Made by a program: the position numbers and the translations under genes | Part shown: positions 1 through 64,000 of the stretch, piece by piece | Numbering within the stretch: the first letter of the stretch is position 1 | Layout of the letters: each line of letters opens with the position of its first letter | NCBI GenBank assembly: GCA_018401705.1 | Contig: JAGYKL010000004.1 | Coordinates: 37,810 to 101,809, forward strand | Source of the DNA: Bacteroidia bacterium | Lineage (GTDB): Bacteria > Bacteroidota > Bacteroidia > M30B66 | DNA length: 64,000 bases | Direction of reading: 5' to 3' | The notes under the pieces: generated by a model | Seen by the model: only the letters and a program-made list of their open reading frames with translations | What the model was told of the DNA's origin: nothing | Database searches by the model: none

Positions 1-20
1 GTGAGACCGATCAGGTAGAT

Positions 21-629
21 ATGGATTTGCTTTTGCAGATGTTGAAAGCTTTTGGAGAGAATAATTATTTCCCGAAAGAAGAACTTTCAAAATTGCCTCT
101 GCAGTCTATCATCGAATACCTAATTAAGACACACGTTTATTATATAAACTCTAGACTTCCAAGAATAGAGCAGTTCATCGATCTTTTAGTCGATCACTAT
201 GGTAAATTCGATGTTCACCTTTATTTATTAAAAGACTATTTTCAAGATTATAAGCGTGATATGTATGCTCATATCTGCATTGAAGAAAGAGATTTATTCC
301 CATACGTTCTAAGATTGATTAAGTGTGCTGGTGAAGATTTAAACAGCGTGCAACTATTCAACTTGCTGGAGCAAAATGCCATCACTCGTTTTATTAACGA
401 GCATCATCATGTAGAAGATGAATTAGGGGAGATTCGACGCCGACTTAATAATTATTCTGAAGCGAATAATCATAAAGTTCAAATTACTACTCTGTTTTAT
501 GAACTTCGCATGTTTGAGATAGATCTTCTTACTCATGGAAAAGTTGAAGATGAGATTCTTATACCGCGAGCTCAGGAAATAGAAAAAAGCTTAAGCGCTA
601 ATCTTCTCAGGAAAGCTCGATTGAGTTAA
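21..629 (+). CDS. hypothetical protein, possibly hemerythrin-like (His/Glu-rich HHHVEDE motif); function uncertain
   Basis: ORF with an ATG at 21. No family signature is recognisable apart from a His-rich segment. Its 3' end overlaps the miaA stop convergently. Confidence 0.3.
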   Translation: MDLLLQMLKAFGENNYFPKEELSKLPLQSIIEYLIKTHVYYINSRLPRIEQFIDLLVDHYGKFDVHLYLLKDYFQDYKRDMYAHICIEERDLFPYVLRLIKCAGEDLNSVQLFNLLEQNAITRFINEHHHVEDELGEIRRRLNNYSEANNHKVQITTLFYELRMFEIDLLTHGKVEDEILIPRAQEIEKSLSANLLRKARLS

Positions 630-1530
630 GATTTTCCTCAATTTTATTTATTATCCTTTCAGCATCCTCATTTGGTTTTACCCAAATTACAGATTGCTGA
701 TTTCTTATCCAAGTCAATTGACGTTTTGCATATCGGCGGGTATTCATTTGGATTTTAGAAATAGCCTCTTCTAAATTTATTGCCCCATCAAAGTGCTCGA
801 AAATCTCTTTAAAACCAACTGTTTGAAGGGCATTTATTTCCCTGAAAGGATAAACCGATTTTGCTTCATCAAGCCAACCGGATGAAATCATTTTATTGGT
901 TCTTTTATCAATTTGGGAATATAGCTCCTCTCTCGGCAAATCAGTAGCTAGGATAACAGCATTGAAATTTCTTTCTGCCTGATGTTTATTCCTGAATGAA
1001 CTATATGTCTTGCCGCTCAATCTAATTATTTCAACTGCTCTGATAACTCTTTGCTTGTTTGATAAATCAGCCTCTTTTGCATATTCAGGATCAGTTCTCT
1101 GCAGTTCATTCTTCAATTTCTCGCAGTCTGTTTTCCATTCAGTTTCTAATTCGCCCCTTAACTCACTTGATGCAAAAGGAATATTATCCAATCCTTCAAG
1201 TAGCGCCTTAATATATAATCCTGTTCCTCCACAAACGATTTGTGTTTTATTTTCTTCAAAAAGGCTGTTCAGAATGCTAAGCGCTTCTTTCTCATAGATT
1301 CCCGCATTAAACGCATCATGTATAGAGTGACTTCCAACCAGAAAGTGCTTAACCTCTGCTAACTCCTTCTTATCTGGTGCAGCACTTCCTATTGGGATTT
1401 CTTTGAATACTTGTCTAGAATCTGCCGAAACAATGCTGCATTGAAAGACCTTTGCAAGGCGTATGCTCAAGGCTGTTTTACCCGATCCTGTCGGACCTGT
1501 GATTACTATCACAAGCGGCTTCTTCATCAA
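607..1530 (-). CDS. miaA: tRNA dimethylallyltransferase (tRNA isopentenyltransferase)
   Basis: The N-terminal P-loop VITGPTGSGKTALS is followed by SADSRQV and GGTGLYIKALLEG, the conserved MiaA architecture. Length of about 307 aa is typical. Confidence 0.9.
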   Translation of the reverse strand: MMKKPLVIVITGPTGSGKTALSIRLAKVFQCSIVSADSRQVFKEIPIGSAAPDKKELAEVKHFLVGSHSIHDAFNAGIYEKEALSILNSLFEENKTQIVCGGTGLYIKALLEGLDNIPFASSELRGELETEWKTDCEKLKNELQRTDPEYAKEADLSNKQRVIRAVEIIRLSGKTYSSFRNKHQAERNFNAVILATDLPREELYSQIDKRTNKMISSGWLDEAKSVYPFREINALQTVGFKEIFEHFDGAINLEEAISKIQMNTRRYAKRQLTWIRNQQSVIWVKPNEDAERIINKIEENLNSIELS

Positions 1531-2294
1531 TCTTCATCATATCCGGAGCTGCCTCCGTAATCTTCATCATAATCATCAGAACCAAATTCGTCTTCATCAT
1601 CATTACCATAATCAGAAGATGAACTTTCATCTATTTCGGTAGTATTGTTGAATTCTTCAGCCAATTTAGAAATCTCAGAATCAGTCTCTAAATCCTCTTC
1701 TTCCAAATCAGCTTCCTCTATATTCACTGCTTCTTCATCTTCTGCAGCAGCAGTTTCAGAATCATCATCATCATCTAATTTCATGCTTCCTAGCATAGCC
1801 AAAAGAAGATCTTCTTCATTATCCACTGGCTTTTTAGAACGTCGGCCGCGCCCATCTTCTTCTTTCTCCTCTCTTACGGGAATAATTAACTCTTCCTTGT
1901 ACTGAACAGGAGGCAAACCAAAAGTTACTGATATCTTAGGGTACGTTGCCCGGTATTCAGGTGAGGCAATTATGCGAATCAATTCAACCTGGAAGCTCCA
2001 TTTTGCCGTCTCATCATATTCAAATAAAAATTTCTGATGCGGGTCGTCAATATGGTCAACCAATTCTACCTTTTTTAAGGCGCTCAGATTTTTGCCGCTT
2101 ACACTGCCAATACTTTTGCCCTTTCGCCAATTATGATCGGCAAGAAAAAACTCACCATGATGTTTATTGTCAAAGCCAACTGCAGCCAGCAACTCAGTAA
2201 ATAAGTCTGCGAAAGTATGTGTGGCTTCAAAGTCGATATCCCTGTGAACATCGTCATAATCCTCAAATGTTACTCGAAATCTTAATATGCTCAT
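1527..2294 (-). CDS. PRiA4b-ORF3-like domain protein with a ~90-aa poly-acidic C-terminal tail
   Basis: The N-terminal 160 aa (RFRVTFEDYDDVHRDIDFEATHTFADLFTELLAAVGFDNKHHGEFF) resembles the plasmid pRiA4b ORF-3 family. The C-terminus is roughly 60% D/E. A 4-bp ATGA overlap with the miaA start implies translational coupling. Confidence 0.5.
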   Translation of the reverse strand: MSILRFRVTFEDYDDVHRDIDFEATHTFADLFTELLAAVGFDNKHHGEFFLADHNWRKGKSIGSVSGKNLSALKKVELVDHIDDPHQKFLFEYDETAKWSFQVELIRIIASPEYRATYPKISVTFGLPPVQYKEELIIPVREEKEEDGRGRRSKKPVDNEEDLLLAMLGSMKLDDDDDSETAAAEDEEAVNIEEADLEEEDLETDSEISKLAEEFNNTTEIDESSSSDYGNDDEDEFGSDDYDEDYGGSSGYDED

Positions 2295-2299
2295 GTGTT

Positions 2300-3745
2300 C
2301 TAATCTTCGTTCTCAGATATAGATGATTGTAAAATGTTCTTAGCCGTCAAACCCATAACTTCAGCTTCAGCTATCATATATTGATACGCCGCCTCAAAAG
2401 AATTAGGAATCTGACCATCTAATATTGCTTCTCTTATTGCAGTTTTCAAAACTCCAATCTCCTTCCCTGGTTTTATATCAAAAGTAGCCATGATATCCAT
2501 TCCTGTTACAGGTGGTTGCCAGTTTCTTAATCTGTCTTTTTCTTCAAGTTCAACAAGTTTTTGGCGAACTAATTCAAAGTTAGCTAAATACTTGTTCACC
2601 TTCTCCTGATTCTTTGAAGTTATGTCTGCTTCGCATAAAGTCATTAAATCATCCACGTCATCTCCTGCTTCAAATAATAATCTGCGTACAGCAGAATCAG
2701 TAACTATTTCTTTGCTTAAAACAATTGGCCTCAAATGAAGCATAACCAATTTCTGGACATACTTCATTTTATCATTCAGAGGTAATTTAAGCTTCTTAAA
2801 TATTCCGGGTACCATCTTGGCTCCTCTATCTTCATGACCATGAAATGTCCAGCCATGATTCTCCTCAAATCGTCTAGTTACAGGCTTTGCAATATCATGC
2901 AATATAGCTGCCCAACGCAACCAAAGAGAATCAGTGTTTTCACAAATATTATCCAACACCTGCAAGGTGTGATAAAAATTATCTTTATGTGCTTTCCCTT
3001 TAATCACTTTAATCCCTTGTAATGCAACCATCTCAGGAAAAAACTGTTGAAGTAAGCCTGTGTCGAACAAATGTTTAAACCCAACCGATGGCTTTGGCGA
3101 AAGAATAATCTTATTCAATTCATCTGTGATTCTTTCCATTGAAACAATCTTGAGTCTCTCCGCATTGCGCTTCATCGACTCTAATGAGCTTCTATCAATC
3201 TGAAAATTTAACTGTGATGCGAATCGTATCGCCCGCATCATCCTTAATGGGTCATCACTGTATGTTTTATCAGGGTCAAGCGGCGTTCTGATGATTTTCT
3301 TTTCTAAATCAGAAATTCCTCCAAATGGGTCAATAACTTCCCCCGTTAAGGGGAATAGCTGAATTGCCATTGCGTTTATAGTGAAATCTCTTCTTTCCTG
3401 ATCCTCCTCTAAGCTTCCATCTTCAACAATTGGCTTTCTAGAATCTAAACGGTACGACTCTTTTCGAGCCCCAACAAACTCAAGTTCCCAATCACTTGTG
3501 TGAATCATTGCAGTGCCAAAGTTCTTGAAAATGTGAACTTTAACATCTTTTCCAATTGCACTTGCAATTGCCTTTGCGAAATCTATTCCACTGCCTTCTA
3601 CTACAATATCAATGTCTTTTTTAGAACCTCGGTTAAGCAGCTGATCACGCACATAGCCTCCTATAACAAAAGCATTAATGCCTTTGGCGGAAGCTGTTTT
3701 TGAAAGCAGTTCGAAAATTGGATCTGTGAGATTTAGTGTTGCCAC
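2300..3745 (-). CDS. cca: CCA-adding tRNA nucleotidyltransferase / poly(A) polymerase family with HD domain
   Basis: Class-II nucleotidyltransferase head motif [11 protein letters not shown] and DIDIVV. An HD motif (ILHDIAKP) lies downstream. Length 481 aa. Confidence 0.8.
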
Positions 3746-3771
3746 GCTTGCGGCAAAAATAGAATTTTAAC

Positions 3772-4752
3772 TTACTTAATAAACGCCAAAACCTGCGAAA
3801 TTTCAATCTCTTCGGCACATTTAAAATGCCCTCTGGGGCAAGCTTTGTAGCCATGTAAGCCACAAGGTCTGCATTCAAGGGGACTTTTTATTTCAACTAC
3901 ATGCGAATTTGTGGACAAAGGACCAAAGCCAAATTGAGGCACAGTACTGCAATAAATGGCTGTAACAGGAGCATCAACAGCAGAACATAAATGCATTGGA
4001 GCAGAGTCATTTACTACATTCATTACCGCTCCTTTCATTAAAGCTGCCGATTGAAGCAGGTCTAATTCACCACAAATATTTTTAACATCAAAATCCTTCA
4101 CTTGTGAGCTAATCTCATTACATAATTGAGTATCAGAAGGAGCTCCTAACAAATAAATCTCGTAGGGCTTATTTAGGTTTCTTATTAAATCAACCCATTT
4201 GTGAGCGGGCCACTGTTTGGTAAACCAAACGGATGCAGGAGCAATGCAGATATAGTCTCTCTCGGGTATGAATTTCGCCTGTGGAGGATAGAGTTTCGGT
4301 TTTGCTTCACCACTAATTCCAAGTGGCTTAATCAGCTCAAGGTTTCTCTCACATTCGTGAACTCCATTTTGAATCTGATGAGCTACCTTATGATTGAAAA
4401 ACCTCGAAAAAGGATTCTTATTAAATCCGATTTTGATTCCAGCTTTTGAGAATGCTGTCAAGAAACCTGAAGCAGCAAACCTTTGGCAATTAATCACTAA
4501 ATCGTATTTCTGCCTTCTAATGGCAATTAAAAGGAAAAATAAATTTCGATATTTTGATTGACTTTTGTTCCACACGAAAGCTCGTTTTATAAAAGGATGC
4601 CCTTTAAATAAGCTTTCGCTTCCTTTTCTCACAACAATATCAATCTCAGCATCCTTATAATTCTGATGAAGAGCTTCCAGTATTGGCGTTGCCAAAATCA
4701 CATCGCCAATAAAGGCTGTTTGTATTAGAAGTATCTTTTTCAATTCGATCAA
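3772..4752 (-). CDS. glycosyltransferase family 9 (ADP-heptose:LPS heptosyltransferase-like)
   Basis: N-terminal ILLIQTAFIGDVILATPILEAL and overall GT9 (RfaF/WaaC) organisation. Size 326 aa. Confidence 0.7.
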   Translation of the reverse strand: MIELKKILLIQTAFIGDVILATPILEALHQNYKDAEIDIVVRKGSESLFKGHPFIKRAFVWNKSQSKYRNLFFLLIAIRRQKYDLVINCQRFAASGFLTAFSKAGIKIGFNKNPFSRFFNHKVAHQIQNGVHECERNLELIKPLGISGEAKPKLYPPQAKFIPERDYICIAPASVWFTKQWPAHKWVDLIRNLNKPYEIYLLGAPSDTQLCNEISSQVKDFDVKNICGELDLLQSAALMKGAVMNVVNDSAPMHLCSAVDAPVTAIYCSTVPQFGFGPLSTNSHVVEIKSPLECRPCGLHGYKACPRGHFKCAEEIEISQVLAFIK

Positions 4753-4773
4753 TTACATGAAATTGATTCTTGT

Positions 4774-5580
4774 TTACACCGCAACGCTATGCTCTCTGAG
4801 TGCATCGTTTAATGAAGTCTTCAAGTCAGTAGATGCTTTTCTTTGACCAATAATCAATGCACAAGGTACCTGATATTGCCCCGATGGAAAGTTCTTTGTA
4901 TAAGATCCTGGAATCACAACGGCTCGCGGTGGAACTTCGCCTTTGTATTCAACCGGATCTTTTCCAGTTACATCAATTATTTTAGTGCTTTTAGTTATTA
5001 CCACGTTGGCTCCAAGAACAGCTTCTTTTCCAACTTTTACGCCTTCAACAACAATGCATCTTGAACCAATAAAACAACCATCTTCTATTATAACCGGACT
5101 GGCTTGAATGGGTTCTAGTACACCACCGATTCCAACTCCACCGCTTAAGTGAACATTTTTTCCTATTTGTGCACAAGAACCAACTGTTGCCCAAGTATCT
5201 ACCATAGTACCTTCATCAACATAAGCTCCAATATTCACATACGATGGCATAAGAATTACTCCTTTGGCAATATAACTTCCATAGCGAGCAACAGCATGAG
5301 GCACTACTCTAACTCCTAGAGCAGCATAACCTGTTTTAAGTTGCATTTTATCGTGAAACTCAAAGGGTCCCAACTCAATGGTTTTCATCTGTTGAATTGG
5401 AAAATAAAGAATCACGGCTTTCTTAACCCATTCGTTTACTTTCCAGCCTTCGGCTGATGGTTCAGCTACCCTGATTCTTCCTTTATCAATTTCTTCAATG
5501 ACTTCCCGAATTGATTTCTGTACGTTCGAATCGCTAAGCATTTCTCGATTCTCCCATGCTTTTTCTATCATTTCCTGCAT
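4774..5580 (-). CDS. dapD: 2,3,4,5-tetrahydropyridine-2,6-dicarboxylate N-succinyl/acyltransferase
   Basis: Left-handed beta-helix hexapeptide repeats (GAYVDEGTMVDTWATVGSCAQIGKNVHLSGGVGIGGVLEP) and a DapD-type N-terminal domain. Confidence 0.85.
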   Translation of the reverse strand: MQEMIEKAWENREMLSDSNVQKSIREVIEEIDKGRIRVAEPSAEGWKVNEWVKKAVILYFPIQQMKTIELGPFEFHDKMQLKTGYAALGVRVVPHAVARYGSYIAKGVILMPSYVNIGAYVDEGTMVDTWATVGSCAQIGKNVHLSGGVGIGGVLEPIQASPVIIEDGCFIGSRCIVVEGVKVGKEAVLGANVVITKSTKIIDVTGKDPVEYKGEVPPRAVVIPGSYTKNFPSGQYQVPCALIIGQRKASTDLKTSLNDALREHSVAV

Positions 5581-5701
5581 GAGGCCAAAGATAGAAATAC
5601 AAGGCGTTTATTTTTCTCATATCCATTTAAGCTTTATGAAGGTGTTAAAAACAGACTGCTAAATCGCTCGACTCATCTTGTTTTACGGTTATCTTCGTGC
5701 C

Positions 5702-6943
5702 ATGATTTCTTACGAAAAATTCACTTTAGCCAACGGACTCAGGGTAATTGTGCATGAAGATCACTCTACTCCAATGGCATGTATAAATATACTTTATGAT
5801 GTTGGTGCAAGAGATGAAGAGGAGGAAAGGACAGGATTCGCGCATTTGTTTGAGCACCTCATGTTTGGCGGAAGTGTAAATATTCCCAACTATGATTCCC
5901 CTCTTCAACAGGTTGGAGGGGAGAACAATGCCTTCACTAATAATGATGTAACCAATTATTACCTCACTTTACCTGCCGAAAATCTCGAAACCGGCTTTTG
6001 GTTAGAGTCAGACAGGATGTTGAGTCTTGCATTTTCAGATAAAAGCCTGGAGGTTCAGCAAAATGTAGTAGTTGAGGAGTTCAAGCAACGTTATTTGAAT
6101 CAGCCTTATGGTGATGAATGGTTGCTAATCAGGCCTTTGGCATATAAAGTTCACCCTTACCGCTGGGCTACCATAGGCAAAGAAATTTCTCATATTGAAG
6201 ATGCTGTTATGGATGATGTGAAAGACTTTTTCAAGAGGTTTTATCATCCTTCAAATGCGATTCTGGTTGTAGCTGGTGATGTTGAGCTTTCGAAAGTAAA
6301 GGAACTTTCAGAAAAATGGTTTGCACCAATTGACCCTGGTCAGAAGAACATTAGGCAATTGCCACAAGAACCCAAGCAGACAGAAGGTCGTTTTCTTGAG
6401 GTCTTTAAAGATGTTCCATCTGATAGCTTAACTAAAGTGTGGCATATGTCGCCAAGAATGGCAAAAGAATATTATGCTCAAGATTTGCTTTCAGATGTTT
6501 TGGGTAGAGGTTCTTCGTCAAGACTTCACACTAAACTGGTAAAGGAAAGACAGCTATTTTCAGGTATTTCTGCTTATGTTACTGGAAGTTTTGATGCAGG
6601 CTTGCTTGTAGTTCATGGGCGCTTGGTAAATGGGGTTGCTTTAGAAGAAGCCGATGATGCCATTCTGGAGGTGATTGAAGAACTCAAGTCAAAACCTCTC
6701 GACTCAAATGAATTGCAGAAGGTAAAACATAAAGCCGAAAGCACTCATGTTTTTGGCGAAATGAGTATTCTTAATAAAGCCATGAATCTCGCATTTGGTG
6801 AATTGCTTGGAGATATTGAGATGGTAAATACCGAGATTGATAAAATAAATGCTGTTACCGAGGATGATATTTTAACTCAGGCAAAACAGATTTTGGTAAG
6901 TACAAATTGTTCAACATTATTTTATAGGAGGAAAGAAGCATGA
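5702..6943 (+). CDS. M16 family zinc metallopeptidase (pitrilysin-like), active subunit
   Basis: The inverted zinc-binding motif HxxEH is present (GFAHLFEHLMFGG). The track ORF starts at 5678, but the ATG at 5702 (MISYEKF) fits M16 N-termini better. Confidence 0.8.
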   Translation: MISYEKFTLANGLRVIVHEDHSTPMACINILYDVGARDEEEERTGFAHLFEHLMFGGSVNIPNYDSPLQQVGGENNAFTNNDVTNYYLTLPAENLETGFWLESDRMLSLAFSDKSLEVQQNVVVEEFKQRYLNQPYGDEWLLIRPLAYKVHPYRWATIGKEISHIEDAVMDDVKDFFKRFYHPSNAILVVAGDVELSKVKELSEKWFAPIDPGQKNIRQLPQEPKQTEGRFLEVFKDVPSDSLTKVWHMSPRMAKEYYAQDLLSDVLGRGSSSRLHTKLVKERQLFSGISAYVTGSFDAGLLVVHGRLVNGVALEEADDAILEVIEELKSKPLDSNELQKVKHKAESTHVFGEMSILNKAMNLAFGELLGDIEMVNTEIDKINAVTEDDILTQAKQILVSTNCSTLFYRRKEA

Positions 6944-8223
6944 GTGTATTAAACAGAGTAATTCCTCCAGCAGCTAATCCAATTCGAGACGTAAAACTCG
7001 AATCTCCCAATAAATTTGAGTTGCCGAATGGGATTGATTTATTTACACTTTCCGCGGGAACGCAGGAAGTAGTTAAAATTGAGCTAGTTTTCGAATCGGG
7101 AAGTATTTCTCATCATAATCCATTGGTTCCAGGATTCGCAGTTGCAATTCTGCGGGAAGGGACTTCCACGAAAAATGCAGCTCAAATAGCAGAGGCTATT
7201 GATGATTATGGAGCGTACTTGGAAACCGATATAGGCAAGGACTATACTTCTGTAACCTTGGTTACTCTTTCTCGCTTCTTACCCCAAACATTGCCTGTGC
7301 TCATTGAAATTATCAGAGATTCCGCATTTCCCGAGAAGGAATTTGAAATTAAAAGAGCAAACCGCCGACAAAAGTATCTTGTTGGATTAGAGAAGGTTGG
7401 GTTTGTTGCAGGCAAGCGATTTCAGGAAATCTTGTTTCAATCGCAAGGATATGGTGCTGCGTTTAATGAAGAATCTTATAACCGCGTTTCGCGGGATGAA
7501 GTTCTTGAATTTTATCAAAAGCATATTCAAAGGAGTCCTTTCAAAATCTTTATGAGCGGCTTCTTAACAAAGGAAGATATTCACTTAGTTAAAACGGAGT
7601 TTTCTGCTTTAACCGATATTAAAACAGAGCTTGATTCTATTGACTATAATTCGGTAGATGTGATAACTCCTATTCAAGAGCTTATCGTGAAAGACAATGC
7701 TATGCAATCGGCTGTTAGAATAGGCAGGAAGCTGTTTACACGCAATCACCCCGACTATTTTGGGATGAAAGTTCTTTGCACCATTTTAGGTGGATATTTT
7801 GGCTCGCGCCTGATGACAAATATTCGCGAAGATAAAGGCTATACTTACGGAATAGGAGCGGGGATGGCTTCAATGAAGCAGGATGGATATTTTTACATAA
7901 GCACCGAAGTTGGGGTTGATGTTTGTGCTAATGCTATTTCAGAAATCTACAAGGAAATAAGCTTTTTGCAAGATTCTGCAGTGCTTAACACCGAGCTTGA
8001 ATTAGTCAAAAACTACATGCTTGGCTCATTGTTAAAGAGTTTTGAGGGGCCATTCGAACGCATGGAGCGATTCAAGCTTGTGAACCTTCAGGGATTTGAT
8101 GTGGATTATTATTTAAACTATTCTCAGGCAATTCGAGAAATCACAGCTTCCCAACTAATGCATCTTGCAAATAAGTGGCTTCAAAAAGATGATTTGATAG
8201 AGTTAGTTGTAGGGAAGAAATGA
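6940..8223 (+). CDS. M16 family peptidase-like protein, probably the non-catalytic partner subunit
   Basis: M16 fold signatures without HxxEH. ATGA overlap with the upstream M16 gene gives the classic two-subunit arrangement. Confidence 0.75.
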   Translation: MSVLNRVIPPAANPIRDVKLESPNKFELPNGIDLFTLSAGTQEVVKIELVFESGSISHHNPLVPGFAVAILREGTSTKNAAQIAEAIDDYGAYLETDIGKDYTSVTLVTLSRFLPQTLPVLIEIIRDSAFPEKEFEIKRANRRQKYLVGLEKVGFVAGKRFQEILFQSQGYGAAFNEESYNRVSRDEVLEFYQKHIQRSPFKIFMSGFLTKEDIHLVKTEFSALTDIKTELDSIDYNSVDVITPIQELIVKDNAMQSAVRIGRKLFTRNHPDYFGMKVLCTILGGYFGSRLMTNIREDKGYTYGIGAGMASMKQDGYFYISTEVGVDVCANAISEIYKEISFLQDSAVLNTELELVKNYMLGSLLKSFEGPFERMERFKLVNLQGFDVDYYLNYSQAIREITASQLMHLANKWLQKDDLIELVVGKK

Positions 8224-8303
8224 GAATAGTATAGTTAATAGGCAGTCTGCTCTCCAAGAATAGGCTCTTTAAACTATGTCAAGTAAATTTAGGCAAGGTC
8301 ACA

Positions 8304-8366
8304 CTATCTACTATCCACTATCCACTATCTACTATCTACTATCCACTATCTACTATCCACTATCTA
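8304..8366. repeat. perfect heptanucleotide tandem repeat (CTATCYA)x9 plus a partial unit
   Basis: Counted directly: 9 contiguous 7-bp units alternate CTATCTA and CTATCCA. The last unit overlaps the final two sense codons and stop of guaB (minus strand). Confidence 0.9.
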
Positions 8367-9862
8367 CTAGAATAATTAGGTGCTTCACGTGTAATGCTTA
8401 CATCATGAGGATGTGATTCTCTGGCTCCAGCAGCTGTGATTCTGATAAATTTCTTGGTCTGTAATTCAGTAATTGTTTTAGCTCCACAATATCCCATCCC
8501 GGCGCGTAAGCCGCCGATGAGCTGATACAGGACTTCGCTTAATGCGCCTTTAAACGGAACTTGACCTACAATGCCTTCAGGAACAAGTTTTTTGATATCA
8601 TCCTCAGCATCCTGAAAATACCTGTCTTTAGAGCCAGTTTGCATAGCTTCAATTGATCCCATGCCACGATAAGACTTAAATTTTCTGCCTTCAAAAATAA
8701 TAGTCTCTCCCGGAGATTCTTCAACTCCGGCAAACATAGAACCAGCCATTATACTTGAGGCTCCGGCTGCTAGTGCTTTCACAATATCACCCGAGAAACG
8801 TATCCCGCCATCGGCGATTACTGGAACTCCAGTTCCTCTAAGAGCATGAGCAACATCCATAACAGCAGTTAGCTGTGGTACTCCAACACCTGCAATTATT
8901 CTGGTGGTACAAATAGAACCGGGTCCAATTCCCACTTTAACAGCATCAGCGCCAGCTTCAACCAAAGCAAGGGCAGCCTCTGCGGTTGCAATATTACCCA
9001 CAATAACTTGCAAATCAGGATGAAGTCTTTTTACCTCTTTAAGTTTGTCAATTACTCCTTTTGAATGACCGTGAGCCGTATCTATAATTACTGCATCAGC
9101 TCCGGCATTTTTCAATGCCTGAACTCTTTCTAAGGTATCGCCGGTTACTCCAACGGCGGCAGCTACTCTTAGCCTCCCGAAGTCATCTTTGCACGCATTA
9201 GGACGTAAGCGATTCTTTATAATGTCTTTGTAAGTAATGAGTCCAACTAGCTTATGGTTTGAATCAACTACCGGAAGTTTTTCAATTTTATATTCCTGTA
9301 ATAGGATTTCTGCCTTTTCAAGATTAGTTTCTTCTGTAGTGATGATGTTCTCTTTTGTCATCACCTCTTTAACAGGCTTATCGTATCGTTTTTCGAACCT
9401 CAAATCTCTGTTGGTTATAATTCCAACAAGTTTTTTATTGCCATCAACAACCGGAATTCCGCCAATCTTATTCTCTTTCATCAATTGCAAAGCATCAGCA
9501 ACTAATGCATCTTCATGCATCGTTACCGGATCAATAATCATCCCGCTTTCAGAGCGTTTAACCTTTTTAACCTCGGCAGCCTGGCGCTCAATACTCATAT
9601 TCTTATGAAGTACTCCAATGCCTCCTTCCTGAGCAATCGCAATTGCTAAAGCTGATTCAGTAACTGTATCCATTGCAGCTGAAACAACAGGGACATTTAA
9701 TCGAATGCCTTTGCTAAACTGACTGTATATTTCAGCTTCTCTTGGTAATACTTCAGAATAATCTGGAATTAAAAGAACGTCATCGTAAGTGAGTCCTTCT
9801 ACAAGTGGAGTATGTGAATCCATGCAATCGAGAATCGGGGTTTTGTCCCGAATTGCGCGCAA
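8360..9862 (-). CDS. guaB: inosine-5'-monophosphate dehydrogenase
   Basis: IMPDH catalytic loop [14 protein letters not shown]-pair insertion. GGIRFSGD and the C-terminal flap. Length 500 aa. Confidence 0.95.
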
Positions 9863-9918
9863 ATATAGAAAGAAAAATATTGCTATACGTTAAGCAAACG
9901 TTAGGGTTAACAGAAATG

Positions 9919-10827
9919 TTAGAACATTATTCCGTTATTGAGAAATATCTTCATTAAAATCAGAACAGATGCAAGTATTATCAGAAATCTATTTTCAATT
10001 AATCCAGTTTCAGGAAGTCTGTAAATCATTATCATTCTGTTTTTTAGAGCATTAATAAAAATAGAAACAATAATCACGAAGAGACAAAAAACTAAAGCTA
10101 AGTTTAGAATAAAAGAGCCATCAGAAAAATAAACAAGTGAAATTGCCGATCCAATAAAATAAGGCAGAAGCACTGTTTGGAACAAATAAACTATTTTATT
10201 CTCATTCTTTACAACATGCTGAGTGCTGTTAGTTATTTGAATAAATGGTTTTGCAACTAAAGAACCTATGAATATTAAAAGTAAGCTTGCTATAATTGAA
10301 GCAATTAGCTTGGCGAAATCTTCCCAATAGAGGTAGTCTGCGACTATACCTAGAAAACTAGCGTTGATTCCTTGTGAACCAGTGTTTTTAATAGGCATCA
10401 GCACCATTTCTGCGCAGAAAAAGTTCAAATAGTGGATTCCTAACCAAAGCCAGAAGGTTTTTTGAATACCAGGCCTTTTTCGATATATCTTTTGAATAAC
10501 TAGAGCTAAGATGCCTGCAAGTAAACAAAAGAAAGGCCCTGATATGAAGGTCTTCAAAACAGGCTCAACGGTCCACAAATCATAATTTTGAGTGAAGTCT
10601 ACCTTAAAGAAAAATAATTTGTAAAAAAGATGATACCGCTTAGCAAAAAGTGCTGTTACAATATTAAAGCTCACATACGAAATTGTGAATGCAGCCAAAT
10701 AAGCAATCGTCGAATTAATAATTCGATTATTCCTTTCTTGCTCGCCTGAACCATGGCGACTAGAAATTTTTTCAGTAAAATCAAGGTTTCTATTACTTGA
10801 CGTCATCTGATTGGGTTGGGTGCTCAT
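9919..10827 (-). CDS. hypothetical polytopic inner-membrane protein
   Basis: Several hydrophobic segments of about 8 TM-like stretches. No recognisable family. Confidence 0.45.
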   Translation of the reverse strand: MSTQPNQMTSSNRNLDFTEKISSRHGSGEQERNNRIINSTIAYLAAFTISYVSFNIVTALFAKRYHLFYKLFFFKVDFTQNYDLWTVEPVLKTFISGPFFCLLAGILALVIQKIYRKRPGIQKTFWLWLGIHYLNFFCAEMVLMPIKNTGSQGINASFLGIVADYLYWEDFAKLIASIIASLLLIFIGSLVAKPFIQITNSTQHVVKNENKIVYLFQTVLLPYFIGSAISLVYFSDGSFILNLALVFCLFVIIVSIFINALKNRMIMIYRLPETGLIENRFLIILASVLILMKIFLNNGIMF

Positions 10828-10940
10828 TGTTGCAAATATACCCGAAAATTAATCTCTTTGTCAAACTGTATCATTTGTATTCTTTCTTTGATATATCTAA
10901 CGGTTCACCTAATTTCGCACGCTCATTAAAATAAACAAAC

Positions 10941-12974
10941 ATGTTGATAAGAAATATTCTATTGGTATTCAGTTTGGTGTCCGGTAGTGTGGCTTTCGGA
11001 CAGATGCAAAAGAACAAGTCTGTTGTTACCGCAAAGTCTAAAGTTGCACAGCCTGAAGTGGCAGTAGCAAAAGATACTGGTGAAGCAGTGCTTTTAATTG
11101 TTGGTGGAGACCCTGTTACAAAGGAAGAATTTGAGGCTATATACAGAAAAAATAACACCAAGGAAACTAATTCAAGCAAAGAAGCTCTTGAAGAATATTT
11201 GCAGCTTTTCATCAACTTTAAATTAAAAGTTAAGGCAGCAAAAGACGCAGGAAAAGATACCGTTAACGCATTCAAGAATGAATTGAAGGGTTACCGCAGA
11301 CAATTAGCTCAGCCTTATTTGACTGATAAGGAAGTTAATGAACAGCTTATTGAAGAAGCATACAATAGAATGAAAACTGACGTACGCGCCAGTCATATTT
11401 TGATTTCATTGGGGGCCGACGCATTACCTAAAGATACTTTGGCTGCATACAAAAAAGCACTTTCTGTTCGCGAAAAGCTAATGAAAGGTGAAGATTTTGA
11501 AACACTTGCACGCAAATATTCAGAAGACCCTTCTGCTCAGCAAAATGGAGGTGACTTAGGTTATTTTACTTCGATGATGATGGTTTATCCATTTGAAAAT
11601 GCTGCATACAACACAACTAAAGGAGAAGTTAGTATGCCAATCAGAACCAGATTTGGATATCACATTGTTAAGGTAAATGATATTCGTCAAGCTCAAGGCC
11701 AAGTGCGCGTTGCTCACATCATGGTTAAAGTAAACGAAAAGGATAATGATACAACTGCAGCTAAAGCAGAAACAAAAATTAATGAGATTTACAAAAGGGT
11801 ACAAGAAGGTGAAGATTTCTCTTTGCTAGCAAGTCAGTTTTCTGATGATAGAACATCAGGAAAGAATGGTGGTCAGTTGCCTTGGTTTGGAACAGGTAAA
11901 ATGGTTCCTGAATTCGAAAAGGTTGCTTTCTCTTTGAAAGAAGAAAATGAATTAAGCAAGCCTTTTAAATCAGCCTATGGATGGCATATTGTTAAGCTTC
12001 TTGAGAAAAAAGGGATTCCTTCATTTGATGAAATGAAGGTAGAATTGAAACAAAAAGTTTCGAAAGATTCTCGTTCGGAAGTCAGTAAGGAAGCTGTTTT
12101 GGACAGAATTAAGAAAGAGAATAATTTTAAAGAAGATACGAAAGCTCTCGAGCAGGTTATTGCTAAAGTAGATACAAGTTTCCTTTCAGGAACTTGGGAT
12201 TCTTCAGTTGCAGATAAACTTGTAAAGCCTCTGTTCTCTCTAGGTAACGAAGTAACTCCTCAAGATGAGTTTGCTAAATACCTTGCTCAAAATCAAAGTA
12301 AGCAGTCTAAATCATCTTCGGTTGAAGCATTGGTTCGTAAATCATACGAATATTTCAAAGAGCAGAAAATTATCGCTTTTGAAGATTCAAGACTAGAAGA
12401 GAAATATCCTGAGTTCAGGCTTCTAATGCAAGAATACCGTGATGGAATTTTATTATTCGAAATAACAGATGAAAATGTTTGGTCTAAAGCGCTAAAGGAC
12501 ACAGCCGGTTTGGAGCAGTTTTACGAACAAAACAAGTTCAATTATATGTGGGGAAAAAGAGCTGATGTTGTAATTTACAAAGCTTCTGATGAAAAGATTG
12601 CAAAATCAGCCCGTAAGCTAGTTGCAAAAAGGGCAAAGAAAAACGTGAGTTCCGAGGATGTTGTGAGTAAAATCAACAAAACTTCTCAGTTAAATCTTCA
12701 AGCCGAGAAAGGTCTTTTTTCAAAAGGAGACAATGAAATTGTTGATGGCATAAATTGGGAAAAAGGTATTTCTGAAAACAAAGTTAATTCTGATGGAACA
12801 GTTTATTTTGTTGAGGTTGTTGAAATTATGGAACCTATGCCAAAAACAATCGCAGAGGCTAGAGGTTTAATTACAGCAGATTATCAAAACTTTCTCGAAA
12901 AAGAATGGATAACAGAGCTGAAGAAGAAATATGATGTAACTGTTAATCGCAAAGTATTCGAAACGATTAAATAA
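10941..12974 (+). CDS. periplasmic peptidyl-prolyl cis-trans isomerase, two parvulin (PpiC) domains, SurA-like
   Basis: Signal peptide. Two rotamase motifs (GGDLGYF...GYHIVKV and GGQLPWF...YGWHIVKL). Confidence 0.8.
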   Translation: MLIRNILLVFSLVSGSVAFGQMQKNKSVVTAKSKVAQPEVAVAKDTGEAVLLIVGGDPVTKEEFEAIYRKNNTKETNSSKEALEEYLQLFINFKLKVKAAKDAGKDTVNAFKNELKGYRRQLAQPYLTDKEVNEQLIEEAYNRMKTDVRASHILISLGADALPKDTLAAYKKALSVREKLMKGEDFETLARKYSEDPSAQQNGGDLGYFTSMMMVYPFENAAYNTTKGEVSMPIRTRFGYHIVKVNDIRQAQGQVRVAHIMVKVNEKDNDTTAAKAETKINEIYKRVQEGEDFSLLASQFSDDRTSGKNGGQLPWFGTGKMVPEFEKVAFSLKEENELSKPFKSAYGWHIVKLLEKKGIPSFDEMKVELKQKVSKDSRSEVSKEAVLDRIKKENNFKEDTKALEQVIAKVDTSFLSGTWDSSVADKLVKPLFSLGNEVTPQDEFAKYLAQNQSKQSKSSSVEALVRKSYEYFKEQKIIAFEDSRLEEKYPEFRLLMQEYRDGILLFEITDENVWSKALKDTAGLEQFYEQNKFNYMWGKRADVVIYKASDEKIAKSARKLVAKRAKKNVSSEDVVSKINKTSQLNLQAEKGLFSKGDNEIVDGINWEKGISENKVNSDGTVYFVEVVEIMEPMPKTIAEARGLITADYQNFLEKEWITELKKKYDVTVNRKVFETIK

Positions 12975-12990
12975 TAATATCAAATTCTTA

Positions 12991-13030
12991 TTTGCCCGTT
13001 TTGGTGATTCACCAGACGGGCAATTTTTTA
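12991..13030 (+). terminator. rho-independent terminator (nested hairpin plus T-run)
   Basis: ttgcccgt...tggtgaTtcacca...acgggcaa followed by tttttta, 17 bp after the stop. Confidence 0.6.
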
Positions 13031-13043
13031 GTTATTCATCAGA

Positions 13044-13901
13044 ATGCAAAAAGCAATTCATTATTTCATTTTAACAACGGCTATAGCCTTCATTTCGGCC
13101 TGTAATAATGATGATGTGAAAAAAGATGCTATTGCTAGAGTTCATGACAAATATTTATCAAAAGCTGAATTAGCGAGAGCTATACCCTTTGGTTTAAAGG
13201 GTGAAGATAGCGTGAGTTTTGCAAACGAATTTATTACTCAATGGTTAAAGCAAAATCTAGTTCTTAGAAAAGCTGAGAATAATCTAAATGATGAAGAAAA
13301 GGATGTTTCAAGGCAGTTAGAAGATTATCGTACTTCACTTATCATTTTTGCATACGAAAGAGAATTGGTCAAGCAAAAGCTTGATACACTTGTTTCTGAT
13401 GACGAAATCTCTAAGTATTATCAAGAACACCCTAATAATTTTGAGTTAAAGAGTAACATTATTCGACTCAAATACATCAAGCTTCCAAAGAAAACGCCTA
13501 ATAGTGACAAGGCTAAGAAATGGTTTCGGTCTGAAAAGGAGGAAGAGCAAAATAAAATCCAACAATTCGCAAAGCTTTATGCCGTTAATTTTCTTTTAGA
13601 TGATAGTAATTGGCTTTTATTAGAAGATGTTATAAAGGAAATTCCTTTAGATGAAAATGAGATTGGAAATGTGAATAATCAACCAAAGTTTATAGAGCTT
13701 TTTGATGAAAAATACCAGTATCTTGTAACAGTTACAGGCTTCATGGTTAAGGACAGCCAAGCTCCGCTTGAATTTGAAAAAAATACAATTAGAAACATCA
13801 TTCTCAACAAAAGAAAAATACTATTAATACAAAAAATGCAGGATGATGCATACAATGACGCATTGAATGAAAAAGATATTGAAGTTTATGGGAATAACTA
13901 A
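13044..13901 (+). CDS. hypothetical lipoprotein (possible SurA-N-like chaperone domain)
   Basis: Lipoprotein-type signal (AFISAC). Lies in an operon between two PPIase genes. Confidence 0.4.
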   Translation: MQKAIHYFILTTAIAFISACNNDDVKKDAIARVHDKYLSKAELARAIPFGLKGEDSVSFANEFITQWLKQNLVLRKAENNLNDEEKDVSRQLEDYRTSLIIFAYERELVKQKLDTLVSDDEISKYYQEHPNNFELKSNIIRLKYIKLPKKTPNSDKAKKWFRSEKEEEQNKIQQFAKLYAVNFLLDDSNWLLLEDVIKEIPLDENEIGNVNNQPKFIELFDEKYQYLVTVTGFMVKDSQAPLEFEKNTIRNIILNKRKILLIQKMQDDAYNDALNEKDIEVYGNN

Positions 13902-15246
13902 GAAGCTCTTTTTTAGTACATGCCTAATTTTGGTTTTTATCTTCACTTCAGGAGAAGTGGCCTCACAACCTGTAACCATCGACAAAATTATCGCCGTGGT
14001 AGGAGATGAGGCAATATTACTATCAGATATTGAGGCTCAGGCCTTTCAAATTGAACAGCAAAATGGAATCAAAGACCCTGACTTACGCTGCAGAGTTTTA
14101 GAAGAAGTTATTATTCAGAAACTTCTTTTGAATCAGGCTGAAAAAGATTCTGTGATTGCTAGTGATGAAATGGTAGATGCCGAACTGAATAAAAAAATCA
14201 GATTTTTTGTGAGCCAGATTGGATCTGTTGAGGCTCTAGAAGATTACTTAGGTAAGAGCCTTTTAGCAATCAAAGAAGAGTTTAGGGATAGAATTCGTGA
14301 CCAAATAACCATTCAGCAAATGCAGTCTCAAATAGCTGGTGACGTAAATGTTTCTCCTTCAGAAGTTAAGGCGTTTTACGCTGAAATACCAACAGATTCA
14401 ATTCCTTTTATTGAGAGTGAAATACAAGTAGCTCAAATTTTAGCAAAACCTCCTGTAAATGATGCCGAACGCGATCGCGTTAGAAACGAACTAAAGGAAA
14501 TTAAACAAAAAATTGTTGATGGTAGGAGCTTCGCTTCTATGGCTGCATTTTATAGTCAGGATCCGGTTTCAGCTGCAAAAGGAGGTGAGCTGGGCTTTGT
14601 GAATAGAGGAGATCTGGTGCCTGAATTTGAAGCTGCAGCCTTTGCATTAAAAGGTAGCGAAATTTCAGATATCGTTGAGTCTACCTACGGATTTCATATT
14701 ATTCAACTCATCGAAAGACGCGGTGAAACAATTAATGTGAGACACATTCTTTTATCGCCAAAAGCTTCGCCCGAAGACCTTGAGAAGGCTCGAAAAAGAC
14801 TTGATAGCCTGCAGCAAGCTATACGGTTAGGCGAAATTAATTTTGATGAAGCAGCCTTGAAATATTCGGATGATGAAGAAACAAAAAACAACTCTGGATT
14901 ACTCATCAATCCTGGTTCAGGTTCAACTTGGTGGGAAATATCCCAGCTCGATCAAAGCATTTTCTTTGCTATTGACAAGCTAAAGATAGGAGAGATGTCA
15001 GACCCAGTTTTGGTTCGCGAAGGAGAGAAGAAGACAGGCTACAGAATTCTTATGTTAAAAGCGAGGACTGAACCTCATAAAGCGAATCTTAAAGACGATT
15101 ATCAGCGTATACAGCAAGCTGCAGAAGCTAAAAAGAAAGAAGAGAAAGTTGATGAGTGGATAAAACGAAAGAGACCAAACTTTTTTATTAAAATTGACTC
15201 ACAGTATTCAGACTGTGATTTTCAAACAAATTGGAATCAACCTTAA
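13867..15246 (+). CDS. SurA-like periplasmic chaperone / parvulin PPIase
   Basis: Signal peptide. Rotamase motif GGELGFVNRGDLVPEFEAAAF...GFHIIQL. An alternative start at 13888 is possible. Confidence 0.75.
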   Translation: MKKILKFMGITKKLFFSTCLILVFIFTSGEVASQPVTIDKIIAVVGDEAILLSDIEAQAFQIEQQNGIKDPDLRCRVLEEVIIQKLLLNQAEKDSVIASDEMVDAELNKKIRFFVSQIGSVEALEDYLGKSLLAIKEEFRDRIRDQITIQQMQSQIAGDVNVSPSEVKAFYAEIPTDSIPFIESEIQVAQILAKPPVNDAERDRVRNELKEIKQKIVDGRSFASMAAFYSQDPVSAAKGGELGFVNRGDLVPEFEAAAFALKGSEISDIVESTYGFHIIQLIERRGETINVRHILLSPKASPEDLEKARKRLDSLQQAIRLGEINFDEAALKYSDDEETKNNSGLLINPGSGSTWWEISQLDQSIFFAIDKLKIGEMSDPVLVREGEKKTGYRILMLKARTEPHKANLKDDYQRIQQAAEAKKKEEKVDEWIKRKRPNFFIKIDSQYSDCDFQTNWNQP

Positions 15247-16235
15247 GCAATTATAACGAAAGAATGCAAGAGTTTAAATCAGATGCCGAAGCTATTGATA
15301 GCTTAAAAGATGCTTACACCAGACTCGATAAAGAAATTGGGAAAGTGGTTATTGGTCAGGAAGATGTTGTAAAAGATGTAATCATTTCAATATTCAGTAG
15401 AGGACACTGTTTGCTTGTTGGTGTTCCTGGTCTTGCCAAAACATTATTAGTAACAACTATCTCAAAAGTTTTGGGGCTTGAATATAACAGGATTCAATTT
15501 ACGCCTGATTTGATGCCATCTGATATTGTAGGAACCGAAATTCTTGATGAAAATCGACAATTCAAATTTATTAAAGGCCCTCTTTTCGCAAATATTATCT
15601 TGGCCGATGAAATAAACAGAACTCCTCCTAAAACTCAAGCTGCTTTGCTTGAGGCTATGCAAGAAAAGGCCATTACAGCAGCTGGAAAAAGGTATGAGCT
15701 TGGAAAGCCATTCTTTGTTCTCGCGACTCAAAATCCAATTGAACAAGAGGGTACTTATGCTTTGCCAGAAGCTCAGCTCGACCGTTTTATGTTCAATATT
15801 TGGGTAGATTATCCGAGTTATGAGAATGAAATAAAGGTTGTTAGAAGTACAACTTCCGATGAAATCATCTCTTTGAATTCAATTCTAAGTGCAGAAGAGA
15901 TTCTCTTTTACCAAGATTTAGTAAGGCGTATCCCTGTAACCGATAAGGTACTTGAATATGCAGTGAAATTAGCTGTAAAAACAAGATTGAATTCTGAATA
16001 CGCTCCAGATGTGGTTAAGAAGTATTTAGCTTGGGGTGCAGGACCAAGAGCATCTCAATTCTTAGTGCTTGGTGCTAAATGCCATGCAGCAATTAGAGGC
16101 AAGTATTCTCCAGATATTGAAGATGTAAATGCTGTAGCAACTGCAATTTTGCGCCATAGAATTATTCGAAATTATAAGGCTGAAGCTGAAGGTATTTCTG
16201 TTGAGGATATCATCAGTCAATTATTAGAGAAGTAA
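15231..16235 (+). CDS. MoxR-family AAA+ ATPase
   Basis: Walker A GVPGLAKT. IILADEINR. The conserved MoxR N-terminal GQEDVV segment. About 330 aa. Confidence 0.85.
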   Translation: MESTLSNYNERMQEFKSDAEAIDSLKDAYTRLDKEIGKVVIGQEDVVKDVIISIFSRGHCLLVGVPGLAKTLLVTTISKVLGLEYNRIQFTPDLMPSDIVGTEILDENRQFKFIKGPLFANIILADEINRTPPKTQAALLEAMQEKAITAAGKRYELGKPFFVLATQNPIEQEGTYALPEAQLDRFMFNIWVDYPSYENEIKVVRSTTSDEIISLNSILSAEEILFYQDLVRRIPVTDKVLEYAVKLAVKTRLNSEYAPDVVKKYLAWGAGPRASQFLVLGAKCHAAIRGKYSPDIEDVNAVATAILRHRIIRNYKAEAEGISVEDIISQLLEK

Positions 16236-16243
16236 GATCTCTT

Positions 16244-16290
16244 CCATAGAAAAGGGCTGAAAACTAAATGTTTTCAGCCCTTTTCTATGC
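16244..16290. terminator. bidirectional rho-independent terminator (20-bp near-perfect stem)
   Basis: ccatagaaaagggctgaaaac / taaat / gttttcagcccttttctatg lies between the convergent moxR and gap genes. Confidence 0.7.
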
Positions 16291-16301
16291 TTCTGTTTAA
16301 A

Positions 16302-17771
16302 TCAATAATATGTCAATCTAATTACATCAGCCAAATGCTTAGCAAGCCTAATCACCTGACGGGTATAGCCATATTCATTGTCATACCAAACGTATAACAC
16401 AATGGATCTTTTGTCATTCGCAACAATTGTTGCAGGACTATCAACAATAGAGGCGCAAGGGTTGCCAACAAGGTCACTCGATACTAATTCATTAGAAATT
16501 GAGTACTGAATTTGCTCTACCAAATCGCCCTTTAATGCCGCATTTCTCAAAACTGAATTCACATCTTCTTTTGATGTGTCTGTTTCAAGACTTAATTTCA
16601 AAATCGCTAATGAAACATCAGGAGTAGGCACCCTAACTGCATTCGATGTTAATTTACCCGCTAATTCAGGAATTACCTTTGCTACAGCTGTACCAGCTCC
16701 TGTTTCTGTAATTACCATGTTTAATGCTGCAGCTCTTCCTCTCCTATATTTCTTATGGTAATTATCTAATAAATTCTGATCGTTTGTGTAAGAGTGAATC
16801 GTTTCAATATGCCCTCCAGAAATTCCTAAATTCTTACTAATTACTTTAAGAACTGGAACAATTGCATTTGTGGTACAAGAAGCAGCTGAGAAAATAGTTT
16901 CATTTTCAATATCAACACTTCCTTGATTCACCCCATGAACAATATTAGGGATGTCTCCCTTGCCTGGCGCGGTCAAAAGAACCTTGGAAATGCCTTTCGA
17001 CTCCAAGTGCTTACTTAAGCCTTCTCGGTCTCTAGATACACCTGTATTGTCAATTAGAAGAGCATTCTCGATTCCATAAGATGTGTAATCAATCGCAGAA
17101 GGGTCTTTAGCAGCAATCATCTTAACAGTATGTCCGTTAATAATAAGTGAATGGTTTTCTACATCCTCGATTATGGTTCCTGGAAATGGTCCATGAACCG
17201 AATCTGTTCTTAGTAAAGCTGCTCTTTTAATTATGTCTTCAGCACTATTGCTGCGTGTTACAATTGCACGAAGTCTAAGTTGTTCACCTTTGCCAGCCTG
17301 GATTATAAGTTCTCTCGCAGCAATCCTACCTATTCTGCCAAACCCATACAGCACAACATCCTTTGGTACTAGAACTCTTTTATCCTTCCCTATAAACGAA
17401 ATAAGTTTGTCTTGAATAAATTCAGCCGCAGTTGAATAAGCCGCTTTCTCATTTATCCATTCTGTTGCAAGTCTTCCAAGATCAATTCTAGATGGTGCTA
17501 CATCCAATGCTTCAATTTCCTTTGCGAGAAGTAAACTATCTTGAACAGTGATAGCTTTACCTACAAATTTTTGAGCATAATTATGTAACTGTAAAATTTC
17601 ACTTGCACTTCTGTCAACTAATTGGTTCCTGAAAATCAATAGTTCAATCGAGTGATCAAACCAAAGCGAACCTACTGTATGAATAAGCTCTATAGCAGCC
17701 TTTTCATCTTGAATCCACTCGTTTAATTCTGTTTCATAGTTAGCAGGCCTAAGGGCATTTTCTGATGACAT
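16302..17771 (-). CDS. gap: glyceraldehyde-3-phosphate dehydrogenase family, long form with ~130-aa N-terminal extension
   Basis: Rossmann GFGRIGR and the catalytic SAASCTTN motif. 489 aa against roughly 335 for canonical GAPDH. Confidence 0.75.
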   Translation of the reverse strand: MSSENALRPANYETELNEWIQDEKAAIELIHTVGSLWFDHSIELLIFRNQLVDRSASEILQLHNYAQKFVGKAITVQDSLLLAKEIEALDVAPSRIDLGRLATEWINEKAAYSTAAEFIQDKLISFIGKDKRVLVPKDVVLYGFGRIGRIAARELIIQAGKGEQLRLRAIVTRSNSAEDIIKRAALLRTDSVHGPFPGTIIEDVENHSLIINGHTVKMIAAKDPSAIDYTSYGIENALLIDNTGVSRDREGLSKHLESKGISKVLLTAPGKGDIPNIVHGVNQGSVDIENETIFSAASCTTNAIVPVLKVISKNLGISGGHIETIHSYTNDQNLLDNYHKKYRRGRAAALNMVITETGAGTAVAKVIPELAGKLTSNAVRVPTPDVSLAILKLSLETDTSKEDVNSVLRNAALKGDLVEQIQYSISNELVSSDLVGNPCASIVDSPATIVANDKRSIVLYVWYDNEYGYTRQVIRLAKHLADVIRLTYY

Positions 17772-17918
17772 GCGTTGTTATTTATGAGTTTGAGTCGCGA
17801 AATTACTGCTTTTGTTGAGCTCTTCCTTAAAATTTGCCGCTATAATTTTTAATTCATAAAGAAAAAGCCTGATTCCGCGAAGAACCAGACTTTTTCAAAA
17901 TAATTTACTACACTCGAT

Positions 17919-19361
17919 TTATATACCTAAGCCATAGTAAGCTTTCGCACCATTTGGATAGACTCCTTCTATAAGTAATCCCTTTCTTTCAGATTTTAAT
18001 GCATTAGTGATGTCTGAAATAGAATTTACTTGCTTCTCTCCTATGTTAGTTATTATAAATCCTTCTTTAATCCCAATATTGCGCAATCGACCTTCTCTAA
18101 TATTCTCAACTTTAAGCCCACTATTTAATTTGTATGCATTCTTCTCTATCTCACTAAGTGGGGTGAATTCTGCTCCCAACTCATTAGCTACCGATTCAGT
18201 ATACTTAATTAAACGTGTATCGCCATTGCGATTTTTAAGTTGAAGATTCAGTTCTTTAGTTTTTCCACCTCTGCTTATAAGGAGTGCAACTTCATCGCCA
18301 GGACGATATCTACCAACCTGCTCTTGTAATTCAGGAATATTATTTACTTCTGCGCCCTGAATGGACAAAATGATATCTCCTTCTTCAATTCCCGCACTTT
18401 CAGCTGCGCCACCTGCATTTAATCCTGAAACATAAACACCCTTAATTGTTTCAATATTCTTTTTCTTTGCTAAATCAGCATTCAGGTCTTCAAGAACTAC
18501 TCCTATAAATGCTCTTTGTACTTCTCCAAATTCCAGTAAGTCAGCAACAACTTTTCTTACGATATTTACCGGTACTGCAAAGGAATAACCTGAATAAGAG
18601 CCTGTATTTGATGCAATTGCAGAATTAATTCCAATGAGCTCTCCATTGGCATTAACTAATGCTCCTCCGCTATTTCCAGGATTTACTGCAGCATCAGTCT
18701 GGATAAATGATTCAATGGCAAATTTTTCGTTCAGAATGTTAATGTTTCTGCCTTTAGCACTAATAATACCCGCTGTAACGGTGGATGTTAAACTAAAAGG
18801 ATTTCCAACTGCGAGTGCCCATTCACCAACCTTAACTTCATCAGAATTGCCATAGTATATAAATGGCAGATTTTGAGCATCCACTTTTAATAAGGCAAGG
18901 TCAGTACTTGGGTCAGTCCCAATTACTTCTGCTGTATACTCTCTCTTATCATTTAAGACAATTTCAACCGATTCGGCATTTTGCACAACGTGATTATTGG
19001 TGACGATAAATCCATCTTCTGATATAATAACACCAGACCCAGAAGCTCTTGCTTTTTGAGGAGGCGCATTTCTATATGGGTTCCCAAAAAAGAAATCGTA
19101 GAAAGGGTCTGAACTAGCATTCCTTCTATTTGCAGATACTGTTTTAACGTGAACTACTCCATGCAATGATTGTTCGGCTGCAGAAGTTAAATCTGGCGCA
19201 TTTGCCAAATTGGCAGTTTGTCCTGAAGCAAGATGAACCGGAAGTCGCTCAGCTGTAAGTCGCTCATATCCATTTTGGTCCTCTTGAAAAAACTGATTGA
19301 TACTGATTGCTGCAACACCCCCTAAAAAGGCTATGAGCAGCGTTGACATAATTTTCTTCAT
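17919..19361 (-). CDS. degP: Do/DegP/HtrA periplasmic serine endoprotease with PDZ domains
   Basis: Trypsin-like motif GNSGGALVNANGELIGI. Two PDZ-like C-terminal regions. The start is set at the ATG giving MKKIMSTLL, a signal peptide (track ORF extends to 19418). Confidence 0.85.
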   Translation of the reverse strand: MKKIMSTLLIAFLGGVAAISINQFFQEDQNGYERLTAERLPVHLASGQTANLANAPDLTSAAEQSLHGVVHVKTVSANRRNASSDPFYDFFFGNPYRNAPPQKARASGSGVIISEDGFIVTNNHVVQNAESVEIVLNDKREYTAEVIGTDPSTDLALLKVDAQNLPFIYYGNSDEVKVGEWALAVGNPFSLTSTVTAGIISAKGRNINILNEKFAIESFIQTDAAVNPGNSGGALVNANGELIGINSAIASNTGSYSGYSFAVPVNIVRKVVADLLEFGEVQRAFIGVVLEDLNADLAKKKNIETIKGVYVSGLNAGGAAESAGIEEGDIILSIQGAEVNNIPELQEQVGRYRPGDEVALLISRGGKTKELNLQLKNRNGDTRLIKYTESVANELGAEFTPLSEIEKNAYKLNSGLKVENIREGRLRNIGIKEGFIITNIGEKQVNSISDITNALKSERKGLLIEGVYPNGAKAYYGLGI

Positions 19362-19565
19362 AAGGTAAAATCGATTTTTTAATAAACTTTTTAAAATCAA
19401 AAAACGTGCCCGTGTCAATTGTTGGTCATGAACAAATTACTGTGAATGAATCGTTAGCACAAGAATATTTGATGAACATTTTCACACTAGGTTTGTATAA
19501 TCAACGCAAAGGAGTTATTAAGTGTTGTGAAGTGGAATTGATTTAACTTTTTTTTCAAAATCATT

Positions 19566-20237
19566 ATGAGATCTCCCGGGTCAAGGGCGTTTACATTTTT
19601 AATTGGTATCCTCATAGGAATGCTTGCTGCAATTGGCTTGGTGTTTCTTATGGTGAATCAGTTTAATCCGTTTGCTTTCTTTAATAATGAATCTGGAATC
19701 AATCAGCGCGACACCATTGTAGATACAAGAGTGTCAAAAAAAATAAATTCTTTATCAAAGGTCAAAAGTAAAGAGAATCTGAAACTTGAAATAGTTACAA
19801 CCTCTCCGAAAATTGATAGCAACGCATCTGAATTCAAAAATGAAATTCAAGTATTGAATCTTGACCAAGAAGAAATTATCATTAAGCGTGATGAGTTTTT
19901 AAGTTACACTGAAGTCGAAATCATTCGCATTAACGTCGGTCAAGAATTTCAACCCAGAGATTCTCTGATAAATAAGCTTCAGGGAAACCCTGAAATTAAA
20001 AAGACTATTAGGATAGAGTTTTGGAAATCTCCTGTTAACTATCAAGGTTATAGGTTATTGGCTAATAAGATTATGCTTTTTGGAATGGTGCAAGAAACTC
20101 GCCTTATGGTTTATAAATTTAAAGATGTTCTCTATTTAAGGAACGGCAGGTTAGTTTATAAGATTGTTGAAAATGATGATTTCGAATCATTCGAAAAAGT
20201 AACTGATGATTCAATTCTCAAAGTGTTAAACCCATGA
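19566..20237 (+). CDS. hypothetical membrane-anchored protein (single N-terminal TM)
   Basis: N-terminal hydrophobic helix. No known domain. ATGA overlap with the dapF start. Confidence 0.4.
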   Translation: MRSPGSRAFTFLIGILIGMLAAIGLVFLMVNQFNPFAFFNNESGINQRDTIVDTRVSKKINSLSKVKSKENLKLEIVTTSPKIDSNASEFKNEIQVLNLDQEEIIIKRDEFLSYTEVEIIRINVGQEFQPRDSLINKLQGNPEIKKTIRIEFWKSPVNYQGYRLLANKIMLFGMVQETRLMVYKFKDVLYLRNGRLVYKIVENDDFESFEKVTDDSILKVLNP

Positions 20238-21025
20238 TTATTTCTTTTCATAAATACCAAGCTACCGGTAATGATTTTGTAATTATTGACGACCGCGAAC
20301 GACGTTTTGACATTCAGAATAGCAGCCTCATTCAAACCCTCTGTAACAGAAGATTTGGAATTGGGGCAGATGGTCTAATTGTGATAAGGTCAGAGCCCGG
20401 ACATGACTTTCGTATGATATATTTTAATGCTGATGGCTACGAAGGATCTATGTGTGGAAATGGAGGCAGATGTGCAACTGCTTTTGCAAACGTTCTTTTT
20501 CCAGAAAAAAAAGAATTCAGTTTTAAGGCTTTTGATGGTTTACATACTTCAAAAATAAGTCAGGTTAAAAACAATGGATTTCTTGTTAGCCTTAGTATGA
20601 GTGATGTTAAGTTACCCAATGACTTCGGCGAAGATGTTGTTTTGAATACAGGTTCGCCTCATTATGTTCAATTTGTAAACGATGCAGGTATTGTAGATGT
20701 TTCTTCCGCTGGTCGTTTAATTCGTAATTCTGAACCATACCTTAGAGAAGGAATTAATGTCAATTTTGCGGAAGTTCATAACGATACTTTAACCGTAAGA
20801 ACTTATGAAAGAGGTGTTGAAGAGGAAACTCTTTCTTGTGGAACTGGCGTTACTGCTTCAGCAATTTCGGCTTTTCACAAAAAATTAATTCAAAGTCCAG
20901 ATGTAAAAGTTTTCACGCGTGGCGGCGAATTAGAAGTCAAATTTAAGCTCAATGAAAATGGCTATTCTGATATTGTTTTATCAGGAGAAGCTCATCCTGT
21001 TTTTCAAGGAGTTATTGAAGTATGA
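20234..21025 (+). CDS. dapF: diaminopimelate epimerase
   Basis: YQATGNDFVIID. The catalytic Cys motif SMCGNGGRC. A second Cys in CGTGVTAS. Confidence 0.9.
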   Translation: MIISFHKYQATGNDFVIIDDRERRFDIQNSSLIQTLCNRRFGIGADGLIVIRSEPGHDFRMIYFNADGYEGSMCGNGGRCATAFANVLFPEKKEFSFKAFDGLHTSKISQVKNNGFLVSLSMSDVKLPNDFGEDVVLNTGSPHYVQFVNDAGIVDVSSAGRLIRNSEPYLREGINVNFAEVHNDTLTVRTYERGVEEETLSCGTGVTASAISAFHKKLIQSPDVKVFTRGGELEVKFKLNENGYSDIVLSGEAHPVFQGVIEV

Positions 21026-21540
21026 ACCATGTTTTTTATTGCGAATTACCAGAAGTTACATTTGAGTTAAACCCTTGCGGATTTTATATTTTATTGATTA
21101 ATGTAAACCAGGGACCTCCTCATTTAGCAATTGTTTTCTGTAATAGATATTATTCGGTAACAATAAATTCAGTAAGCCTGGGGGTCGACTTTCAGCCAAA
21201 ATATAACTCACTTTTAAGGAAAAATTTACCATTGCTTTTTTTGGAAATTGATCAACTTTCTAGCCGAGAAGTTATTCTTACTAAACTAAATAATGTTTTT
21301 GGATTAATTTCTCCCCTGTTGGGGGATGGTACCACTTGTCTTGCTCCAATCAAAAGAAGTTTTGAGCAAATTTTTGCATTGCATTCTGAAGCAATCCTGA
21401 TATCAGATTTATTGAAAGAGCTTCAACAATTAACTTTGATTAAGAACGTGGGTTCACCTAATCTGAATTCCGGCAATTTTCAATTAAAGCCTTACAGCAT
21501 TCAAGATGTTGAAAGACACATCAACTCTCTTTTGAAATAA
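21022..21540 (+). CDS. hypothetical cytoplasmic protein
   Basis: 172-aa ORF. Its ATGA overlaps the dapF stop. No family recognised. Confidence 0.35.
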   Translation: MNHVFYCELPEVTFELNPCGFYILLINVNQGPPHLAIVFCNRYYSVTINSVSLGVDFQPKYNSLLRKNLPLLFLEIDQLSSREVILTKLNNVFGLISPLLGDGTTCLAPIKRSFEQIFALHSEAILISDLLKELQQLTLIKNVGSPNLNSGNFQLKPYSIQDVERHINSLLK

Positions 21541-21590
21541 ATTTCTCTCTTACCTGTAACTTTTTTCAATTACTTTCACCTTAAGGTGAA

Positions 21591-24500
21591 TTGAAGAATC
21601 TCGTTATGCTAAAAAGTTACTTTGCTCTATTGTTTGTTTTCATTAGCGTTACTCTTTTGTCGCAAGAGTCTCTCCAACCTCCTACCGCCCAAAAAAGACC
21701 TGTTTGTGATACAATTCATGGAGATATAAGATGTGATGAATATCAATGGATGCGTCAAAAGAATTCTCCTGAAGTAATAAATCACTTATATGCCGAAAAT
21801 GGGTATGCCGAGAGGTACATGAAGCAACATAGTCTTTTAATTAAGAAGATTTATGAAGAAGTTAAAGGAAAGATTGTTGAAGATATTCAGTCAGAACCAT
21901 CAAGGTCAAAAAAGCACCTTTATTATACTCGCTACGAAAAAGGAAAAGAGTATCCAAAATATTTCAGAAAAGCTGATACTCTCAATGCTCCAGAAATATT
22001 ACTCTTAGACATAGATTCTTTGGCAAAGAATTTTGCGAATTTCAACTTAAGCTCTTTGAGCATTAGTCCATCAAATGAAAGATTACTTTATGGTATTGAT
22101 ACCAAAGGCGACAGGCTGATGGATGTTTACTTCAAAGCGATTAATAGTGAAGAAATTTATCAAGACACCATTAAGCAAATCACAGGTATTTGCTGGTTTG
22201 GAAACGATGAGGTGATTTATACCATTCCTGAAAAAGACAGTAAAAGATCATTTAAAGCCTATAAACACAAGCTTAATACTCCTAAATCGGAGGATATTCT
22301 TATAGCATTCGAACAAGACCCGGTTTTTCAATTAAGCTTTTCAAGATCGAGCTCTGAGCGTTTTGTTTTTATGGGATCTACAAGCACTCTCAGCAGTGAG
22401 TTTAGCTTTTTCGATTTTGAGAATCCAGGCAAAGGCTTTCAGCTAATTGAACCGAGAAAACCAAACCATGTTTATTCTCCATCCCATATTGATGGTGAAA
22501 GTTTTATTGTAAATACTGATTTTGAAGCACCTAACGGAAAGCTAATGTTGGCTCCTGTTAATAACCCTTCTCAATCAAATTGGCAACAATTTCTTCCTCA
22601 TCGAGATGATGTTCTTTTGTCTGATTATGCAATTTATGGCGATTATTTAATTGTGGTTGAGCAATTTGATGCAAGAGAAAGATTAGTGAAAATTAATAGA
22701 AAGAACGGCCAACGAGATACAATAGAACTTCCTCTCGAACCTTCTTCTGTAGGTCTGTCATCCTATTATGAGCATGATGAAGGAAAATTTAGGTATAGTT
22801 TTACATCAATGAAACATCCAGGTGAAACCTGGGAAGTCGATTTAACTTCAGGTGAGAGGAAATTTATTCATCGAGATACAATTAACGGTAATTATAACCC
22901 AGCTGACTACGTTAGTGAAAGGATATATGCTATTTCGAAGGATGGAGAGTCGATTCCGCTAACACTCTTGTATAAGAAGGGGCTTAAAAAAGATGGTGCA
23001 AATCCATTGTGGATTAATGCTTACGGTTCATATGGAAACTCTTCTTTACCAGGTTTCTCTATCTCAAGCATTAGCTTAGCCGACCGTGGTTTTGTTGTTG
23101 CAACAGCTCATGTTAGAGGAGGGAGTGATTGTGGTAGGTATTGGTATGACAACGGGAAACTCTTAAAGAAGAAGAATACCTTTTACGATTTAATAGCTTG
23201 TGCAGAAAAGCTCATTAGCGATAATTATTCTAAAGCAGATAAAATAGTTGTTTCGGGTGGAAGTGCAGGTGGTTTATTAGTGGGAGCTGTTATGAATATG
23301 CGTCCTGATTTATTTGGTGCTGCAATCGCAAATGTGCCTTTTGTTGATGTGATCAACACAATGCTAGATTCATCATTGCCTTTAACTACTTTCGAATATG
23401 ATGAGTGGGGAAATCCTAATGATTCAGTTTATTACCATTACATCAAGTCTTATGCGCCTTACGAGAATGTAAAGGCTATGAACTATCCACCAATTCTTGC
23501 TACAGCAGGATATAATGATTCTCAAGTGCCTTATTGGGAGCCAGCTAAATGGGTTTCCAGACTTAGGTCTTTAAAAACAGATTCAAATGTTGTCTTATTT
23601 AAAACTAATATGGATGCAGGTCATGGTGGAAGCTCAGGTAGATATGGGCGACTAAAGGATATGGCCTTCGATTATGCTTTTGCCTTTCAGGCGATAGGTT
23701 TAGAAGAAAATTACATAGTTATTAATGGTACTACAAAAGATTCTGAAGCTAATATCTTACCTTTTGTAAACGTTTATATTGAAGGCACAACACAAGCAAC
23801 TGCAAGTAATGAAAACGGAAGGTTTTCCTTGGAAATAAAAAAAGGAGATAAGTTAAATATTGTATTTTCTTCGATTGGTTTTAAGAAGGTAGTAATTCCG
23901 ATTACAATAAATACACCTCTTGATAATTTAGATGTTCTTCTTCAAGCCGAGAATTACCAGATAAAGACATTTGAAGTGCGAGCAGATGCAAAAGATCCAG
24001 CTTATGCTGTGATGAAAAAAGCTATAGAAAAAAGGAAGTTTCATTTAGAACAAGTTGATTCATATTCATCTGATATTTATATTAAAGGCGCTGTAAGATT
24101 GGATAAGATTCCTGAGAAACTACCTTTCTTTATTTCTAAATCACAAATGCCTGATTCAAGTGATTTGGGCTTGGTTTATTTATCCGAATCGGTGGCACGG
24201 TATCATGAAAAAAAGCCTGATTTAGTTAAGGAAGAAATGATGGCATCGAAAGTGGCTGGACTTAAACAAGGTTTTAGCTGGAATCGAGTTTCCGATGTAT
24301 TGATGAATTTTTACAAAAACCTTGTAGATATAGCATACTATTCTGACAGAGGTTTTGTATCTCCAGTTTCAGAATCAGCAATGTTCTATTACAAGTACAA
24401 AATGATTGGCACTTTCGTTGAAAATGGTCTGACAATCAATCGTATTTCTATTGAACCGCGCCGAAAGTTTGATCCATGCTTTCGTGGGGAAATTTTCATA

Positions 24501-26141
24501 GTTGATGATTTGTGGAATATCCACAGCCTCGATTTGCAATTGACAAAAGATGCTCAAATTGAGTTTGTTGATACTCTCTTTATTAGACAAGAGTATGTTG
24601 CTGTTGAAGATAATATTTGGATGCCATTAACTCTTCAGCTAATGAGTCACATTAGCGTTTTTGGCTTTTCTGCAACCGATAAGTCTATTGGCGTTTTTTC
24701 CAACTATAAAATTAATCCCCCTTATGATAAGAGGTTCTTTGGAAACGAAATTTTTAAAATCGAAGAAAAAGCAAATCAAAAAGACACTGTTTTCTGGGAA
24801 GATACAAGACCTGTGACCTTAACCGAGGAGGAGATTGAGAATTATCGAAAGGCCGATAGTACTGAACAGGTTCAGTCTTCTAAACCTTATCTTGACTCAC
24901 TTGACAGAGTAACGAATAAAATAGGCATAGGAGATGTCCTTTTTGGCGGAATTGATTTTTCGAATTCATTTGAAAAGAAGTTCTGGCGAGTAAGTCCACT
25001 AATTACCATGGCATCCTTTAATGTTGTGGAGGGTTTATATCTCAATCCTGAATTAGTTCGAAGAATTAATCCCGAAAACAATGAAATATCCATTTTTAAA
25101 GCTTCAGTTCGTTATGGGTTTTCTGACTTTAGATACAAACCTTCAGCATCATATTTCAAGTTAACAAATCCTTCAAATTTTAATTGGTGGTATATTAAAG
25201 GAGGAAGAATGATGTCCCAAATAAATGGTGATGATCCTATTCAGCCAATAGTTAATGCAGGATACACGCTGCTTGATAAGCGCAATTTGATTAGATTATA
25301 TGAGAAAACGGGTCTGGAAATCATTTGGAACAAAGAGCTATTTAATGGGCTAATGTTTCAGGGCGCTGCTTCTTGGTTTCAACGTATAATTCCAAATAAT
25401 AAAAGCGATTTTTCTTTCAGTGATAAGAATGATGCTTATTCCTTAAATAGAGATATAGTTGATCTAAATGATAAAATTGATAATTATGAAAGCACGTATG
25501 CCGGAGTAAACATAAAGATGAGCTACCGCATTAAACAGAAATATGAAACGCGTGGAAACAGGAAAATAATTAGAGGTTCAAAATGGCCTTTACTTACTGT
25601 TGAGTATGAACAAGCGTTAAGTGGAATTGCTGGAAGCGATGTGAAATTCTCTCGAATGGAGTTCGCGGTTTCCGATCGTTTAGATCTTGGTTTATTAGGT
25701 AATTTCAGTTACAAAGTAATTGGAGGTACTTTTCTAGATAATTCTAATATGACCTTTATTGATTACCGACATTTTAATGGGAATGAGACTTTCTTTTTGC
25801 GCAATTTTGGTTCTGAAACACCTTATAATATTTTCAGAAATGGATTAAATAGATTCAATGCTTTGCCATATTATTCTTCAAGTACTAATGGGGCTTTCGC
25901 CCAGTTTCATATTGAGCAAGACTTTAGTAACTGGCTAACAAATAAAATCCCACTGCTCAGATTAGCAAGGTTGCAAACTCTAATTGGCTCAAATATTCTT
26001 TGGAGAGAGTCTCAAGATATTTACACTGAATTTTATCTTGGAATTAACAACATTCTTAAAGCATTCAGAATAGATTTTGTGAGTCAATACACCCCTGGCA
26101 AGGCAATAAAGCCTTTAGTAAGAATCGGAATAGACTTTTAA
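21591..26141 (+). CDS. fusion protein: S9A prolyl-oligopeptidase/oligopeptidase-B-like peptidase (aa 1-~700) fused in frame to a CarbopepD_reg + DUF5686-like module (aa ~705-1516)
   Basis: Signal peptide. The S9 nucleophile elbow GGSAGGLLVGAV and the C-terminal MDAGHGG...AFDYAFAFQAIGL are as in PtrB. With no stop, the reading frame continues into NYIVINGTTKD...LPFVNVYIEGTT, a carboxypeptidase-regulatory-like start, and then about 800 aa of a DUF5686-type protein. Confidence 0.7.
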   Translation: MKNLVMLKSYFALLFVFISVTLLSQESLQPPTAQKRPVCDTIHGDIRCDEYQWMRQKNSPEVINHLYAENGYAERYMKQHSLLIKKIYEEVKGKIVEDIQSEPSRSKKHLYYTRYEKGKEYPKYFRKADTLNAPEILLLDIDSLAKNFANFNLSSLSISPSNERLLYGIDTKGDRLMDVYFKAINSEEIYQDTIKQITGICWFGNDEVIYTIPEKDSKRSFKAYKHKLNTPKSEDILIAFEQDPVFQLSFSRSSSERFVFMGSTSTLSSEFSFFDFENPGKGFQLIEPRKPNHVYSPSHIDGESFIVNTDFEAPNGKLMLAPVNNPSQSNWQQFLPHRDDVLLSDYAIYGDYLIVVEQFDARERLVKINRKNGQRDTIELPLEPSSVGLSSYYEHDEGKFRYSFTSMKHPGETWEVDLTSGERKFIHRDTINGNYNPADYVSERIYAISKDGESIPLTLLYKKGLKKDGANPLWINAYGSYGNSSLPGFSISSISLADRGFVVATAHVRGGSDCGRYWYDNGKLLKKKNTFYDLIACAEKLISDNYSKADKIVVSGGSAGGLLVGAVMNMRPDLFGAAIANVPFVDVINTMLDSSLPLTTFEYDEWGNPNDSVYYHYIKSYAPYENVKAMNYPPILATAGYNDSQVPYWEPAKWVSRLRSLKTDSNVVLFKTNMDAGHGGSSGRYGRLKDMAFDYAFAFQAIGLEENYIVINGTTKDSEANILPFVNVYIEGTTQATASNENGRFSLEIKKGDKLNIVFSSIGFKKVVIPITINTPLDNLDVLLQAENYQIKTFEVRADAKDPAYAVMKKAIEKRKFHLEQVDSYSSDIYIKGAVRLDKIPEKLPFFISKSQMPDSSDLGLVYLSESVARYHEKKPDLVKEEMMASKVAGLKQGFSWNRVSDVLMNFYKNLVDIAYYSDRGFVSPVSESAMFYYKYKMIGTFVENGLTINRISIEPRRKFDPCFRGEIFIVDDLWNIHSLDLQLTKDAQIEFVDTLFIRQEYVAVEDNIWMPLTLQLMSHISVFGFSATDKSIGVFSNYKINPPYDKRFFGNEIFKIEEKANQKDTVFWEDTRPVTLTEEEIENYRKADSTEQVQSSKPYLDSLDRVTNKIGIGDVLFGGIDFSNSFEKKFWRVSPLITMASFNVVEGLYLNPELVRRINPENNEISIFKASVRYGFSDFRYKPSASYFKLTNPSNFNWWYIKGGRMMSQINGDDPIQPIVNAGYTLLDKRNLIRLYEKTGLEIIWNKELFNGLMFQGAASWFQRIIPNNKSDFSFSDKNDAYSLNRDIVDLNDKIDNYESTYAGVNIKMSYRIKQKYETRGNRKIIRGSKWPLLTVEYEQALSGIAGSDVKFSRMEFAVSDRLDLGLLGNFSYKVIGGTFLDNSNMTFIDYRHFNGNETFFLRNFGSETPYNIFRNGLNRFNALPYYSSSTNGAFAQFHIEQDFSNWLTNKIPLLRLARLQTLIGSNILWRESQDIYTEFYLGINNILKAFRIDFVSQYTPGKAIKPLVRIGIDF

Positions 26142-27527
26142 TTACTGAAGGAACTTCTTAATCCACTTGTTGAGCCTTAAGTAAGGAGGATATCTCAAGG
26201 TAATATCAGGGAAATAGCCTGATTTCATGATCGATTTTTTATGACTGAAAGTTTCGAATCCGGCCTTGCCATGATAATTGCCCATGCCACTGTATCCAAC
26301 TCCTTCTAGGGGCAATTCTGTATGCGCAAAATGAATCAACGGAATATTAATTCCACCACCTCCAAACCTTATGTTTTCTAAATAGAAGGTTTCCTTTTTG
26401 TTATTTTGAGTAAAAATGTAGCAAGCCAAGGGATATGGATTGACTTCGATAATTTCTAAAACTTCTTCCTTCGATGAGAAAGGTATTACTGGAAGAATTG
26501 GCCCAAAAATTTCATCCTTCATAACCTGTTCAGACAAGCTAACATAACTAAGAATTGTTGGTTCTATGTATAAATCAGCCTCGTCAACCTTCCCGCCTAA
26601 GGCAATTTTTCCATCATTTAAATAAGATTGGATTCTTCGAAAATGATTGGTATTTATTATTCGAGCATAGTCTTTAGAAAGTTGTGGATCATTACCGTAG
26701 AATTCGATTAAAGCAGATTTTAGTTCTGATAAAAATTCATCTTCAACAGAGTTGTCTACTAGCACATAATCAGGTGCGATACATGTTTGACCGGCATTCC
26801 AAAATTTGCCCCAAGCTATGCGCTTAGCTGCAACTTTTAGATTAGCATCTTTTTCAACTATGGCGGGACTTTTACCCCCTAATTCAAGAGTGACAGGGCT
26901 TAACGTTTTTGCTGCCATTCTCATAATCTCTTTTCCAACGGCAGGACTTCCGGTGAAGAATACATGATCGAAATGATGGTTCTCAATTAGCAATTGAACG
27001 TTTTGTTTGCCATCTCCTTCAACAACAGCTACGAATTCCTCATCAAACAGACTTTCAATAAACTTCTTTATAAACGCGGATGTATTTGATGAAATTTCTG
27101 AAGGCTTTATAATTACGCAATTTCCAGCGGCAATTGCGCTAATCAAAGGCGAGATGCACAGCATGAATGGATAATTCCATGGAGCAATAATTAACACCAA
27201 ACCTAATGGCTCTGTGATGATTTTACTGCTTGCAGGCCAATGAATTAATGGTGTGTCAATTGATTTGGCCATCATCCAATTTTGCAAGTGGCTAATGGTG
27301 AAATTCAATTCCATTTTGAGTGTCGAAATTTCACTTGAATAGCCTTCGAATTCAGGTTTTTTCAAATCTGCCTTTAGGCTTTGCAGAATTCCTTCTTCGT
27401 TTTCAGAAATAGCTTTTCTTAGCTTCAACAATTGACTATTTCTGAACTCGTAACTTCTTGTGGCTCCTGATTTGAAAAATCTTTGTTGTGATGCGAATAG
27501 TTCATCAATACGATTTACAGCAGCCAT
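26142..27527 (-). CDS. NAD(P)-dependent aldehyde dehydrogenase
   Basis: ELGGKSP glutamate motif. The catalytic Cys region GQTCIAPDY. About 460 aa. Confidence 0.85.
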   Translation of the reverse strand: MAAVNRIDELFASQQRFFKSGATRSYEFRNSQLLKLRKAISENEEGILQSLKADLKKPEFEGYSSEISTLKMELNFTISHLQNWMMAKSIDTPLIHWPASSKIITEPLGLVLIIAPWNYPFMLCISPLISAIAAGNCVIIKPSEISSNTSAFIKKFIESLFDEEFVAVVEGDGKQNVQLLIENHHFDHVFFTGSPAVGKEIMRMAAKTLSPVTLELGGKSPAIVEKDANLKVAAKRIAWGKFWNAGQTCIAPDYVLVDNSVEDEFLSELKSALIEFYGNDPQLSKDYARIINTNHFRRIQSYLNDGKIALGGKVDEADLYIEPTILSYVSLSEQVMKDEIFGPILPVIPFSSKEEVLEIIEVNPYPLACYIFTQNNKKETFYLENIRFGGGGINIPLIHFAHTELPLEGVGYSGMGNYHGKAGFETFSHKKSIMKSGYFPDITLRYPPYLRLNKWIKKFLQ

Positions 27528-27531
27528 GGTT

Positions 27532-29088
27532 TTAGTTTAAGAATTCTACAAGAGCGTCTGCTACGCGTTGACCGTCCATTGCCGCAGAAACTATTCCGCC
27601 GGCATAGCCGGCTCCTTCACCACAAGGGAAAAGTCCTTTGATTTGCTCGTGTTGCATAGTCAGGTTGTTTCTTGGTATACGAACAGGCGTTGAGGTTCTT
27701 GATTCAACTGCATGAAGAATTGCATCATTTGTAAAATATCCTTTCATTTTCTTTCCAAATTGAGGGAATGCCGATTTTAATCTTTGGGATACTTCCGACG
27801 GAAGGATGTCATGTAAATTTAAGGAGCTAATACCTGGTTGATAAGAGCTTTTTCCTAATTGAGAACTTACTTGATTATTACAGAAATCGACCATTCTTTG
27901 GGCCGGAACTGTTTGCTTTCCTCCCGCCGCAGAACAGGCCAGTTGTTCAATTTGCTTTTGAAATTCCAGGCCGGCTAGTGGTCCATATTTTTTGTAAGCG
28001 AGAATATCTTGTTGCTGGATTTCCACGACAATACCTGAATTAGCAAAAGGATTGTTTCTTTTTGATGGAGACCAGCCATTTGTTACAACTTCTCCTGGGG
28101 CAGTTGCACATGGTGCAATAATTCCGCCCGGACACATGCAAAATGAATATACCCCTCTGTTTTCAACTTGTTCAACAAGCGAGTAAGAAGCAGGAGGTAA
28201 ATATTCGCCGCGATAGTCGCAGTGGTACTGAATTTTGTCAATTAGTTCTTGAGGATGTTCAGCGCGCACACCTAGAGCAAATGGCTTGAACTCAAGATAA
28301 ATATTCTTGCTATGCAATAGCTTGTAAATGTCTCTAGCTGAATGACCTGTAGCCAGTATGAGTGCTTTGCTTTTTATTTCAGCTCCGCTGGAAAGTTTTA
28401 CACCTGCAATGCTTGAATTTTGTATGATTAAGTCAATCATTTTAGTTTCAAAATGGACTTCTCCCCCAAAATGTCGGATAGTTTCTCTCATAGAAACTAT
28501 GATTCCAGGTAGCTTATTTGTTCCAATGTGAGGATGTGTATCAATAAGGATTTGTTCAACGGCGCCATGCGCGAAGAATGTATCCAAAACACCATCAATA
28601 CTTCCACGCTTATGAGAGCGTGTATAAAGCTTGCCATCGGAATAAGTTCCAGCACCTCCTTCTCCAAAGCAGTAATTGGATTCAGGATTAACAATATGTT
28701 CTTTATTGATTGATGCTAAATCACGCCTACGGCTTCTAACATCCTTACCTCGTTCAATAATGATAGGTTTTATTCCTTTTTCAATCAGGCGCAGAGCAGC
28801 AAATAATCCTGCGGGTCCAGCTCCTACAATAATCGCTTCAGGAGCATTGTGAACATCTCGATATTCTATCCCACGAAGTGGTTTAGGATTAAATTCTTCG
28901 TCAACATATACATCTGCAATAACATCAACTTTTACTTCTCGGCTTCTGCCATCAACAGAACGTCTCTTAAGTTGAATTGTAAGTGAGGCTTCGGGGCTTA
29001 ATTGTAAATGCCTTCTTACAAATTGTTCTAAATATTCTTGGCTGAAGCCCTCTCGGGGCGACAGTCTGAACTTCATTTCCTGAATCAT
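27532..29088 (-). CDS. FAD-dependent oxidoreductase (NAD(FAD)-utilising dehydrogenase, COG2509-like)
   Basis: Dinucleotide-binding motif IIVGAGPAGLFAALRL. Length 518 aa. Confidence 0.7.
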   Translation of the reverse strand: MIQEMKFRLSPREGFSQEYLEQFVRRHLQLSPEASLTIQLKRRSVDGRSREVKVDVIADVYVDEEFNPKPLRGIEYRDVHNAPEAIIVGAGPAGLFAALRLIEKGIKPIIIERGKDVRSRRRDLASINKEHIVNPESNYCFGEGGAGTYSDGKLYTRSHKRGSIDGVLDTFFAHGAVEQILIDTHPHIGTNKLPGIIVSMRETIRHFGGEVHFETKMIDLIIQNSSIAGVKLSSGAEIKSKALILATGHSARDIYKLLHSKNIYLEFKPFALGVRAEHPQELIDKIQYHCDYRGEYLPPASYSLVEQVENRGVYSFCMCPGGIIAPCATAPGEVVTNGWSPSKRNNPFANSGIVVEIQQQDILAYKKYGPLAGLEFQKQIEQLACSAAGGKQTVPAQRMVDFCNNQVSSQLGKSSYQPGISSLNLHDILPSEVSQRLKSAFPQFGKKMKGYFTNDAILHAVESRTSTPVRIPRNNLTMQHEQIKGLFPCGEGAGYAGGIVSAAMDGQRVADALVEFLN

Positions 29089-29091
29089 AGA

Positions 29092-29835
29092 TTATTCAAA
29101 GGTAAACGAAAGATAGAATGCTTTTGAGTGAATTGCGCTGAGGCCATCGGTATAAATATTCCCATCTTTCACAAGTAGATTGTTTAAGCCGTAGGCCATT
29201 TTTACTTCAGGTGTAAATTTGAAATATTGAGAATAAAGGTCAATGCCAAAGCCTATCTCATAATTGAAATCATTTCTTTTTAACTTTAGAATTCTTTCAC
29301 CTTGATCATCAACTTTATCCTGAGAAGCCAGGTCTATTACAGGCTTTATTCCTCCAATAATATAAGCTCTGCCATTATTTAATCGAGCTGATTTAAACTT
29401 CAATAAAAGAGGGAATTCAAGCAAGGTAGATTCTACACGCTTGGGTCTCACAAACATAGAATCCTGCGAAGGAAGGGCAATTGAATAGTTTAAAAGGCGC
29501 TCTCCAAATGACAATGTTGGTAAAAACCTTAAATCAAAATTATCGCCTAAATGCAAGTTAGAAACAATACCAATTCCGAAGCCCAGTGCAGATTGAGGCT
29601 CAACAATTAGTAGTGAGTCTAGCAAACGCATATCTTCAATTGGAGTAGGGGTAAAGGTGAATGAATTAACTCCGAGAAGAAATCCAAAATGAATGGTTTG
29701 TTTATCGTAGTTTGGAAGATTGAGAACCTTTCTCTTTTGCGCATTTACAGGCAAAGCAGTAACTATTGCCAGCAAAACTGGCAGGAACAAAATTAATCTA
29801 CTTGGTTTCAAACTTCTAGTAACTGCTATCTTCAA
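29092..29835 (-). CDS. PorT/SprT-like outer-membrane beta-barrel protein (T9SS-associated), putative
   Basis: Signal peptide. About 245 aa. Alternating-hydrophobic beta-strand pattern. Adjacent to ubiE, which is where PorT genes sit in Bacteroidota. Confidence 0.45.
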   Translation of the reverse strand: MKIAVTRSLKPSRLILFLPVLLAIVTALPVNAQKRKVLNLPNYDKQTIHFGFLLGVNSFTFTPTPIEDMRLLDSLLIVEPQSALGFGIGIVSNLHLGDNFDLRFLPTLSFGERLLNYSIALPSQDSMFVRPKRVESTLLEFPLLLKFKSARLNNGRAYIIGGIKPVIDLASQDKVDDQGERILKLKRNDFNYEIGFGIDLYSQYFKFTPEVKMAYGLNNLLVKDGNIYTDGLSAIHSKAFYLSFTFE

Positions 29836-29851
29836 CGCAATTGAATTCAGT

Positions 29852-30616
29852 TTATTTTACACCTGTGTACAGGCTCACGATGCCAAGGGTTACGCGTTTC
29901 GCTTTCATTTTGGCAAAACCACAGTCAGTAGCAATCTTCGTAAACGATTGTCCTTCAGGGAATGCTTTAACAGATTCGTATAAATATTTATATGCCGAAT
30001 AATCTTTAGATACCAATTTGCCCCACCAGGGGCAAAAGTATTTGAAATACATATCATACACATGTTTTACGCCAAAAAGTTTAGGTCTTGAAAATTCAAG
30101 AATCACAAGTTTGCCTCCTGGTTTCAAAACACGATTTATTTCAAGAAGGCCTTTTGCAAGATCTTCAAAGTTTCTAACGCCAAATGCTACAGTAACTGCA
30201 TCGAAGGAATTGTCATTGTAAACCATATTTTCTGAATCACCTTTCTCAAGTTTGATAAGATGATTTAGATTTTTCTTTGCCACCTTTTTTCTTCCAATAC
30301 CTAGCATGCCTTCTGAAATGTCCATGCCTATAATTGATGCAGGCTTTAACGAAGCTGCTTCAATGGCAACATCAGCGGTTCCAGTTGCTACATCAAGAAT
30401 AACAGCATTTTTTAAATCCTTGAGTTGCTTCATCATTATCTTCCGCCAGATAACGTCAATTCCTAATGATAGTGACCGGTTTAGAAAGTCGTAATTGTCA
30501 GAAATGTTATCAAACATTTGTTCAACTTGCTCTTTTTTTCCGGATTCGGGGTTTTGATATGGAGTTACATTCATCTTGGATGGAGGAACAGAAACAGAGC
30601 TTAAATGTTCGTTCAT
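29852..30616 (-). CDS. ubiE: demethylmenaquinone/ubiquinone C-methyltransferase
   Basis: N-terminal MFDNISDNYDFLNRSLSLGIDVIWRK. SAM-binding motif ILDVATGTAD. Confidence 0.85.
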   Translation of the reverse strand: MNEHLSSVSVPPSKMNVTPYQNPESGKKEQVEQMFDNISDNYDFLNRSLSLGIDVIWRKIMMKQLKDLKNAVILDVATGTADVAIEAASLKPASIIGMDISEGMLGIGRKKVAKKNLNHLIKLEKGDSENMVYNDNSFDAVTVAFGVRNFEDLAKGLLEINRVLKPGGKLVILEFSRPKLFGVKHVYDMYFKYFCPWWGKLVSKDYSAYKYLYESVKAFPEGQSFTKIATDCGFAKMKAKRVTLGIVSLYTGVK

Positions 30617-31623
30617 TCGTTATTCACTGAGTCTGTAAGTGCAATTAAAGCATTGTCTAATAATTCACCAGCATTCACAGGAACAACGCCAACACGCTCG
30701 CAAACACTAGCTCCAGCTAGATTAGCTATTTGCGCAATACTTTTTAGATCAATGCCCGAAACAAAACACAAAGTTGCTGCACTAATTACTGTGTCACCAG
30801 CTCCAGATACGTCAGCAATGTTAATTTCTTCTGCTGGAATTCTGAAGAATTCTTTGCCATCTGTGATTACTAAGCCGTGCTCAGAAAGCGTAATTAAACT
30901 TATATTATGCATTAACTTAGTTCTCAAATAATTATCGGCATTAATTAAAGAATCATTTGAAGTGGCATCTATATCTTGCTTTAAGCCTTCCTTTATTTCT
31001 TTTAAATTAGGCTTGAATAGATCGACATGCTTGTAACCGGCAAAGTTTTTTGATTTTGGGTCTGCTGCTACCAGTATATTATTCGCCTTGCAAAAGGTAA
31101 CTACCTCATAGATAAGCCTTTCGTCTATCAGGCCTTTATCATAATCTTCAAATATTACAGCATCAGGAGCCTCTTTTTGAAGGATTTTTAAGATTGACTC
31201 CTTTACTTGCACACCTTGTGAGTCGCTCATTGCAGTATCTAACTCTTCGTCAACTCTTAAGAGTTGATGTTTATTCCCAATGATTCTTGTTTTTACTGTT
31301 GTTGGCCTATCAAGCCTTACCATACCAGAAATTGACAAGCCTTCATCAGTGAGCATCTGCATAAAGTCATCGCCATCTCTGTCATTTCCAATGCTTCCTG
31401 CTAAAATCGGTTGTGCACCTAGTGCTTTTATGTTTCTGGCAACGTTAGCTGCACCACCAAGTCTCTTTTCTTTCTTTATCACCTGCACAACAGGCACTGG
31501 TGCTTCAGGGGAAATTCTTTCAACCTTACCAAAGATGTAACTATCAACCATTACATCTCCAATGATTAACACTTTTAAAGCTTTAAAATGCTGGAATATT
31601 CTTTGAAGTTCTTGACGGTTCAT
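30613..31623 (-). CDS. PfkB-family sugar kinase, D-glycero-beta-D-manno-heptose-7-phosphate kinase (RfaE domain I-like)
   Basis: VLIIGDVMVDSYIFGKVERISPEAPVPVV matches the HldE kinase domain. The C-terminal GAGDT motif is present. 336 aa. Confidence 0.7.
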   Translation of the reverse strand: MNRQELQRIFQHFKALKVLIIGDVMVDSYIFGKVERISPEAPVPVVQVIKKEKRLGGAANVARNIKALGAQPILAGSIGNDRDGDDFMQMLTDEGLSISGMVRLDRPTTVKTRIIGNKHQLLRVDEELDTAMSDSQGVQVKESILKILQKEAPDAVIFEDYDKGLIDERLIYEVVTFCKANNILVAADPKSKNFAGYKHVDLFKPNLKEIKEGLKQDIDATSNDSLINADNYLRTKLMHNISLITLSEHGLVITDGKEFFRIPAEEINIADVSGAGDTVISAATLCFVSGIDLKSIAQIANLAGASVCERVGVVPVNAGELLDNALIALTDSVNNE

Positions 31624-32817
31624 TTACTTTAATGCCTCAAGGCCTTTTTTTAAACGTTTAACAGCTTCAATAAGAATGTCTTCTGAAGAAGCATAAGATA
31701 ATCGAATAGAATTCTTGCACCCAAAAGCTTCTCCACCTACAACAGCTAAATGCACAGAATTTAATAGGTACAAACTTAAGTCAATACTAGTGTTTATAAC
31801 TTGATTCTCTGATTTCTTTCCAAGAAAATAACTGATATCAGGAAAGAAATAGAAAGCGCCCTGAGGCTCATTAACTTTAAGTCCTGGTATTTCTCTTAAT
31901 AATTTTAACATAAGATCCCTGCGTTTCTTGAAGCCCTCGACCATAGACTGCACTCGTTCTGGACTTTCATCTAAAGCAGTTACAGCTGCGCGTTGAGTAA
32001 TAGAACAAGTTGCAGAAGTTATTTGTCCTTGAAATTTATCGCAGGCCGCTGCTATCCATTCAGGCGCTCCAATATATCCAAGTCTCCAACCTGTCATAGC
32101 AAAACCTTTTGAAAGTCCGTTAACAGTAATTGTTCTTTCATACATGCCTTCAACTGCGGCAAGGCTAGCATGCTTTCCTGAGAAACGAATTAATTCATAT
32201 ATCTCGTCAGCTATAACAAGCAGATTTTCATGTTTTTTAATTTCTTCACTCAGCAATTGAAGTTCTTCAAAAGAATATACTGAACCGGTTGGGTTGCAAG
32301 GAGAAGAGAAAATCATCAACCTCGTCTTATTAGTTACGTTATCCGCAATTTGCTTTGCTGTTATTTTGAAATCTTGGTCAATTCCAGCATAAACTATTTT
32401 CGGAATTCCTCCGGCAAGTTTGATGATTTCAATATAACTCACCCAATAAGGAGCTGGTAACAATACTTCGTCTCCTGGGTTTATAAGGCTTAAAACAACA
32501 TTGGCAATTGACTGCTTTGCTCCAGTAGAAGCTACAATTTGAGCTGCTGAATACTCTAAATTATTGTCTCTTTTAAATTTATGAGAAATAGCTGATTTTA
32601 ATTCTGGCAAGCCACCAACTGGTGTGTAATGAGAATGATTTTCATCGATTGCAAGCTTTGCCGCATCCTTGATATATTCAGGGGTGTTAAAATCGGGCTC
32701 TCCCAAACTTAAACTAATTACATCATGACCTAATGCTTTTAATTCTCTTGTTTTACGAGCCATTGCGAGGGTTTCAGATTCGCTTAATGCAAGCAGTCGA
32801 TCAGATACACGATTCAT
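31624..32817 (-). CDS. pyridoxal-phosphate-dependent aminotransferase, class I/II
   Basis: PLP-lysine region NGLSKGFAMTGWRLGY. About 397 aa. Confidence 0.8.
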   Translation of the reverse strand: MNRVSDRLLALSESETLAMARKTRELKALGHDVISLSLGEPDFNTPEYIKDAAKLAIDENHSHYTPVGGLPELKSAISHKFKRDNNLEYSAAQIVASTGAKQSIANVVLSLINPGDEVLLPAPYWVSYIEIIKLAGGIPKIVYAGIDQDFKITAKQIADNVTNKTRLMIFSSPCNPTGSVYSFEELQLLSEEIKKHENLLVIADEIYELIRFSGKHASLAAVEGMYERTITVNGLSKGFAMTGWRLGYIGAPEWIAAACDKFQGQITSATCSITQRAAVTALDESPERVQSMVEGFKKRRDLMLKLLREIPGLKVNEPQGAFYFFPDISYFLGKKSENQVINTSIDLSLYLLNSVHLAVVGGEAFGCKNSIRLSYASSEDILIEAVKRLKKGLEALK

Positions 32818-32928
32818 ATTAAGTTTATTTGGGGATGCAAACTAAGTGAATTTTTACATTCAATGGGAATAGCCTAATATTGCAGTCCTTTTAGTGAGCA
32901 TCAATTTTTCCATTAAAAGCCTCTAGAA

Positions 32929-33873
32929 ATGCGTATTTCCGCATCAGTTAGCTCTCTTCATATTCGCGATTTAGCCTCCGCAGTGAATCAACTTGATCAA
33001 GCTGGAGTGAATTTCTATCATTTAGACAGTATAGAAAGCAGGGAGATTTTTGAATTTGCCTCACGATTGAGGAAGCTTACCAAAACTCCATTCGACCTGC
33101 ATTTGATTACTTCAGACCCCGTTAAGTATTGGGATGAAATAAGAGAACATGAAATTCAAGAGGTCACAATTCAATTGGAGACGCTTCATGCTCCTTTTTT
33201 TGTTCCAGCCGATTTGAAGGACAAAGTTGGAGTTGCAGTATTATCGAACAGGCCCGCAGAGTTTTTTAAACTTTACATGGAATCTGCGCCTTCATTGCTT
33301 CTTATGACCACAACACCTGGAATTAGTGGGGGGAAATTTCAACAAGAGCAGTTTGCTAATATAATGAAGTACAGGATTTTGTACCCTCAAGTGCCTATTA
33401 CGGTTGATGGTGGTGTAATTCCAACAGTTTCTGCGGTGCTCTCATTGATGGGAATCTCGCAAATCGTATCTGGCTCGTACTTATTCAAAGGAAGTAGTAT
33501 TCAGGAAACTGTTTCAAATTTAAGAACTTCCGATTTATCAGGCTGGCGCCTGGATGAGGTTATTTTGCCTGAACCTGAAATTTTGCATCAGTTTGAAATT
33601 AGAGTACCTGAATCAATAACATTTATCAATAAGAATGCTGAAATTTCAACTAAGCAAGTTCAGAATAAATGGCTCGATTCTCTTTCTGCAAAGACCGTGA
33701 GTAGTGATTATTATCCGTTTTCTCTGGTTTGGGTACATGAGCAAATTGAGTTATCATCCTTTGCGGACGCAATTAATAAATTAGACTTTTCACCTCATAT
33801 GGCAATAGCTTTGAACGATTTTGATGATGTTACCGGGATTTTTAGCTTGCCAAATTTTATCTCTTCAAAATGA
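32929..33873 (+). CDS. ribulose-phosphate 3-epimerase-fold paralog with altered active-site loop and ~100-aa C-terminal extension
   Basis: Aligns by eye to Rpe: MRISASVSS (cf. MKIAPSILS), YHLD (HVD), DLHLI (DVHLM), MTTTPGISGGKF (MSVNPGFGGQSF) and ITVDGGV (IEVDGGV). The MDGHFVPN segment is absent. Confidence 0.55.
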   Translation: MRISASVSSLHIRDLASAVNQLDQAGVNFYHLDSIESREIFEFASRLRKLTKTPFDLHLITSDPVKYWDEIREHEIQEVTIQLETLHAPFFVPADLKDKVGVAVLSNRPAEFFKLYMESAPSLLLMTTTPGISGGKFQQEQFANIMKYRILYPQVPITVDGGVIPTVSAVLSLMGISQIVSGSYLFKGSSIQETVSNLRTSDLSGWRLDEVILPEPEILHQFEIRVPESITFINKNAEISTKQVQNKWLDSLSAKTVSSDYYPFSLVWVHEQIELSSFADAINKLDFSPHMAIALNDFDDVTGIFSLPNFISSK

Positions 33874-34868
33874 TTGTACACTTATCAAAAGACCTTTCTC
33901 AAAATGACATCCCAGATTTAGCTTTAAGTAATAAAGCTATTTGGTATGAATCAGCCGAATACTATGTATTTGTGCTTCCTTCTTCGATAAAGGAATTGCC
34001 AAATAATTTGCAAAATCATGCCATTAATAACTGGGTTTTACCAGACGATATTCAATTGGCTTCAAGAATCTATCAAGATGATGTTAGAGAGGTTAAATGG
34101 GCGAATTCGATTACTGGTGGTGGAACTAACAACACAGTAATGATTGCCGGACCGTGCTCGGTTGAATCTGAAGAACAATTGGAGCAAACAGCTGAATTGC
34201 TTCTTGAACAAGGAATTAAAAATTTGAGAGCTGGCGCATTCAAGCCAAGAACCTCACCTTATACGTTTCAGGGGCTTGGGATTGAGGGCTTGAAAATGTT
34301 AGATAAGATTCGTTCTAAGTATGGTTTTGGAATTGTTACAGAAGTAAGAGATGCAACTAACGTTGAAGCTATTATTGACTATGCTGATGTTATTCAAATC
34401 GGAGCTAAATCGATGTATGATCACGGTATTTTAAAGAGGTGTGGTAAAGCCGGAAAACCGGTTTTATTGAAAAGAGGGTTTGGTTCAACATTGCAAGAAC
34501 TAGTTCAATGTGCAGAATTTATCCTTTCAGGAGGAAATGAACAGGTGATGCTCTGTGAAAGAGGGATAAGAACCTTTGAAACCAAAACACGATTTACTTT
34601 AGATTTATGCGGAGTTGCTTATTTGAAAGAAAATACGAATCTTCCCGTTATTCTTGACCCATCTCATGCAATGGGATTTGCCTATGGAATTCCCGATTTG
34701 GCTAGGGCTTGCGTAGCAATGGGTGTTGATGGATTACTAATTGAAACACATCCTAATCCTAAAGTTGCTAAATCTGACGCAGCTCAGCAATTAGATTATG
34801 ATGTTTTTAGGCAATTGATGGGAACTTTAAATCCAGTAGCTCAAGCTGTTGGAAGACAAATGGTATGA
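33870..34868 (+). CDS. 3-deoxy-7-phosphoheptulonate (DAHP) synthase, type I-beta with N-terminal ferredoxin-like regulatory domain (Thermotoga type)
   Basis: IAGPCSVESEEQ, GAFKPRTSPYTFQGLG, QIGAKSM, LLKRG, CERGIRTFE, ILDPSHA, HPNP..AKSD. The N-terminal MIVHLSKDLSQNDI parallels the regulatory domain of T. maritima DAHPS. Confidence 0.75.
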   Translation: MIVHLSKDLSQNDIPDLALSNKAIWYESAEYYVFVLPSSIKELPNNLQNHAINNWVLPDDIQLASRIYQDDVREVKWANSITGGGTNNTVMIAGPCSVESEEQLEQTAELLLEQGIKNLRAGAFKPRTSPYTFQGLGIEGLKMLDKIRSKYGFGIVTEVRDATNVEAIIDYADVIQIGAKSMYDHGILKRCGKAGKPVLLKRGFGSTLQELVQCAEFILSGGNEQVMLCERGIRTFETKTRFTLDLCGVAYLKENTNLPVILDPSHAMGFAYGIPDLARACVAMGVDGLLIETHPNPKVAKSDAAQQLDYDVFRQLMGTLNPVAQAVGRQMV

Positions 34869-35554
34869 TTGAATTAATTCGGAATAATCTGAAGTTTTTA
34901 TTGCAAGCAAAAGCTTTTCAAGGAAGAGAACTAAGCAGTGGTTTGCTGGCAAGACTAAATGCTTTGTATAACTCAAAAGCCGATTCTGTAGAAGTTTCAT
35001 TAATTGAAGCACTCGCCGAACAAGGTATTCCGGCTGGTTTGTTTTTTCATAAAAAGTTCGAAGATATAAGTAGCAAGCTCAATAATATCAAGCTTATTGT
35101 GTTTGATGTAGATGGAGTAATGACGGATGCAGGAATGTATTATTCAGAAAGTGGTGATGAGTTTAAACGCTTTCATGCTAGAGATGGAATTGGTATTAAG
35201 CGTTTACATGAGAGTGGCTTTCAGACAGGCGTGATAAGCCATGGAATAAATAAAAATTTGATTGCCAAAAGATGCGAACTATTGGGAATAAAGCATGTTT
35301 ATGCTGGTTCTGAAAATAAGCTATCGGTTCTTACCTTGTGGCTAAATGATTTAAAGCTTGAGCTCTCCCAAGTAGCATTTATTGGTGATGATATTAATGA
35401 TTTGCCATTGCTTGAGAAGGTTGGTTTTTCTGCCTGTCCGGGGGATGCAGTCACTTCTGTTAAATCAAAAGTCGATTTAGTTTTGGAGAAATCAGGTGGT
35501 CATGGTGCAATAAGAGAATTGGTTGATCGCTGCTTTGTTAAAAATTTAGTTTAA
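34865..35554 (+). CDS. HAD-superfamily KdsC-like sugar-acid phosphate phosphatase with ~70-aa N-terminal extension
   Basis: The core [38 protein letters not shown]...[12 protein letters not shown] matches KdsC/KDN-9-P phosphatase family motifs. ATGA overlap with the upstream gene. Confidence 0.6.
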
Positions 35555-35556
35555 AG

Positions 35557-36588
35557 ATGAAAATTGAGAATGATTTAATACTTCGTGCTGCTCGAGGAGA
35601 AAGCGTAGAAAGAACACCTGTTTGGATGATGCGTCAAGCCGGCAGAATTCTTCCTGAATACAGAGAAGTTAGAAGTAAATTAAGTGGTTTTATAGAGCTA
35701 GTAGAAACTCCCGAGTTAGCTGCAGAAGTAACTTTACAGCCAGTTCATCTTTTGGGTGTTGATGCTGCTATTATTTTCTCTGACATCCTTGTGATACCGC
35801 AAGCGATGGGTTGCGCTTATCAAATGATAGAGCAAAAAGGTCCTTGGTTCGAAAATACTATCCGGTCGCAGGCCGACTTAAAGTCACTACATATTGCTGA
35901 TCCTGCTTCAGATCTTGCATTCGTAACTGATGCAATTCGTATAGCAAAGAAAGAGTTGAATAATCGGGTCCCACTTATTGGATTTGCGGGTGCTCCTTGG
36001 ACAATTATGGCTTATATGACAGAAGGTTCAGGCTCAAAAACCTTTTCTGTAGCGCGAAAAATACTTTATACAGAACCAGCTTTTGCTCATAAGCTATTAG
36101 GTATGATAACTGAAAGTACCATCGCATATTTGAAAGCTCAAGTTGAAGCAGGAGCAGATATGTTACAGATATTTGATTCCTGGGCTGGCATTCTTTCTCC
36201 AGCACTTTACGAAGAGTTCTCTCTACCGTATATCAAGCAAATCTGCGAGGCGATTGACGAAGTTCCTGTAACTGTTTTTGCTAAAGGGGCATTTTTTGCT
36301 CGTGAATTATTAGGGAAATTGCCATGTAGAACAATTGGACTAGACTGGAATATGGATATTTTAGAATCTCGAAAATTGCTTGGTCCTGATAAAACTCTTC
36401 AGGGTAATCTTGATCCTTGCTTACTTTATGCAGATCATGAGACAATTAGAAATTCTACTATTGAGATGCTAAAAGCCTTTGGTCCAAATAAGCATATTGC
36501 TAATTTGGGTCATGGTGTTTATCCTGATACAGATCCTGATTCTGTGCGTGTATTTATTGAAACTGTTAAGACATATCGTCATAGTTAA
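35557..36588 (+). CDS. hemE: uroporphyrinogen decarboxylase
   Basis: The signature [10 protein letters not shown] near the N-terminus. About 343 aa. Confidence 0.9.
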
Positions 36589-36611
36589 TTATTGTAACTT
36601 TCAAACTCGCT

Positions 36612-37358
36612 ATGAACACTTCCGACAGTTTAGTTATCATTCCTACGTATAATGAAATTGAGAATATTGAACGAATGATACGTAAAGTAATGTCGCTTCA
36701 AAAGAAGTTTGACTTACTTATTATTGATGATGGATCACCTGATGGCACAGGTGGAATTGTGGAGCAATTGATTCATGAATTTAATGGTCGTTTGTTTCTT
36801 GAAAAAAGAACGGGTAAATTGGGTTTAGGGACAGCTTACATCCACGGCTTTAAATGGGCCTTAGTTAGAGATTACAGCTTCGTTTTTGAGATGGACTGTG
36901 ATTTCTCACATAATCCTGATGATTTATTGAATTTATATAATGCTTGTGCTATTGATGGCGCTGATTTAGCAATTGGATCAAGATATATAAATGGCGTTAA
37001 CGTGGTTAATTGGCCAATGAAACGAGTTCTTATGTCGTATTACGCTTCTGCGTATGTTCGATTCATAACAGGAATGCCTATTAGAGATACAACAGCCGGC
37101 TTTAAGTGCTATCGTAAGCAAGTTCTACAGACCCTTGAACTAGAGAAGATAAAGTTTATGGGTTATGCATTTCAAATAGAAATGAAATTCACCTCGTGGA
37201 AATGCGGCTTTAAAATCGTTGAAATACCTATCATTTTTCATGATAGGACAGAAGGCCAATCTAAAATGTCTGGAAAAATTTTCAGGGAGGCTGTTGTTGG
37301 AATTATAGAAATGAAAATCAAGAGCTGGTTTAGAAAGTTTCCACAGTTGAAAAGCTGA
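36612..37358 (+). CDS. GT2-family polyprenyl-phosphate glycosyltransferase (dolichol-phosphate mannosyltransferase-like)
   Basis: VIIPTYNE. DDGSPDGT. About 248 aa, DPM1-like. Confidence 0.75.
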   Translation: MNTSDSLVIIPTYNEIENIERMIRKVMSLQKKFDLLIIDDGSPDGTGGIVEQLIHEFNGRLFLEKRTGKLGLGTAYIHGFKWALVRDYSFVFEMDCDFSHNPDDLLNLYNACAIDGADLAIGSRYINGVNVVNWPMKRVLMSYYASAYVRFITGMPIRDTTAGFKCYRKQVLQTLELEKIKFMGYAFQIEMKFTSWKCGFKIVEIPIIFHDRTEGQSKMSGKIFREAVVGIIEMKIKSWFRKFPQLKS

Positions 37359-37453
37359 AATACCCATAAAGTTGAAAGTTCTTAACAAATGATATTCAAG
37401 AATCGTGATGGTTTTTTGAAAAGAGTGCTTTAATGCCTTTCCGAAAGGTTTGA

Positions 37454-39136
<1,683 letters not shown>

Positions 39137-39161
39137 CTGTAAGCAGAAGATATTAGAAACA

Positions 39162-39198
39162 AAAAGGGGATTCATTTATTTTGAATCCCCTTTTTTAT
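39162..39198. terminator. bidirectional rho-independent terminator
   Basis: aaaaggggattca / loop / tgaatcccctttttt lies between the convergent pyrG and pckA. Confidence 0.65.
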
Positions 39199-39216
39199 GA
39201 ATAAAAATAATCAGTT

Positions 39217-40833
39217 TTAGGCTTCGAATGCCACTTTCGGTGCCGCCGATAAAATTTCATCATTTGCAAAGTCTGCAAACTGATTGAAATTTTTAATAAA
39301 CCTGTCGGCTAATTCGGTTGCTTTTTGATCAAAGGCATCTTTGTTATTCCATGCATGTCTTGGAAAGAGAAGCTCTGTTGGCACTCCTTCACATGCAACT
39401 GGCACTTGAAGCGAAAAGAATGGTGTTTCAACGAATTCTACATTGTCAAACTTGCCATTAAGCGCCGAAGTGATTAATGCTCTTGTATAAGAAAGTTTTA
39501 TTCTTGATCCAATACCATAAGGGCCTCCGCACCAGCCTGTGTTAACTAGCCAAACATTAATATTACTGTTGTTTTTAAGCTTTTCGCCTAATAATTCAGC
39601 ATATCGGGTAGGGTGGAGTGGAAGAAAAGCTTTTCCAAAACAAGCTGAAAATGTAGCCTGAGGTTCGGTAACTCCAACCTCTGTGCCGGCAACCTTAGCT
39701 GTATATCCAGAAATGAAGTGATACATAGCTTGCGCAGGCGTTAATTTCGAGATAGGAGGAAGAACACCGAAAGCATCAGCTGTTAAGAAAAAGATGTTTT
39801 TTGGAGCATCTCCTTGGGAAGGCTGCATGATATTGTCTATCAGTTCGATAGGGTAGGCAACTCGCGTGTTCTCAGTTTTTTCAGTATTCGAATAATCTAC
39901 TTCTCTGGTGCCAGGAAAGAAATTTATGTTTTCTAATAATGCTCCATGACGAATAGCATGAAATATTTGAGGCTCTTTATCTTCTGAGAGGTCTATACAT
40001 TTAGCATAACAACCTCCTTCAAAGTTGAAAACAGAATCATCAGACCAACCATGTTCATCATCTCCAATGAGTTTTCTATCAGGATCTGCTGATAATGTTG
40101 TTTTTCCAGTTCCACTTAAACCAAAAAAGATTGCTGTATCTCCTTGTTTCCCAACATTTGCTGAGCAATGCATAGAAAGCACACTTTTTTCGTGTGGAAG
40201 AATATAGTTTAATACAGAAAATATTCCTTTTTTAATTTCACCGGTATAACCTGAGCCTCCAATTAAAATAAGCTTTTTAGTGAAATTGATTATTGTGAAA
40301 TTATGTTGTCTGGTACCATCAATAGCTGGGTCAGCTTTAAATCCAGGAGCATTGATTATATGCCACTCAGGTTCGAAATTGTCAATTTCTTCCGCCTTTG
40401 GGCGTAAGAACAAATTGTTTGCAAACAGATTCGACCAAGAGTATTCTGTAACCACTCTTATATTAAGTCTGTATTCAGGGTTTGCGCACGCATAACTATC
40501 TCTAACATATACCTCAGCACCGCCAAAGTAAGCACACATCCTGTGATACAGTTTGTCAAAACTGTCTTCATCAAACTTGTGATTGATATCGCCCCACCAT
40601 ACGGAGTCTTTAGTTTTGTCGTCGAAAACAACGTATTTGTCTTTTGGAGATCTGCCTGTGAACTCGCCTGTGTCTATGGCTAAAGCTCCTGTATCTGACA
40701 ATGATCCTTCGCCACTTATAATTGTTTCTTCAATCAATTCAGAAGGACTAAGATTCCAGTGCGCAATGGCTACATGTTCAAGTCCTATTGACGCTAAAGA
40801 AGCATTTCTGCCTTTATTGCCGGTTTCTTGCAT
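39217..40833 (-). CDS. pckA: phosphoenolpyruvate carboxykinase (ATP)
   Basis: 538 aa. The kinase-1a motif GLSGTGKTTLS. PEPCK-ATP N-terminal conservation. Confidence 0.9.
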   Translation of the reverse strand: MQETGNKGRNASLASIGLEHVAIAHWNLSPSELIEETIISGEGSLSDTGALAIDTGEFTGRSPKDKYVVFDDKTKDSVWWGDINHKFDEDSFDKLYHRMCAYFGGAEVYVRDSYACANPEYRLNIRVVTEYSWSNLFANNLFLRPKAEEIDNFEPEWHIINAPGFKADPAIDGTRQHNFTIINFTKKLILIGGSGYTGEIKKGIFSVLNYILPHEKSVLSMHCSANVGKQGDTAIFFGLSGTGKTTLSADPDRKLIGDDEHGWSDDSVFNFEGGCYAKCIDLSEDKEPQIFHAIRHGALLENINFFPGTREVDYSNTEKTENTRVAYPIELIDNIMQPSQGDAPKNIFFLTADAFGVLPPISKLTPAQAMYHFISGYTAKVAGTEVGVTEPQATFSACFGKAFLPLHPTRYAELLGEKLKNNSNINVWLVNTGWCGGPYGIGSRIKLSYTRALITSALNGKFDNVEFVETPFFSLQVPVACEGVPTELLFPRHAWNNKDAFDQKATELADRFIKNFNQFADFANDEILSAAPKVAFEA

Positions 40834-40949
40834 AACAATGTTTGATTTAAGGAAATTTGCATTTTGGGATTACAAAATTAGAATAATTCCCTTAGACAAT
40901 AACCAATGTTCCTCTTATTTAACCTGATTCTAAGCAGAATTATCTGAAA

Positions 40950-41450
40950 TTACCTTTTTCTTTTGCATTCAGCATCAAGTTTGATGTGAGCCATTTCAGT
41001 TCTTGATAGAATTTCATTGCAATTATTAACAAATGTCTTAGCCTTCTCTTTATTAAGTGAAGGAAATTGTATACAGTAGTCGACTTCGCCTTCTCTTCCC
41101 CAGGTAACAATTTCATAAATGAAATTATCTGAGTTGTCTGCTTCGAACTTCTTAATATATGAATCGAATTCTCTAGCAATTTTAAAGTCAATTCCTGAAC
41201 CTCTGCTAAAGAAAGAAACAACCATGCTATATATGTTGTCATTTTTCTTGTCAATATTTAAGTCCGCCGATTTAGCATCTTCAATAATTATTTTTTTTAC
41301 TTCTAATGGCTCGCTTTTGTTTGAATCAGCAGTATTTGCTTCGACTTCGGCTGTAACTACCTTATTTTCAATAGTGGCTTCTTTCTTGCTTTTGCAAGAG
41401 GATGTTGCAACTACCGTTAATGTTGTTAGAATTATAACTAGCTTATTCAT
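40950..41450 (-). CDS. hypothetical lipoprotein
   Basis: Lipobox-like LTVVATSSC after a signal peptide. No family recognised. Confidence 0.45.
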   Translation of the reverse strand: MNKLVIILTTLTVVATSSCKSKKEATIENKVVTAEVEANTADSNKSEPLEVKKIIIEDAKSADLNIDKKNDNIYSMVVSFFSRGSGIDFKIAREFDSYIKKFEADNSDNFIYEIVTWGREGEVDYCIQFPSLNKEKAKTFVNNCNEILSRTEMAHIKLDAECKRKR

Positions 41451-41735
41451 GAGTTCCTTAAAGTTTAAACTTTTGTAAAAAAAATGTATTGATAATTATT
41501 TTGAGTGGTCAGCGCTTTAGAACTTAATATACCCTTTTGGCAACTCGAAAGCTCAAAAAGCTTGCCCATTTATGAGAATGTGATTTTATGTAAGTATATA
41601 AAGAAAGAACGTAGACATCTTTAATTTTACTCCATAAATTTTAATCTATTAAGTTATTGTTTAATAATGTGTTGAGAAGATTTACAAATAATTGTTTTAA
41701 AACAAAATTAAATCACATCAAGAATTTAATCTTGA

Positions 41736-42167
41736 TTAGTCTACTTCATCTTTCAACACGCTAAGTTGAAAGAACCTAATGGAAAGCAAAGCCCACCCAA
41801 CAATTAATAAGATTCCTCCTAATGGGGTAATAGGACCTAGAATCTTTAGCTGTGGAAGGTTAATAATCTCCCTGAAACTTAGTAAGTAAATTGAAATTGA
41901 GAATATGATGCTTCCACTAAAGATTAATTTCAATGCTAAAGAAAATTTCACTTTCGATGTAACATTATTAAGATGAAATAGACTTGCAACTAGAATGGCG
42001 TGAAATAGTTGAATTTGAGCAGCGGTAGTAATTGCACTTACTTTATTTAAATCTAAAATTTTAGGCAAAGCATGACTTGCCATTGCAAGAATTACAACTG
42101 AGGTTAATCCACTTAAAGCAGCAAGAGCTGCAAGTCTATATAACCCTTTCCCTTTAGATGTTATCAT
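41736..42167 (-). CDS. DUF423-family small membrane protein
   Basis: About 143 aa with 4 predicted TM segments. An ASHAL...HAILVAS pattern. Confidence 0.5.
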   Translation of the reverse strand: MITSKGKGLYRLAALAALSGLTSVVILAMASHALPKILDLNKVSAITTAAQIQLFHAILVASLFHLNNVTSKVKFSLALKLIFSGSIIFSISIYLLSFREIINLPQLKILGPITPLGGILLIVGWALLSIRFFQLSVLKDEVD

Positions 42168-42544
42168 TTCAAACCAGCTATTACCGAAATTTCAACCCTA
42201 ACTCCTTTAGGAAGTCCTGCTACTTGAACTGTTTCCCTTGCAGGAAAATTTGATTCAAACCATTTGGAATACTCTTCGTTCAATTCCGCAAAGTAACTCA
42301 TGTCTGTTATGAATATACTAGTTTTTATAATTGAAGCCATGGTTGCACCTGCTTCTTCTAGAACAGCTTGAATATTTTTTAAAATCTGACGAGTTTCGGA
42401 TTCGATAGAACCTTCAATTAAGTTTCCTGATGCAGGGTCAATGGCAATTTGTCCACTTAAGAATAGTAAATCTCCATATGCCACAGCCTGACTATATGGA
42501 CCTATTGGAGAAGGTGCTAAATGAGTATTTATTGTTTTAGCCAT
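42164..42544 (-). CDS. ridA: RidA/YjgF family reactive-intermediate deaminase
   Basis: PSPIGPYSQAV...LFLSGQI...IFITDM, the canonical RidA. 126 aa. ATGA overlap with the downstream gene. Confidence 0.85.
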   Translation of the reverse strand: MAKTINTHLAPSPIGPYSQAVAYGDLLFLSGQIAIDPASGNLIEGSIESETRQILKNIQAVLEEAGATMASIIKTSIFITDMSYFAELNEEYSKWFESNFPARETVQVAGLPKGVRVEISVIAGLK

Positions 42545-42653
42545 TATATATTGATTTTATTAGGTGAATCTGTCATTATTTTTGTCCTTGCAATTTATTC
42601 AATGCAATCGTACGGAATTGTATTCATTCTTTTTTTATTGATATTATTATAAA

Positions 42654-44657
42654 ATGCTTTTAAGCGCACTGCCTCCCGCTCTCTATGATATCGGGATTAT
42701 ATTCGGACTTGCAATTATTGTACTTATAGTTTGCAATTATTTTAAGATCCCTTCAGTAATTGGGTTCCTTCTAACAGGGGTAGTTGCAGGTCCAGATTTA
42801 CTTAACCTAGTTCAGGCAGAGTCAGATATAGGTTTATTTGCTGAAATTGGCATTATTCTGCTTCTATTTAGCATCGGTATTGAGTTTTCCCTAAAGGATT
42901 TGATGAAGATTAGAAGGCAAGTGTTTGTGGGTGGAGCTCTTCAATTGTTCGGAACAATTACAGTAGTTGCTTTCGCCTCCTCTTTTTTTGAATTGGAGGT
43001 TAAAGAATCAATATTTATTGGTTTTTTATTTTCACTCAGTTCAACTGCAATAGTTCTTAAAATCTTGCAAGAGAAAGGGAGACTGCAGAGTCCTCAAGGA
43101 AGAAGCACAATGGCAATACTCATATTTCAAGATATAGCTGTTGTGCCCTTAATGTTGTTAACTCCATATTTAAGTTCGAAGACTCAAGGAATTGACTTTT
43201 CTTTCGTTCTAACTATTATAAAAGGGGTATTAACAGTAATTGCGGTTATTGTAGTTTCTCGTACGGTAATGCCTAAGCTTCTTTTTATCGTTGCCAAAGG
43301 TAAATCGGGGGAACTTTTTCTTTTAACCATTCTTATGGTTTGTCTATTTGTTGCTTGGTTAACCTCTGCACTAGGGCTTTCTCTTTCATTAGGAGCATTT
43401 CTTGCTGGTCTGGTAATTTCAGAATCTGAATATAGTCATGAAGCTTTTGGAACAATCTTACCTTTCAGAGATGTATTTACAAGCTTCTTCTTTATATCCA
43501 TAGGCCTATTGGTTAATATGGACTACTTCCTCTCTCATTTGGGTCTAATAGCAGGAGTTGCCATATTTATTATGATTCTAAAAACGGTAGTTGCAGGCAG
43601 CGCTATTTTTTATACAGGAAATAATGCCAGGGTAGCTATGCTTGCAGGCCTATTTGTATGTCAGGTAGGGGAATTTTCTTTTATACTAGCTGAAACTGGA
43701 CGAGAACTAAGTGTAATCAATAATGAGAATTATCAATTGTTTTTAGCTGTCTCGTTATCAACTATGGCAGTAACTCCATTGCTTATAAATAAAGCAGACA
43801 GACTTTCCTCATGGATTTCTGGATTGTTGCTAAGTGATACTATTAAGAAAAGATTTCCAAGACTCATAAAAAGTTCAATTGCTCAGCCTAAGATTGATCA
43901 AAGTATGAATGATCATGTTGTAATTATTGGCTACACTGAAACTGGGAAGAATATTTCGAGAGTTGTTAGGATGGCAAAAATTCCTTTTCTAGCTATTGAT
44001 ATGGATCCTGAAGTGGTGTTAGCTGCTTCTAACAAGCGAAAAACGCCTGTTATCTATGGAAATGCATCGAATGCTTCAGTTCTAAAGCATGCAAATATTG
44101 AAAAAGCACGTGCTGTTGTAATCACGATTAAGAACGTAGGAGAAATAAAAACTATTCTAACAGAAATAAGAAAACAGGCTCCTTCTTGTTATGTTGTAAC
44201 TACCAGTAGGTCTTTGTTAGATATGTCCGGAAATATTAGATTCTGGGCAAATGAAGTAGTGAGTGAGCAATTCGAAAGCTCAATAGAAATAGTTACTCGA
44301 TTACTTAGCAAATATCTTGTTCCAAGAAATGAAATTGATGATTTTGTTGTCCGAATGCGCGGCTTTAATTACGAAATGGTTCGAACTTTAAGATATGAAC
44401 AGCAAGGTTTGCAAGATTATAGATTGGAAATCTCTGACACGGAAATTTTAACGTTCAAAGTTCAGGAAAGCTCCCCTTTCGCTGGAAAAAAGCTATCCGA
44501 CCTTCAACTAAGAAATGATTGGGGCGTATCTATTTTGGCTATCAAGCGCGGTGGCTCGATTATGGCCAACCCTGGAGGAAATGAATTTATTCAGATCTCA
44601 GATATTCTAGTAGTTTTTGGAAACCATAGTGATGTTGATAGGATTTCCAGAGCCTAA
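42654..44657 (+). CDS. CPA2-family monovalent cation:proton antiporter (Kef-type) with TrkA-N/TrkA-C regulatory domains
   Basis: A 12-13 TM N-terminal transporter domain. A Rossmann-like VVIIGYTETGKNI and a C-terminal TrkA-C (ISDILVVFG). Confidence 0.8.
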   Translation: MLLSALPPALYDIGIIFGLAIIVLIVCNYFKIPSVIGFLLTGVVAGPDLLNLVQAESDIGLFAEIGIILLLFSIGIEFSLKDLMKIRRQVFVGGALQLFGTITVVAFASSFFELEVKESIFIGFLFSLSSTAIVLKILQEKGRLQSPQGRSTMAILIFQDIAVVPLMLLTPYLSSKTQGIDFSFVLTIIKGVLTVIAVIVVSRTVMPKLLFIVAKGKSGELFLLTILMVCLFVAWLTSALGLSLSLGAFLAGLVISESEYSHEAFGTILPFRDVFTSFFFISIGLLVNMDYFLSHLGLIAGVAIFIMILKTVVAGSAIFYTGNNARVAMLAGLFVCQVGEFSFILAETGRELSVINNENYQLFLAVSLSTMAVTPLLINKADRLSSWISGLLLSDTIKKRFPRLIKSSIAQPKIDQSMNDHVVIIGYTETGKNISRVVRMAKIPFLAIDMDPEVVLAASNKRKTPVIYGNASNASVLKHANIEKARAVVITIKNVGEIKTILTEIRKQAPSCYVVTTSRSLLDMSGNIRFWANEVVSEQFESSIEIVTRLLSKYLVPRNEIDDFVVRMRGFNYEMVRTLRYEQQGLQDYRLEISDTEILTFKVQESSPFAGKKLSDLQLRNDWGVSILAIKRGGSIMANPGGNEFIQISDILVVFGNHSDVDRISRA

Positions 44658-46535
44658 TTATCTTTTCTTTGGTTGATTAGCTCTTGACTTAGCCATTTCT
44701 TCTAACTTCTGTTGAAAAGATGATTTAGACTTTGATTTTGGTTGATTCTTCTTTTGTTGAATCTTTGCATGAATCTTATCATCATCAACAAATTTACGAA
44801 ATGCATATTGTTGTCCGAACGTAATGATGTTAGCTAAGAAGTAATAGTAATTAAGACCGGCTGCGTAGCTGTTAAGTACAAATAAGAAAATGACAGGCAT
44901 TAAATACATCATCCATTTCAATCCAGCCATTTGTGCATTCCCAGCTGTTAGCTGATTGTTCATTCTTGTATACATGATTGTTGAAACAGTCATTAATAAA
45001 GCGAATAAACTGACGTGATCTCCATAAAATGGAATATTAAAAGGAAGATTTATAATGGAGTCGTAAGTGGATAAATCCTCAGCCCATAAAAAGGATTCTT
45101 GCCTAAGTTCAATGGATGCAGGGAAAAAACTAAACAGAGCAAAAAGTACAGGGATTTGAAATAGCATAGGTAAGCATCCTCCTAAAGGATTTACTCCTGC
45201 TTCTTTATACAAGCCCATAACTGCTTGCTGTTTCTGCATCGCATCACCGTTTTCATATTTCTTATTTATTTCATCAATTTCGGGTTTCAGGACTCTCATT
45301 TTAGCCTGAGATAAATATGACCGATATTGGAAAATCAAAAGAATTAACTTGATATATAGAGTTAGTAATAAAATTACTATTCCATACCCCAGGTTAAACT
45401 GACCTAGAAAATTGAAAGCAGGAATAACAATAATCTTATTGACGTAGCCAAAAATCCCCCAACCAAGAGGAACCAAGCCTTCTAAGTTGTATCCCTCCTC
45501 CTTGAGAATGTTATATTTAGTAGGTCCTGCGTAAATGTCAAAGTTTAATTTATTGTTGTCTGAAGCAGAAAAAGGGACTTTAAAGTTTGCTTTCAAACCT
45601 TTAGTGGTTGAGTCAGAACTACTTGTTATTGTTGTGGTCAGGTTTGCTCCTGCCAGTATGCTTTGCTTACTAATGAGAGCAGTAGCGAAAAACTGTTCCT
45701 TAAAGGCAATCCACTTTAATGGGTCTTCTGTAATTTCAGAAGCTGCTTCGAATGGAGAAAGTTTATCAACCTCTTCTTCGGCCGATTTACAATAATAAAT
45801 AGTTGTGTTGTTTCTTTCATTTTCAAGATTCTTTTCCTGTCTTCTTCCTATTGCAGACCAGTTGATTTCGATATCTTTTGTAGACTGATTGATTTTAGTT
45901 GCAATCCTTGAAAAATCGGCGGTGAATCCAACCATATAAGAGTCTTTATGGTAGGTATATATAAAGTCAATCCACTCAGAATCGTTTAATTGAGACCTTA
46001 GTATTAGTTTGCTCGAATCGCTATCAAAATTAGGTTCTTGAATCAATTTAAAGAAAAGATCACCTGTTGAAACCGTTTTATTTCCAATTGGTAATGAAAA
46101 GCTAAATGAGCTTGAGTCTGCCTCAAACATTAGAAGGTCAGTCTTGTCCCAAGATTTGAAATTGTTAAGAGCTATTTGCTTGAGTTGGCCTCCTTTTGAG
46201 TTAAAACTAAACGAATGTAAAGAACTTGTTAAATTAATTGTTTCATTTTCTCCTTGAGCCGCGAGATTGAAATCACCATACTTATTAGCTAATTGAATAT
46301 TTACCAAAGAGTCGCTCAACTCATATTCAGAAGAGTCAGTATTCGCTTCTTCAAACTTGATTGAATTTAATTTATTTAATCTGTCTAAACTGTCTTTTGA
46401 AGCTTGTTCTATTTTAGCTAATTCGAGAGCTTCTCGATCTGGTTGATTAACGATTGTAAAAAGAATCATTATAGCTCCAATGAGCAATAAACCAATAATT
46501 GAATTTCTATCCATTCCAATTTTTTTGCGGCGCAA
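44658..46535 (-). CDS. yidC: membrane protein insertase YidC (Bacteroidota long form)
   Basis: A large periplasmic domain, then conserved TM segments (NPLGGCLPMLFQIPVLFALF) and a basic C-tail. 625 aa. Confidence 0.9.
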   Translation of the reverse strand: MRRKKIGMDRNSIIGLLLIGAIMILFTIVNQPDREALELAKIEQASKDSLDRLNKLNSIKFEEANTDSSEYELSDSLVNIQLANKYGDFNLAAQGENETINLTSSLHSFSFNSKGGQLKQIALNNFKSWDKTDLLMFEADSSSFSFSLPIGNKTVSTGDLFFKLIQEPNFDSDSSKLILRSQLNDSEWIDFIYTYHKDSYMVGFTADFSRIATKINQSTKDIEINWSAIGRRQEKNLENERNNTTIYYCKSAEEEVDKLSPFEAASEITEDPLKWIAFKEQFFATALISKQSILAGANLTTTITSSSDSTTKGLKANFKVPFSASDNNKLNFDIYAGPTKYNILKEEGYNLEGLVPLGWGIFGYVNKIIVIPAFNFLGQFNLGYGIVILLLTLYIKLILLIFQYRSYLSQAKMRVLKPEIDEINKKYENGDAMQKQQAVMGLYKEAGVNPLGGCLPMLFQIPVLFALFSFFPASIELRQESFLWAEDLSTYDSIINLPFNIPFYGDHVSLFALLMTVSTIMYTRMNNQLTAGNAQMAGLKWMMYLMPVIFLFVLNSYAAGLNYYYFLANIITFGQQYAFRKFVDDDKIHAKIQQKKNQPKSKSKSSFQQKLEEMAKSRANQPKKR

Positions 46536-46792
46536 AGATATGTTTAATAATGTCTTCAGTTGAAATCAAACGGACTTCAATTGAAAAACTTCAGAATAAT
46601 TGATGTCTATGTAAGAGTTCTGGACTATTTTGAATAAATTTATTTAACCCTAATTTCAAATTAGTTATAAAATAAGGGATTTGACATGATATCTTTTTTG
46701 CAGAAACATTTTTTTGTGAGCAAGAAAACGATATTTTTGCTCGAACTACAATGTAATTTTAGTCAACAGCCAACTCAATACACACAAAAATT

Positions 46793-47314
46793 ATGAAACA
46801 GTGCTTACGAAATCAGCTTCTAATGGCAGTATGCCTTCTGCTGATTCCTTTGTCAGGCTTCTCACAGAAGTCTAATCAACAAAGTGAAACCCCTGCTCCT
46901 TATCCTAAATTGATTGCAACTGGGAATCCAGAAGCGGATAAAATCAATCATGAGAAAGCCGTTCAAGCTTGGAAGCAACAAGAAAAAGAAAGAGTAGAAC
47001 GTGTTCAGCTTGAAAAAGGGAGTACAAATGTTTCTTCGAAAGCAGTGCAACGTGAAAAGGGAAATCTTAGCACTAAGAATGCAGGAACTTCCCGATCTTC
47101 AAAAACAAAATCCAGAGAGATTCAAATAATTGATCTTCCTGGTTTCCCTAAATATATAATTACGGGCGACACAAATGCAGATGAGAAAAATTATCAAGCT
47201 GCAAAATCTAAGTGGGTGGATGAGAATCCGCAACTTTATAAAGAGTATGTTCAGAAACATTCTGCTAACTCAAATAAGAAGTTGAACAGGAGAAAACCTG
47301 ATACTTCAAATTAA
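46793..47314 (+). CDS. small secreted protein with internally duplicated motif
   Basis: Signal peptide. Two copies of [FY]PKxIxTG[ND]xxAD[KE]xN[HY][EQ][KA]A..[AK]W about 90 aa apart. 21 bp upstream of the giant gene. Confidence 0.4.
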   Translation: MKQCLRNQLLMAVCLLLIPLSGFSQKSNQQSETPAPYPKLIATGNPEADKINHEKAVQAWKQQEKERVERVQLEKGSTNVSSKAVQREKGNLSTKNAGTSRSSKTKSREIQIIDLPGFPKYIITGDTNADEKNYQAAKSKWVDENPQLYKEYVQKHSANSNKKLNRRKPDTSN

Positions 47315-47355
47315 TTTGAAGTATACATATATATATGTCTATAGAAAACTCGAAC

Positions 47356-50300
47356 ATGAAAAATATATACAAAAATTTAATCACGCTAACATTGCTCTTG
47401 TTGGGTTCAATCTCCTTGCAAGCTCAATGTCCATACAACAATAGTTTGTATGTATCAATTGGAGCTCCTTCAACTATTGGAGCTAGTGTAGGAGAAGAAT
47501 GTATTTTCCCAGGAGAATATATTCGTGTTACTGGAATGCAAGCAGGTAGTACTTACCGAATTTCAACATGTAATTCAACTGATGTTGCAGATACTCGTGT
47601 AACAGTTTATGCACAAGGCGGCGCCGGCGGTGCTTTAACATTCAATGATGATTTCTGTGGTCTACTTTCAAGAGTTGATTTTACTCCAACTTCTGATGGT
47701 GGATACGATATTCTAGTTGATCAGACTGGTCCAGGCAATACTTGCGAAAGTGGTACTGAATGCGTAGATCTTTCAATAACATTAATTGGGACTTCCGGTT
47801 CTACAGATTATTGTATTCCTACATACACTTTTGGAACTGCTAATGGAGACTTCATTAATGGAGTTAATCTCGAATCTATTGACAATCAAAATTCAGGTTC
47901 TGTTGGAGGACCAGCTTATAGTGACTTCACTAATTTAAGTACTAATTTAAGCAGCTCGACTTCTTACACCTTATCTGTAAGGAACAATCCTGATTACACT
48001 GAAATTGTTTCTGCTTGGATTGATTACAATCAAGATTTTCAATTTTCAGAAGATGAGCGATTAGGTCAAGTTACTATTTCAGCTAATCAAACTGGACTAA
48101 TTAACTTTACAACACCTGCCAATGTATTGCCTGGAGAAACCCGATTAAGAGTAAGAATGGTATTTTCTGTTCCTACCTCAGGTGGTTTAGTATCTGCATG
48201 TGGTTCATCAAGTGTTGGTGAGACTGAAGATTACAGTGTTAACTTTTCTTCAAATAACCCTCCGCCACCGCCGGGAGCTTTATCGTTCCAGACTTCATGT
48301 GGTTTAGGTTTGGCTATTCAAGATAATGCTTGTCCTAATTATACTCTTGCAACAGTAGAAGTTGGCGGATTAACTAGTCTTGGTTCTAATCATATATTAA
48401 GTTCTGCTGAGATTATCGTTTCTCATGCAATGGCCGCTGATTTAGATATTTATTTGGAAGGCCCTGATGGAACAATTGTAGAATTGTCTACCGATAATGG
48501 TGGTGCTGGAGCTGATTATGGAATTTACACTATTTCAGATTGTTCACAAACAGCACTTTTTTCAATGGGTGCTTCAACACCAATTGCTGGAAGTTTAGCT
48601 CCTTTTGTAGGAAGCTACATTCCTGAAGGTGATTTGAATGATTTCAATCAAGGCACAAATCCTAACGGTTTCTGGAGATTAAGAGTTTGTGATGATTTTT
48701 CCGGGGATGCTGGAGTTATTCAATACGTTAAATTGAATTTCGAATTAAATGCTACAGAACCTCCAGCTTGTGCTGAAAACTTTAACGTTACTGATGGGGC
48801 AGGTAATATAGCTTTAGATCAACAACTTTCTTGGTCAGCTGGTGCAGGAAACCCTACTGCTTATGATGTGTTTTTTGGAACAGATGAGAATAATCTTACG
48901 CTAGTATCAGAGAATCAGACAGAAACAACATATAACCCGGGAGCACTAGATCCTGCTACTAATTATTTTTACCAAATTGTTCCTTCAAATAATGCGGGAG
49001 CAGCAGTAGGATGCGCGGTTATTTCTTTTACTACTGTAGCCGATGACGTTACTACTATTTTAATGAGTAATGGTCAATCAACAACCTGTAATGCTAATTT
49101 CTTTGATTCAGGGGGGCCAAATGGAAATACTGCATTAGGAGGTATAGAGCCTTTTGTATATACAATTTTCCCTGATGCTCCTAATTCAGCAGTTCAAGTT
49201 AACTTTTCTTCATTTGAACTAGGCGACTTCGATTTGTTTGGAATCGCTGATGGTGAAGATGGCAACGCAGAAGTTGTTTATTTTTATCCTATTAATAATC
49301 TTGATGCTCCAGGCACCATTACAGCAACAAATCCTAGTGGAGCTTTAACATTTGTTTTTCAAGCAGATCCATTTGTTACACAGCCAGGCTGGGCTGCTTC
49401 AATTACTTGTGTGCCTTTTGGTTCTGTTCCTAATTGCGTCGAAAGCTCAACTCCTGCTAACGGCAGTTTATCAGTTCCATTAAATACTCAACTAAATTGG
49501 GTTGCAGGTTCAGGAGAACCTACTGGTTATGATATATATTTTGGAACAGATGTTAATCCTCCACTTGTAGCTAGTGATGTTGCTGTTACTACTTTCAATC
49601 CTGGGGTTTTAATTAATGAAACAACTTATTACTACCAGATTGTTCCAACAAATGCATCTGGAGCAGCAACTGATTGTCCAATTAATTCTTTTGTTACAGA
49701 AGTAAGCGCTGGTAACGTGGTTTTAATTAGTGATGGTACTGCAAGTTTATGCGAGGGATTCTTTTATGATAGTGGAAACTCAAGTGGAGACTATTCTAGT
49801 GGAGAAGACTTTGAATTAACTATTACTCCTGATAGCCCTAACAGCGCTATTGAAGTTGAGTTCTCAAGCTTCAGTGTTGAAGAAGAATTTGATGTTCTGA
49901 CTGTATATTCAGGCACAGGAACTAGTGGTCTTGTACTTGGCACTTTAACAGGTAACGTTGTTACACCTCTTTCTTTTACTTCTGTTTCTCCCGATGGAGC
50001 TCTAACTTTTGTTTTTACATCTGATTTTCAAGTAACTAGCACTGGATGGCAAGCAACAATTTCTTGTGTTGAGCCATTGACTGCTCCAGGCTGTGTAACT
50101 CCAATTTCACCTTTAGATGGCGCTGTTGGAGTACCTGTTTCTGGTTCAATTGCTTCTTGGGCTCCAGGTGCTGGGGGAGATGTTTTGACCTACGACTTGT
50201 TTTTTGGTACAGATGAATTGAATTTATCACTTGTTTCTGATGACCAGGCTGAATCGGTATTTAACCTACCTGATTTAGAAAACAATACGATATATTATTG

Positions 50301-53300
50301 GTTAGTAGTTCCTAGTAACTTAGTTGGATCACCTTCTGACTGTCCAATATTTTCTTTCAGAACCGCTATTGCTATAGAAGTTCCAAGTTGTGCTGAAATT
50401 GTTTCACCTGCAGATGGGGCAACAGACATTCCTGTTTCAGGATCAGTTGCTTCATGGGCTGCAGCTGCAGGAGGAGATGCCCCAGATTCATATGACTTAT
50501 TCTTTGGAACTGATTCTGGAAATCTTACTCTTGTATCTGACAATCAGGTTGAAACTACTTTCAGCTTGCCTGATCTTGATTTTTCAACTGAATACTTTTG
50601 GCAAGTTGTTCCTTCTAATGAAGCAGGAGAAGCTGTTAATTGTCCGATTGTAAGTTTTACAACTGTTGCTGATGTTCAAGCTCCTGCTTGTGCAGAAATT
50701 GTTTCTCCAGCTGACGGAGCAATTGCTGTTCCTGTTTCTGGCTCATCTGCAGAATGGACAGCTGGTTTAGGAGATGCTCCTGATACGTATGATCTATACT
50801 TTGGAACGGACTCTGGAAACCTCACTCTTGTTTCTGATAATCAAACTGAAACAACTTTTAATCTTCCAACACTTGATTTTGCAACTGAGTATTTCTGGCA
50901 AGTTGTTCCTGCTAATTCTGCTGGTGAAGCAGTTGGTTGTCCAATTGTCAGCTTCACCACAGAAGAAGAGCCAATTGTTACTGATATTTTAATGCAAAAT
51001 GGTTCTTTGACTGTTTGTTCTGGTACTTTTACTGATGATGGAGGTGCAACTGCTAACTATTCAAATGATCAGAATTTAGTATTAACTCTAACACCGGAGA
51101 TTCCTGGAAATGTTCTACAGGTTAATTTCTCTTCTTTCGTACTTGAGGATAATTTTGAATTCCTGACTATATATGATGGTAACTCTGTTGCTGAACCACT
51201 AATTGGAACATTTACAGATGTTGACTCACCTGGAAGTATAGTTTCTTCGGCTGCAGATGGATCTCTAACATTTGAGTTTGTTTCTGATGCGAGTCTTAAT
51301 TTTGCTGGTTGGGTTGCTGAAGTTTCATGTATTGATCCTAATGCGGCACCTGAATGTGCTATTAACCTAAGTCCAGCTGACGGTCAAACTGAAGTTTCGG
51401 TTTTACCTTCACTTACATGGACAAATGGAGGAGGAGTTGTTGTTGGATATGATGTTTATTTTGGAACTGATCCTGAGAATTTAGTTCTTGTTTCAGCTTC
51501 ACAGGCCGAAACAACTTTTCTACCTGGAGATTTAGATTTAAATACAACATATTATTGGCAAATTGTCCCAGTAGGTGCTTCAGCATCTTCAGAAGGGTGT
51601 GCAGTGCTATCATTTGTAACAGAGGTTAATCCTTCTGTTTTAATGCAAGATGGTTCCATATCTATATGTTCGGCTAATTTCTTTGATGCAGGTGGAATAG
51701 ATGGTAATTACCCATTAGATGTTGATCAAACGTTAACTATTACACCAGATCAACCAGGGAATTTACTTCAAGTTACATTTACATCTTTTGAACTTGAAAA
51801 TACTTGGGATTTCTTAACAATTTTTGACGGTAATTCTACTGCTGCACCAATAATTGGTGCATTTACAGGAACTGCTCCTGGAGGAACTGTTCCAACTGGT
51901 CCAATTTTATCTACTGCAGCTGATGGAAGTCTAACATTCAATTTTACATCTGATGCATCAACAACTTTATCTGGTTGGTCTGCTATTGTTGAGTGTATTA
52001 ATCCGAATGCAGTTGCAGAATGTGCTCAGAACTTTGTACCAGCAGATGCTAGTACTGAAGTTTCTCCGGCAGCTCTTAATTTAACTTGGTCTCCAGGAGC
52101 TAGTATAGTTACTGGTTATGATGTTTATTTTGGAACAGATCCTGATAATTTGGTTCTGGTATCTGAAAATCAAATTGGATCTTCTTTTAGTCCAAGTGAT
52201 TTAGACCTTAACACAACTTATTACTGGCAGATTATTCCTATCAATGAGAATGGGGCAGCTGTAGATTGCATAGTTAATTCATTTACAACTTCTTCTGTAT
52301 TAGACATCGTTATGTCAAATACAACAGTTACAACTTGTGATGCTAATTTCTTTGATTCGGGAAATCTTGCTTTAAATTATGGTAATGATGAGGATTTAAC
52401 TTTAACAATCTTCCCTGATCAACCTGGTAATGCAGTTCAAGTAAACTTTAGTTCTTTCGATATTGAAGAGAATTTTGAATTCTTGACAATATTTGACGGT
52501 AATGATAATACTGCTCCTGTCATTGGAGTGTTTTCTGGAGATGTTGACGGTGGTATTATTCCTGTTGGGCCTATTACTTCAAGTGCAGCAGATGGTAGTT
52601 TGACGTTTAATTTCACATCTGATGTTTCATTGAACTTCGCCGGTTGGCAAGCATCAATATCATGCGTCTCTGCTGAAGAAGTTCCTGGTTGTATTACCAA
52701 TGCCTCGCCTTTAGATGCTGCAATTGATGTTGATGTAACAACAATACTTAATTGGAGTGCAGGTTCAGGTGTTACTTTAGGTTACGATGTTTTCTTTGGT
52801 ACTGATTCTGAGAATTTGGTTTTAGTATCAGATGATCAAACAGCTACATCTTTTGACCCGGGTCAATTGGAATTAAACACAACTTACTTCTGGCAAGTTG
52901 TCCCTTTTAATTCTAGTGGTTCTGCAGTTGATTGCCCAGTGTTAAGCTTCACAACAGCATCTGAGATTAACTTAGTTATGTTTAATGGTGAGGTCACACT
53001 ATGTGAAGGGAATTTATTTGATTCTGGAGGACCAGATGCTAACTATCAGAGTAATGAAGATTTTACATTAACTGTATTTCCATCAACTCCAGGAGCTCTA
53101 ATTCAAGCTGAATTCATTAGTTCAGCAATTGAGAATGGATTTGATAATTTAGATATTTACAGCGGAAGCAGCGTGACTGGGACTCCTGATTTAACATTAA
53201 CAGGAACCGTTCTTCCACCAGTTTTAGTTTCTTCTGCAGCAGATGGTAGCTTAACATTCAACTTTACATCTGATATTTCAGTTGCTCAAGCTGGCTTTGA

Positions 53301-56300
53301 AATTCTTTTAACATGTTTTATTCCTGTTGAAGCTCCAAGCTGTTCTGAGAATTATTTCCCTGCTGATCAAGAACCTGCCGCTCCTCTTAACACTGTTTTA
53401 AGTTGGTCAGGAGTTGGTTTCCCAACAGGCTATAACGTATTGTTTGGTACTGATCCAGATAATTTAGTTGAAGTTGCCTCAAGTATAGGAAATAACACTT
53501 TCAATCCGGGGCCTCTTGATCCTTTAACTACTTATTATTGGCAGATTGTACCTTTCAATGATCTTGGAAGTGCTGATGGATGTCCAGTGCTATCATTTAC
53601 AACTGCGGAATCTGCGGTAGTAAATATGTTTACTGGAGAGGTTAGTACTTGTTTTGCAGAGTTCTATGACCCTCAAGGTCCTGATGCCAATTACGAAAAC
53701 AATCAGTTTAACACCTTAACTGTATTCCCTGATGCTGCTGATAATGTTGTTAGAGTTACCTTCTCGTCTTTCGTTGTAGAGAATAATTTTGAGACTTTAA
53801 CAATTTTCTCTGGTGCAACAGCAACTGGAGCCCCAATTGCTACTTTAACTGGAACAATTGCAGGTCCGGTCTCATTTACTTCTTCCAGCACAGACGGTGC
53901 CTTGACATTTGTTTGGGAAAGTGATACTTCTGTTACAAATCCAGGTTGGGAAGCTGTTCTTGAATGTGTCTCTACGACTGAAATTCCAGGTTGTACAACC
54001 AATCCTGTTCCTGCTGATGGAGCATTAGATGTTAGTTCTACGTTAGCAACTCTTTCATGGGGATTGGGTAGTGGAATCGCATTTGGATACGATGTTTATT
54101 TTGGAACAGACCCTGATAATTTGGTGCTTGTTTCACCTGATCAGGTTGAAACAACCTTTAACCCAGGCCAACTTGATTTAAATACAACTTATTATTGGCA
54201 AGTTGTGCCTTCGAACGATGCTGGCGAAGCGACTGGTTGTCCTATCAATTCTTTTACTACAGGTGGTTCTATCGACATACTTATGTCTAATGCAACAGTG
54301 ACTACTTGCAGTGCAAACTTCTTTGACTCAGGTAACAATACTGGTAATTATCAGAATAATGAAGATTTTACTTTGACAATATTCCCTGATGCACCAGGTA
54401 ATTCAATACAAGTAACTTTTACTTCATTTAATATTGAGAATACTTGGGAGTTCCTTACTGTATTCGATGGTAACTCAACAGCTGCGCCTATTTTGAATAC
54501 CTTTACAGGTAATGCTGCTGCAGGAACTGGCAATACGCCAAATGCACCTATCACCTCTTCAGCTGCTGATGGAAGTTTAACATTTAACTTTACATCTGAT
54601 ACATCATTTAATTTTGATGGATGGGAAGCTGTTATCACATGTATTGATGCTACTCAAGTTCCTGCTTGTATCGCTTATACTCAAGGTCCAGCAGATGGGT
54701 CTACTGATATTTGTATTAACGAAGCTTTACTTGCATGGACACCTGGTGCAGGTGCTCCTCCAACAGCTTATGATGTGTATTTTGATTTTGGTGGTGGTTT
54801 AATTCTTGTTTCTGATGATCAAACAGAAGCAAGTTTCGACCCAGGTACATTAAGCCCTAATACTACATATTCATATCAGGTAGTTCCTTCTAATACAAAT
54901 GGAGAGGCTGTTGATTGTCCGGTTATCACATTCACTACTGGAACTTGTTTGAATTACTGTGATGCAGTAGCAACTAATTGTGATGAATTTATCGCAGACG
55001 TTCAAATGGGCAATATCAATAACCCATCAGATTGTACACCTGGTGGTTATAATGATTATACGGATCAATCTACTGATGTTTACATTGGAACGTCAACTGC
55101 GATTACAGTAGTTAATGGTTCACTTCAGTGGCCTCAGGATCTTCTTGGAATTTGGATTGACTGGAATCAAGATGGTACATTTGACGATGCAAATGAAACA
55201 ATTACTGTAAATGGCTCACCTGGCGTAGGTCCTTACACTGCTGATATTATTCCTCCAGTAGATGCTGTTCTTGGTTCAACTAGAATGAGAATACGAGTAA
55301 CATTCGGTGGCGTCTTAGATCCATGTGGAACTACTACTTTCGGTGAAGTTGAAGATTATACAATTATTGTTAATGAGGCATTAGCTTGTCCTTTCCCTAA
55401 TAATATTGTAAGTTCTGAGACAACTACATCATCTACAGTTATTACTTGGGATGAAGTTATAGACGCATTAGAATACCAAATCCGTTATCGTTTGGTATCT
55501 GAAGATGAAACAGCTGCAACCTGGACAACTCCGATTGTAGTGCCTGCTCCGTTAACATTCACTTTCTTAGAGAACCTAATTATTTGTGAGAATTACATTC
55601 TTCAGATTGGTTCTGTATGTGAAGAAGGGGCTACTGATATTGTTTTCTCTTCAAATGTTTCTTTCGGAACAAGATGTATTGATTGTTTACCAGAATACAC
55701 TTTAGAAGGTGAAGATTGTGGAACTGATGTTAATGGTGGGTGTAATTCAACTCCTAGTGCATTTGGTCAAATCAATTGTGGAGAAACTATTTGTGGAACA
55801 TCTTTCTTTGATGGAGCTACAAGAGATACAGATTGGTATAATTTCGATGTTGCTGAAGAAGGAGTATTCCAACTAAGCATTCTTGCAGAATTTGATGGTA
55901 CAATTCTATTTGCTGACGCTTCTGATTGTGCTAACATTACTGTACCTAGTCAGGCTAACTTCTCAGCTGGTCAGAACTTCACATTTGCAAGCACCTTAAC
56001 TCCTGGAACCTGGACAGTAATCATCCTGCCAATATTTGAGCAAGCTGTTTTTGATTGTTCAAGCTTTAACGGGTACACTTTAACATTATCTTCTGGCGAA
56101 ACGCAAATAGCACCTACTGGTGATGTATGTGAAACAACTGCTCCATTTAACTTGTTTGCAATTCCTGCGGGTGGAACTTGGAGTGGAGATGGTATAGCAG
56201 ATGCGGATAACGGAACATTTGATCCTTCTTCAGTTGGTGTTGGAAGTTATGTTGTAACATACACACCTGACGGAGCTGGATGTTCTGTTGCAGATTCAAT

Positions 56301-57741
56301 TACAATTGTAGTTGAGGAAGCTCCTGAAGCTGATTTCGTAGGACTAGCTGCAACTTATTGCCCAGGAGCTGATGATGTTGTTTTGACAGGAATTCCTGCT
56401 GGTGGAACATTCAGCATTGAACCATCTATTGAAGGTGCAATTGCTGGAAATATATTTATTCCAAGTGTTTGTGCACCTGGTACTTACGAAATTACTTATG
56501 TAGTTTCAGTAGGCTCTAGTTCTTGTGCAGGTTCAATAACTCAAACTGTTGAAATACTTGACAGTCCTGTAGCTACAATTGATGCACTTCCTGCAGCAAT
56601 TTGTACTCAGGATGATGTTATCACTCTTTCAGGAACACCTGTTGATGGAACATTTAGCGGAATGGGAGTTGTAGATAATACATTTAATCCTATGATGGCA
56701 GGAGCTGGACTCGTAACAATCACTTACACTGCATCAGTAGAAGGATTTGAGTGTCCTGCAGTAGTTAATGCTGACATTCAAGTTAATCCTTCTCCAATAG
56801 TATCAATTGGTGGAATCTCTGGGGATTATTGCTTAAACTCTAACTCTGTTGTTCTTCAAGGATTACCAGCTTTAGGAACATTCTTTATTGATGATGTTGA
56901 ATCAGCTGATGGAATATTTAATCCAGCAGATGCAGGTTTAGGAGCGCATACTATTCGTTATGAATTTGATAATGGCACTTGTGTAGGCTTCAGTGAGATA
57001 ACTGTAAATGTTATAGATAATCTCACATTAACGTTCGATGGAACTCCAACAGAGGTTTGTTCTGAAGATGATCCTTTCTTGATTCAAACTTCTCCTGCTG
57101 GAGCTACTTTGTCAGGTTTAGGAGTATTTGGAAGCACATTCAGTCCTAAAGTTGCAGGCCCTGGTTCACACATTATTACAGCTAATTACAGCAGTGGTAA
57201 TTGTTCAGTTACATCCACACATACTATTGTTGTAAATGCATCTCCAGCAGCCTCGTTCACATACAATGTCAACGGCGCAACAGTTTCATTCAATAACTCT
57301 TCTTTGAATGCAACAAGCTACACTTGGGACTTTGGTGATGGTGAAACAAGCACATCTGTTAATCCAACACATACTTATGCAACTAATGGTTCATATATAA
57401 TCACTCTAACGGCCTCAAACCCTGATTGTGGAAACTCAGTATTCACTGCTGAGCTTGAACTTTCTGTTGGAATTGGTAGTATTGATGGAGTGGATATGAT
57501 TCAACTGTATCCAAACCCTACTGGAGGAATGATTAACTTGGTTTTCAATTCATTAAACCAGCAATCATTTGAAGTTCGTATAACTGATGCTACTGGTAGA
57601 TTAATTCAGGTTGATGCTCTTACCAATTATGTTGGTAAATTCAACAAGCAATATGATCTTACTGATAAAGCAAAAGGTGTGTACTTCTTTAGTATAGCTT
57701 CAGATAAAGGTTCTATCAACTTTAGAGTTGTAAGAGACTGA
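47356..57741 (+). CDS. giant (~3460 aa) multidomain cell-surface protein, T9SS cargo (C-terminal sorting domain)
   Basis: Signal peptide. Two GEVED-type modules (GETEDYSVNF; GEVEDYTIIV). A proprotein-convertase P-domain-like region. 11 FN3-like and 8 CUB-like modules. Ig-like repeats. A PKD domain (WDFGDGETS). The terminal Por/T9SS C-terminal domain (YPNPTGG...GVYFFSI...). The start is set at the ATG at 47356 (MKNIYKNLITLTLLLL). Confidence 0.8.
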   Translation: MKNIYKNLITLTLLLLGSISLQAQCPYNNSLYVSIGAPSTIGASVGEECIFPGEYIRVTGMQAGSTYRISTCNSTDVADTRVTVYAQGGAGGALTFNDDFCGLLSRVDFTPTSDGGYDILVDQTGPGNTCESGTECVDLSITLIGTSGSTDYCIPTYTFGTANGDFINGVNLESIDNQNSGSVGGPAYSDFTNLSTNLSSSTSYTLSVRNNPDYTEIVSAWIDYNQDFQFSEDERLGQVTISANQTGLINFTTPANVLPGETRLRVRMVFSVPTSGGLVSACGSSSVGETEDYSVNFSSNNPPPPPGALSFQTSCGLGLAIQDNACPNYTLATVEVGGLTSLGSNHILSSAEIIVSHAMAADLDIYLEGPDGTIVELSTDNGGAGADYGIYTISDCSQTALFSMGASTPIAGSLAPFVGSYIPEGDLNDFNQGTNPNGFWRLRVCDDFSGDAGVIQYVKLNFELNATEPPACAENFNVTDGAGNIALDQQLSWSAGAGNPTAYDVFFGTDENNLTLVSENQTETTYNPGALDPATNYFYQIVPSNNAGAAVGCAVISFTTVADDVTTILMSNGQSTTCNANFFDSGGPNGNTALGGIEPFVYTIFPDAPNSAVQVNFSSFELGDFDLFGIADGEDGNAEVVYFYPINNLDAPGTITATNPSGALTFVFQADPFVTQPGWAASITCVPFGSVPNCVESSTPANGSLSVPLNTQLNWVAGSGEPTGYDIYFGTDVNPPLVASDVAVTTFNPGVLINETTYYYQIVPTNASGAATDCPINSFVTEVSAGNVVLISDGTASLCEGFFYDSGNSSGDYSSGEDFELTITPDSPNSAIEVEFSSFSVEEEFDVLTVYSGTGTSGLVLGTLTGNVVTPLSFTSVSPDGALTFVFTSDFQVTSTGWQATISCVEPLTAPGCVTPISPLDGAVGVPVSGSIASWAPGAGGDVLTYDLFFGTDELNLSLVSDDQAESVFNLPDLENNTIYYWLVVPSNLVGSPSDCPIFSFRTAIAIEVPSCAEIVSPADGATDIPVSGSVASWAAAAGGDAPDSYDLFFGTDSGNLTLVSDNQVETTFSLPDLDFSTEYFWQVVPSNEAGEAVNCPIVSFTTVADVQAPACAEIVSPADGAIAVPVSGSSAEWTAGLGDAPDTYDLYFGTDSGNLTLVSDNQTETTFNLPTLDFATEYFWQVVPANSAGEAVGCPIVSFTTEEEPIVTDILMQNGSLTVCSGTFTDDGGATANYSNDQNLVLTLTPEIPGNVLQVNFSSFVLEDNFEFLTIYDGNSVAEPLIGTFTDVDSPGSIVSSAADGSLTFEFVSDASLNFAGWVAEVSCIDPNAAPECAINLSPADGQTEVSVLPSLTWTNGGGVVVGYDVYFGTDPENLVLVSASQAETTFLPGDLDLNTTYYWQIVPVGASASSEGCAVLSFVTEVNPSVLMQDGSISICSANFFDAGGIDGNYPLDVDQTLTITPDQPGNLLQVTFTSFELENTWDFLTIFDGNSTAAPIIGAFTGTAPGGTVPTGPILSTAADGSLTFNFTSDASTTLSGWSAIVECINPNAVAECAQNFVPADASTEVSPAALNLTWSPGASIVTGYDVYFGTDPDNLVLVSENQIGSSFSPSDLDLNTTYYWQIIPINENGAAVDCIVNSFTTSSVLDIVMSNTTVTTCDANFFDSGNLALNYGNDEDLTLTIFPDQPGNAVQVNFSSFDIEENFEFLTIFDGNDNTAPVIGVFSGDVDGGIIPVGPITSSAADGSLTFNFTSDVSLNFAGWQASISCVSAEEVPGCITNASPLDAAIDVDVTTILNWSAGSGVTLGYDVFFGTDSENLVLVSDDQTATSFDPGQLELNTTYFWQVVPFNSSGSAVDCPVLSFTTASEINLVMFNGEVTLCEGNLFDSGGPDANYQSNEDFTLTVFPSTPGALIQAEFISSAIENGFDNLDIYSGSSVTGTPDLTLTGTVLPPVLVSSAADGSLTFNFTSDISVAQAGFEILLTCFIPVEAPSCSENYFPADQEPAAPLNTVLSWSGVGFPTGYNVLFGTDPDNLVEVASSIGNNTFNPGPLDPLTTYYWQIVPFNDLGSADGCPVLSFTTAESAVVNMFTGEVSTCFAEFYDPQGPDANYENNQFNTLTVFPDAADNVVRVTFSSFVVENNFETLTIFSGATATGAPIATLTGTIAGPVSFTSSSTDGALTFVWESDTSVTNPGWEAVLECVSTTEIPGCTTNPVPADGALDVSSTLATLSWGLGSGIAFGYDVYFGTDPDNLVLVSPDQVETTFNPGQLDLNTTYYWQVVPSNDAGEATGCPINSFTTGGSIDILMSNATVTTCSANFFDSGNNTGNYQNNEDFTLTIFPDAPGNSIQVTFTSFNIENTWEFLTVFDGNSTAAPILNTFTGNAAAGTGNTPNAPITSSAADGSLTFNFTSDTSFNFDGWEAVITCIDATQVPACIAYTQGPADGSTDICINEALLAWTPGAGAPPTAYDVYFDFGGGLILVSDDQTEASFDPGTLSPNTTYSYQVVPSNTNGEAVDCPVITFTTGTCLNYCDAVATNCDEFIADVQMGNINNPSDCTPGGYNDYTDQSTDVYIGTSTAITVVNGSLQWPQDLLGIWIDWNQDGTFDDANETITVNGSPGVGPYTADIIPPVDAVLGSTRMRIRVTFGGVLDPCGTTTFGEVEDYTIIVNEALACPFPNNIVSSETTTSSTVITWDEVIDALEYQIRYRLVSEDETAATWTTPIVVPAPLTFTFLENLIICENYILQIGSVCEEGATDIVFSSNVSFGTRCIDCLPEYTLEGEDCGTDVNGGCNSTPSAFGQINCGETICGTSFFDGATRDTDWYNFDVAEEGVFQLSILAEFDGTILFADASDCANITVPSQANFSAGQNFTFASTLTPGTWTVIILPIFEQAVFDCSSFNGYTLTLSSGETQIAPTGDVCETTAPFNLFAIPAGGTWSGDGIADADNGTFDPSSVGVGSYVVTYTPDGAGCSVADSITIVVEEAPEADFVGLAATYCPGADDVVLTGIPAGGTFSIEPSIEGAIAGNIFIPSVCAPGTYEITYVVSVGSSSCAGSITQTVEILDSPVATIDALPAAICTQDDVITLSGTPVDGTFSGMGVVDNTFNPMMAGAGLVTITYTASVEGFECPAVVNADIQVNPSPIVSIGGISGDYCLNSNSVVLQGLPALGTFFIDDVESADGIFNPADAGLGAHTIRYEFDNGTCVGFSEITVNVIDNLTLTFDGTPTEVCSEDDPFLIQTSPAGATLSGLGVFGSTFSPKVAGPGSHIITANYSSGNCSVTSTHTIVVNASPAASFTYNVNGATVSFNNSSLNATSYTWDFGDGETSTSVNPTHTYATNGSYIITLTASNPDCGNSVFTAELELSVGIGSIDGVDMIQLYPNPTGGMINLVFNSLNQQSFEVRITDATGRLIQVDALTNYVGKFNKQYDLTDKAKGVYFFSIASDKGSINFRVVRD
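48751..54945 (+). repeat. intragenic array of diverged ~280-bp FN3-like and ~330-bp CUB-like coding repeats
   Basis: Recurring ...YDVYFGTD..NL.LVS..Q.ETTF.P..LD.NTTYYWQVVP.N..G.A..CPV.SFTT (11 copies) alternate with ...C.ANFFDSGG..GNY.N.ED.TLTI.PD.PGN..QV.F.SF..E...DFLTIFDGNS.AAP.IG.F.G....I.S.A.DGSLTF.F.SD.S....GW.A...C (8 copies). Confidence 0.65.
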
Positions 57742-57761
57742 TTTAATTAAGTGACAATGTC

Positions 57762-57796
57762 AAACGGCGGCTAAGGTTATCCTTAGCCGCCGTTTT
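57762..57796 (+). terminator. rho-independent terminator for the giant gene
   Basis: aaacggcggctaagg / ttat / ccttagccgccgtttt followed by gtttt. Confidence 0.65.
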
Positions 57797-57812
57797 GTTT
57801 TAAGAGGACGTA

Positions 57813-57851
57813 AAAAAAGCGCCGGTCAAATATTTTTGACCGGCGCTTTTT
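57813..57851 (-). terminator. rho-independent terminator for adk (second hairpin of a tandem pair)
   Basis: aaaagcgccggtcaaa / tattt / ttgaccggcgcttttt. T-runs on both strands. Confidence 0.6.
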
Positions 57852-57872
57852 ACAAATAAATATTTCGCTTAT

Positions 57873-58442
57873 TTATTGGCCAATTCCATTTTTAATTGAG
57901 CTAGCAATTTGACTGATAGTACCAACTCCATTTATAATGACCAATTTACCTTGTGTGTCATAATATGAAGCTACTGCAGCAGTTTTAGTGTTGTATTCTC
58001 TTATTCTGTTATGAATAATGTTTTCATCTTTATCATCACTCCTGCCAGAGTCCTTGCCTCTTAGTAATAACCTTTTCACCAATTCTTCTTCAGGTACTTG
58101 TAATGAAAGCATAGCAGTAATTGATTCTCCATGTTGGTTGAGAAGCGAATCAAGTGCTTCTGCCTGCGGAATTGTTCTTGGAAAGCCATCAAAAATAAAA
58201 CCTGCAGCATTTTGATTTGCCGTTAGTTTATTCTCAATCATGCCAATTACAACACTATCTGGAACTAAATCTCCTTTGTCCATTAGCGATTTTGCTTTTA
58301 ATCCAAGCTCTGTTCCTTCTGCAATCTCACCTCTTAAAAGATCTCCCGTTGATAAGTGAATTAACTTGTATTCTTCAACCAGAAATGCTGATTGAGTTCC
58401 TTTCCCTGCGCCTGGAGGGCCAAATAGTACAATATTTAACAT
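57873..58442 (-). CDS. adk: adenylate kinase
   Basis: P-loop GPPGAGKGTQ. The short form (189 aa) has no zinc lid. Confidence 0.9.
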   Translation of the reverse strand: MLNIVLFGPPGAGKGTQSAFLVEEYKLIHLSTGDLLRGEIAEGTELGLKAKSLMDKGDLVPDSVVIGMIENKLTANQNAAGFIFDGFPRTIPQAEALDSLLNQHGESITAMLSLQVPEEELVKRLLLRGKDSGRSDDKDENIIHNRIREYNTKTAAVASYYDTQGKLVIINGVGTISQIASSIKNGIGQ

Positions 58443-58445
58443 AGT

Positions 58446-58988
58446 TTATTTTATTTGATAAATGTGTGGTAAATTCCTGCCAAAACCATTAAGGTCAAGT
58501 CCATAACCGACAACAAATTTTTCAGGAATTTCAAAGCAAATATAATCCACCTCAATCCTTTCTTTTAAAGCTTCAGGCTTTAAAAGAAGGGTCGCTATTT
58601 CAATAGATGCGGGGTTCATATTTTGAAGCTTCTCCAATAGCATCTTCATCGTTAATCCTGTATCAACGATGTCTTCAATAATGATTATATGTCGATTGCT
58701 GATATCGGTGTTCAAGCCTACAAGCTGTTTTACCTCGCCTGAAGAATTCATCCCATCGTAAGATGATAGCTTAACAAAACTTATCTCACATTGTACTTCT
58801 ATCTTCTTTAAAAGATCGGAAGTAAACATAAAAGCCCCATTAAGCACACTTATAAACAAAGGTTTTGTGCTTTTATGTTTCATGTTGATTTTTGTCGCAA
58901 CCCTTTGTATCTCTTTTAAAATCGCTTGATCTGAGAGGTATATCTCAAAGGTTTTTCCTTCTAATTCTACTTTGTTTGTCATCGGCAT
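58446..58988 (-). CDS. hpt: hypoxanthine-guanine phosphoribosyltransferase
   Basis: PRPP-binding motif IIIEDIVDTGLT. The start is chosen at an internal ATG (MPMTNK), because the track ORF overlaps the purK upstream region. Confidence 0.85.
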   Translation of the reverse strand: MPMTNKVELEGKTFEIYLSDQAILKEIQRVATKINMKHKSTKPLFISVLNGAFMFTSDLLKKIEVQCEISFVKLSSYDGMNSSGEVKQLVGLNTDISNRHIIIIEDIVDTGLTMKMLLEKLQNMNPASIEIATLLLKPEALKERIEVDYICFEIPEKFVVGYGLDLNGFGRNLPHIYQIK

Positions 58989-59031
58989 GCCAAAAATAGG
59001 AATTTCTGAAGGGCAGATGGTATATTTGACC

Positions 59032-60183
59032 ATGCCAAATTTAAATAATTACATTCCTTCACTAGGTATACTAGGAGGGGGACAATTAGGTAGAATGCTT
59101 CTCCAAGAAGCAATTAATTGGGACGTGCATGTTTCTGTTTTGGACCCCGACCCCAATTGCCCCTGTAATTCAATTGCCAATGTCTTTCAAAATGGAGATT
59201 TTAAAGATTATAATGCTGTTCTGAATTTTGGAAGAACTGTTGATATACTAACCATTGAGATTGAGCAGGTAAATTCACAAGCTCTGCATCAATTAGTTAA
59301 AGAAGGAGTAGAGGTGTATCCGCAACCCCATATTCTGGATATGATAAAAGACAAAGGACTTCAGAAAGAATTCTATAAATCCAACGGAATTTTAAGCTCA
59401 GAGTTCTGCCTTGTTAACTCAAAAGAGGATTTGAATAATCTTAATGAAAGCTGGTTTCCCTGTTTTCAGAAGGCTAGAAAGGATGGTTATGATGGTAAAG
59501 GCGTTCAACGTTTAAATTCTAAGGCAGATTTACATTTAGCTTTTAACATACCTTCGGTTATTGAGAAGGGTGTAAATCTTCAAACAGAGTTTGCAATAAT
59601 TGGATCAGGAAATGGAAAAGGTGAATGTGTTTTGTACCCATGCGTTGATATGGAATTCCACCCTGAGGCTAATCTTGTTGAGTTTTTAAGAATGCCAGGG
59701 AAGGTTGAAAATAAATACGTTAAGGAAGCGGAGGGTATTGTGAAGAAGATTTTTTCATTGACTAAGCTTCGAGGATTACTTGCAGTGGAATTTTTTCTTG
59801 ATGTGAATGGAAATGTCTTAGTTAATGAGATGGCTCCTCGACCTCATAATTCTGGGCATACTACCATTGAAGGTAATTATTGCAGTCAATTCGAACAACA
59901 CTTAAGATCTGTGTTAGGCTGGCCCGCTGGTAGCACAGAAACTATTCTGCCAGCAGTTATGATAAATTTGCTTGGTAGTACTGAGCATACTGGAGATGTT
60001 ATTTATTCTGGTTTAACAGACATTTTGAAAAGTGAAGGAGTATTTGTGCACCTTTACGGAAAATCTACTACTAAGCCTTTCAGAAAAATGGGGCACATTA
60101 CGATCTTGGGTAAAACGTTAAACGAGGCTCGCACCAAAGCTTTGAGCGTAAAATCAAAAATTAAAGTCATCAGTAAGAATTAG
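59032..60183 (+). CDS. purK: N5-carboxyaminoimidazole ribonucleotide synthase
   Basis: ATP-grasp. LGILGGGQLGRML N-terminal motif. The ATG at 59032 is preferred over the track start at 58972. Confidence 0.85.
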   Translation: MPNLNNYIPSLGILGGGQLGRMLLQEAINWDVHVSVLDPDPNCPCNSIANVFQNGDFKDYNAVLNFGRTVDILTIEIEQVNSQALHQLVKEGVEVYPQPHILDMIKDKGLQKEFYKSNGILSSEFCLVNSKEDLNNLNESWFPCFQKARKDGYDGKGVQRLNSKADLHLAFNIPSVIEKGVNLQTEFAIIGSGNGKGECVLYPCVDMEFHPEANLVEFLRMPGKVENKYVKEAEGIVKKIFSLTKLRGLLAVEFFLDVNGNVLVNEMAPRPHNSGHTTIEGNYCSQFEQHLRSVLGWPAGSTETILPAVMINLLGSTEHTGDVIYSGLTDILKSEGVFVHLYGKSTTKPFRKMGHITILGKTLNEARTKALSVKSKIKVISKN

Positions 60184-60188
60184 GAAGC

Positions 60189-60710
60189 ATGAGCACATTG
60201 GTTAGTATAGTAATGGGAAGTAAAAGTGATTTGAATATTATGCAAGAAGCTGCTGAATATTTGGAGCTATTAGAGGTCCCATTTGAAATGAATATAGTTT
60301 CAGCTCACAGAACACCAGATAGGATGTTTGATTTTGCAAGAAATGCTCGCTCAAGAGGTGTTAAAGTAATTATTGCAGGGGCAGGAGGGGCGGCACATTT
60401 ACCAGGAATGATTGCTTCTCTTACTTCTTTACCTGTGATTGGTGTTCCTATAAAATCAAGGAATTCCATAGACGGCTGGGATTCTGTGCTTTCAATTTTA
60501 CAAATGCCAGCTGGAGTGCCAGTGGCTACTGTTGCTCTAAATGGAGCTGCCAATGCTGGCATTCTTGCAACACAAATAATTGCCGCATTTGATGATAAAA
60601 TTGCTGCTAATCTTAATCATTTTAAAACTAGCTTGAAGGATAAGGTTCTAAGTACAGCGTCATATACAATGATGGATAAGTTTAAATTTCAGGATAAAAA
60701 CGTTATTTAA
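60189..60710 (+). CDS. purE: N5-carboxyaminoimidazole ribonucleotide mutase
   Basis: IVMGSKSD...SAHRTP...AGGAAHLPGM signature. 173 aa. Confidence 0.9.
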   Translation: MSTLVSIVMGSKSDLNIMQEAAEYLELLEVPFEMNIVSAHRTPDRMFDFARNARSRGVKVIIAGAGGAAHLPGMIASLTSLPVIGVPIKSRNSIDGWDSVLSILQMPAGVPVATVALNGAANAGILATQIIAAFDDKIAANLNHFKTSLKDKVLSTASYTMMDKFKFQDKNVI

Positions 60711-60757
60711 TTAGGAATAAGGGATTATTTAAAAAGAATCATGTATTTTTCAAGCTA

Positions 60758-61585
60758 ATGAGGAAGCTCTACATCTTTCTAATTTTTGGTTTTTCTTATC
60801 TCGCAACTACTGCAGGTAATGATAATACACCTATTGGAGCTAGGGCTGCAGGCCTTGCAAATGCTGCAGTTACATTGAATGATGTTTGGAGTGCTCATCA
60901 TAATCAAGCCGGTTTAGGCTTTATTAAAGATTTTTCAGCTGGTGCATATTACGAAAGCCGTTTCCTATTGCCAGAATTAGCTCTAGGAGGAGCTGTAGTT
61001 GCTGCCCCATTAAAAAATAATAAAGGAACTTTTGGTTTAAGTTTTAGAAACTTTGGTTATCAACTTTACAGTGAATCTAAGTTAGGGGTTGCATTTGGCA
61101 GAGCACTATCTGACCAGTTAAGTATTGGCGTACAATTAAATTATCATCAAATAAGAATTGCTGATGTTTACGGTAATCGCAGTGTTGTTACAGCTGAAGC
61201 TGGAATCCAATATAAATTAGCCAATAAACTAACGATTGGAGCTCATGTGTTTAACCCAAATAGATCAAAGCTAACTGATTTAGATGCAGATCGTTTGCCA
61301 GCAGTAATTCGCCTTGGGATTAGATATGAATTCTCTGAGAATTTATTTCTCGCTATAGAATCAGAGAAGGACACCTATAATCCAGCTGTTTTCCGTGCCG
61401 GGCTAGAATATCGTATTGCTGAAATCCTTTATTTAAGAGCAGGATTTAATACAAATCCATTGGCTAATTCATTTGGCTTTGGCTTGCTACTTAAGAGGTT
61501 GAGGGTAGATTTCGCAGGTAATTTTCATCCTGTTTTAGGATTTACTCCTCAAACATCATTGACTTATCAATTTAGCAAGAAATGA
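60758..61585 (+). CDS. PorQ/PorV-family-like outer-membrane beta-barrel protein, putative
   Basis: Signal peptide. N-terminal GARAAGLANAAVTLNDVWSAHHNQAGLG resembles the PorV/PorQ/FadL-like N-terminal motif. Amphipathic beta-strand periodicity. Confidence 0.35.
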   Translation: MRKLYIFLIFGFSYLATTAGNDNTPIGARAAGLANAAVTLNDVWSAHHNQAGLGFIKDFSAGAYYESRFLLPELALGGAVVAAPLKNNKGTFGLSFRNFGYQLYSESKLGVAFGRALSDQLSIGVQLNYHQIRIADVYGNRSVVTAEAGIQYKLANKLTIGAHVFNPNRSKLTDLDADRLPAVIRLGIRYEFSENLFLAIESEKDTYNPAVFRAGLEYRIAEILYLRAGFNTNPLANSFGFGLLLKRLRVDFAGNFHPVLGFTPQTSLTYQFSKK

Positions 61586-63672
61586 AGGTTAGTCCCTTAA
61601 TTATCTTTCTATTACTATGTTTTTGCTATAAAACAGTTACAGCTCAGGTTGTTGATGATCCGAGTAACCAAAACACTATAGAGAAAAAGATAGAGAATTT
61701 GGCCGAGAATTCTTCTGAGGATATTGATTACACAAATATTCTTGAGAACCTGGCTTTTTACCAGGAACATCCTCTCGAATTAAATACTGCGCGAGCGGAT
61801 GAATTAGAACTACTACTTCTTCTAAACGACTTCCAAATAGCAAATCTCATTTCACATAGAGATAAATATGGCAAGTTTTTATCCATTTATGAATTACAGG
61901 CAATTGAAGGTTTTGATTTAGGAACGATTTATAGAATTCTTCCATATGTCAAAGTGAGTAGGGACTTAAATCGTTTGAATATCTCTCTTAAAGATGTCTT
62001 TAAATATGCATCAAATGAGTTATTCCTCAGAGTGACACAAAATATAGAGGAACAAAAGGGCTTTTCCCCTGCAACCGAAGAAGAGCTATTAGCAAATCCG
62101 AATTCTAGATTTTTAGGTAGCCCTCAAAGGGTCTTTACAAGATATCGTTTTCGGTATGGCACATATGTTAGTGCGGGTTTTACAGCAGAAAAAGATGCGG
62201 GCGAGGAGTTTTTTAAAGGAAGCCAAAAGCAGGGGTTTGATTTTATGACAGGTCATTTTGCTCTCCGTAATATTGGCAAATTAAAATCGGTTAATATCGG
62301 GGATTATCAAGCTCAGTTTGGTCAAGGTCTCACTTTTTGGTCAGGGTTTGCATTTGGAAAAACGGCTGACGCGATGAATATTAAACGCACAGGACAGGGC
62401 TTACGTCCTTATACTTCTGTAAATGAAAATCTATTTCTTCGCGGTATAGGAACTTCATGGTCACTGGGAAATTTTGAAATTACCGCATTTGGCTCAGACA
62501 AGAAAGTGAATACAAATGCTAATGCAGTTGATTCTTTAAGCCAAGATATTCAGTCGTTTTCTAGCTTTAACCTAAGTGGTTTTCACAGAACGCCTGGCGA
62601 ACTTCAGGATAAAGCAAATTTACGTGAGCAAGTTTATGGTGGACATATTGCCTTTAAAAAGAGGACATTAGAGATAGGCGTGACTGGTGTTAACTATAAC
62701 TACAGCGCCGATTTGCAAAGAAGTAATCAACCTTATAATGAATTTGAGTTTCAAGGCAGGAAGAATACCAATCTAGGATTGGACTATAATTACATTATCA
62801 GGAATTTTAATTTGTTTGGAGAAGTATCCAGAAGTTCAAATGGTTCATTTGCAACCACTCACGGTTTAATAGCAAGCTTAGACCCTAACTTCTCTCTTTC
62901 GGTTTTATATAGAAACTTCAGCAGATCGTACCATACAATTTATTCAGCAGCAATTGGAGAGGGTACCAGAAATATCAATGAGAAAGGAATTTATCTTGGC
63001 TTGCAGGCAAAACCCATAAAATATATAACCGTTTCGGCTTATATTGATAGATGGGAGTTCCCGTGGCTAAGATATTTAGTTGATGCTCCTTCTGGAGGAT
63101 ATGATGGTTTGATTCAAGTGAATTATACTCCTTCAAAAGCAGTAGACATGTATTTTAGATATCGTGATAGGAGCAGAGCCCGGAACGTTTCTGGAATTGA
63201 AACTGTTATTGATTATCCTATTGGTCAATTACAACAGAACTATCGCTTTGATATTGTCTACAAAATATCGCCATCATTTAGACTTAGAAATAGAGTTGAG
63301 TTTGTCAATTTTAGTCAACCTAACGTGGCAAACCAACAGGGGTTTATGATATTGCAGGACGTCGTGTACAAGCCTTTAAGTCAGCCTATCTCGTTTTCAT
63401 TTAGATATGCTTTGTTCGACACCGACGGCTTTAATGCCCGGATTTACGCTTATGAGAATGATGTATTATATTCATTCTCAATTCCAGCATATTCTGACAA
63501 AGGTTCACGAACTTACTTAACTGTGAAGTACGATTTAACTCGAAAAATTGACGTTTGGTTTAGATATGCTCAGTTCTTTTATGCTAATAGAAATTCAACA
63601 GGCTCTGGTTTAACAGCCGTTGATGGTCCTACTCGTTCAGATTACCGAATTCAGGTAAGGATTAGTTTTTAA
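61582..63672 (+). CDS. secreted helix-hairpin-helix (ComEA-like) domain protein with large C-terminal predicted beta-barrel
   Basis: Signal peptide. HhH motif LNTARADELELLLLLNDFQIANLISHRDKYGKFLSIYELQAIEGF. The rest is rich in alternating aromatic/hydrophobic dyads (RYRFRYGTYV, FSFRYALF, VWFRYAQFFYA) and ends ...VRISF, a terminal aromatic typical of OM barrels. ATGA overlap with the upstream gene. Confidence 0.45.
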   Translation: MKVSPLIIFLLLCFCYKTVTAQVVDDPSNQNTIEKKIENLAENSSEDIDYTNILENLAFYQEHPLELNTARADELELLLLLNDFQIANLISHRDKYGKFLSIYELQAIEGFDLGTIYRILPYVKVSRDLNRLNISLKDVFKYASNELFLRVTQNIEEQKGFSPATEEELLANPNSRFLGSPQRVFTRYRFRYGTYVSAGFTAEKDAGEEFFKGSQKQGFDFMTGHFALRNIGKLKSVNIGDYQAQFGQGLTFWSGFAFGKTADAMNIKRTGQGLRPYTSVNENLFLRGIGTSWSLGNFEITAFGSDKKVNTNANAVDSLSQDIQSFSSFNLSGFHRTPGELQDKANLREQVYGGHIAFKKRTLEIGVTGVNYNYSADLQRSNQPYNEFEFQGRKNTNLGLDYNYIIRNFNLFGEVSRSSNGSFATTHGLIASLDPNFSLSVLYRNFSRSYHTIYSAAIGEGTRNINEKGIYLGLQAKPIKYITVSAYIDRWEFPWLRYLVDAPSGGYDGLIQVNYTPSKAVDMYFRYRDRSRARNVSGIETVIDYPIGQLQQNYRFDIVYKISPSFRLRNRVEFVNFSQPNVANQQGFMILQDVVYKPLSQPISFSFRYALFDTDGFNARIYAYENDVLYSFSIPAYSDKGSRTYLTVKYDLTRKIDVWFRYAQFFYANRNSTGSGLTAVDGPTRSDYRIQVRISF

Positions 63673-64000
63673 GCGATTCGGATTCTTTAGAAACGAAATC
63701 AACAAGCTCTTGAACATACTCTTCAGAGAAGTTGAATTTAATTCCTGCATGCTCATATAATTCGGGCAATGTATAGGAATAACCTTCAGATAATGCTATT
63801 TCATACTGGTGAAGAGCCTGTTTCGGATTTTCTTTATAATTCCTCCAAATACCTATAGCTCCTAATTGAGCAATGCCATATTCAAGATAATAGAATGGAA
63901 CTTCAAACAAGTGAAGTTGTCTATGCCAAGAATAGCTTTCAAAATCGGGATATTGGCTTCTATCTATAATCTTTCCTGAGTATTTTCTAGATAACTCAAG
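63662..64000 (-). CDS. M3-family oligoendopeptidase F-like protein, C-terminal fragment (gene continues beyond window)
   Basis: The reading frame stays open to the window edge. The C-terminal FEVPFYYLEYGIAQLGAIGIW segment is typical of the PepF/M3 C-terminus. Confidence 0.55.
   Translation of the reverse strand, partial: LELSRKYSGKIIDRSQYPDFESYSWHRQLHLFEVPFYYLEYGIAQLGAIGIWRNYKENPKQALHQYEIALSEGYSYTLPELYEHAGIKFNFSEEYVQELVDFVSKESESLKN

Follow-up and report, generated by a model that had tools for sequence, protein, structure and literature searches.

An open reading frame at 21591..26141 on the + strand of the window (the whole stretch of 64,000 nucleotides of Bacteroidia DNA that was analysed) is a single gene, which would encode one envelope protein of roughly 170 kDa, with an oligopeptidase B (OpdB) ahead of a complete CarbopepD_reg/DUF5686 protein. 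We consider it rather probable that the fused protein keeps its peptidase tethered to the periplasmic side of the outer membrane via the DUF5686 barrel. The frame runs for 1516 codons without a stop, for which the base composition gives a chance of about 8e-47, and Pfam recognises domains of both halves within it; the in-frame fusion described in the first-pass annotation therefore stands, and the motifs quoted there (GGSAGGLL, ...AFDYAFAFQAIGL and LPFVNVYIEGTTQATASNENGRFSL) were all found. The GC content and composition profile shows no break across the junction, a promoter and terminator scan of 21000-26600 gave counts at shuffle level with nothing remarkable at the junction, and purifying selection acts on both halves. 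Judging from the alignment, the true start is probably the ATG at 21606 and not the TTG at 21591, since the homologues are 1511 aa long and begin at an aligned Met.

21606..21662, + strand: probable ATG start and Sec/SPI signal peptide, MLKSYFALLFVFISVTLLS with Q next after the cleavage point (aligned Met of homologues)
26139..26141, + strand: stop codon TAA

In 48 of the 54 full-length fused homologues [ASGT]Q follows a hydrophobic stretch, and only one has a lipobox-like N-terminus; Gln at +1 agrees with the Bacteroidetes Q-rule (PMC5837995). Export signals are found in 38 of 66 stand-alone OpdB relatives, with a lipobox-like Cys in many, as assigned by a crude heuristic.

The first half is covered by Peptidase_S9_N at aa 30-426 (E 2e-77) and Peptidase_S9 at aa 489-703 (E 2e-65) and carries the following features.

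21678..22868, + strand: S9 N-terminal beta-propeller domain (Pfam PF02897, E 2e-77)
23055..23699, + strand: S9 catalytic alpha/beta-hydrolase domain (Pfam PF00326; alignment to Serratia oligopeptidase B 7ywp)
23256-23273, + strand: catalytic Ser in GGSAGG
23394-23417, + strand: acidic specificity motif EYDEWGNP
23511-23528, + strand: catalytic Asp in YNDSQV
23613-23630, + strand: catalytic His in DAGHGG

The acidic pair of oligopeptidase B confers specificity for Arg or Lys at P1. Of the 54 fused proteins 44 retain E597 and 47 retain D/E599, while the triad S553, D638 and H673 (ATG numbering) is unchanged in all 54; the S9 half looks active and is predicted, from these residues, to be a catalytically competent oligopeptidase with Arg/Lys specificity. 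It aligns over its full length with OpB of Serratia proteamaculans (PtrB/OpdB, MEROPS S9A; PDB 7ywp), residues 24-694 against 2-672 (E 8e-155), so that the leader, with OpB residue 2 falling on residue 24, is extra relative to that enzyme. Both belong to the same two-domain fold family and are identical in the Ser, Asp, His and EYDEWGNP motifs, whereas the fused protein adds the signal peptide and a C-terminal outer-membrane module of about 810 aa. By profile score the S9 half is a divergent subfamily and not a PtrB equivalog, since it reaches 508 bits against the 1313-bit cut-off of NCBIfam PRK10115.

In the second half, CarbopepD_reg_2 (aa 711-791, E 8e-14) precedes DUF5686 (PF18939; aa 807-1485, E 8e-200), which spans positions 1-669 of the 669 of the profile and scores 666 bits against a gathering cut-off of 39.2 bits, in keeping with the family assignment first made from the sequence.

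23721..23963, + strand: CarbopepD_reg_2 domain, resembling the periplasmic N-terminal extension (NTE) of SusC-type transporters
23985..24950, + strand: middle domain of DUF5686, whose fold is a LolA/LolB-like open beta-barrel with added helices
24951..26138, + strand: DUF5686 C-terminal beta-barrel of about 16 strands, with RIGIDF at the end (predicted structure)
25749..25895, + strand: long conserved loop joining the sixth-last and fifth-last strands, at the place of loop L6 in Omp85 (DSSP of the model)
25761-25787, + strand: motif DYRHFNGNE in the long barrel loop

The structure model is a prediction for the C-terminal half only. Its middle domain, the best-conserved section of the DUF5686 family, has the open beta-barrel fold of LolA/LolB, and the residues invariant in an alignment of stand-alone DUF5686 proteins (A2) are all invariant in the fused set too. 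Columns at least 85% identical make up 11 of 49 in the long loop versus 24 of 266 in the remaining barrel. When the barrel and the middle domain were each run alone against Pfam, DUF5686 was the sole match, and a PDB sequence search with the DUF5686 family profile gave nothing beyond NTE/CarbopepD_reg matches. Our literature search met the term 'DUF5686' in a single paper, within a proteome table, and an OpdB-DUF5686 fusion goes unmentioned in a survey of S9 domain architectures from 2014. A DUF5686 protein of T. forsythia has been listed as outer membrane in an OMV proteome (PMC10682907).

The two halves meet in a short linker.

23700..23720, + strand: junction linker LEENYIV, family consensus LG-x-KENY-I, without gaps across the fused homologues

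About 7 residues lie between the end of the S9 profile and the start of CarbopepD_reg, and stand-alone OpdBs terminate 2-10 aa past this point. Among the fused homologues the linker has a mean pairwise identity of 0.58, which exceeds that of the flanking CarbopepD_reg domain, and the junction register is the same in all 54. The first-pass annotation had raised the possibility of a cryptic internal start near 23700, against which speak the lack of a Met conserved in the linker among these homologues and the lack of a signal peptide downstream. No second signal peptide was found at the junction, as had been noted, and DUF5686 proteins do normally stand alone with one of their own.

The comparative evidence indicates that this is a conserved real single gene and not an assembly or stop-codon artefact. 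The 54 full-length homologues, of 98% to 36% identity, share the same architecture and were drawn from independent JGI, ENA, NCBI and Logan assemblies (42 clusters in one search; 11 full-length and 2 truncated 50%-identity representatives in another); the gene is an uninterrupted single ORF at loci L001, L003, L005, L006, L081, L082 and L083, and on the 4.2-Mb contig of L081 synteny is kept with the fused gene. A lost stop codon, a frameshift or a chimeric assembly merging adjacent genes, which had been set beside a genuine fusion as the alternative, has nothing found in its favour and next to no chance against so many independently assembled proteins, a gap-free junction whose register holds down to 36% identity, and the kept synteny. 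Stand-alone OpdBs, moreover, never adjoin a DUF5686 gene: the separate neighbouring ptrB-like and DUF5686 genes that relatives might have had are absent within 8 kb at the OpdB loci L007-L080, and hence there is no independent tie between the functions of OpdB and DUF5686. Nor are any conserved neighbours common to distant fused members or to stand-alone DUF5686 genes, and no adjoining gene thus points to a substrate. Three proteins that begin inside the S9 tail (P0055, P0072 and P0074) were considered as split genes and rejected; P0055 is a confirmed contig-edge truncation, and the other two, on contigs of about 3 kb, have the same appearance.

The S9 halves of the fused proteins are monophyletic in 38 of 40 bootstraps. 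The DUF5686 NJ tree contains no single fused clade: 44 of the 54 cluster, and genuine stand-alone proteins fall among the others. As all the fused proteins share one junction register, we take this pattern to reflect a secondary S9 loss or a poorly resolved tree and rejected independent fusions. Probably the fusion happened only once, with an exported OpdB taking the place of a DUF5686 protein's own signal peptide.

In the tethering that we favour, the protein would be exported by Sec, and BAM would then insert the C-terminal DUF5686 barrel into the outer membrane. The LolA-like domain, the NTE-like CarbopepD_reg and the oligopeptidase B would all remain periplasmic, as the first strand of a barrel begins on the periplasmic side, which places everything upstream there. 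The short conserved linker would hold OpdB close beneath the outer membrane, with short peptides as its substrates, and the barrel module would replace the lipid anchor apparently used by many stand-alone Bacteroidota OpdBs. Of the alternatives in the first-pass annotation the genuine fusion is supported, with a refinement of its "surface-type module": by prediction, periplasmic domains are followed here by an integral barrel of the outer membrane, and the module need not be at the surface. The linker could instead be cut, releasing OpdB into the periplasm and leaving DUF5686 as a protein by itself, and the Lys in the linker of many homologues (LG-x-K-ENY) is a possible OpdB site. This is very improbable: the Lys is missing in the window protein and its closest relatives (GLEEN, GLQEN, GLDEG), the short conserved linker resembles a structural interface, and folded proteins are in general not substrates of OpdB enzymes.

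Structurally the barrel model is matched best by Omp85 proteins, among them the translocators FhaC and CdiB, and fusions of enzymes to Omp85 barrels have a precedent in PlpD (patatin, POTRA, Omp85 barrel), whose enzyme domain is exported (PMC4104836). A type Vd-like barrel that moves its N-terminal peptidase to the cell surface, for display or secretion, is on balance clearly unlikely here. Pfam finds neither POTRA, in whose place the LolA-like domain precedes the barrel, nor an Omp85 match (PF01103, E<=10), and the A2 profile has no PDB match at E<=1 to solved BamA, TamA or FhaC. The loop at the L6 position, though long and highly conserved, bears the motif DYxHFxGN versus VRG(F/Y) in Omp85. 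Most DUF5686 proteins carry no passenger, which argues that the barrel did not evolve for autotransport, and the passenger would be a propeller plus hydrolase of about 680 aa on a short, rigid, conserved linker that leads into domains periplasmic in SusC-type proteins.

The DUF5686 part probably keeps a function of its own, which may lie in handling cargo that is hydrophobic or lipidated. That the two halves are functionally coupled, with DUF5686 serving lipoproteins or other hydrophobic cargo as a machine of the outer membrane and the peptidase processing its clients or being a captured ex-lipoprotein client, is unlikely, though with some real chance: the LolA/LolB-like fold lies in the best-conserved section and the barrel is predicted to be Omp85-like, many stand-alone OpdBs are apparently lipoproteins, and no machinery is known for the export of surface lipoproteins in Bacteroidota, a process that is LolA/LolB-independent in F. 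johnsoniae (PMC11885536, PMC12889592). It is more of a long shot that DUF5686 is an unrecognised Bacteroidota machine, a LolB-like acceptor plus Omp85-like barrel, that inserts or flips lipoproteins or lipidated cargo, with the fused OpdB as captured ex-lipoprotein client or processing enzyme; were this true, it could supply the step still missing from surface-lipoprotein export. With peptidase tethering, the reading that we prefer, the fusion would be a clean natural case of an S9 peptidase with an integral-barrel anchor rather than a lipid, so that an uncultured Bacteroidota group would have trypsin-like cleavage of oligopeptides located at its outer membrane. The fusion has besides brought DUF5686 into view, a family that is widespread in Bacteroidota and for which no function has been published; its predicted LolA-like domain and Omp85-like barrel make it a candidate in outer-membrane lipoprotein or lipid biogenesis.

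Several known systems resemble parts of the fused protein. Stand-alone DUF5686 proteins (PF18939), of about 815-880 aa and 33-43% identity, have the complete CarbopepD_reg and DUF5686 in common with it, but bear their own N-terminal signal peptide where it has a signal peptide plus OpdB before CarbopepD_reg. In SusC/RagA TonB-dependent transporters the periplasmic N-terminal extension matches its CarbopepD_reg; Pfam, in contrast, detects neither a Plug nor a TonB-dependent receptor barrel domain in the fused protein, and its predicted barrel has about 16 strands, not 22. Unlike LolA/LolB, including LolA3 and LolB of P. gingivalis, the middle domain shares one polypeptide chain with a barrel, is rich in conserved polar residues and lacks sequence similarity to them. 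From the Omp85 subfamilies with N-terminal enzymes (PlpD/type Vd, 'Metallo' and WD40; Heinz and Lithgow 2014, PMC4104836) it differs in its S9 peptidase and in having a LolA-like domain without POTRA or Omp85 sequence match. It shares with them the arrangement of an enzyme N-terminal to a barrel, here predicted to be Omp85-like, in one polypeptide, and with it the question of whether the enzyme works in the periplasm or at the surface.

The fusion of oligopeptidase B (OpdB), CarbopepD_reg and DUF5686 lies on one reading frame, in which four Pfam domains abut one another:

21591-26141 (+), fusion ORF, 1,516 codons, uninterrupted
aa 30-426, Peptidase_S9_N
aa 489-703, Peptidase_S9
aa 711-791, CarbopepD_reg_2
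aa 807-1485, DUF5686 (E 8e-200, all 669 profile positions covered)

Base composition would give a frame this long without a stop with a probability of about 8e-47, and every motif quoted in the first-pass annotation is found in this frame. The true start is probably the ATG at 21606, since homologues are 1,511 aa long and begin at an aligned Met.

The first-pass annotation left the choice between a genuine fusion and a lost stop or frameshift that joins two neighbouring genes. Among 5.8 billion proteins searched, 42 clusters, originating from JGI, ENA, NCBI and Logan assemblies, share all four domains; they measure 1,503-1,532 aa and match at identities from 98% down to 36%, with coverages of 98-100%. 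When 1.84 billion representatives at 50% identity were scanned exhaustively with HMMER, 11 full-length and two truncated fused clusters turned up amid hundreds of clusters of stand-alone DUF5686. The S9/CarbopepD_reg junction is essentially gap-free whether 27 or 54 fused proteins are aligned, with a linker consensus LG-x-KENY whose mean identity is 0.58 versus 0.46 in the adjoining CarbopepD_reg; that the product is cleaved post-translationally at this linker we hold to be very improbable. Both halves sit on single ORFs in four genome loci (L001, L003, L005 and L006) and three contigs (L081-L083). On one of these, the 4.2-Mb contig L081 (59% protein identity), the gene order is that of the window: SurA, MoxR, GAPDH, HtrA, unassigned ORF, DapF, unassigned ORF, fusion, Aldedh, FAD protein, OMP, UbiE, PfkB. 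GC content is also unbroken across the junction. Together these observations refute a lost stop, frameshift or chimera, leaving an artefact with a negligible chance, and bear out the genuine fusion.

How the fusion arose can be read from its stand-alone relatives. Stand-alone OpdBs stop 2-10 residues past the point where the fused proteins run on, and stand-alone DUF5686 proteins have, as the first-pass annotation held, their own signal peptide, placed immediately ahead of CarbopepD_reg. The 8 kb on either side of each stand-alone OpdB gene (loci L007-L080) contain no DUF5686 gene, and the fusion therefore did not come from a common gene pair. A neighbour-joining tree of the S9 domain places all 54 fused proteins in one clade, with 66 stand-alone OpdBs outside (38 of 40 bootstraps). 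The DUF5686 tree gives a less tidy picture: 44 of the 54 cluster, and genuine stand-alone proteins with their own signal peptides (such as P0065/P0081 from locus L085, and P0062/P0063/P0066) are interleaved with the others, which suggests that the S9 segment may have been lost secondarily in some lineages. Since even the deepest members share an identical junction register, we favour one fusion event, followed by occasional S9-segment loss or merely blurred by poor tree resolution.

Over its whole length the S9 half can be aligned to Serratia oligopeptidase B (7ywp, E 8e-155); the two share identical GGSAGG, NDSQV, GHGG and EYDEWGNP motifs, and Ser553, Asp638 and His673 are invariant in all 54 fused proteins. 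Scoring 508 bits against an equivalog cut-off of 1313, it is, judged by sequence, a divergent OpdB subfamily. A Sec/SPI signal occupies the first ~19 residues, with Gln at +1, matching the Bacteroidetes Q-rule (PMC5837995); this pattern recurs in 48 of 54 fused homologues, and only one is lipobox-like. A simple hydrophobicity heuristic finds export signals in 38 of 66 stand-alone OpdB relatives. In many stand-alone Bacteroidota OpdBs (L007-L080) the signal peptide ends in a lipobox-like Cys, followed in some by acidic residues; these may be lipoproteins, so exported, membrane-tethered OpdBs seem common in this phylum. Two further proteins pair OpdB differently. P0043 (1,233 aa, a singleton cluster) joins it to other envelope modules, with N-terminal FecR_C/STN and CarbopepD_reg, ~370 residues without an assigned domain and a complete C-terminal OpdB; P0044 (998 aa), in which a PD-(D/E)XK nuclease/REase-ARP domain follows OpdB, may represent either a further fusion or an artefact of read-through.

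The DUF5686 half retains all family-invariant residues, and its AlphaFold2 model (77 sequences) reaches pLDDT 89.2 and pTM 0.84. Between the sixth- and fifth-from-last strands, the model places a 49-residue loop at the position of Omp85 loop L6, with the motif DYxHFxGN where Omp85 has VRGF. This loop is the barrel's most conserved element (at least 85% identity in 11 of 49 columns versus 24 of 266 elsewhere). Pfam gives no Omp85 match at E<=10, the family profile matched no Omp85 structure, and the half has no POTRA domain. PlpD and other enzyme-Omp85 fusions (PMC4104836) offer a precedent for type-Vd-like surface display of the peptidase, which we think rather unlikely here. A Tannerella forsythia DUF5686 protein is listed as outer membrane in an OMV proteome. 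Our literature search found no paper on any DUF5686 function or on the fusion, whose public members carry the automatic names 'oligopeptidase B' or 'DUF5686 family protein'. Bacteroidota surface lipoprotein export has no known machinery, and LolA/LolB are dispensable for it in F. johnsoniae (PMC11885536, PMC12889592); the idea that DUF5686 is a device for lipidated cargo, part LolB-like and part Omp85-like, is relevant in this light, though as a reading of predicted folds it is distinctly doubtful. Functional coupling of the peptidase to such a lipoprotein-handling role is likewise unlikely.

Around the gene, the window holds several further features:

10941-15246, envelope-biogenesis genes: three consecutive ORFs, at least the first and third apparently SurA/PpiC-like, then MoxR; shortly upstream of the fusion
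17919-19418 (-), envelope-biogenesis gene for an HtrA/DegP-type protease, shortly upstream of the fusion after MoxR
19566-20237 (+), 223-aa ORF, on one side of dapF
21022-21540 (+), 172-aa ORF, on the other side of dapF
29092-29835 (-), small OMP_b-brl_2 outer-membrane barrel protein adjoining ubiE
47335-57741 (+), giant 3,468-aa ORF with GEVED, CUB, fn3, PKD and a C-terminal Por_Secre_tail

The SurA/PpiC-like-MoxR-HtrA arrangement is kept in L081 and not in distant fused members, and the small barrel protein is also kept there. The ORFs beside dapF have no Pfam match, and same-sized counterparts occupy the same L081 positions. The surroundings add nothing to the choice between mechanisms: no conserved neighbours occur among distant fused members or stand-alone DUF5686 genes, and the window has no paralogue of either half. 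Its Por_Secre_tail marks the giant ORF as type IX secretion cargo, and this shows that a T9SS is present in the organism; the fusion protein itself lacks a tail of this kind.

The fused proteins carry a single export signal at the N-terminus, and in the same conserved frame their catalytic residues and their DUF5686 module are both intact. We consider it reasonably likely that the predicted barrel inserts in the outer membrane and that the domains upstream of it, peptidase included, stay periplasmic; the outcome would be an outer-membrane-tethered Arg/Lys oligopeptidase in which the barrel replaces a lipid anchor. The fusion is most aptly regarded as a fresh variation on two themes already known: S9 peptidases that are exported, and enzymes joined to outer-membrane barrels.

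Follow-up and report, generated by a model that had tools for sequence, protein, structure and literature searches.

The window analyzed here is a 64,000-nt stretch of the genome of a Bacteroidia bacterium (GCA_018401705.1, contig JAGYKL010000004.1, positions 37,810 to 101,809 of the forward strand), within which three consecutive genes, termed g1, g2, and g3, form a compact cassette (Table 1). Both the g1/g2 and the g2/g3 junctions are ATGA stop/start overlaps, as read from the sequence, and hemE begins 2 bp further on, in exact agreement with an earlier, sequence-only reading of this DNA that had described the coupling of the three genes. In the window lineage, an aspartate/aromatic-type aminotransferase gene (Pfam/NCBIfam) is divergently adjacent to g1. 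The intergenic region between them is presumed to contain the promoter of the cassette; we found no Rfam element in it, and a sigma-70 scan, which is ill suited to Bacteroidota, identified no promoter there. Annotation pipelines label g1 "ribulose-phosphate 3-epimerase," g2 "DAHP synthase" or sometimes "bifunctional DAHPS/chorismate mutase," and g3 "KDO 8-P phosphatase."

Table 1. Genes, protein domains, and flanking features of the cassette, in window coordinates
Feature	Positions	Strand	Description	Basis
Presumed promoter region of the cassette	32818-32928	no strand	111 bp separating g1 from the divergently transcribed aminotransferase gene (minus strand)	ORF layout
g1	32929-33873	+	314 aa	
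g1 residues 1-204	32929-33540	+	Rpe-fold (beta/alpha)8 barrel	Pfam, NCBIfam, PDB alignments, AlphaFold/Foldseek
g1 residues ~205-314	33541-33873	+	Decayed, shortened CBS pair	Homology to the intact CBS of distant family members
g2	33870-34868	+	332 aa	
g2 residues 1-86	33870-34127	+	N-terminal ferredoxin-like (beta-alpha-beta-beta-alpha-beta) domain and linker	AlphaFold secondary structure, Foldseek 1RZM/1VR6
g2 residues 87-332	34128-34868	+	DAHPS-Ibeta-type PEP-aldol barrel	NCBIfam, PDB and ortholog alignments
g3	34865-35554	+	229 aa	
g3 residues 1-73	34865-35083	+	Putative decayed XRE/Cro-type helix-turn-helix domain	Ortholog alignment and profile
g3 residues 74-229	35084-35554	+	C0-type HAD phosphatase, KdsC/YrbI subfamily	NCBIfam, PDB scores, motifs
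hemE	35557-36588		2-bp gap after g3	

We looked into the relative positioning of the three genes in 80 species-representative genomes or loci, a locus being usable where its contig continues. The g2 gene was located directly 3' of g1 in 72/72 usable loci (48 of them with the identical 4-nt overlap), and a g3-type HAD gene came next in 66/70. These loci belong to Bacteroidota, Gammaproteobacteria, one alphaproteobacterium, and Paenibacillus; their flanks are unrelated, and no other gene family was common to the flanks across lineages. With such co-linearity, the arrangement is far beyond chance, and the synteny comparison proposed in the earlier reading thus yielded a near-universal gene order across phyla. 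The link to hemE fared differently: the adjacency is real in the window, but it is lineage-specific and irrelevant to the cassette. A natural fusion of g2 and g3 (protein P0122) is encoded on two independent contigs, and in three Cyclobacteriaceae loci a non-CMP-type nucleotidyltransferase replaces the phosphatase. The distribution of the cassette is sporadic (319 of 185,579 species).

We then compared g1 with enzymes of the Rpe fold. Its barrel matches Pfam Ribul_P_3_epim with 68.7 bits, and the AlphaFold model (pLDDT 93) finds only Rpe structures as its best Foldseek matches in the PDB (2FLI, 1H1Y, and 3OVQ; TM of 0.74 to 0.77 on target length). Rpe is defined by two histidines and two aspartates, together with three methionines that form a sulfur cushion around the enediolate (PMC9978339). 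The former are present in g1 as H31, D33, H58, and D160, which align with the Rpe metal and acid-base residues in PDB alignments and are invariant in 63 g1-family members, and the phosphate-binding loops PGxSGG, VDGG, and GS are likewise retained. In contrast, identity to Rpe is 20 to 26%, a 6-residue deletion shortens the beta2-alpha2 loop, with SIESREIF where Rpe has MDGHFVPN, and a single methionine of the cushion is kept (M126); of the other two positions, one varies within the family, being I35 in the window, and one is I60. This is the barrel that the sequence-only reading had described, with its metal ligands but without the MDGHFVPN loop. Profile and active-site comparisons of the kind it had suggested place g1 far under the equivalog cutoffs of both Rpe (TIGR01163, 69 bits versus 212.6) and AlsE (NF007266, 45 bits versus 271; NCBIfam). 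We argue against an assignment of g1 as a standard Rpe on the basis of this score, the lost MDGxFVPN loop, and the coexistence of a textbook Rpe 4 kb from the g1 paralog in locus L076.

The more distant homologs of g1 carry an intact CBS pair (PF00571) in place of its C-terminal extension of ∼110 aa, and hhalign relates the group with the short extension to the long, CBS-containing group (probability 87%, E 3.9e-6). Searched against the PDB, the CBS profile of the g1 family matched API 4O9K best (7e-17), with 3FNA and 3K2V ranked 4 and 5, and residues 204 to 325 of E. coli KdsD align with it end to end (48.6 bits). Judging from these profiles, the closest counterpart of the family's CBS pair is the one in the arabinose-5-phosphate isomerase KdsD/KpsF; in the window copy the pair is decayed. 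The SIS domain is absent from g1 by Pfam and Foldseek, the catalytic domain being the Rpe-fold barrel. The extension that had been taken as a hint of a changed substrate does exist, but it is a decayed CBS pair and not a novel substrate-binding element.

The g2 protein scores above the curated DAHPS-Ibeta cutoffs of NCBIfam (NF006421, 352.5 versus 335; TIGR01361, 310.7 versus 267.75), whereas KDO8PS models give just 127 to 129 bits. Its N-terminal domain had no match by sequence or profile search; the AlphaFold model, however, aligns full-length to the Thermotoga maritima DAHPS 1RZM (TMq of 0.84 over 346 columns, versus 0.73 for barrel-only DAHPS), which agrees with the earlier description of a DAHPS I-beta with an N-terminal regulatory domain. 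In T. maritima DAHPS, this domain senses aromatic amino acids; the two regulatory domains are unrelated in sequence at the profile level. Like 1RZM, g2 has the metal site (C96, H266, E292, and D303) and the K125-P-R-T-S129 motif, both invariant among g2 orthologs, as well as most PEP-binding residues, with KRG and ERGIRTFE intact and the E4P-binding Arg/Thr and metal Asp retained. The alignment with the DAHPS 1VS1 and 1ZCO is nearly gap-free over 233 to 239 residues, whereas KDO8PS requires ∼12 extra residues. We propose that the acceptor of g2 is of tetrose-phosphate size, because KPRTS is intact, the loops have DAHPS lengths, and the E4P residues are kept.

Two signatures set the g2 clade apart from other DAHPS: GAK(A/S)MYD where GARNMQN is usual and, in the beta8 loop, SHAMGYAYG where SHxxG(R/K)R is usual. 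The first covers the position at which the G-[AS]-R motif has its Arg for PEP binding, a residue described as completely conserved in DAHPS (PMC6362186, which also gives the other residue roles). This position is Lys180 in g2 and Lys in 20/20 trio-linked orthologs; among 150 DAHPS representatives, 148 have a residue at the position, Arg in 137 cases and Lys in 11.

The HAD domain of g3 contains the motifs DVDGV and GDDxND and passes the cutoff of the KdsC/YrbI subfamily (TIGR01670, 145.7 versus 106.95), yet it stays below those of the KdsC equivalog (NF007019, 150.5 versus 208) and the KDN9P phosphatase equivalog (NF058599, 148.6 versus 180), and its PDB scores are equal for KdsC and BT1713. 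After motif II, g3 has the loop ISHGIN, one residue longer than the Gly-Arg loop of KdsC and missing its Arg. Throughout the g3 clade this loop reads [IL]S[HSN]G, with neither the KdsC Arg nor the KDN9PP Glu; the pair Glu56/Lys67 presumably determines specificity in the BT1713-type KDN9P phosphatase, and an Ile and a Leu of g3 align to the two positions altered in the BT1713 specificity-mutant entries 4HGQ and 4HGR. On these sequence features, g3 is a paralog that belongs neither with KdsC nor with the KDN9P phosphatase. Membership of the KdsC/KDN9P-phosphatase family with ∼70 extra N-terminal amino acids had been claimed before, and the extension proved to be 73 aa long. It matches Pfam HTH_3 (PF01381) in 8 of 18 g3 orthologs (best 1.6e-12), though not in the window copy alone, and its profile retrieves XRE repressors from the PDB, namely, 3OP9 (8.6e-9), CylR2, SinR, P22 C2, and 434. 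The extension thus appears to be a decayed XRE HTH, recognizable in the orthologs rather than in the window copy alone.

Evaluation of the genomic neighborhoods revealed links to surface-glycan genes in several lineages. The kdsB gene adjoins the trio in five gammaproteobacterial species; in Thiohalophilus the operon order is g1-g2-g3-GT9-kdsB, and a Halorhodospira-like locus combines the trio with kdsB, GT9, a sulfotransferase, and GT2. In locus L005, the trio abuts kdsB-kdsC-lptCAB-rpoN, in the slot that kdsD occupies in E. coli, and a genuine KdsC (222 versus a cutoff of 208) lies 1 kb from the trio HAD, which scores 128 on the KdsC model. In Paenibacillus, the pair is found with a divergent CTP_transf_3 gene inside a FliS/FliT/Maf flagellin-glycosylation island. 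Against a glycan role, most Bacteroidota loci have no adjacent cytidylyltransferase or glycosyltransferase gene, and the cassette of the window lineage sits among the housekeeping genes hemE, pyrG, and pckA. None of the Pfam-annotated trio loci contains a shikimate-pathway gene, and neither the fetched loci nor the window contains a canonical kdsA or kdsD.

The trio is a cassette conserved in more than 70 bacterial species and most likely directed at the synthesis of an undescribed Kdo-like cell-surface sugar acid. We consider it reasonably probable that it forms a parallel, KdsD/KdsA/KdsC-like route to a free 3-deoxy-2-ulosonic acid for surface glycans, with substrates, a product, and a destination that we infer. 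In such a route, g1, whose metal-dependent enediolate barrel is of Rpe type where KdsD has a SIS domain, would convert a common acyclic sugar phosphate into an aldose phosphate, g2 would condense the latter with PEP, in a pocket of tetrose-phosphate size, into a 3-deoxy-2-ulosonate phosphate, and g3 would be the dedicated HAD phosphatase that releases the free acid. The acid would then be activated with a nucleotide through a cytidylyltransferase (KdsB or a different one), the gene for which lies near the trio in some lineages, and be transferred to the LPS core in Gram-negatives or to a flagellin glycan in Paenibacillus. The substrate of g1 should be phosphorylated, since the phosphate loops of Rpe are kept, and g1 presumably acts before the condensation, because the condensation product has a CH2 beside the carbonyl and is unsuited to Rpe-type chemistry. 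The product is probably an analogue of Kdo with seven carbons, namely, a 3-deoxy-heptulosonic acid, and neither the DAHP of the shikimate pathway nor Kdo. We know of no glycan with such an acid from any trio-bearing organism. The sequence-only reading had already considered a dephosphorylated 3-deoxy-ulosonic acid, with an acceptor supplied by the Rpe-like enzyme; the synteny, the fusion, the coexistence with KdsC, the cytidylyltransferase and glycan neighbors, and the separate Rpe now speak for it, the substrates being our proposal.

The Kdo pathway (KdsD-KdsA-KdsC-KdsB) has the same order of sugar-phosphate interconversion, PEP condensation on a barrel of the class I-beta family, and dephosphorylation by a C0 HAD (YrbI) phosphatase; its first enzyme also ends in an API-type CBS pair, and the gammaproteobacterial trio is linked to kdsB, kdsC, and lptCAB. 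The trio differs in each enzyme, as KdsD is built on a SIS domain and not on a metal barrel, g2 is of DAHPS type (KPRTS, short loops, ferredoxin-like domain) and not of KdsA type, and g3 is a paralog that coexists with true KdsC. The KDN pathway of Bacteroides thetaiotaomicron (BT1714 synthase and BT1713 phosphatase) is likewise an accessory ulosonic-acid route of Bacteroidota, and its synthase, too, has a YrbI-family phosphatase dedicated to it. KDN9P synthase, however, is a NeuB-family enzyme that uses mannose-6-P, unlike the DAHPS-family g2, and g3 is hydrophobic at the positions mutated in 4HGQ/4HGR, besides being under the KDN9PP cutoff.

The one-to-one parallel with KdsD/KdsA/KdsC, including the KdsD-like CBS, raises the question of whether the trio is a nonorthologous route to ordinary Kdo, in which g1 makes arabinose-5-phosphate (by 1,2-isomerization of Ru5P or C2 epimerization of ribose-5-P), g2 is a KDO8P synthase, and g3 is a KDO8P phosphatase. 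The adjacent kdsB, the kdsD slot in L005, and the absence of canonical kdsA and kdsD from the fetched loci and the window would fit such a route, and archaeal DAHPS near g2 reportedly accept five-carbon sugar phosphates. We nevertheless regard it as unlikely. The g2 protein has KPRTS and loops of DAHPS length, where a KDO8PS would have KANRS and longer loops, and scores far higher as a DAHPS (352 versus 129 bits). Because the trio HAD is retained, or even fused to the synthase, alongside a genuine KdsC, the product is apparently not one that KdsC handles. The distribution of the trio is sporadic, and cultured members of trio-bearing families use the normal Kdo pathway. Furthermore, Rpe chemistry is an epimerization in which the carbon that reacts is three carbons away from the phosphate, a geometry that would fit a tetrose phosphate but not a pentose phosphate at C2.

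A role of g2 as a feedback-regulated shikimate DAHP synthase, with g1 (a spare pentose-phosphate epimerase) and g3 (an ordinary KdsC) as unrelated neighbors, appears very improbable to us, even though g2 exceeds the curated DAHPS cutoffs, keeps all metal and E4P residues and a Thermotoga-type regulatory domain, and is ∼50 to 57% identical to genuine archaeal DAHPS; the pipeline annotations and the aminotransferase gene next to the cassette would also agree with this role. Unlike that of Thermotoga-type DAHPS, the g2 gene comes with genes for an Rpe-CBS protein and a phosphatase, mostly under translational coupling and across phyla with unrelated flanks, and never with shikimate genes in the examined loci. 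The synthase-phosphatase fusion, the replaced PEP-binding Arg, and the presence of the pair in a flagellin-glycosylation island and of the trio in LPS operons also argue against it, and dephosphorylation of DAHP would block dehydroquinate synthase, for which the phosphate is the leaving group. Alternatively, the free 3-deoxy-ulosonic acid might serve outside glycans, as a soluble metabolite, osmolyte, signal, or precursor of a secondary product. The scarcity of adjacent nucleotidyltransferase and glycosyltransferase genes in Bacteroidota, the HTH on many phosphatase copies, which may point to metabolite-responsive autoregulation, and the non-CMP-type nucleotidyltransferase of Cyclobacteriaceae would suit such a use. 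We judge it improbable, as the informative neighbors, where present, are LPS or flagellin-glycan genes, and the other known settings of KdsC-family phosphatases and KdsD-like CBS modules are glycan-precursor pathways.

Within the proposed route to a surface sugar acid, we tentatively suggest one set of substrates, although it falls well short of an even chance of being right and is best called doubtful: g1 would be an erythrose-4-phosphate 2-epimerase, g2 would join the resulting D-threose-4-phosphate to PEP to give 3-deoxy-D-lyxo-heptulosonate 7-phosphate, and g3 would dephosphorylate the latter. E4P is Ru5P without C1, so that its C1 aldehyde, C2 hydroxyl, and phosphate match the register of C2, C3, and the phosphate of Ru5P, and the lost beta2-alpha2 loop would reflect the absent hydroxymethyl group. 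Activation of the KdsB type would be explained as well, because the acid matches Kdo exactly in ring stereochemistry and is one carbon shorter. Dha is found in LPS cores of Rhizobiaceae, scales of prasinophytes, and rhamnogalacturonan-II of plants, and the literature still records no known enzymes for its biosynthesis and no known nucleotide form (PMC3355719; PMC12168206).

If the proposal is correct, the cassette is a dedicated surface sugar-acid pathway in several hundred species, mostly uncultured Bacteroidota, and metabolic reconstructions are wrong where they rely on these genes for the entry enzyme of the shikimate pathway, for an epimerase of pentose phosphates, or for a phosphatase of the Kdo pathway. 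It would also provide a concrete candidate route to seven-carbon Kdo analogues, including the long-unknown biosynthesis of Dha, and cases of enzyme recruitment, with an Rpe barrel on a KdsD regulatory module, a DAHPS whose PEP site has been retooled, and a phosphatase that acquired an HTH by fusion.

Cultured hosts of these genes are Thiohalophilus thiocyanatoxydans DSM 16326 and Paenibacillus sp. KS-LC4.

The cassette consists of an Rpe-fold paralog (gene 1), a DAHPS-Ibeta-type synthase (gene 2), and a KdsC-like HAD phosphatase (gene 3). Read directly, the sequence contains two ATGA stop/start overlaps, joining gene 1 to gene 2 and gene 2 to gene 3, and a 2-bp gap between gene 3 and hemE, so that the three coupled ORFs and the adjoining hemE described in the sequence-only reading were all borne out. 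Searched against Rfam, the whole 64-kb window gave no match at the gathering threshold and thus contains no tRNAs, rRNAs, or riboswitches from known families; accordingly, this search revealed no known RNA element, riboswitch or otherwise, ahead of the operon. Downstream of the cassette, the single convincing terminator hairpin (39161-39195) lies beyond pyrG. This hairpin separates the converging genes pyrG and pckA, has a perfect 14-bp stem with an A-run on one side and a T-run on the other, and resembles an intrinsic terminator that works in both directions.

Layout of the three-gene cassette and of hemE in the window
Feature	Positions	Strand	Description
gene 1 (g1)	32929-33873	+	ORF, 314 aa
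gene 2 (g2)	33870-34868	+	ORF, 332 aa
gene 3 (g3)	34865-35554	+	ORF, 229 aa
hemE	start 35557	+	directly downstream of g3

We evaluated the conservation of this arrangement by scanning one genome per species, and from the 319 species with a gene 1 relative we analyzed the best 80, covering ±10 kb around each hit. These best 80 were mostly Bacteroidota MAGs, plus Thiohalophilus (including the cultured DSM 16326), a Halorhodospira-like MAG, and Hyphobacterium. Among them, gene 2 directly followed gene 1 in all loci where the contig continues (72/72), with the same 4-nt overlap in 48, and a gene 3-type phosphatase was found within 1.2 kb downstream in 66/70. Synteny across Bacteroidota, proposed earlier as a test of the coupling, is thus conserved. 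Clustering of the neighboring ORFs in the same 80 species revealed no further family shared between lineages, and we rejected hemE, the aminotransferase, and the RfaE-like kinase as members of the system, since they are linked to it solely in the lineage of the window (17-19 loci). The latter two genes (30613-32817, minus strand), a pair conserved next to the cassette in that lineage only, have zero intergenic gap and encode an aspartate-type aminotransferase and an RfaE-domain-I-like PfkB kinase, which scores 316.6 bits against a heptose-7-P kinase cutoff of 345 and has no adenylyltransferase domain. We found no universally co-occurring activating enzyme or glycosyltransferase among the loci: KdsB and GT9 adjoin the trio in gammaproteobacteria alone, CTP_transf_3 is confined to Paenibacillus, and a 301-aa nucleotidyltransferase is confined to three Cyclobacteriaceae. 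In the latter genomes, no phosphatase follows the synthase, and its place is taken by this NTP_transferase-family protein (L060:12083-12988, L083:12068-12973, and L086:12028-12933), followed by a peroxiredoxin.

Gene 1 matches Pfam Ribul_P_3_epim with 68.7 bits, but its scores of 69 bits for the Rpe equivalog and 45 for AlsE lie far under the respective cutoffs of 212.6 and 271. Alignment to solved Rpe proteins showed that the metal/acid-base residues H31, D33, H58, and D160 and the phosphate loops PGxSGG, VDGG, and GS are kept, and none of them varies among 63 family members. Where Rpe has the HxDxMDGxFVPN loop, gene 1 has SIESREIF, with a 6-residue deletion, in agreement with its initial description as an Rpe signature retaining the metal ligands without the MDGHFVPN loop. 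Only one of the three conserved Rpe Met residues, which form a proton-free cushion favoring epimerization (RPE review, PMC9978339), is left. The structures nearest to the AlphaFold model (pLDDT 93) are genuine Rpe structures, with a TM of about 0.75 on the barrel. In one trio-bearing MAG (L076), a textbook Rpe of 219 aa is also encoded, 4 kb from the paralog, so that the housekeeping role does not fall to the latter.

The C-terminal extension of gene 1, estimated earlier at ~100 aa, is present and measures roughly 110 aa. It does not represent a new element; profile-profile comparison related it to a CBS pair. Pfam CBS was found at this position in more distant members of the family, of about 335 aa, and the window-type tail matched this intact CBS pair with 87% probability (E value, 4e-6). 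In a search of all PDB sequences, the profile of the intact pair had its top match in the CBS domains of an arabinose-5-phosphate isomerase (API, KdsD/KpsF; 4O9K, 7e-17), with two further API CBS pairs at ranks four and five, and residues 204-325 of E. coli KdsD aligned with it end to end. By these profile comparisons, gene 1 is an Rpe-type barrel bearing a KdsD/KpsF regulatory module.

Gene 2 scores above the curated DAHPS-Ibeta cutoffs and much lower for KDO8P synthase. It aligns essentially without gaps to the DAHPS of A. pernix and P. furiosus, with the Cys/His/Glu/Asp metal site and the KPRTS motif intact. Its N-terminal 86 residues gave no sequence match, either to PF18152 in 20 orthologs or with a profile against the PDB, and the domain was resolved by structure prediction only. 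The AlphaFold model (pLDDT 91) contains a beta-alpha-beta-beta-alpha-beta unit in this region and aligns over its full length with T. maritima DAHPS (TMq, 0.84 over 346 columns, versus 0.73 for barrel-only enzymes), so that the label of a Thermotoga-type DAHPS with an N-terminal domain holds structurally. We compared gene 2 with 150 DAHPS representatives from a 1.8-billion-protein library. The Arg of the G-[AST]-R-N-M-Q-N loop, described for DAHPS as PEP binding and completely conserved (PMC6362186), occurs in 137 of them; instead, GAK(A/S)MYD stands at this place in every one of the 20 trio-linked orthologs and in 11 near relatives, alongside SHAMGYAYG where DAHPS has SHxxG(R/K)R. The Lys-type synthase representatives are entries from metagenomes only. 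Judged by these motifs, the gene 2 clade is an atypical DAHPS. A Lys in place of the PEP-binding Arg is also seen in five family representatives outside the tight trio clade (P0126, P0128, P0129, P0216, and P0199; G[ST]K[SAC]M[YF]D), which hints at a broader Lys-type subfamily. Two 332-aa homologs (P0279 and P0328) are named [quoted passage not shown] in some NCBI records; they have no chorismate mutase domain, and their N-terminal domain is ferredoxin-like.

The HAD core of gene 3 belongs to the KdsC/YrbI subfamily, falls below the KdsC and KDN9P phosphatase equivalog cutoffs alike, and scores equally against solved KdsC proteins and BT1713, the KDN9P phosphatase of Bacteroides thetaiotaomicron. 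The trio-linked phosphatases have their own loop past motif II, [IL]S[HSN]G, which is one residue longer and contains neither the KdsC Arg nor the BT1713 Glu, which we take to be specificity residues. In addition, we found a 521-aa fusion (P0122) of a trio-type synthase (55% identical to gene 2) and a trio-type phosphatase (47% identical to gene 3) in two independent metagenome contigs (L095:72-1637 and L096:72-1637), whose source is a high-GC organism. These contigs begin 71 nt upstream of the fusion; the upstream ORF, present as an otherwise uninformative stub, likewise ends with an ATGA overlap.

Several neighborhoods connect the cassette with surface glycans. In a gammaproteobacterial MAG (L005), the trio divergently adjoins kdsB, kdsC, lptC, lptA, lptB, and rpoN, in the slot of kdsD in E. 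coli; these neighbors include a genuine kdsB (309 versus 155 bits) and a genuine kdsC (222 versus 208), and the trio HAD reaches a KdsC score of just 128. Thiohalophilus thiocyanatoxydans has an overlapping operon of genes 1 to 3, a GT9 glycosyltransferase gene, and kdsB. The same genes occur in two more Thiohalophilus species and in the Halorhodospira-like MAG, which adds a sulfotransferase and a GT2. The window has a GT9 (heptosyltransferase-family) gene at 3937-4728 (minus strand), whose product is 24% identical to the GT9 of the Thiohalophilus operon. In Paenibacillus sp. KS-LC4 (CP145905.1), the gene 1-gene 2 pair is followed by a divergent CTP_transf_3 cytidylyltransferase, neither KdsB nor PseF, in a flagellin glycosylation island (L002:5254-15773) encoding FliS, FliT, two Maf proteins, a PseB-like dehydratase, and three glycosyltransferases. 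The island also encodes a 578-aa C2185-like protein and an RraA-like (aldolase/decarboxylase family) protein; the pair has no HAD phosphatase gene next to it.

The coupling, the fusion, and these contexts support the original suggestion that the trio may make a dephosphorylated 3-deoxy-ulosonic acid. Both the fusion and the private phosphatase kept beside a real KdsC point to a synthase product other than KDO8P that loses its phosphate. Since gene 1 keeps the Rpe phosphate loops, its substrate is presumably a phosphorylated sugar, and since the condensation product would have a methylene beside its carbonyl, Rpe chemistry should be possible before condensation only. The DAHPS-type pocket speaks for an acceptor of four carbons, and these points together favor a 3-deoxy-heptulosonic acid pathway. 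We propose that the cassette follows the logic of KdsD-KdsA-KdsC with different catalytic parts: gene 1 would act on a phosphorylated sugar, the synthase would condense the four-carbon acceptor, and the product would be dephosphorylated to free 3-deoxy-heptulosonic acid, which would be nucleotide activated for LPS cores or flagellin glycans. We consider this general scheme fairly probable. An alternative route to ordinary Kdo would fit the architecture and the kdsB linkage, but neither the DAHPS-type motifs nor the redundant phosphatase, and we regard it as unlikely. A non-glycan soluble product, in keeping with the fact that no activating enzyme adjoins the cassette in Bacteroidota, seems improbable to us, and a plain shikimate DAHPS with incidental neighbors, at odds with the coupling across phyla, the fusion, and the glycan islands, highly improbable.

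Within the heptulosonic acid scheme, we tentatively suggest that gene 1 might be a C2 epimerase of erythrose-4-phosphate (E4P), yielding threose-4-phosphate and thereby 3-deoxy-D-lyxo-heptulosonate. E4P corresponds to ribulose-5-phosphate minus C1 and could bind in the same register in an Rpe-type site, and DAHPS reportedly accepts threose-4-phosphates, according to the Parker laboratory. The product would be Kdo one carbon shorter and a logical precursor of Dha, whose biosynthesis is still listed as unknown (PMC3355719; PMC12168206). We found no published account of the cassette in the literature on Kdo/API, flagellin glycosylation, DAH7PS and threose-4-phosphate, and KDN9P/KDO8P phosphatases; from its predicted functions, it is a previously undescribed variant of ulosonic acid pathways, hidden by routine annotation.

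Gene 3 was described as a KdsC/KDN9P-family HAD with ~70 extra N-terminal aa, which agrees with its subfamily score and with an extension of 73 aa (34865-35083). Such an extension is found only in Bacteroidia/Bacteroidales forms (e.g., L061:9885-10115 and L054:12000-12230), and elsewhere the phosphatase has 155 to 170 aa. Pfam HTH_3 matched 8/18 orthologous extensions (best E value, 1.6e-12), and their profile matched CylR2, SinR, and the P22 and 434 repressors; by itself, the window extension gave no HTH score. By homology, it is a decayed XRE/Cro-type helix-turn-helix, a domain that is intact in some lineages. The HTH-phosphatase could combine enzyme and repressor in one protein and so autoregulate the operon; alternatively, the extension could be a degenerate structural domain as in HEPD/MPnS, also among the profile matches.

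Follow-up and report, generated by a model that had tools for sequence, protein, structure and literature searches.

The locus considered here raises two questions: whether the roughly 110-aa modules strung along one very large bacterial protein are genuine CUB domains, and what such an array might do for the cell that carries it. The window (the whole stretch of DNA analysed, 64,000 nucleotides) derives from an uncultured, Flavobacteriales-like Bacteroidota lineage. A sequence-only reading had described a single 10.4-kb gene for a protein of about 3461 aa, and this was borne out by one uninterrupted ORF without internal stops (47335..57741, + strand, 3468 aa). Initiation at 47356 (MKNIYKNL...) yields a protein of 3461 aa that opens with a textbook n-h-c signal peptide, while the ATG at 47335 is the start used in the public copy of the protein. 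DNA repeats within the gene share only 60-79% identity, making assembly collapse or expansion unlikely, and intact orthologous ORFs in four independent MAGs (3491-3782 aa) argue against a frameshift artefact. Tandem Repeats Finder reported none on the gene, whose repeat period of ~660 nt is above that program's limit. The gene is intact at 10.4 kb. Its features, and those of the gene before it, are as follows.

46793..47314, + strand: orf173, small secreted protein with a signal peptide and two copies of a [YF]PK.I.TG..AD motif
47356..57741, + strand: giant gene, 3461 aa from 47356 (3468 aa from the alternative ATG at 47335)
47356..47427, + strand: Sec signal peptide, aa 1-24, MKNIYKNLITLTLLLLGSISLQAQ/C, read by inspection
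47428..47805, + strand: N-terminal Cys-rich beta-sandwich, PPC-like, aa 25-150, distal tip
47809..48255, + strand: GEVED domain 1, aa ~152-300 (Pfam stretch aa 218-296, 69.4 bits)
48409..48741, + strand: proprotein-convertase P-domain without catalytic domain, aa 352-462
48763..54945, + strand: repeat core of 11 FN3 and 8 CUB modules, aa 470-2530, 6.2 kb
49087..49410, + strand: CUB module 1, aa 578-685, the most divergent, without Glu56 and Tyr27
49750..50067, + strand: CUB module 2, aa 799-904, Pfam CUB 25.1 bits
51016..51330, + strand: CUB module 3, aa 1221-1325, Pfam CUB 25.8 bits
51667..51996, + strand: CUB module 4, aa 1438-1547, Pfam CUB 30.0 bits
52336..52665, + strand: CUB module 5, aa 1661-1770, modelled jointly with FN3-7
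53002..53316, + strand: CUB module 6, aa 1883-1987, Pfam CUB 14.9 bits (sub-threshold), paralog
53650..53967, + strand: CUB module 7, aa 2099-2204, Pfam CUB 19.2 bits (just below cutoff), paralog
54307..54642, + strand: CUB module 8, aa 2318-2429, Pfam CUB 30.3 bits
55144..55365, + strand: GEVED domain 2, Pfam stretch aa 2597-2670, 82.5 bits
55396..55632, + strand: lone FN3-like module after GEVED domain 2, aa 2681-2759, weak Pfam fn3 match (16.3 bits, E 0.012)
55825..56019, + strand: second PPC-like segment, aa 2824-2888, Pfam PPC E 0.053 (sub-threshold)
56128..57225, + strand: five Cys-bracketed ~68-aa repeats ("Ig-like"), aa ~2925-3290, seen by eye
57253..57453, + strand: PKD domain, aa 3300-3366, PKD_4 59 bits, PKD 52 bits
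57505..57738, + strand: T9SS type-A C-terminal sorting domain (CTD), aa 3384-3461, Por_Secre_tail and TIGR04183

The domain order proposed from the letters, with 11 FN3-like and 8 CUB-like modules in a 6.2-kb core, agrees with the module count. The core (aa 470-2530) runs FCFCFFFCFCFCFCFCFCF, with FN3 modules 1-6 at aa 470-565, 688-786, 907-1006, 1007-1107, 1108-1208 and 1328-1425, and modules 7-11 at aa 1550-1648, 1773-1870, 1990-2086, 2207-2305 and 2432-2530; these core modules combine a Pfam fn3 match with the FN3 fold. Pfam HMMs likewise confirmed both GEVED domains, P_proprotein, CUB, fn3, PKD and Por_Secre_tail. The same reading had placed an FN3 domain and Ig-like repeats behind the second GEVED domain: the former holds through a weak match, while the latter are five units discerned by eye, for which no Pfam family was found at E<=0.1. 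P_proprotein scored 29.5 bits on the isolated piece and 20.7 bits, just below cutoff, on the whole protein. A subtilisin-like proprotein convertase was considered because of this P-domain and rejected, since no S8 catalytic domain precedes it; Peptidase_S8 had no Pfam match anywhere in the protein, and the model of its N-terminal head contains no catalytic fold. The head consists of protease-accessory beta-sandwiches (PPC-like, GEVED, P-domain), and the giant protein is without an enzyme domain.

The CUB identity of the modules is borne out by their sequence and by the modelled fold. Against the whole protein, Pfam CUB (PF00431) scored 128.6 bits (gathering score 21.4), and modules 2, 3, 4, 5 and 8 exceed that score singly (25-30 bits). 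Module 1 taken alone had no Pfam match and is a clear paralog of the others; pairwise identity among the modules is 33-64%. Superposition of the modelled ~110-aa beta-sandwich is closer with solved CUB structures than with other folds. Each module has two Cys only, at profile positions 13 and 119, and thus does not show the four-Cys metazoan pattern with its C1-C2 and C3-C4 disulfides. Four conserved Cys are typical of CUB domains yet missing from some animal CUBs, and one disulfide is also missing from some complement CUB1 domains, so that the departure is not disqualifying. The C-terminal Cys had been taken as a sign of CUB identity; it is not part of the metazoan pattern, but the Cys13/Cys119 pair is, by alignment, the mark of a bacterial CUB subtype. 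A reading of the modules as some other beta-sandwich, or of the ORF as an assembly or frameshift artefact, could appeal to the silence of module 1, to the below-cutoff scores of modules 6 and 7 and to the missing Cys, and is effectively refuted already: the CUB HMM is significant, no MAM, lectin or generic jelly-roll family scored against the modules, and there is no sign of a frameshift.

CUB domains had been held to be rarely reported in bacteria, and an array of eight on a T9SS scaffold to be unusual. The first statement stands for the literature, where no relevant paper turned up on CUB domains in bacteria or on T9SS proteins, but not for the databases, where such proteins already go by the NCBI name "CUB domain-containing protein"; the second does not stand, because the same bacterial subtype occurs in thousands of clusters, usually in multiple copies with T9SS tails. 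An exhaustive HMM search with the CUB profile returned 11,587 cluster representatives, 1,399 of them at E<=1e-30. All of the best 150 carry 3-34 CUB copies, and 117 of these 150 have a T9SS tail by our own HMM, while FN3-CUB alternation is found in only about 12. Some bacterial CUB proteins are fused to peptidases (M43, M12B, M4, C10, S8). A word-indexed homolog search with the same profile gave only 8 short metagenome fragments, a result of the search index rather than of rarity, as the exhaustive search makes plain. Literature matches to "CUB" with "T9SS" were "j.cub" strings in Current Biology DOIs. CUB is generally presented as an extracellular domain of animals. A 2023 review puts its origin in early metazoans (PMC9848320), and a 2021 genomics paper counts prokaryotic CUB among the "eukaryotic-like" domains (PMC7848895). 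Bacterial CUB arrays are common in sequence databases, and the giant gene, far from being a rarity, is a good example of a large family that has gone unstudied.

At least five Bacteroidota MAG lineages have a syntenic ortholog of the giant gene, each copy with 7-9 CUBs, and the MAGs carrying related loci, which came from lakes, are likewise Bacteroidota. A whole-protein scan of genome contigs returned 80 loci, most without a CUB module; the CUB-less ones seem to have been picked up solely by their GEVED region. The neighbours of the giant gene are yidC, orf173, adk and hpt. The housekeeping genes among them offer no hint to the protein's function, and no protease gene was seen adjacent to it. 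orf173, for which no Pfam family was found, adjoins the ortholog directly upstream in 9 loci (37-64% identity), always in this position; a functional link between the two is putative. The repeats had been judged old and assembly-stable. This fits modules 1, 2, 3 and 6, for which other lineages have orthologs at the same positions, but not modules 4, 5 and 8, which are nearest one another and, by their sequences, look recently duplicated or homogenised; nor does it fit the varying copy number.

Export is indicated at both ends of the protein. Inspection of the N-terminus shows K2/K6, then the hydrophobic stretch LITLTLLLLGSISL, then LQAQ/C. The C-terminus was correctly recognised as a canonical T9SS CTD and is of type A, scoring 38.3 bits against TIGR04183 (cutoff 23) and 52.8 bits against Por_Secre_tail (PF18962; cutoff 27). 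The giant protein is thus predicted to be T9SS type-A cargo, probably at the cell surface. Its composition is extreme: the whole protein has 34 Lys and Arg together, 9 of which lie within the CTD, and the repeat core (aa 470-2530) has zero Lys and 2 Arg. The idea that this depletion stops the Lys-binding CUB sites from latching onto the giant protein itself was weakened by related T9SS cargo without CUBs, taken as a control, which is also Lys-poor (K+R median 4.3%, Lys 0.4-1%). Lys/Arg depletion thus seems to be characteristic of the lineage or of its secreted proteins, with the giant protein as the extreme case.

In animal Ca2+-binding CUBs, an acidic triad and a flanking aromatic residue hold Ca2+ and clamp a Lys or Arg of the ligand. 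By alignment, the modules of the giant protein carry the residues of this subclass (Glu/Asp/Asp triad, Tyr, Asp-x-Ser, loop end): E56, D/E60 and D105 together with Y27 in 7/8, and S107 in 6/8; in half of the modules position 60 is Glu instead of Asp. The triad is retained in 47/49 CUB modules across orthologs and in 40% of the wider family. Many wider-family CUBs therefore fold without the full triad, which is not needed for the fold.

On this likeness to animal ligand clamps we propose that the giant protein is a T9SS-displayed, non-catalytic, multivalent filament for Ca2+-dependent capture or adhesion, a prediction that we hold to be about evenly balanced between right and wrong. The protein would be exported by Sec and fold in the periplasm, where a conserved Cys pair within every single FN3 and CUB module probably staples that module, and would then pass the outer membrane via T9SS; the CTD would be removed and the new C-terminus joined to the cell surface, as in other type-A cargo. 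About 30 beta-sandwich domains would make a filament with a length of the order of 100 nm, and the conserved head would lie at its far tip. The CUB triads and aromatic residues would then provide Ca2+-dependent avidity capture of a proteinaceous or otherwise cationic ligand, with particles, algae or other cells as putative carriers. The broader suggestion, that Bacteroidota CUB arrays are functional counterparts of animal Ca2+-binding CUBs, clamp Lys or Arg, and make the giant protein a "cubilin-like" capture receptor, is considerably more tentative, and we would sooner expect it to fail than to hold.

The conserved Ca2+ site could instead be purely structural, stiffening the filament rather than clamping a ligand. 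Repeats stiffened by Ca2+ are known from RTX adhesins, and the FN3/CUB core of the giant protein might similarly be a rigid spacer, leaving specific binding to the PPC-like/GEVED/P-domain head. Identity among orthologs is 58-84% in the head and 35-60% in the CUB modules, and this better conservation of the head, together with a CUB count varying from 7 to 9, is consistent with the core acting as a spacer, as is the apparent recent duplication or homogenisation within the array. The predicted head folds also resemble known binding accessories (collagenase collagen-binding/PPC domains and endo-beta-GlcNAcase accessory domains), although the head model is of moderate quality only (pLDDT 64.7; about 90 in the region of GEVED domain 1). 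Retention of an exposed triad and aromatic residue in nearly all ortholog modules, far above the wider family's level, speaks against a mere stalk, and we regard a binding head on a structural stalk as possible but improbable.

PCPE-1 CUBs present procollagen to BMP-1, and the giant protein might by analogy be a degenerate scaffold that lost its catalytic domain and, released or surface-bound, recruits substrates for the cell's T9SS peptidases or presents them. The likeness to PCPE-1 is at fold level only (22% identity), and with neither a catalytic domain in the protein nor a protease gene beside it, we think this partnership rather unlikely. Less probable by some way is a gliding-motility adhesin of the SprB/RemA type, moved along the surface by the gliding machinery. 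Giant size, repetitiveness, T9SS export and C-terminal Cys-bracketed repeats similar in style would suit such an adhesin, but the CTD is of type A and not SprB's type B/CHU_C (TIGR04131), no PorP/SprF-like gene is adjacent, and Pfam detected no SprB-repeat family.

By itself the giant gene is no surprise, given that giant modular T9SS proteins are routine and pipelines already label CUB. It offers an entry point to the family, being intact, syntenic across lineages and almost perfectly conserved in its Ca2+-site residues, and there is no enzyme domain in the protein to confound binding assays. If Ca2+-dependent capture is true, a large Bacteroidota surface family would gain a function, and the result would bear on the origin of CUB. 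If the arrays are indeed counterparts of the animal domains, an animal ligand-recognition mechanism would have originated in, or been transferred to, T9SS surface proteins and protease appendages.

Several known systems share parts of this architecture. With T9SS type-A cargo of Bacteroidota the giant protein has in common the signal peptide, beta-sandwich arrays (FN3, PKD, Ig-like) and Por_Secre_tail/TIGR04183; the characterised cargo (gingipains, SprB, RemA, ChiA) is not known to have a CUB array or a GEVED/P-domain head. The M43+GEVED+CTD metallopeptidases of Bacteroidota (clusters P0190-P0205) have a GEVED region 40-45% identical to that of the giant protein, and share its T9SS tail and Lys-poor composition; unlike it, they are about 710 aa long, with a catalytic M43 domain and no CUB/FN3 array. 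Closer are Bacteroidota CUB proteins in NCBI, for which literature searches found no experimental study, such as WP_309942325.1 (Aureibacter tunicatorum, 1879 aa), MEM7102619.1 (Bacteroidota bacterium, 3123 aa) and MEZ5173375.1 (Bacteroidia bacterium, partial). These share the giant protein's CUB subtype (60-150 bits per module against its profile), the Cys13/Cys119 pair, multi-copy arrays and mostly a T9SS CTD. Strict FN3-CUB alternation is found in MEZ5173375.1 and in clusters P0010, P0014, P0017 and P0023, which are orthologs or close paralogs, whereas most Bacteroidota CUB proteins lack the giant protein's FN3 subtype between CUBs, and several have the peptidase domains listed above, of which the giant protein has none. 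The metazoan Ca2+-binding CUBs compared were those of cubilin, neuropilin a1/a2, PCPE-1, MASP/C1r/C1s and TSG-6. Metazoan CUBs have Cys at profile positions ~13, 33, 58 and 79, while those of the giant protein have them only at 13 and 119 and carry an extra conserved D-x-G-G motif (D19 at 94%). The giant protein further differs in its bacterial host, in its export by T9SS as predicted from sequence, and in pairing CUB with FN3, where metazoan proteins pair it with EGF, CCP or LDLa.

The giant protein is encoded by one stop-free frame of 3468 codons, in agreement with the sequence-only reading of a single large gene. The coordinates discussed here are:

46793-47314 (+): orf173, gene of a small secreted protein
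47335-57741 (+): giant ORF, with in-frame ATGs at 47335 and 47356, 21 nt apart
48763-54945 (+): FN3/CUB core of the giant gene, 2,061 aa
21591-26141 (+): continuous 1516-aa ORF elsewhere in the window

The start at 47356 gives 3461 aa and the N-terminus MKNIYKNLITLTLLLLGSISLQAQ|C, a classical signal peptide that is more canonical than the one obtained from 47335 (MSIENSNMKNIY...), the start in the public copy of the protein. Because the DNA-level repeats (periods ~660 and ~300 nt) are only 60-79% identical, a repeat-collapse artefact is unlikely, and four independent metagenome-assembled genomes (MAGs), in which the orthologous ORFs are intact at 3491-3782 aa, argue against a frameshift, named earlier as a possible flaw. 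In the 1516-aa ORF, CarboxypepD_reg and full-length DUF5686 (aa 711-1485) follow an S9 prolyl oligopeptidase that is itself complete (aa 30-703); either the fusion is real and unusual, or a missed stop has merged two genes.

Cutting the repeat region at conserved Cys residues yielded exactly 8 CUB-like and 11 FN3-like modules in the order FCFCFFFCFCFCFCFCFCF (aa 470-2530, 6.2 kb), the CUB modules sharing 33-64% mutual identity. The domain order and module counts proposed from sequence thus stand; among the minor modules the lone FN3 matches weakly, and the repeats called Ig-like match no Pfam family. No catalytic domain was found in any domain scan or fold search.

Other modules of the giant protein
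GEVED, two copies: 69 and 82 bits
Orphan proprotein-convertase P-domain: 29.5 bits, isolated piece
PKD: 59 bits
Por_Secre_tail: 52.8 bits; TIGR04183: 38.3 bits
Lone FN3 after the second GEVED: 16 bits
Two PPC-like segments: sub-threshold
Five Cys-bracketed repeats, ~68 aa each: "Ig-like" label putative

By sequence comparison the ~110-aa modules are CUB domains. Pfam CUB matched the whole protein at 128.6 bits (cutoff 21.4), and in single-module scans (E up to 10) five of the eight exceeded the cutoff alone (25-30 bits), two fell just under it (19.2 and 14.9 bits) and the divergent module 1 had no match; the sole non-CUB family to appear was one weak DUF4453 match. When a profile of the eight modules was searched against all PDB sequences, only CUB proteins rose above noise, including cubilin (5e-19), neuropilin-2 (2e-13), neuropilin-1, PCPE-1, MASP-2, TSG-6 and enteropeptidase. 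The outcomes that would have spoken against the call (a MAM, lectin or other jelly-roll family, or no CUB match) were looked for and did not appear.

The same profile was run exhaustively with HMMER against 1.84 billion cluster representatives. It matched 11,587 proteins at E<=1e-3, of which 6,596 reached E<=1e-10 and 1,399 reached E<=1e-30; these counts cover all taxa together, as the library carries no taxonomy, and the highest-ranked matches are overwhelmingly of a bacterial subtype. Each of the best 150 has 3-34 matched stretches, and one of them, P0009 (6,578 aa), carries 34 CUB modules with extra Cys pairs. Most of the 150 score 60-150 bits per module, against ~25 bits for animal CUBs; only a handful score low (P0108, P0151, P0100, P0157), and in two of these, P0108 and P0151, Cys residues follow the animal pattern (positions 33/58/79). 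Where animal CUBs have the C1-C2/C3-C4 pattern, the bacterial subtype has an N-/C-terminal Cys pair, Cys13 and Cys119, which we infer to form a disulfide. Strict alternation of CUB with the FN3 subtype of the giant protein is a minority arrangement (~12 of the best 150).

Conservation of profile positions over 1,090 modules from the best 150 of 11,587 proteins
Cys13: 81%
Asp19 (D-x-G-G motif): 94%
Tyr27: 94%
Asp60: 91%
Gly67: 97%
Gly112: 99%
Trp113: 81%
Cys119: 82%

In the PDB profile alignment, Glu56, aromatic 59, Asp60 and Asp105(-x-Ser107) align with residues of neuropilin a2; their Nrp1-a2 counterparts, Glu195, Tyr208 and Asp250, form a Ca2+ site and grip the ligand lysine (PMC8155012). 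The acidic triad is present in 7 of the 8 modules of the giant protein and in 47 of 49 across six orthologs, compared with just 439 of 1,090 in the wider bacterial family. In the Nrp1-a2 site, Asp209 is presumably the third Ca2+ ligand. Because the triad is almost perfectly retained in modules only 35-60% identical, and is evidently dispensable in its full form for the folding of many bacterial CUBs, the pattern points to selection on the putative Ca2+ site itself.

We give about an even chance to a function in Ca2+-dependent, multivalent ligand capture or adhesion. By analogy with known type-A T9SS cargo, the protein would be exported by Sec, fold in the periplasm, be translocated by the T9SS, lose its C-terminal sorting domain (CTD) and become joined covalently to the cell surface; since that route would leave the C-terminus at the membrane, the conserved head would stand at the tip of a ~30-domain filament, whose CUBs would capture ligand or adhere via Ca2+ at many sites at once. 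In the main rival, which we consider possible though distinctly less probable, the core would serve as a stalk stiffened by Ca2+ and binding would fall to the head; conservation in the protein is highest over the N-terminal 446 residues (58-84% identity). Presentation of substrates to proteases seems improbable, and a role as gliding adhesin very improbable, given that the CTD is of the wrong type (type A) and no SprF-like partner gene is adjacent. Were the Ca2+/Lys-clamp mechanism of the favoured capture function shown in bacteria, the interest of the gene would rise.

The protein has 407 Asp+Glu and 34 Lys+Arg (1.0%, versus 11.6% in other window ORFs), a net charge of ~-373 and, in the core, no Lys and two Arg; orthologs are likewise depleted (Lys+Arg 0.7-1.3%). 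Depletion as a guard against self-binding of Lys-clamping CUBs was considered, and is weakened by related T9SS cargo without CUBs, which is also Lys-poor (median K+R 4.3%); the depletion therefore looks like a secretome or lineage trait wider than CUB proteins, of which the giant protein is the extreme. For the Bacteroidota O-glycosylation sequon D-[ST]-[AILVMT], the protein has a single occurrence where shuffled sequences predict 20.4±4.1; the observed and expected counts in orthologs are 2 vs 18, 7 vs 24.5, 7 vs 22 and 13 vs 22, whereas other window ORFs show no depletion (32 vs 20.5). A possible reason is that glycosylation in the periplasm is avoided.

When species-representative genomes were scanned with the whole protein, full-length relatives (45-78% identity) came exclusively from lake and pond MAGs of uncultured Bacteroidota, the nearest being Bacteroidia MAG LejiaF_38_19. 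The neighbours are housekeeping genes. Five lineages share the complete local gene order (Na+/H+ exchanger-TrkA, yidC, orf173, giant gene, adk, hpt, purK, purE, orf275, orf696), and the giant gene is therefore stably placed, inherited vertically and outside any mobile island. The orf173 product carries a [YF]PK.I.TG..AD...W motif twice, has a Lys/Ser-rich linker and matches no Pfam family; its gene lies 20-40 nt upstream of the giant gene on the same strand, a position held in 9 of 9 related loci examined (37-64% identity), and the two genes may share a transcript. Orthologs carry 7-9 CUB copies. Modules 1, 2, 3 and 6 have positional orthologs at 52-60% identity, versus 33-46% to their own paralogs, while modules 4, 5 and 8 are nearest to one another (54-64%); these sequence relationships indicate an old core with probable lineage-specific duplication or homogenisation.

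CUB was still listed as a eukaryote-like domain in prokaryotes in 2021 (PMC7848895), and a 2023 review placed it in the eumetazoan ancestor (PMC9848320). The sequence-only view that bacterial CUBs are rarely reported is fair, as literature searches gave no paper on CUB arrays of bacteria or of T9SS proteins, but calling the array unusual was wrong: there are the 11,587 matches, and an iterated HMM detected a T9SS-type C-terminal domain in 117 of the best 150. Several of the best matches already bear the NCBI name "CUB domain-containing protein", and the giant protein is a member of a database-annotated, experimentally unstudied family. A Pfam survey of 27 of the best 150 found CUB in 27, Por_Secre_tail in 18 and CHU_C in 2. 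Single family members carry M12B, M4, C10 or S8 peptidase domains; WP_309942325.1, from the cultured Aureibacter tunicatorum, combines M43, 9 CUB, PKD and a CTD. Such fusions of bacterial CUB arrays to M43, M12B (reprolysin), M4, C10 and S8 peptidases echo the protease-CUB architectures of animals.
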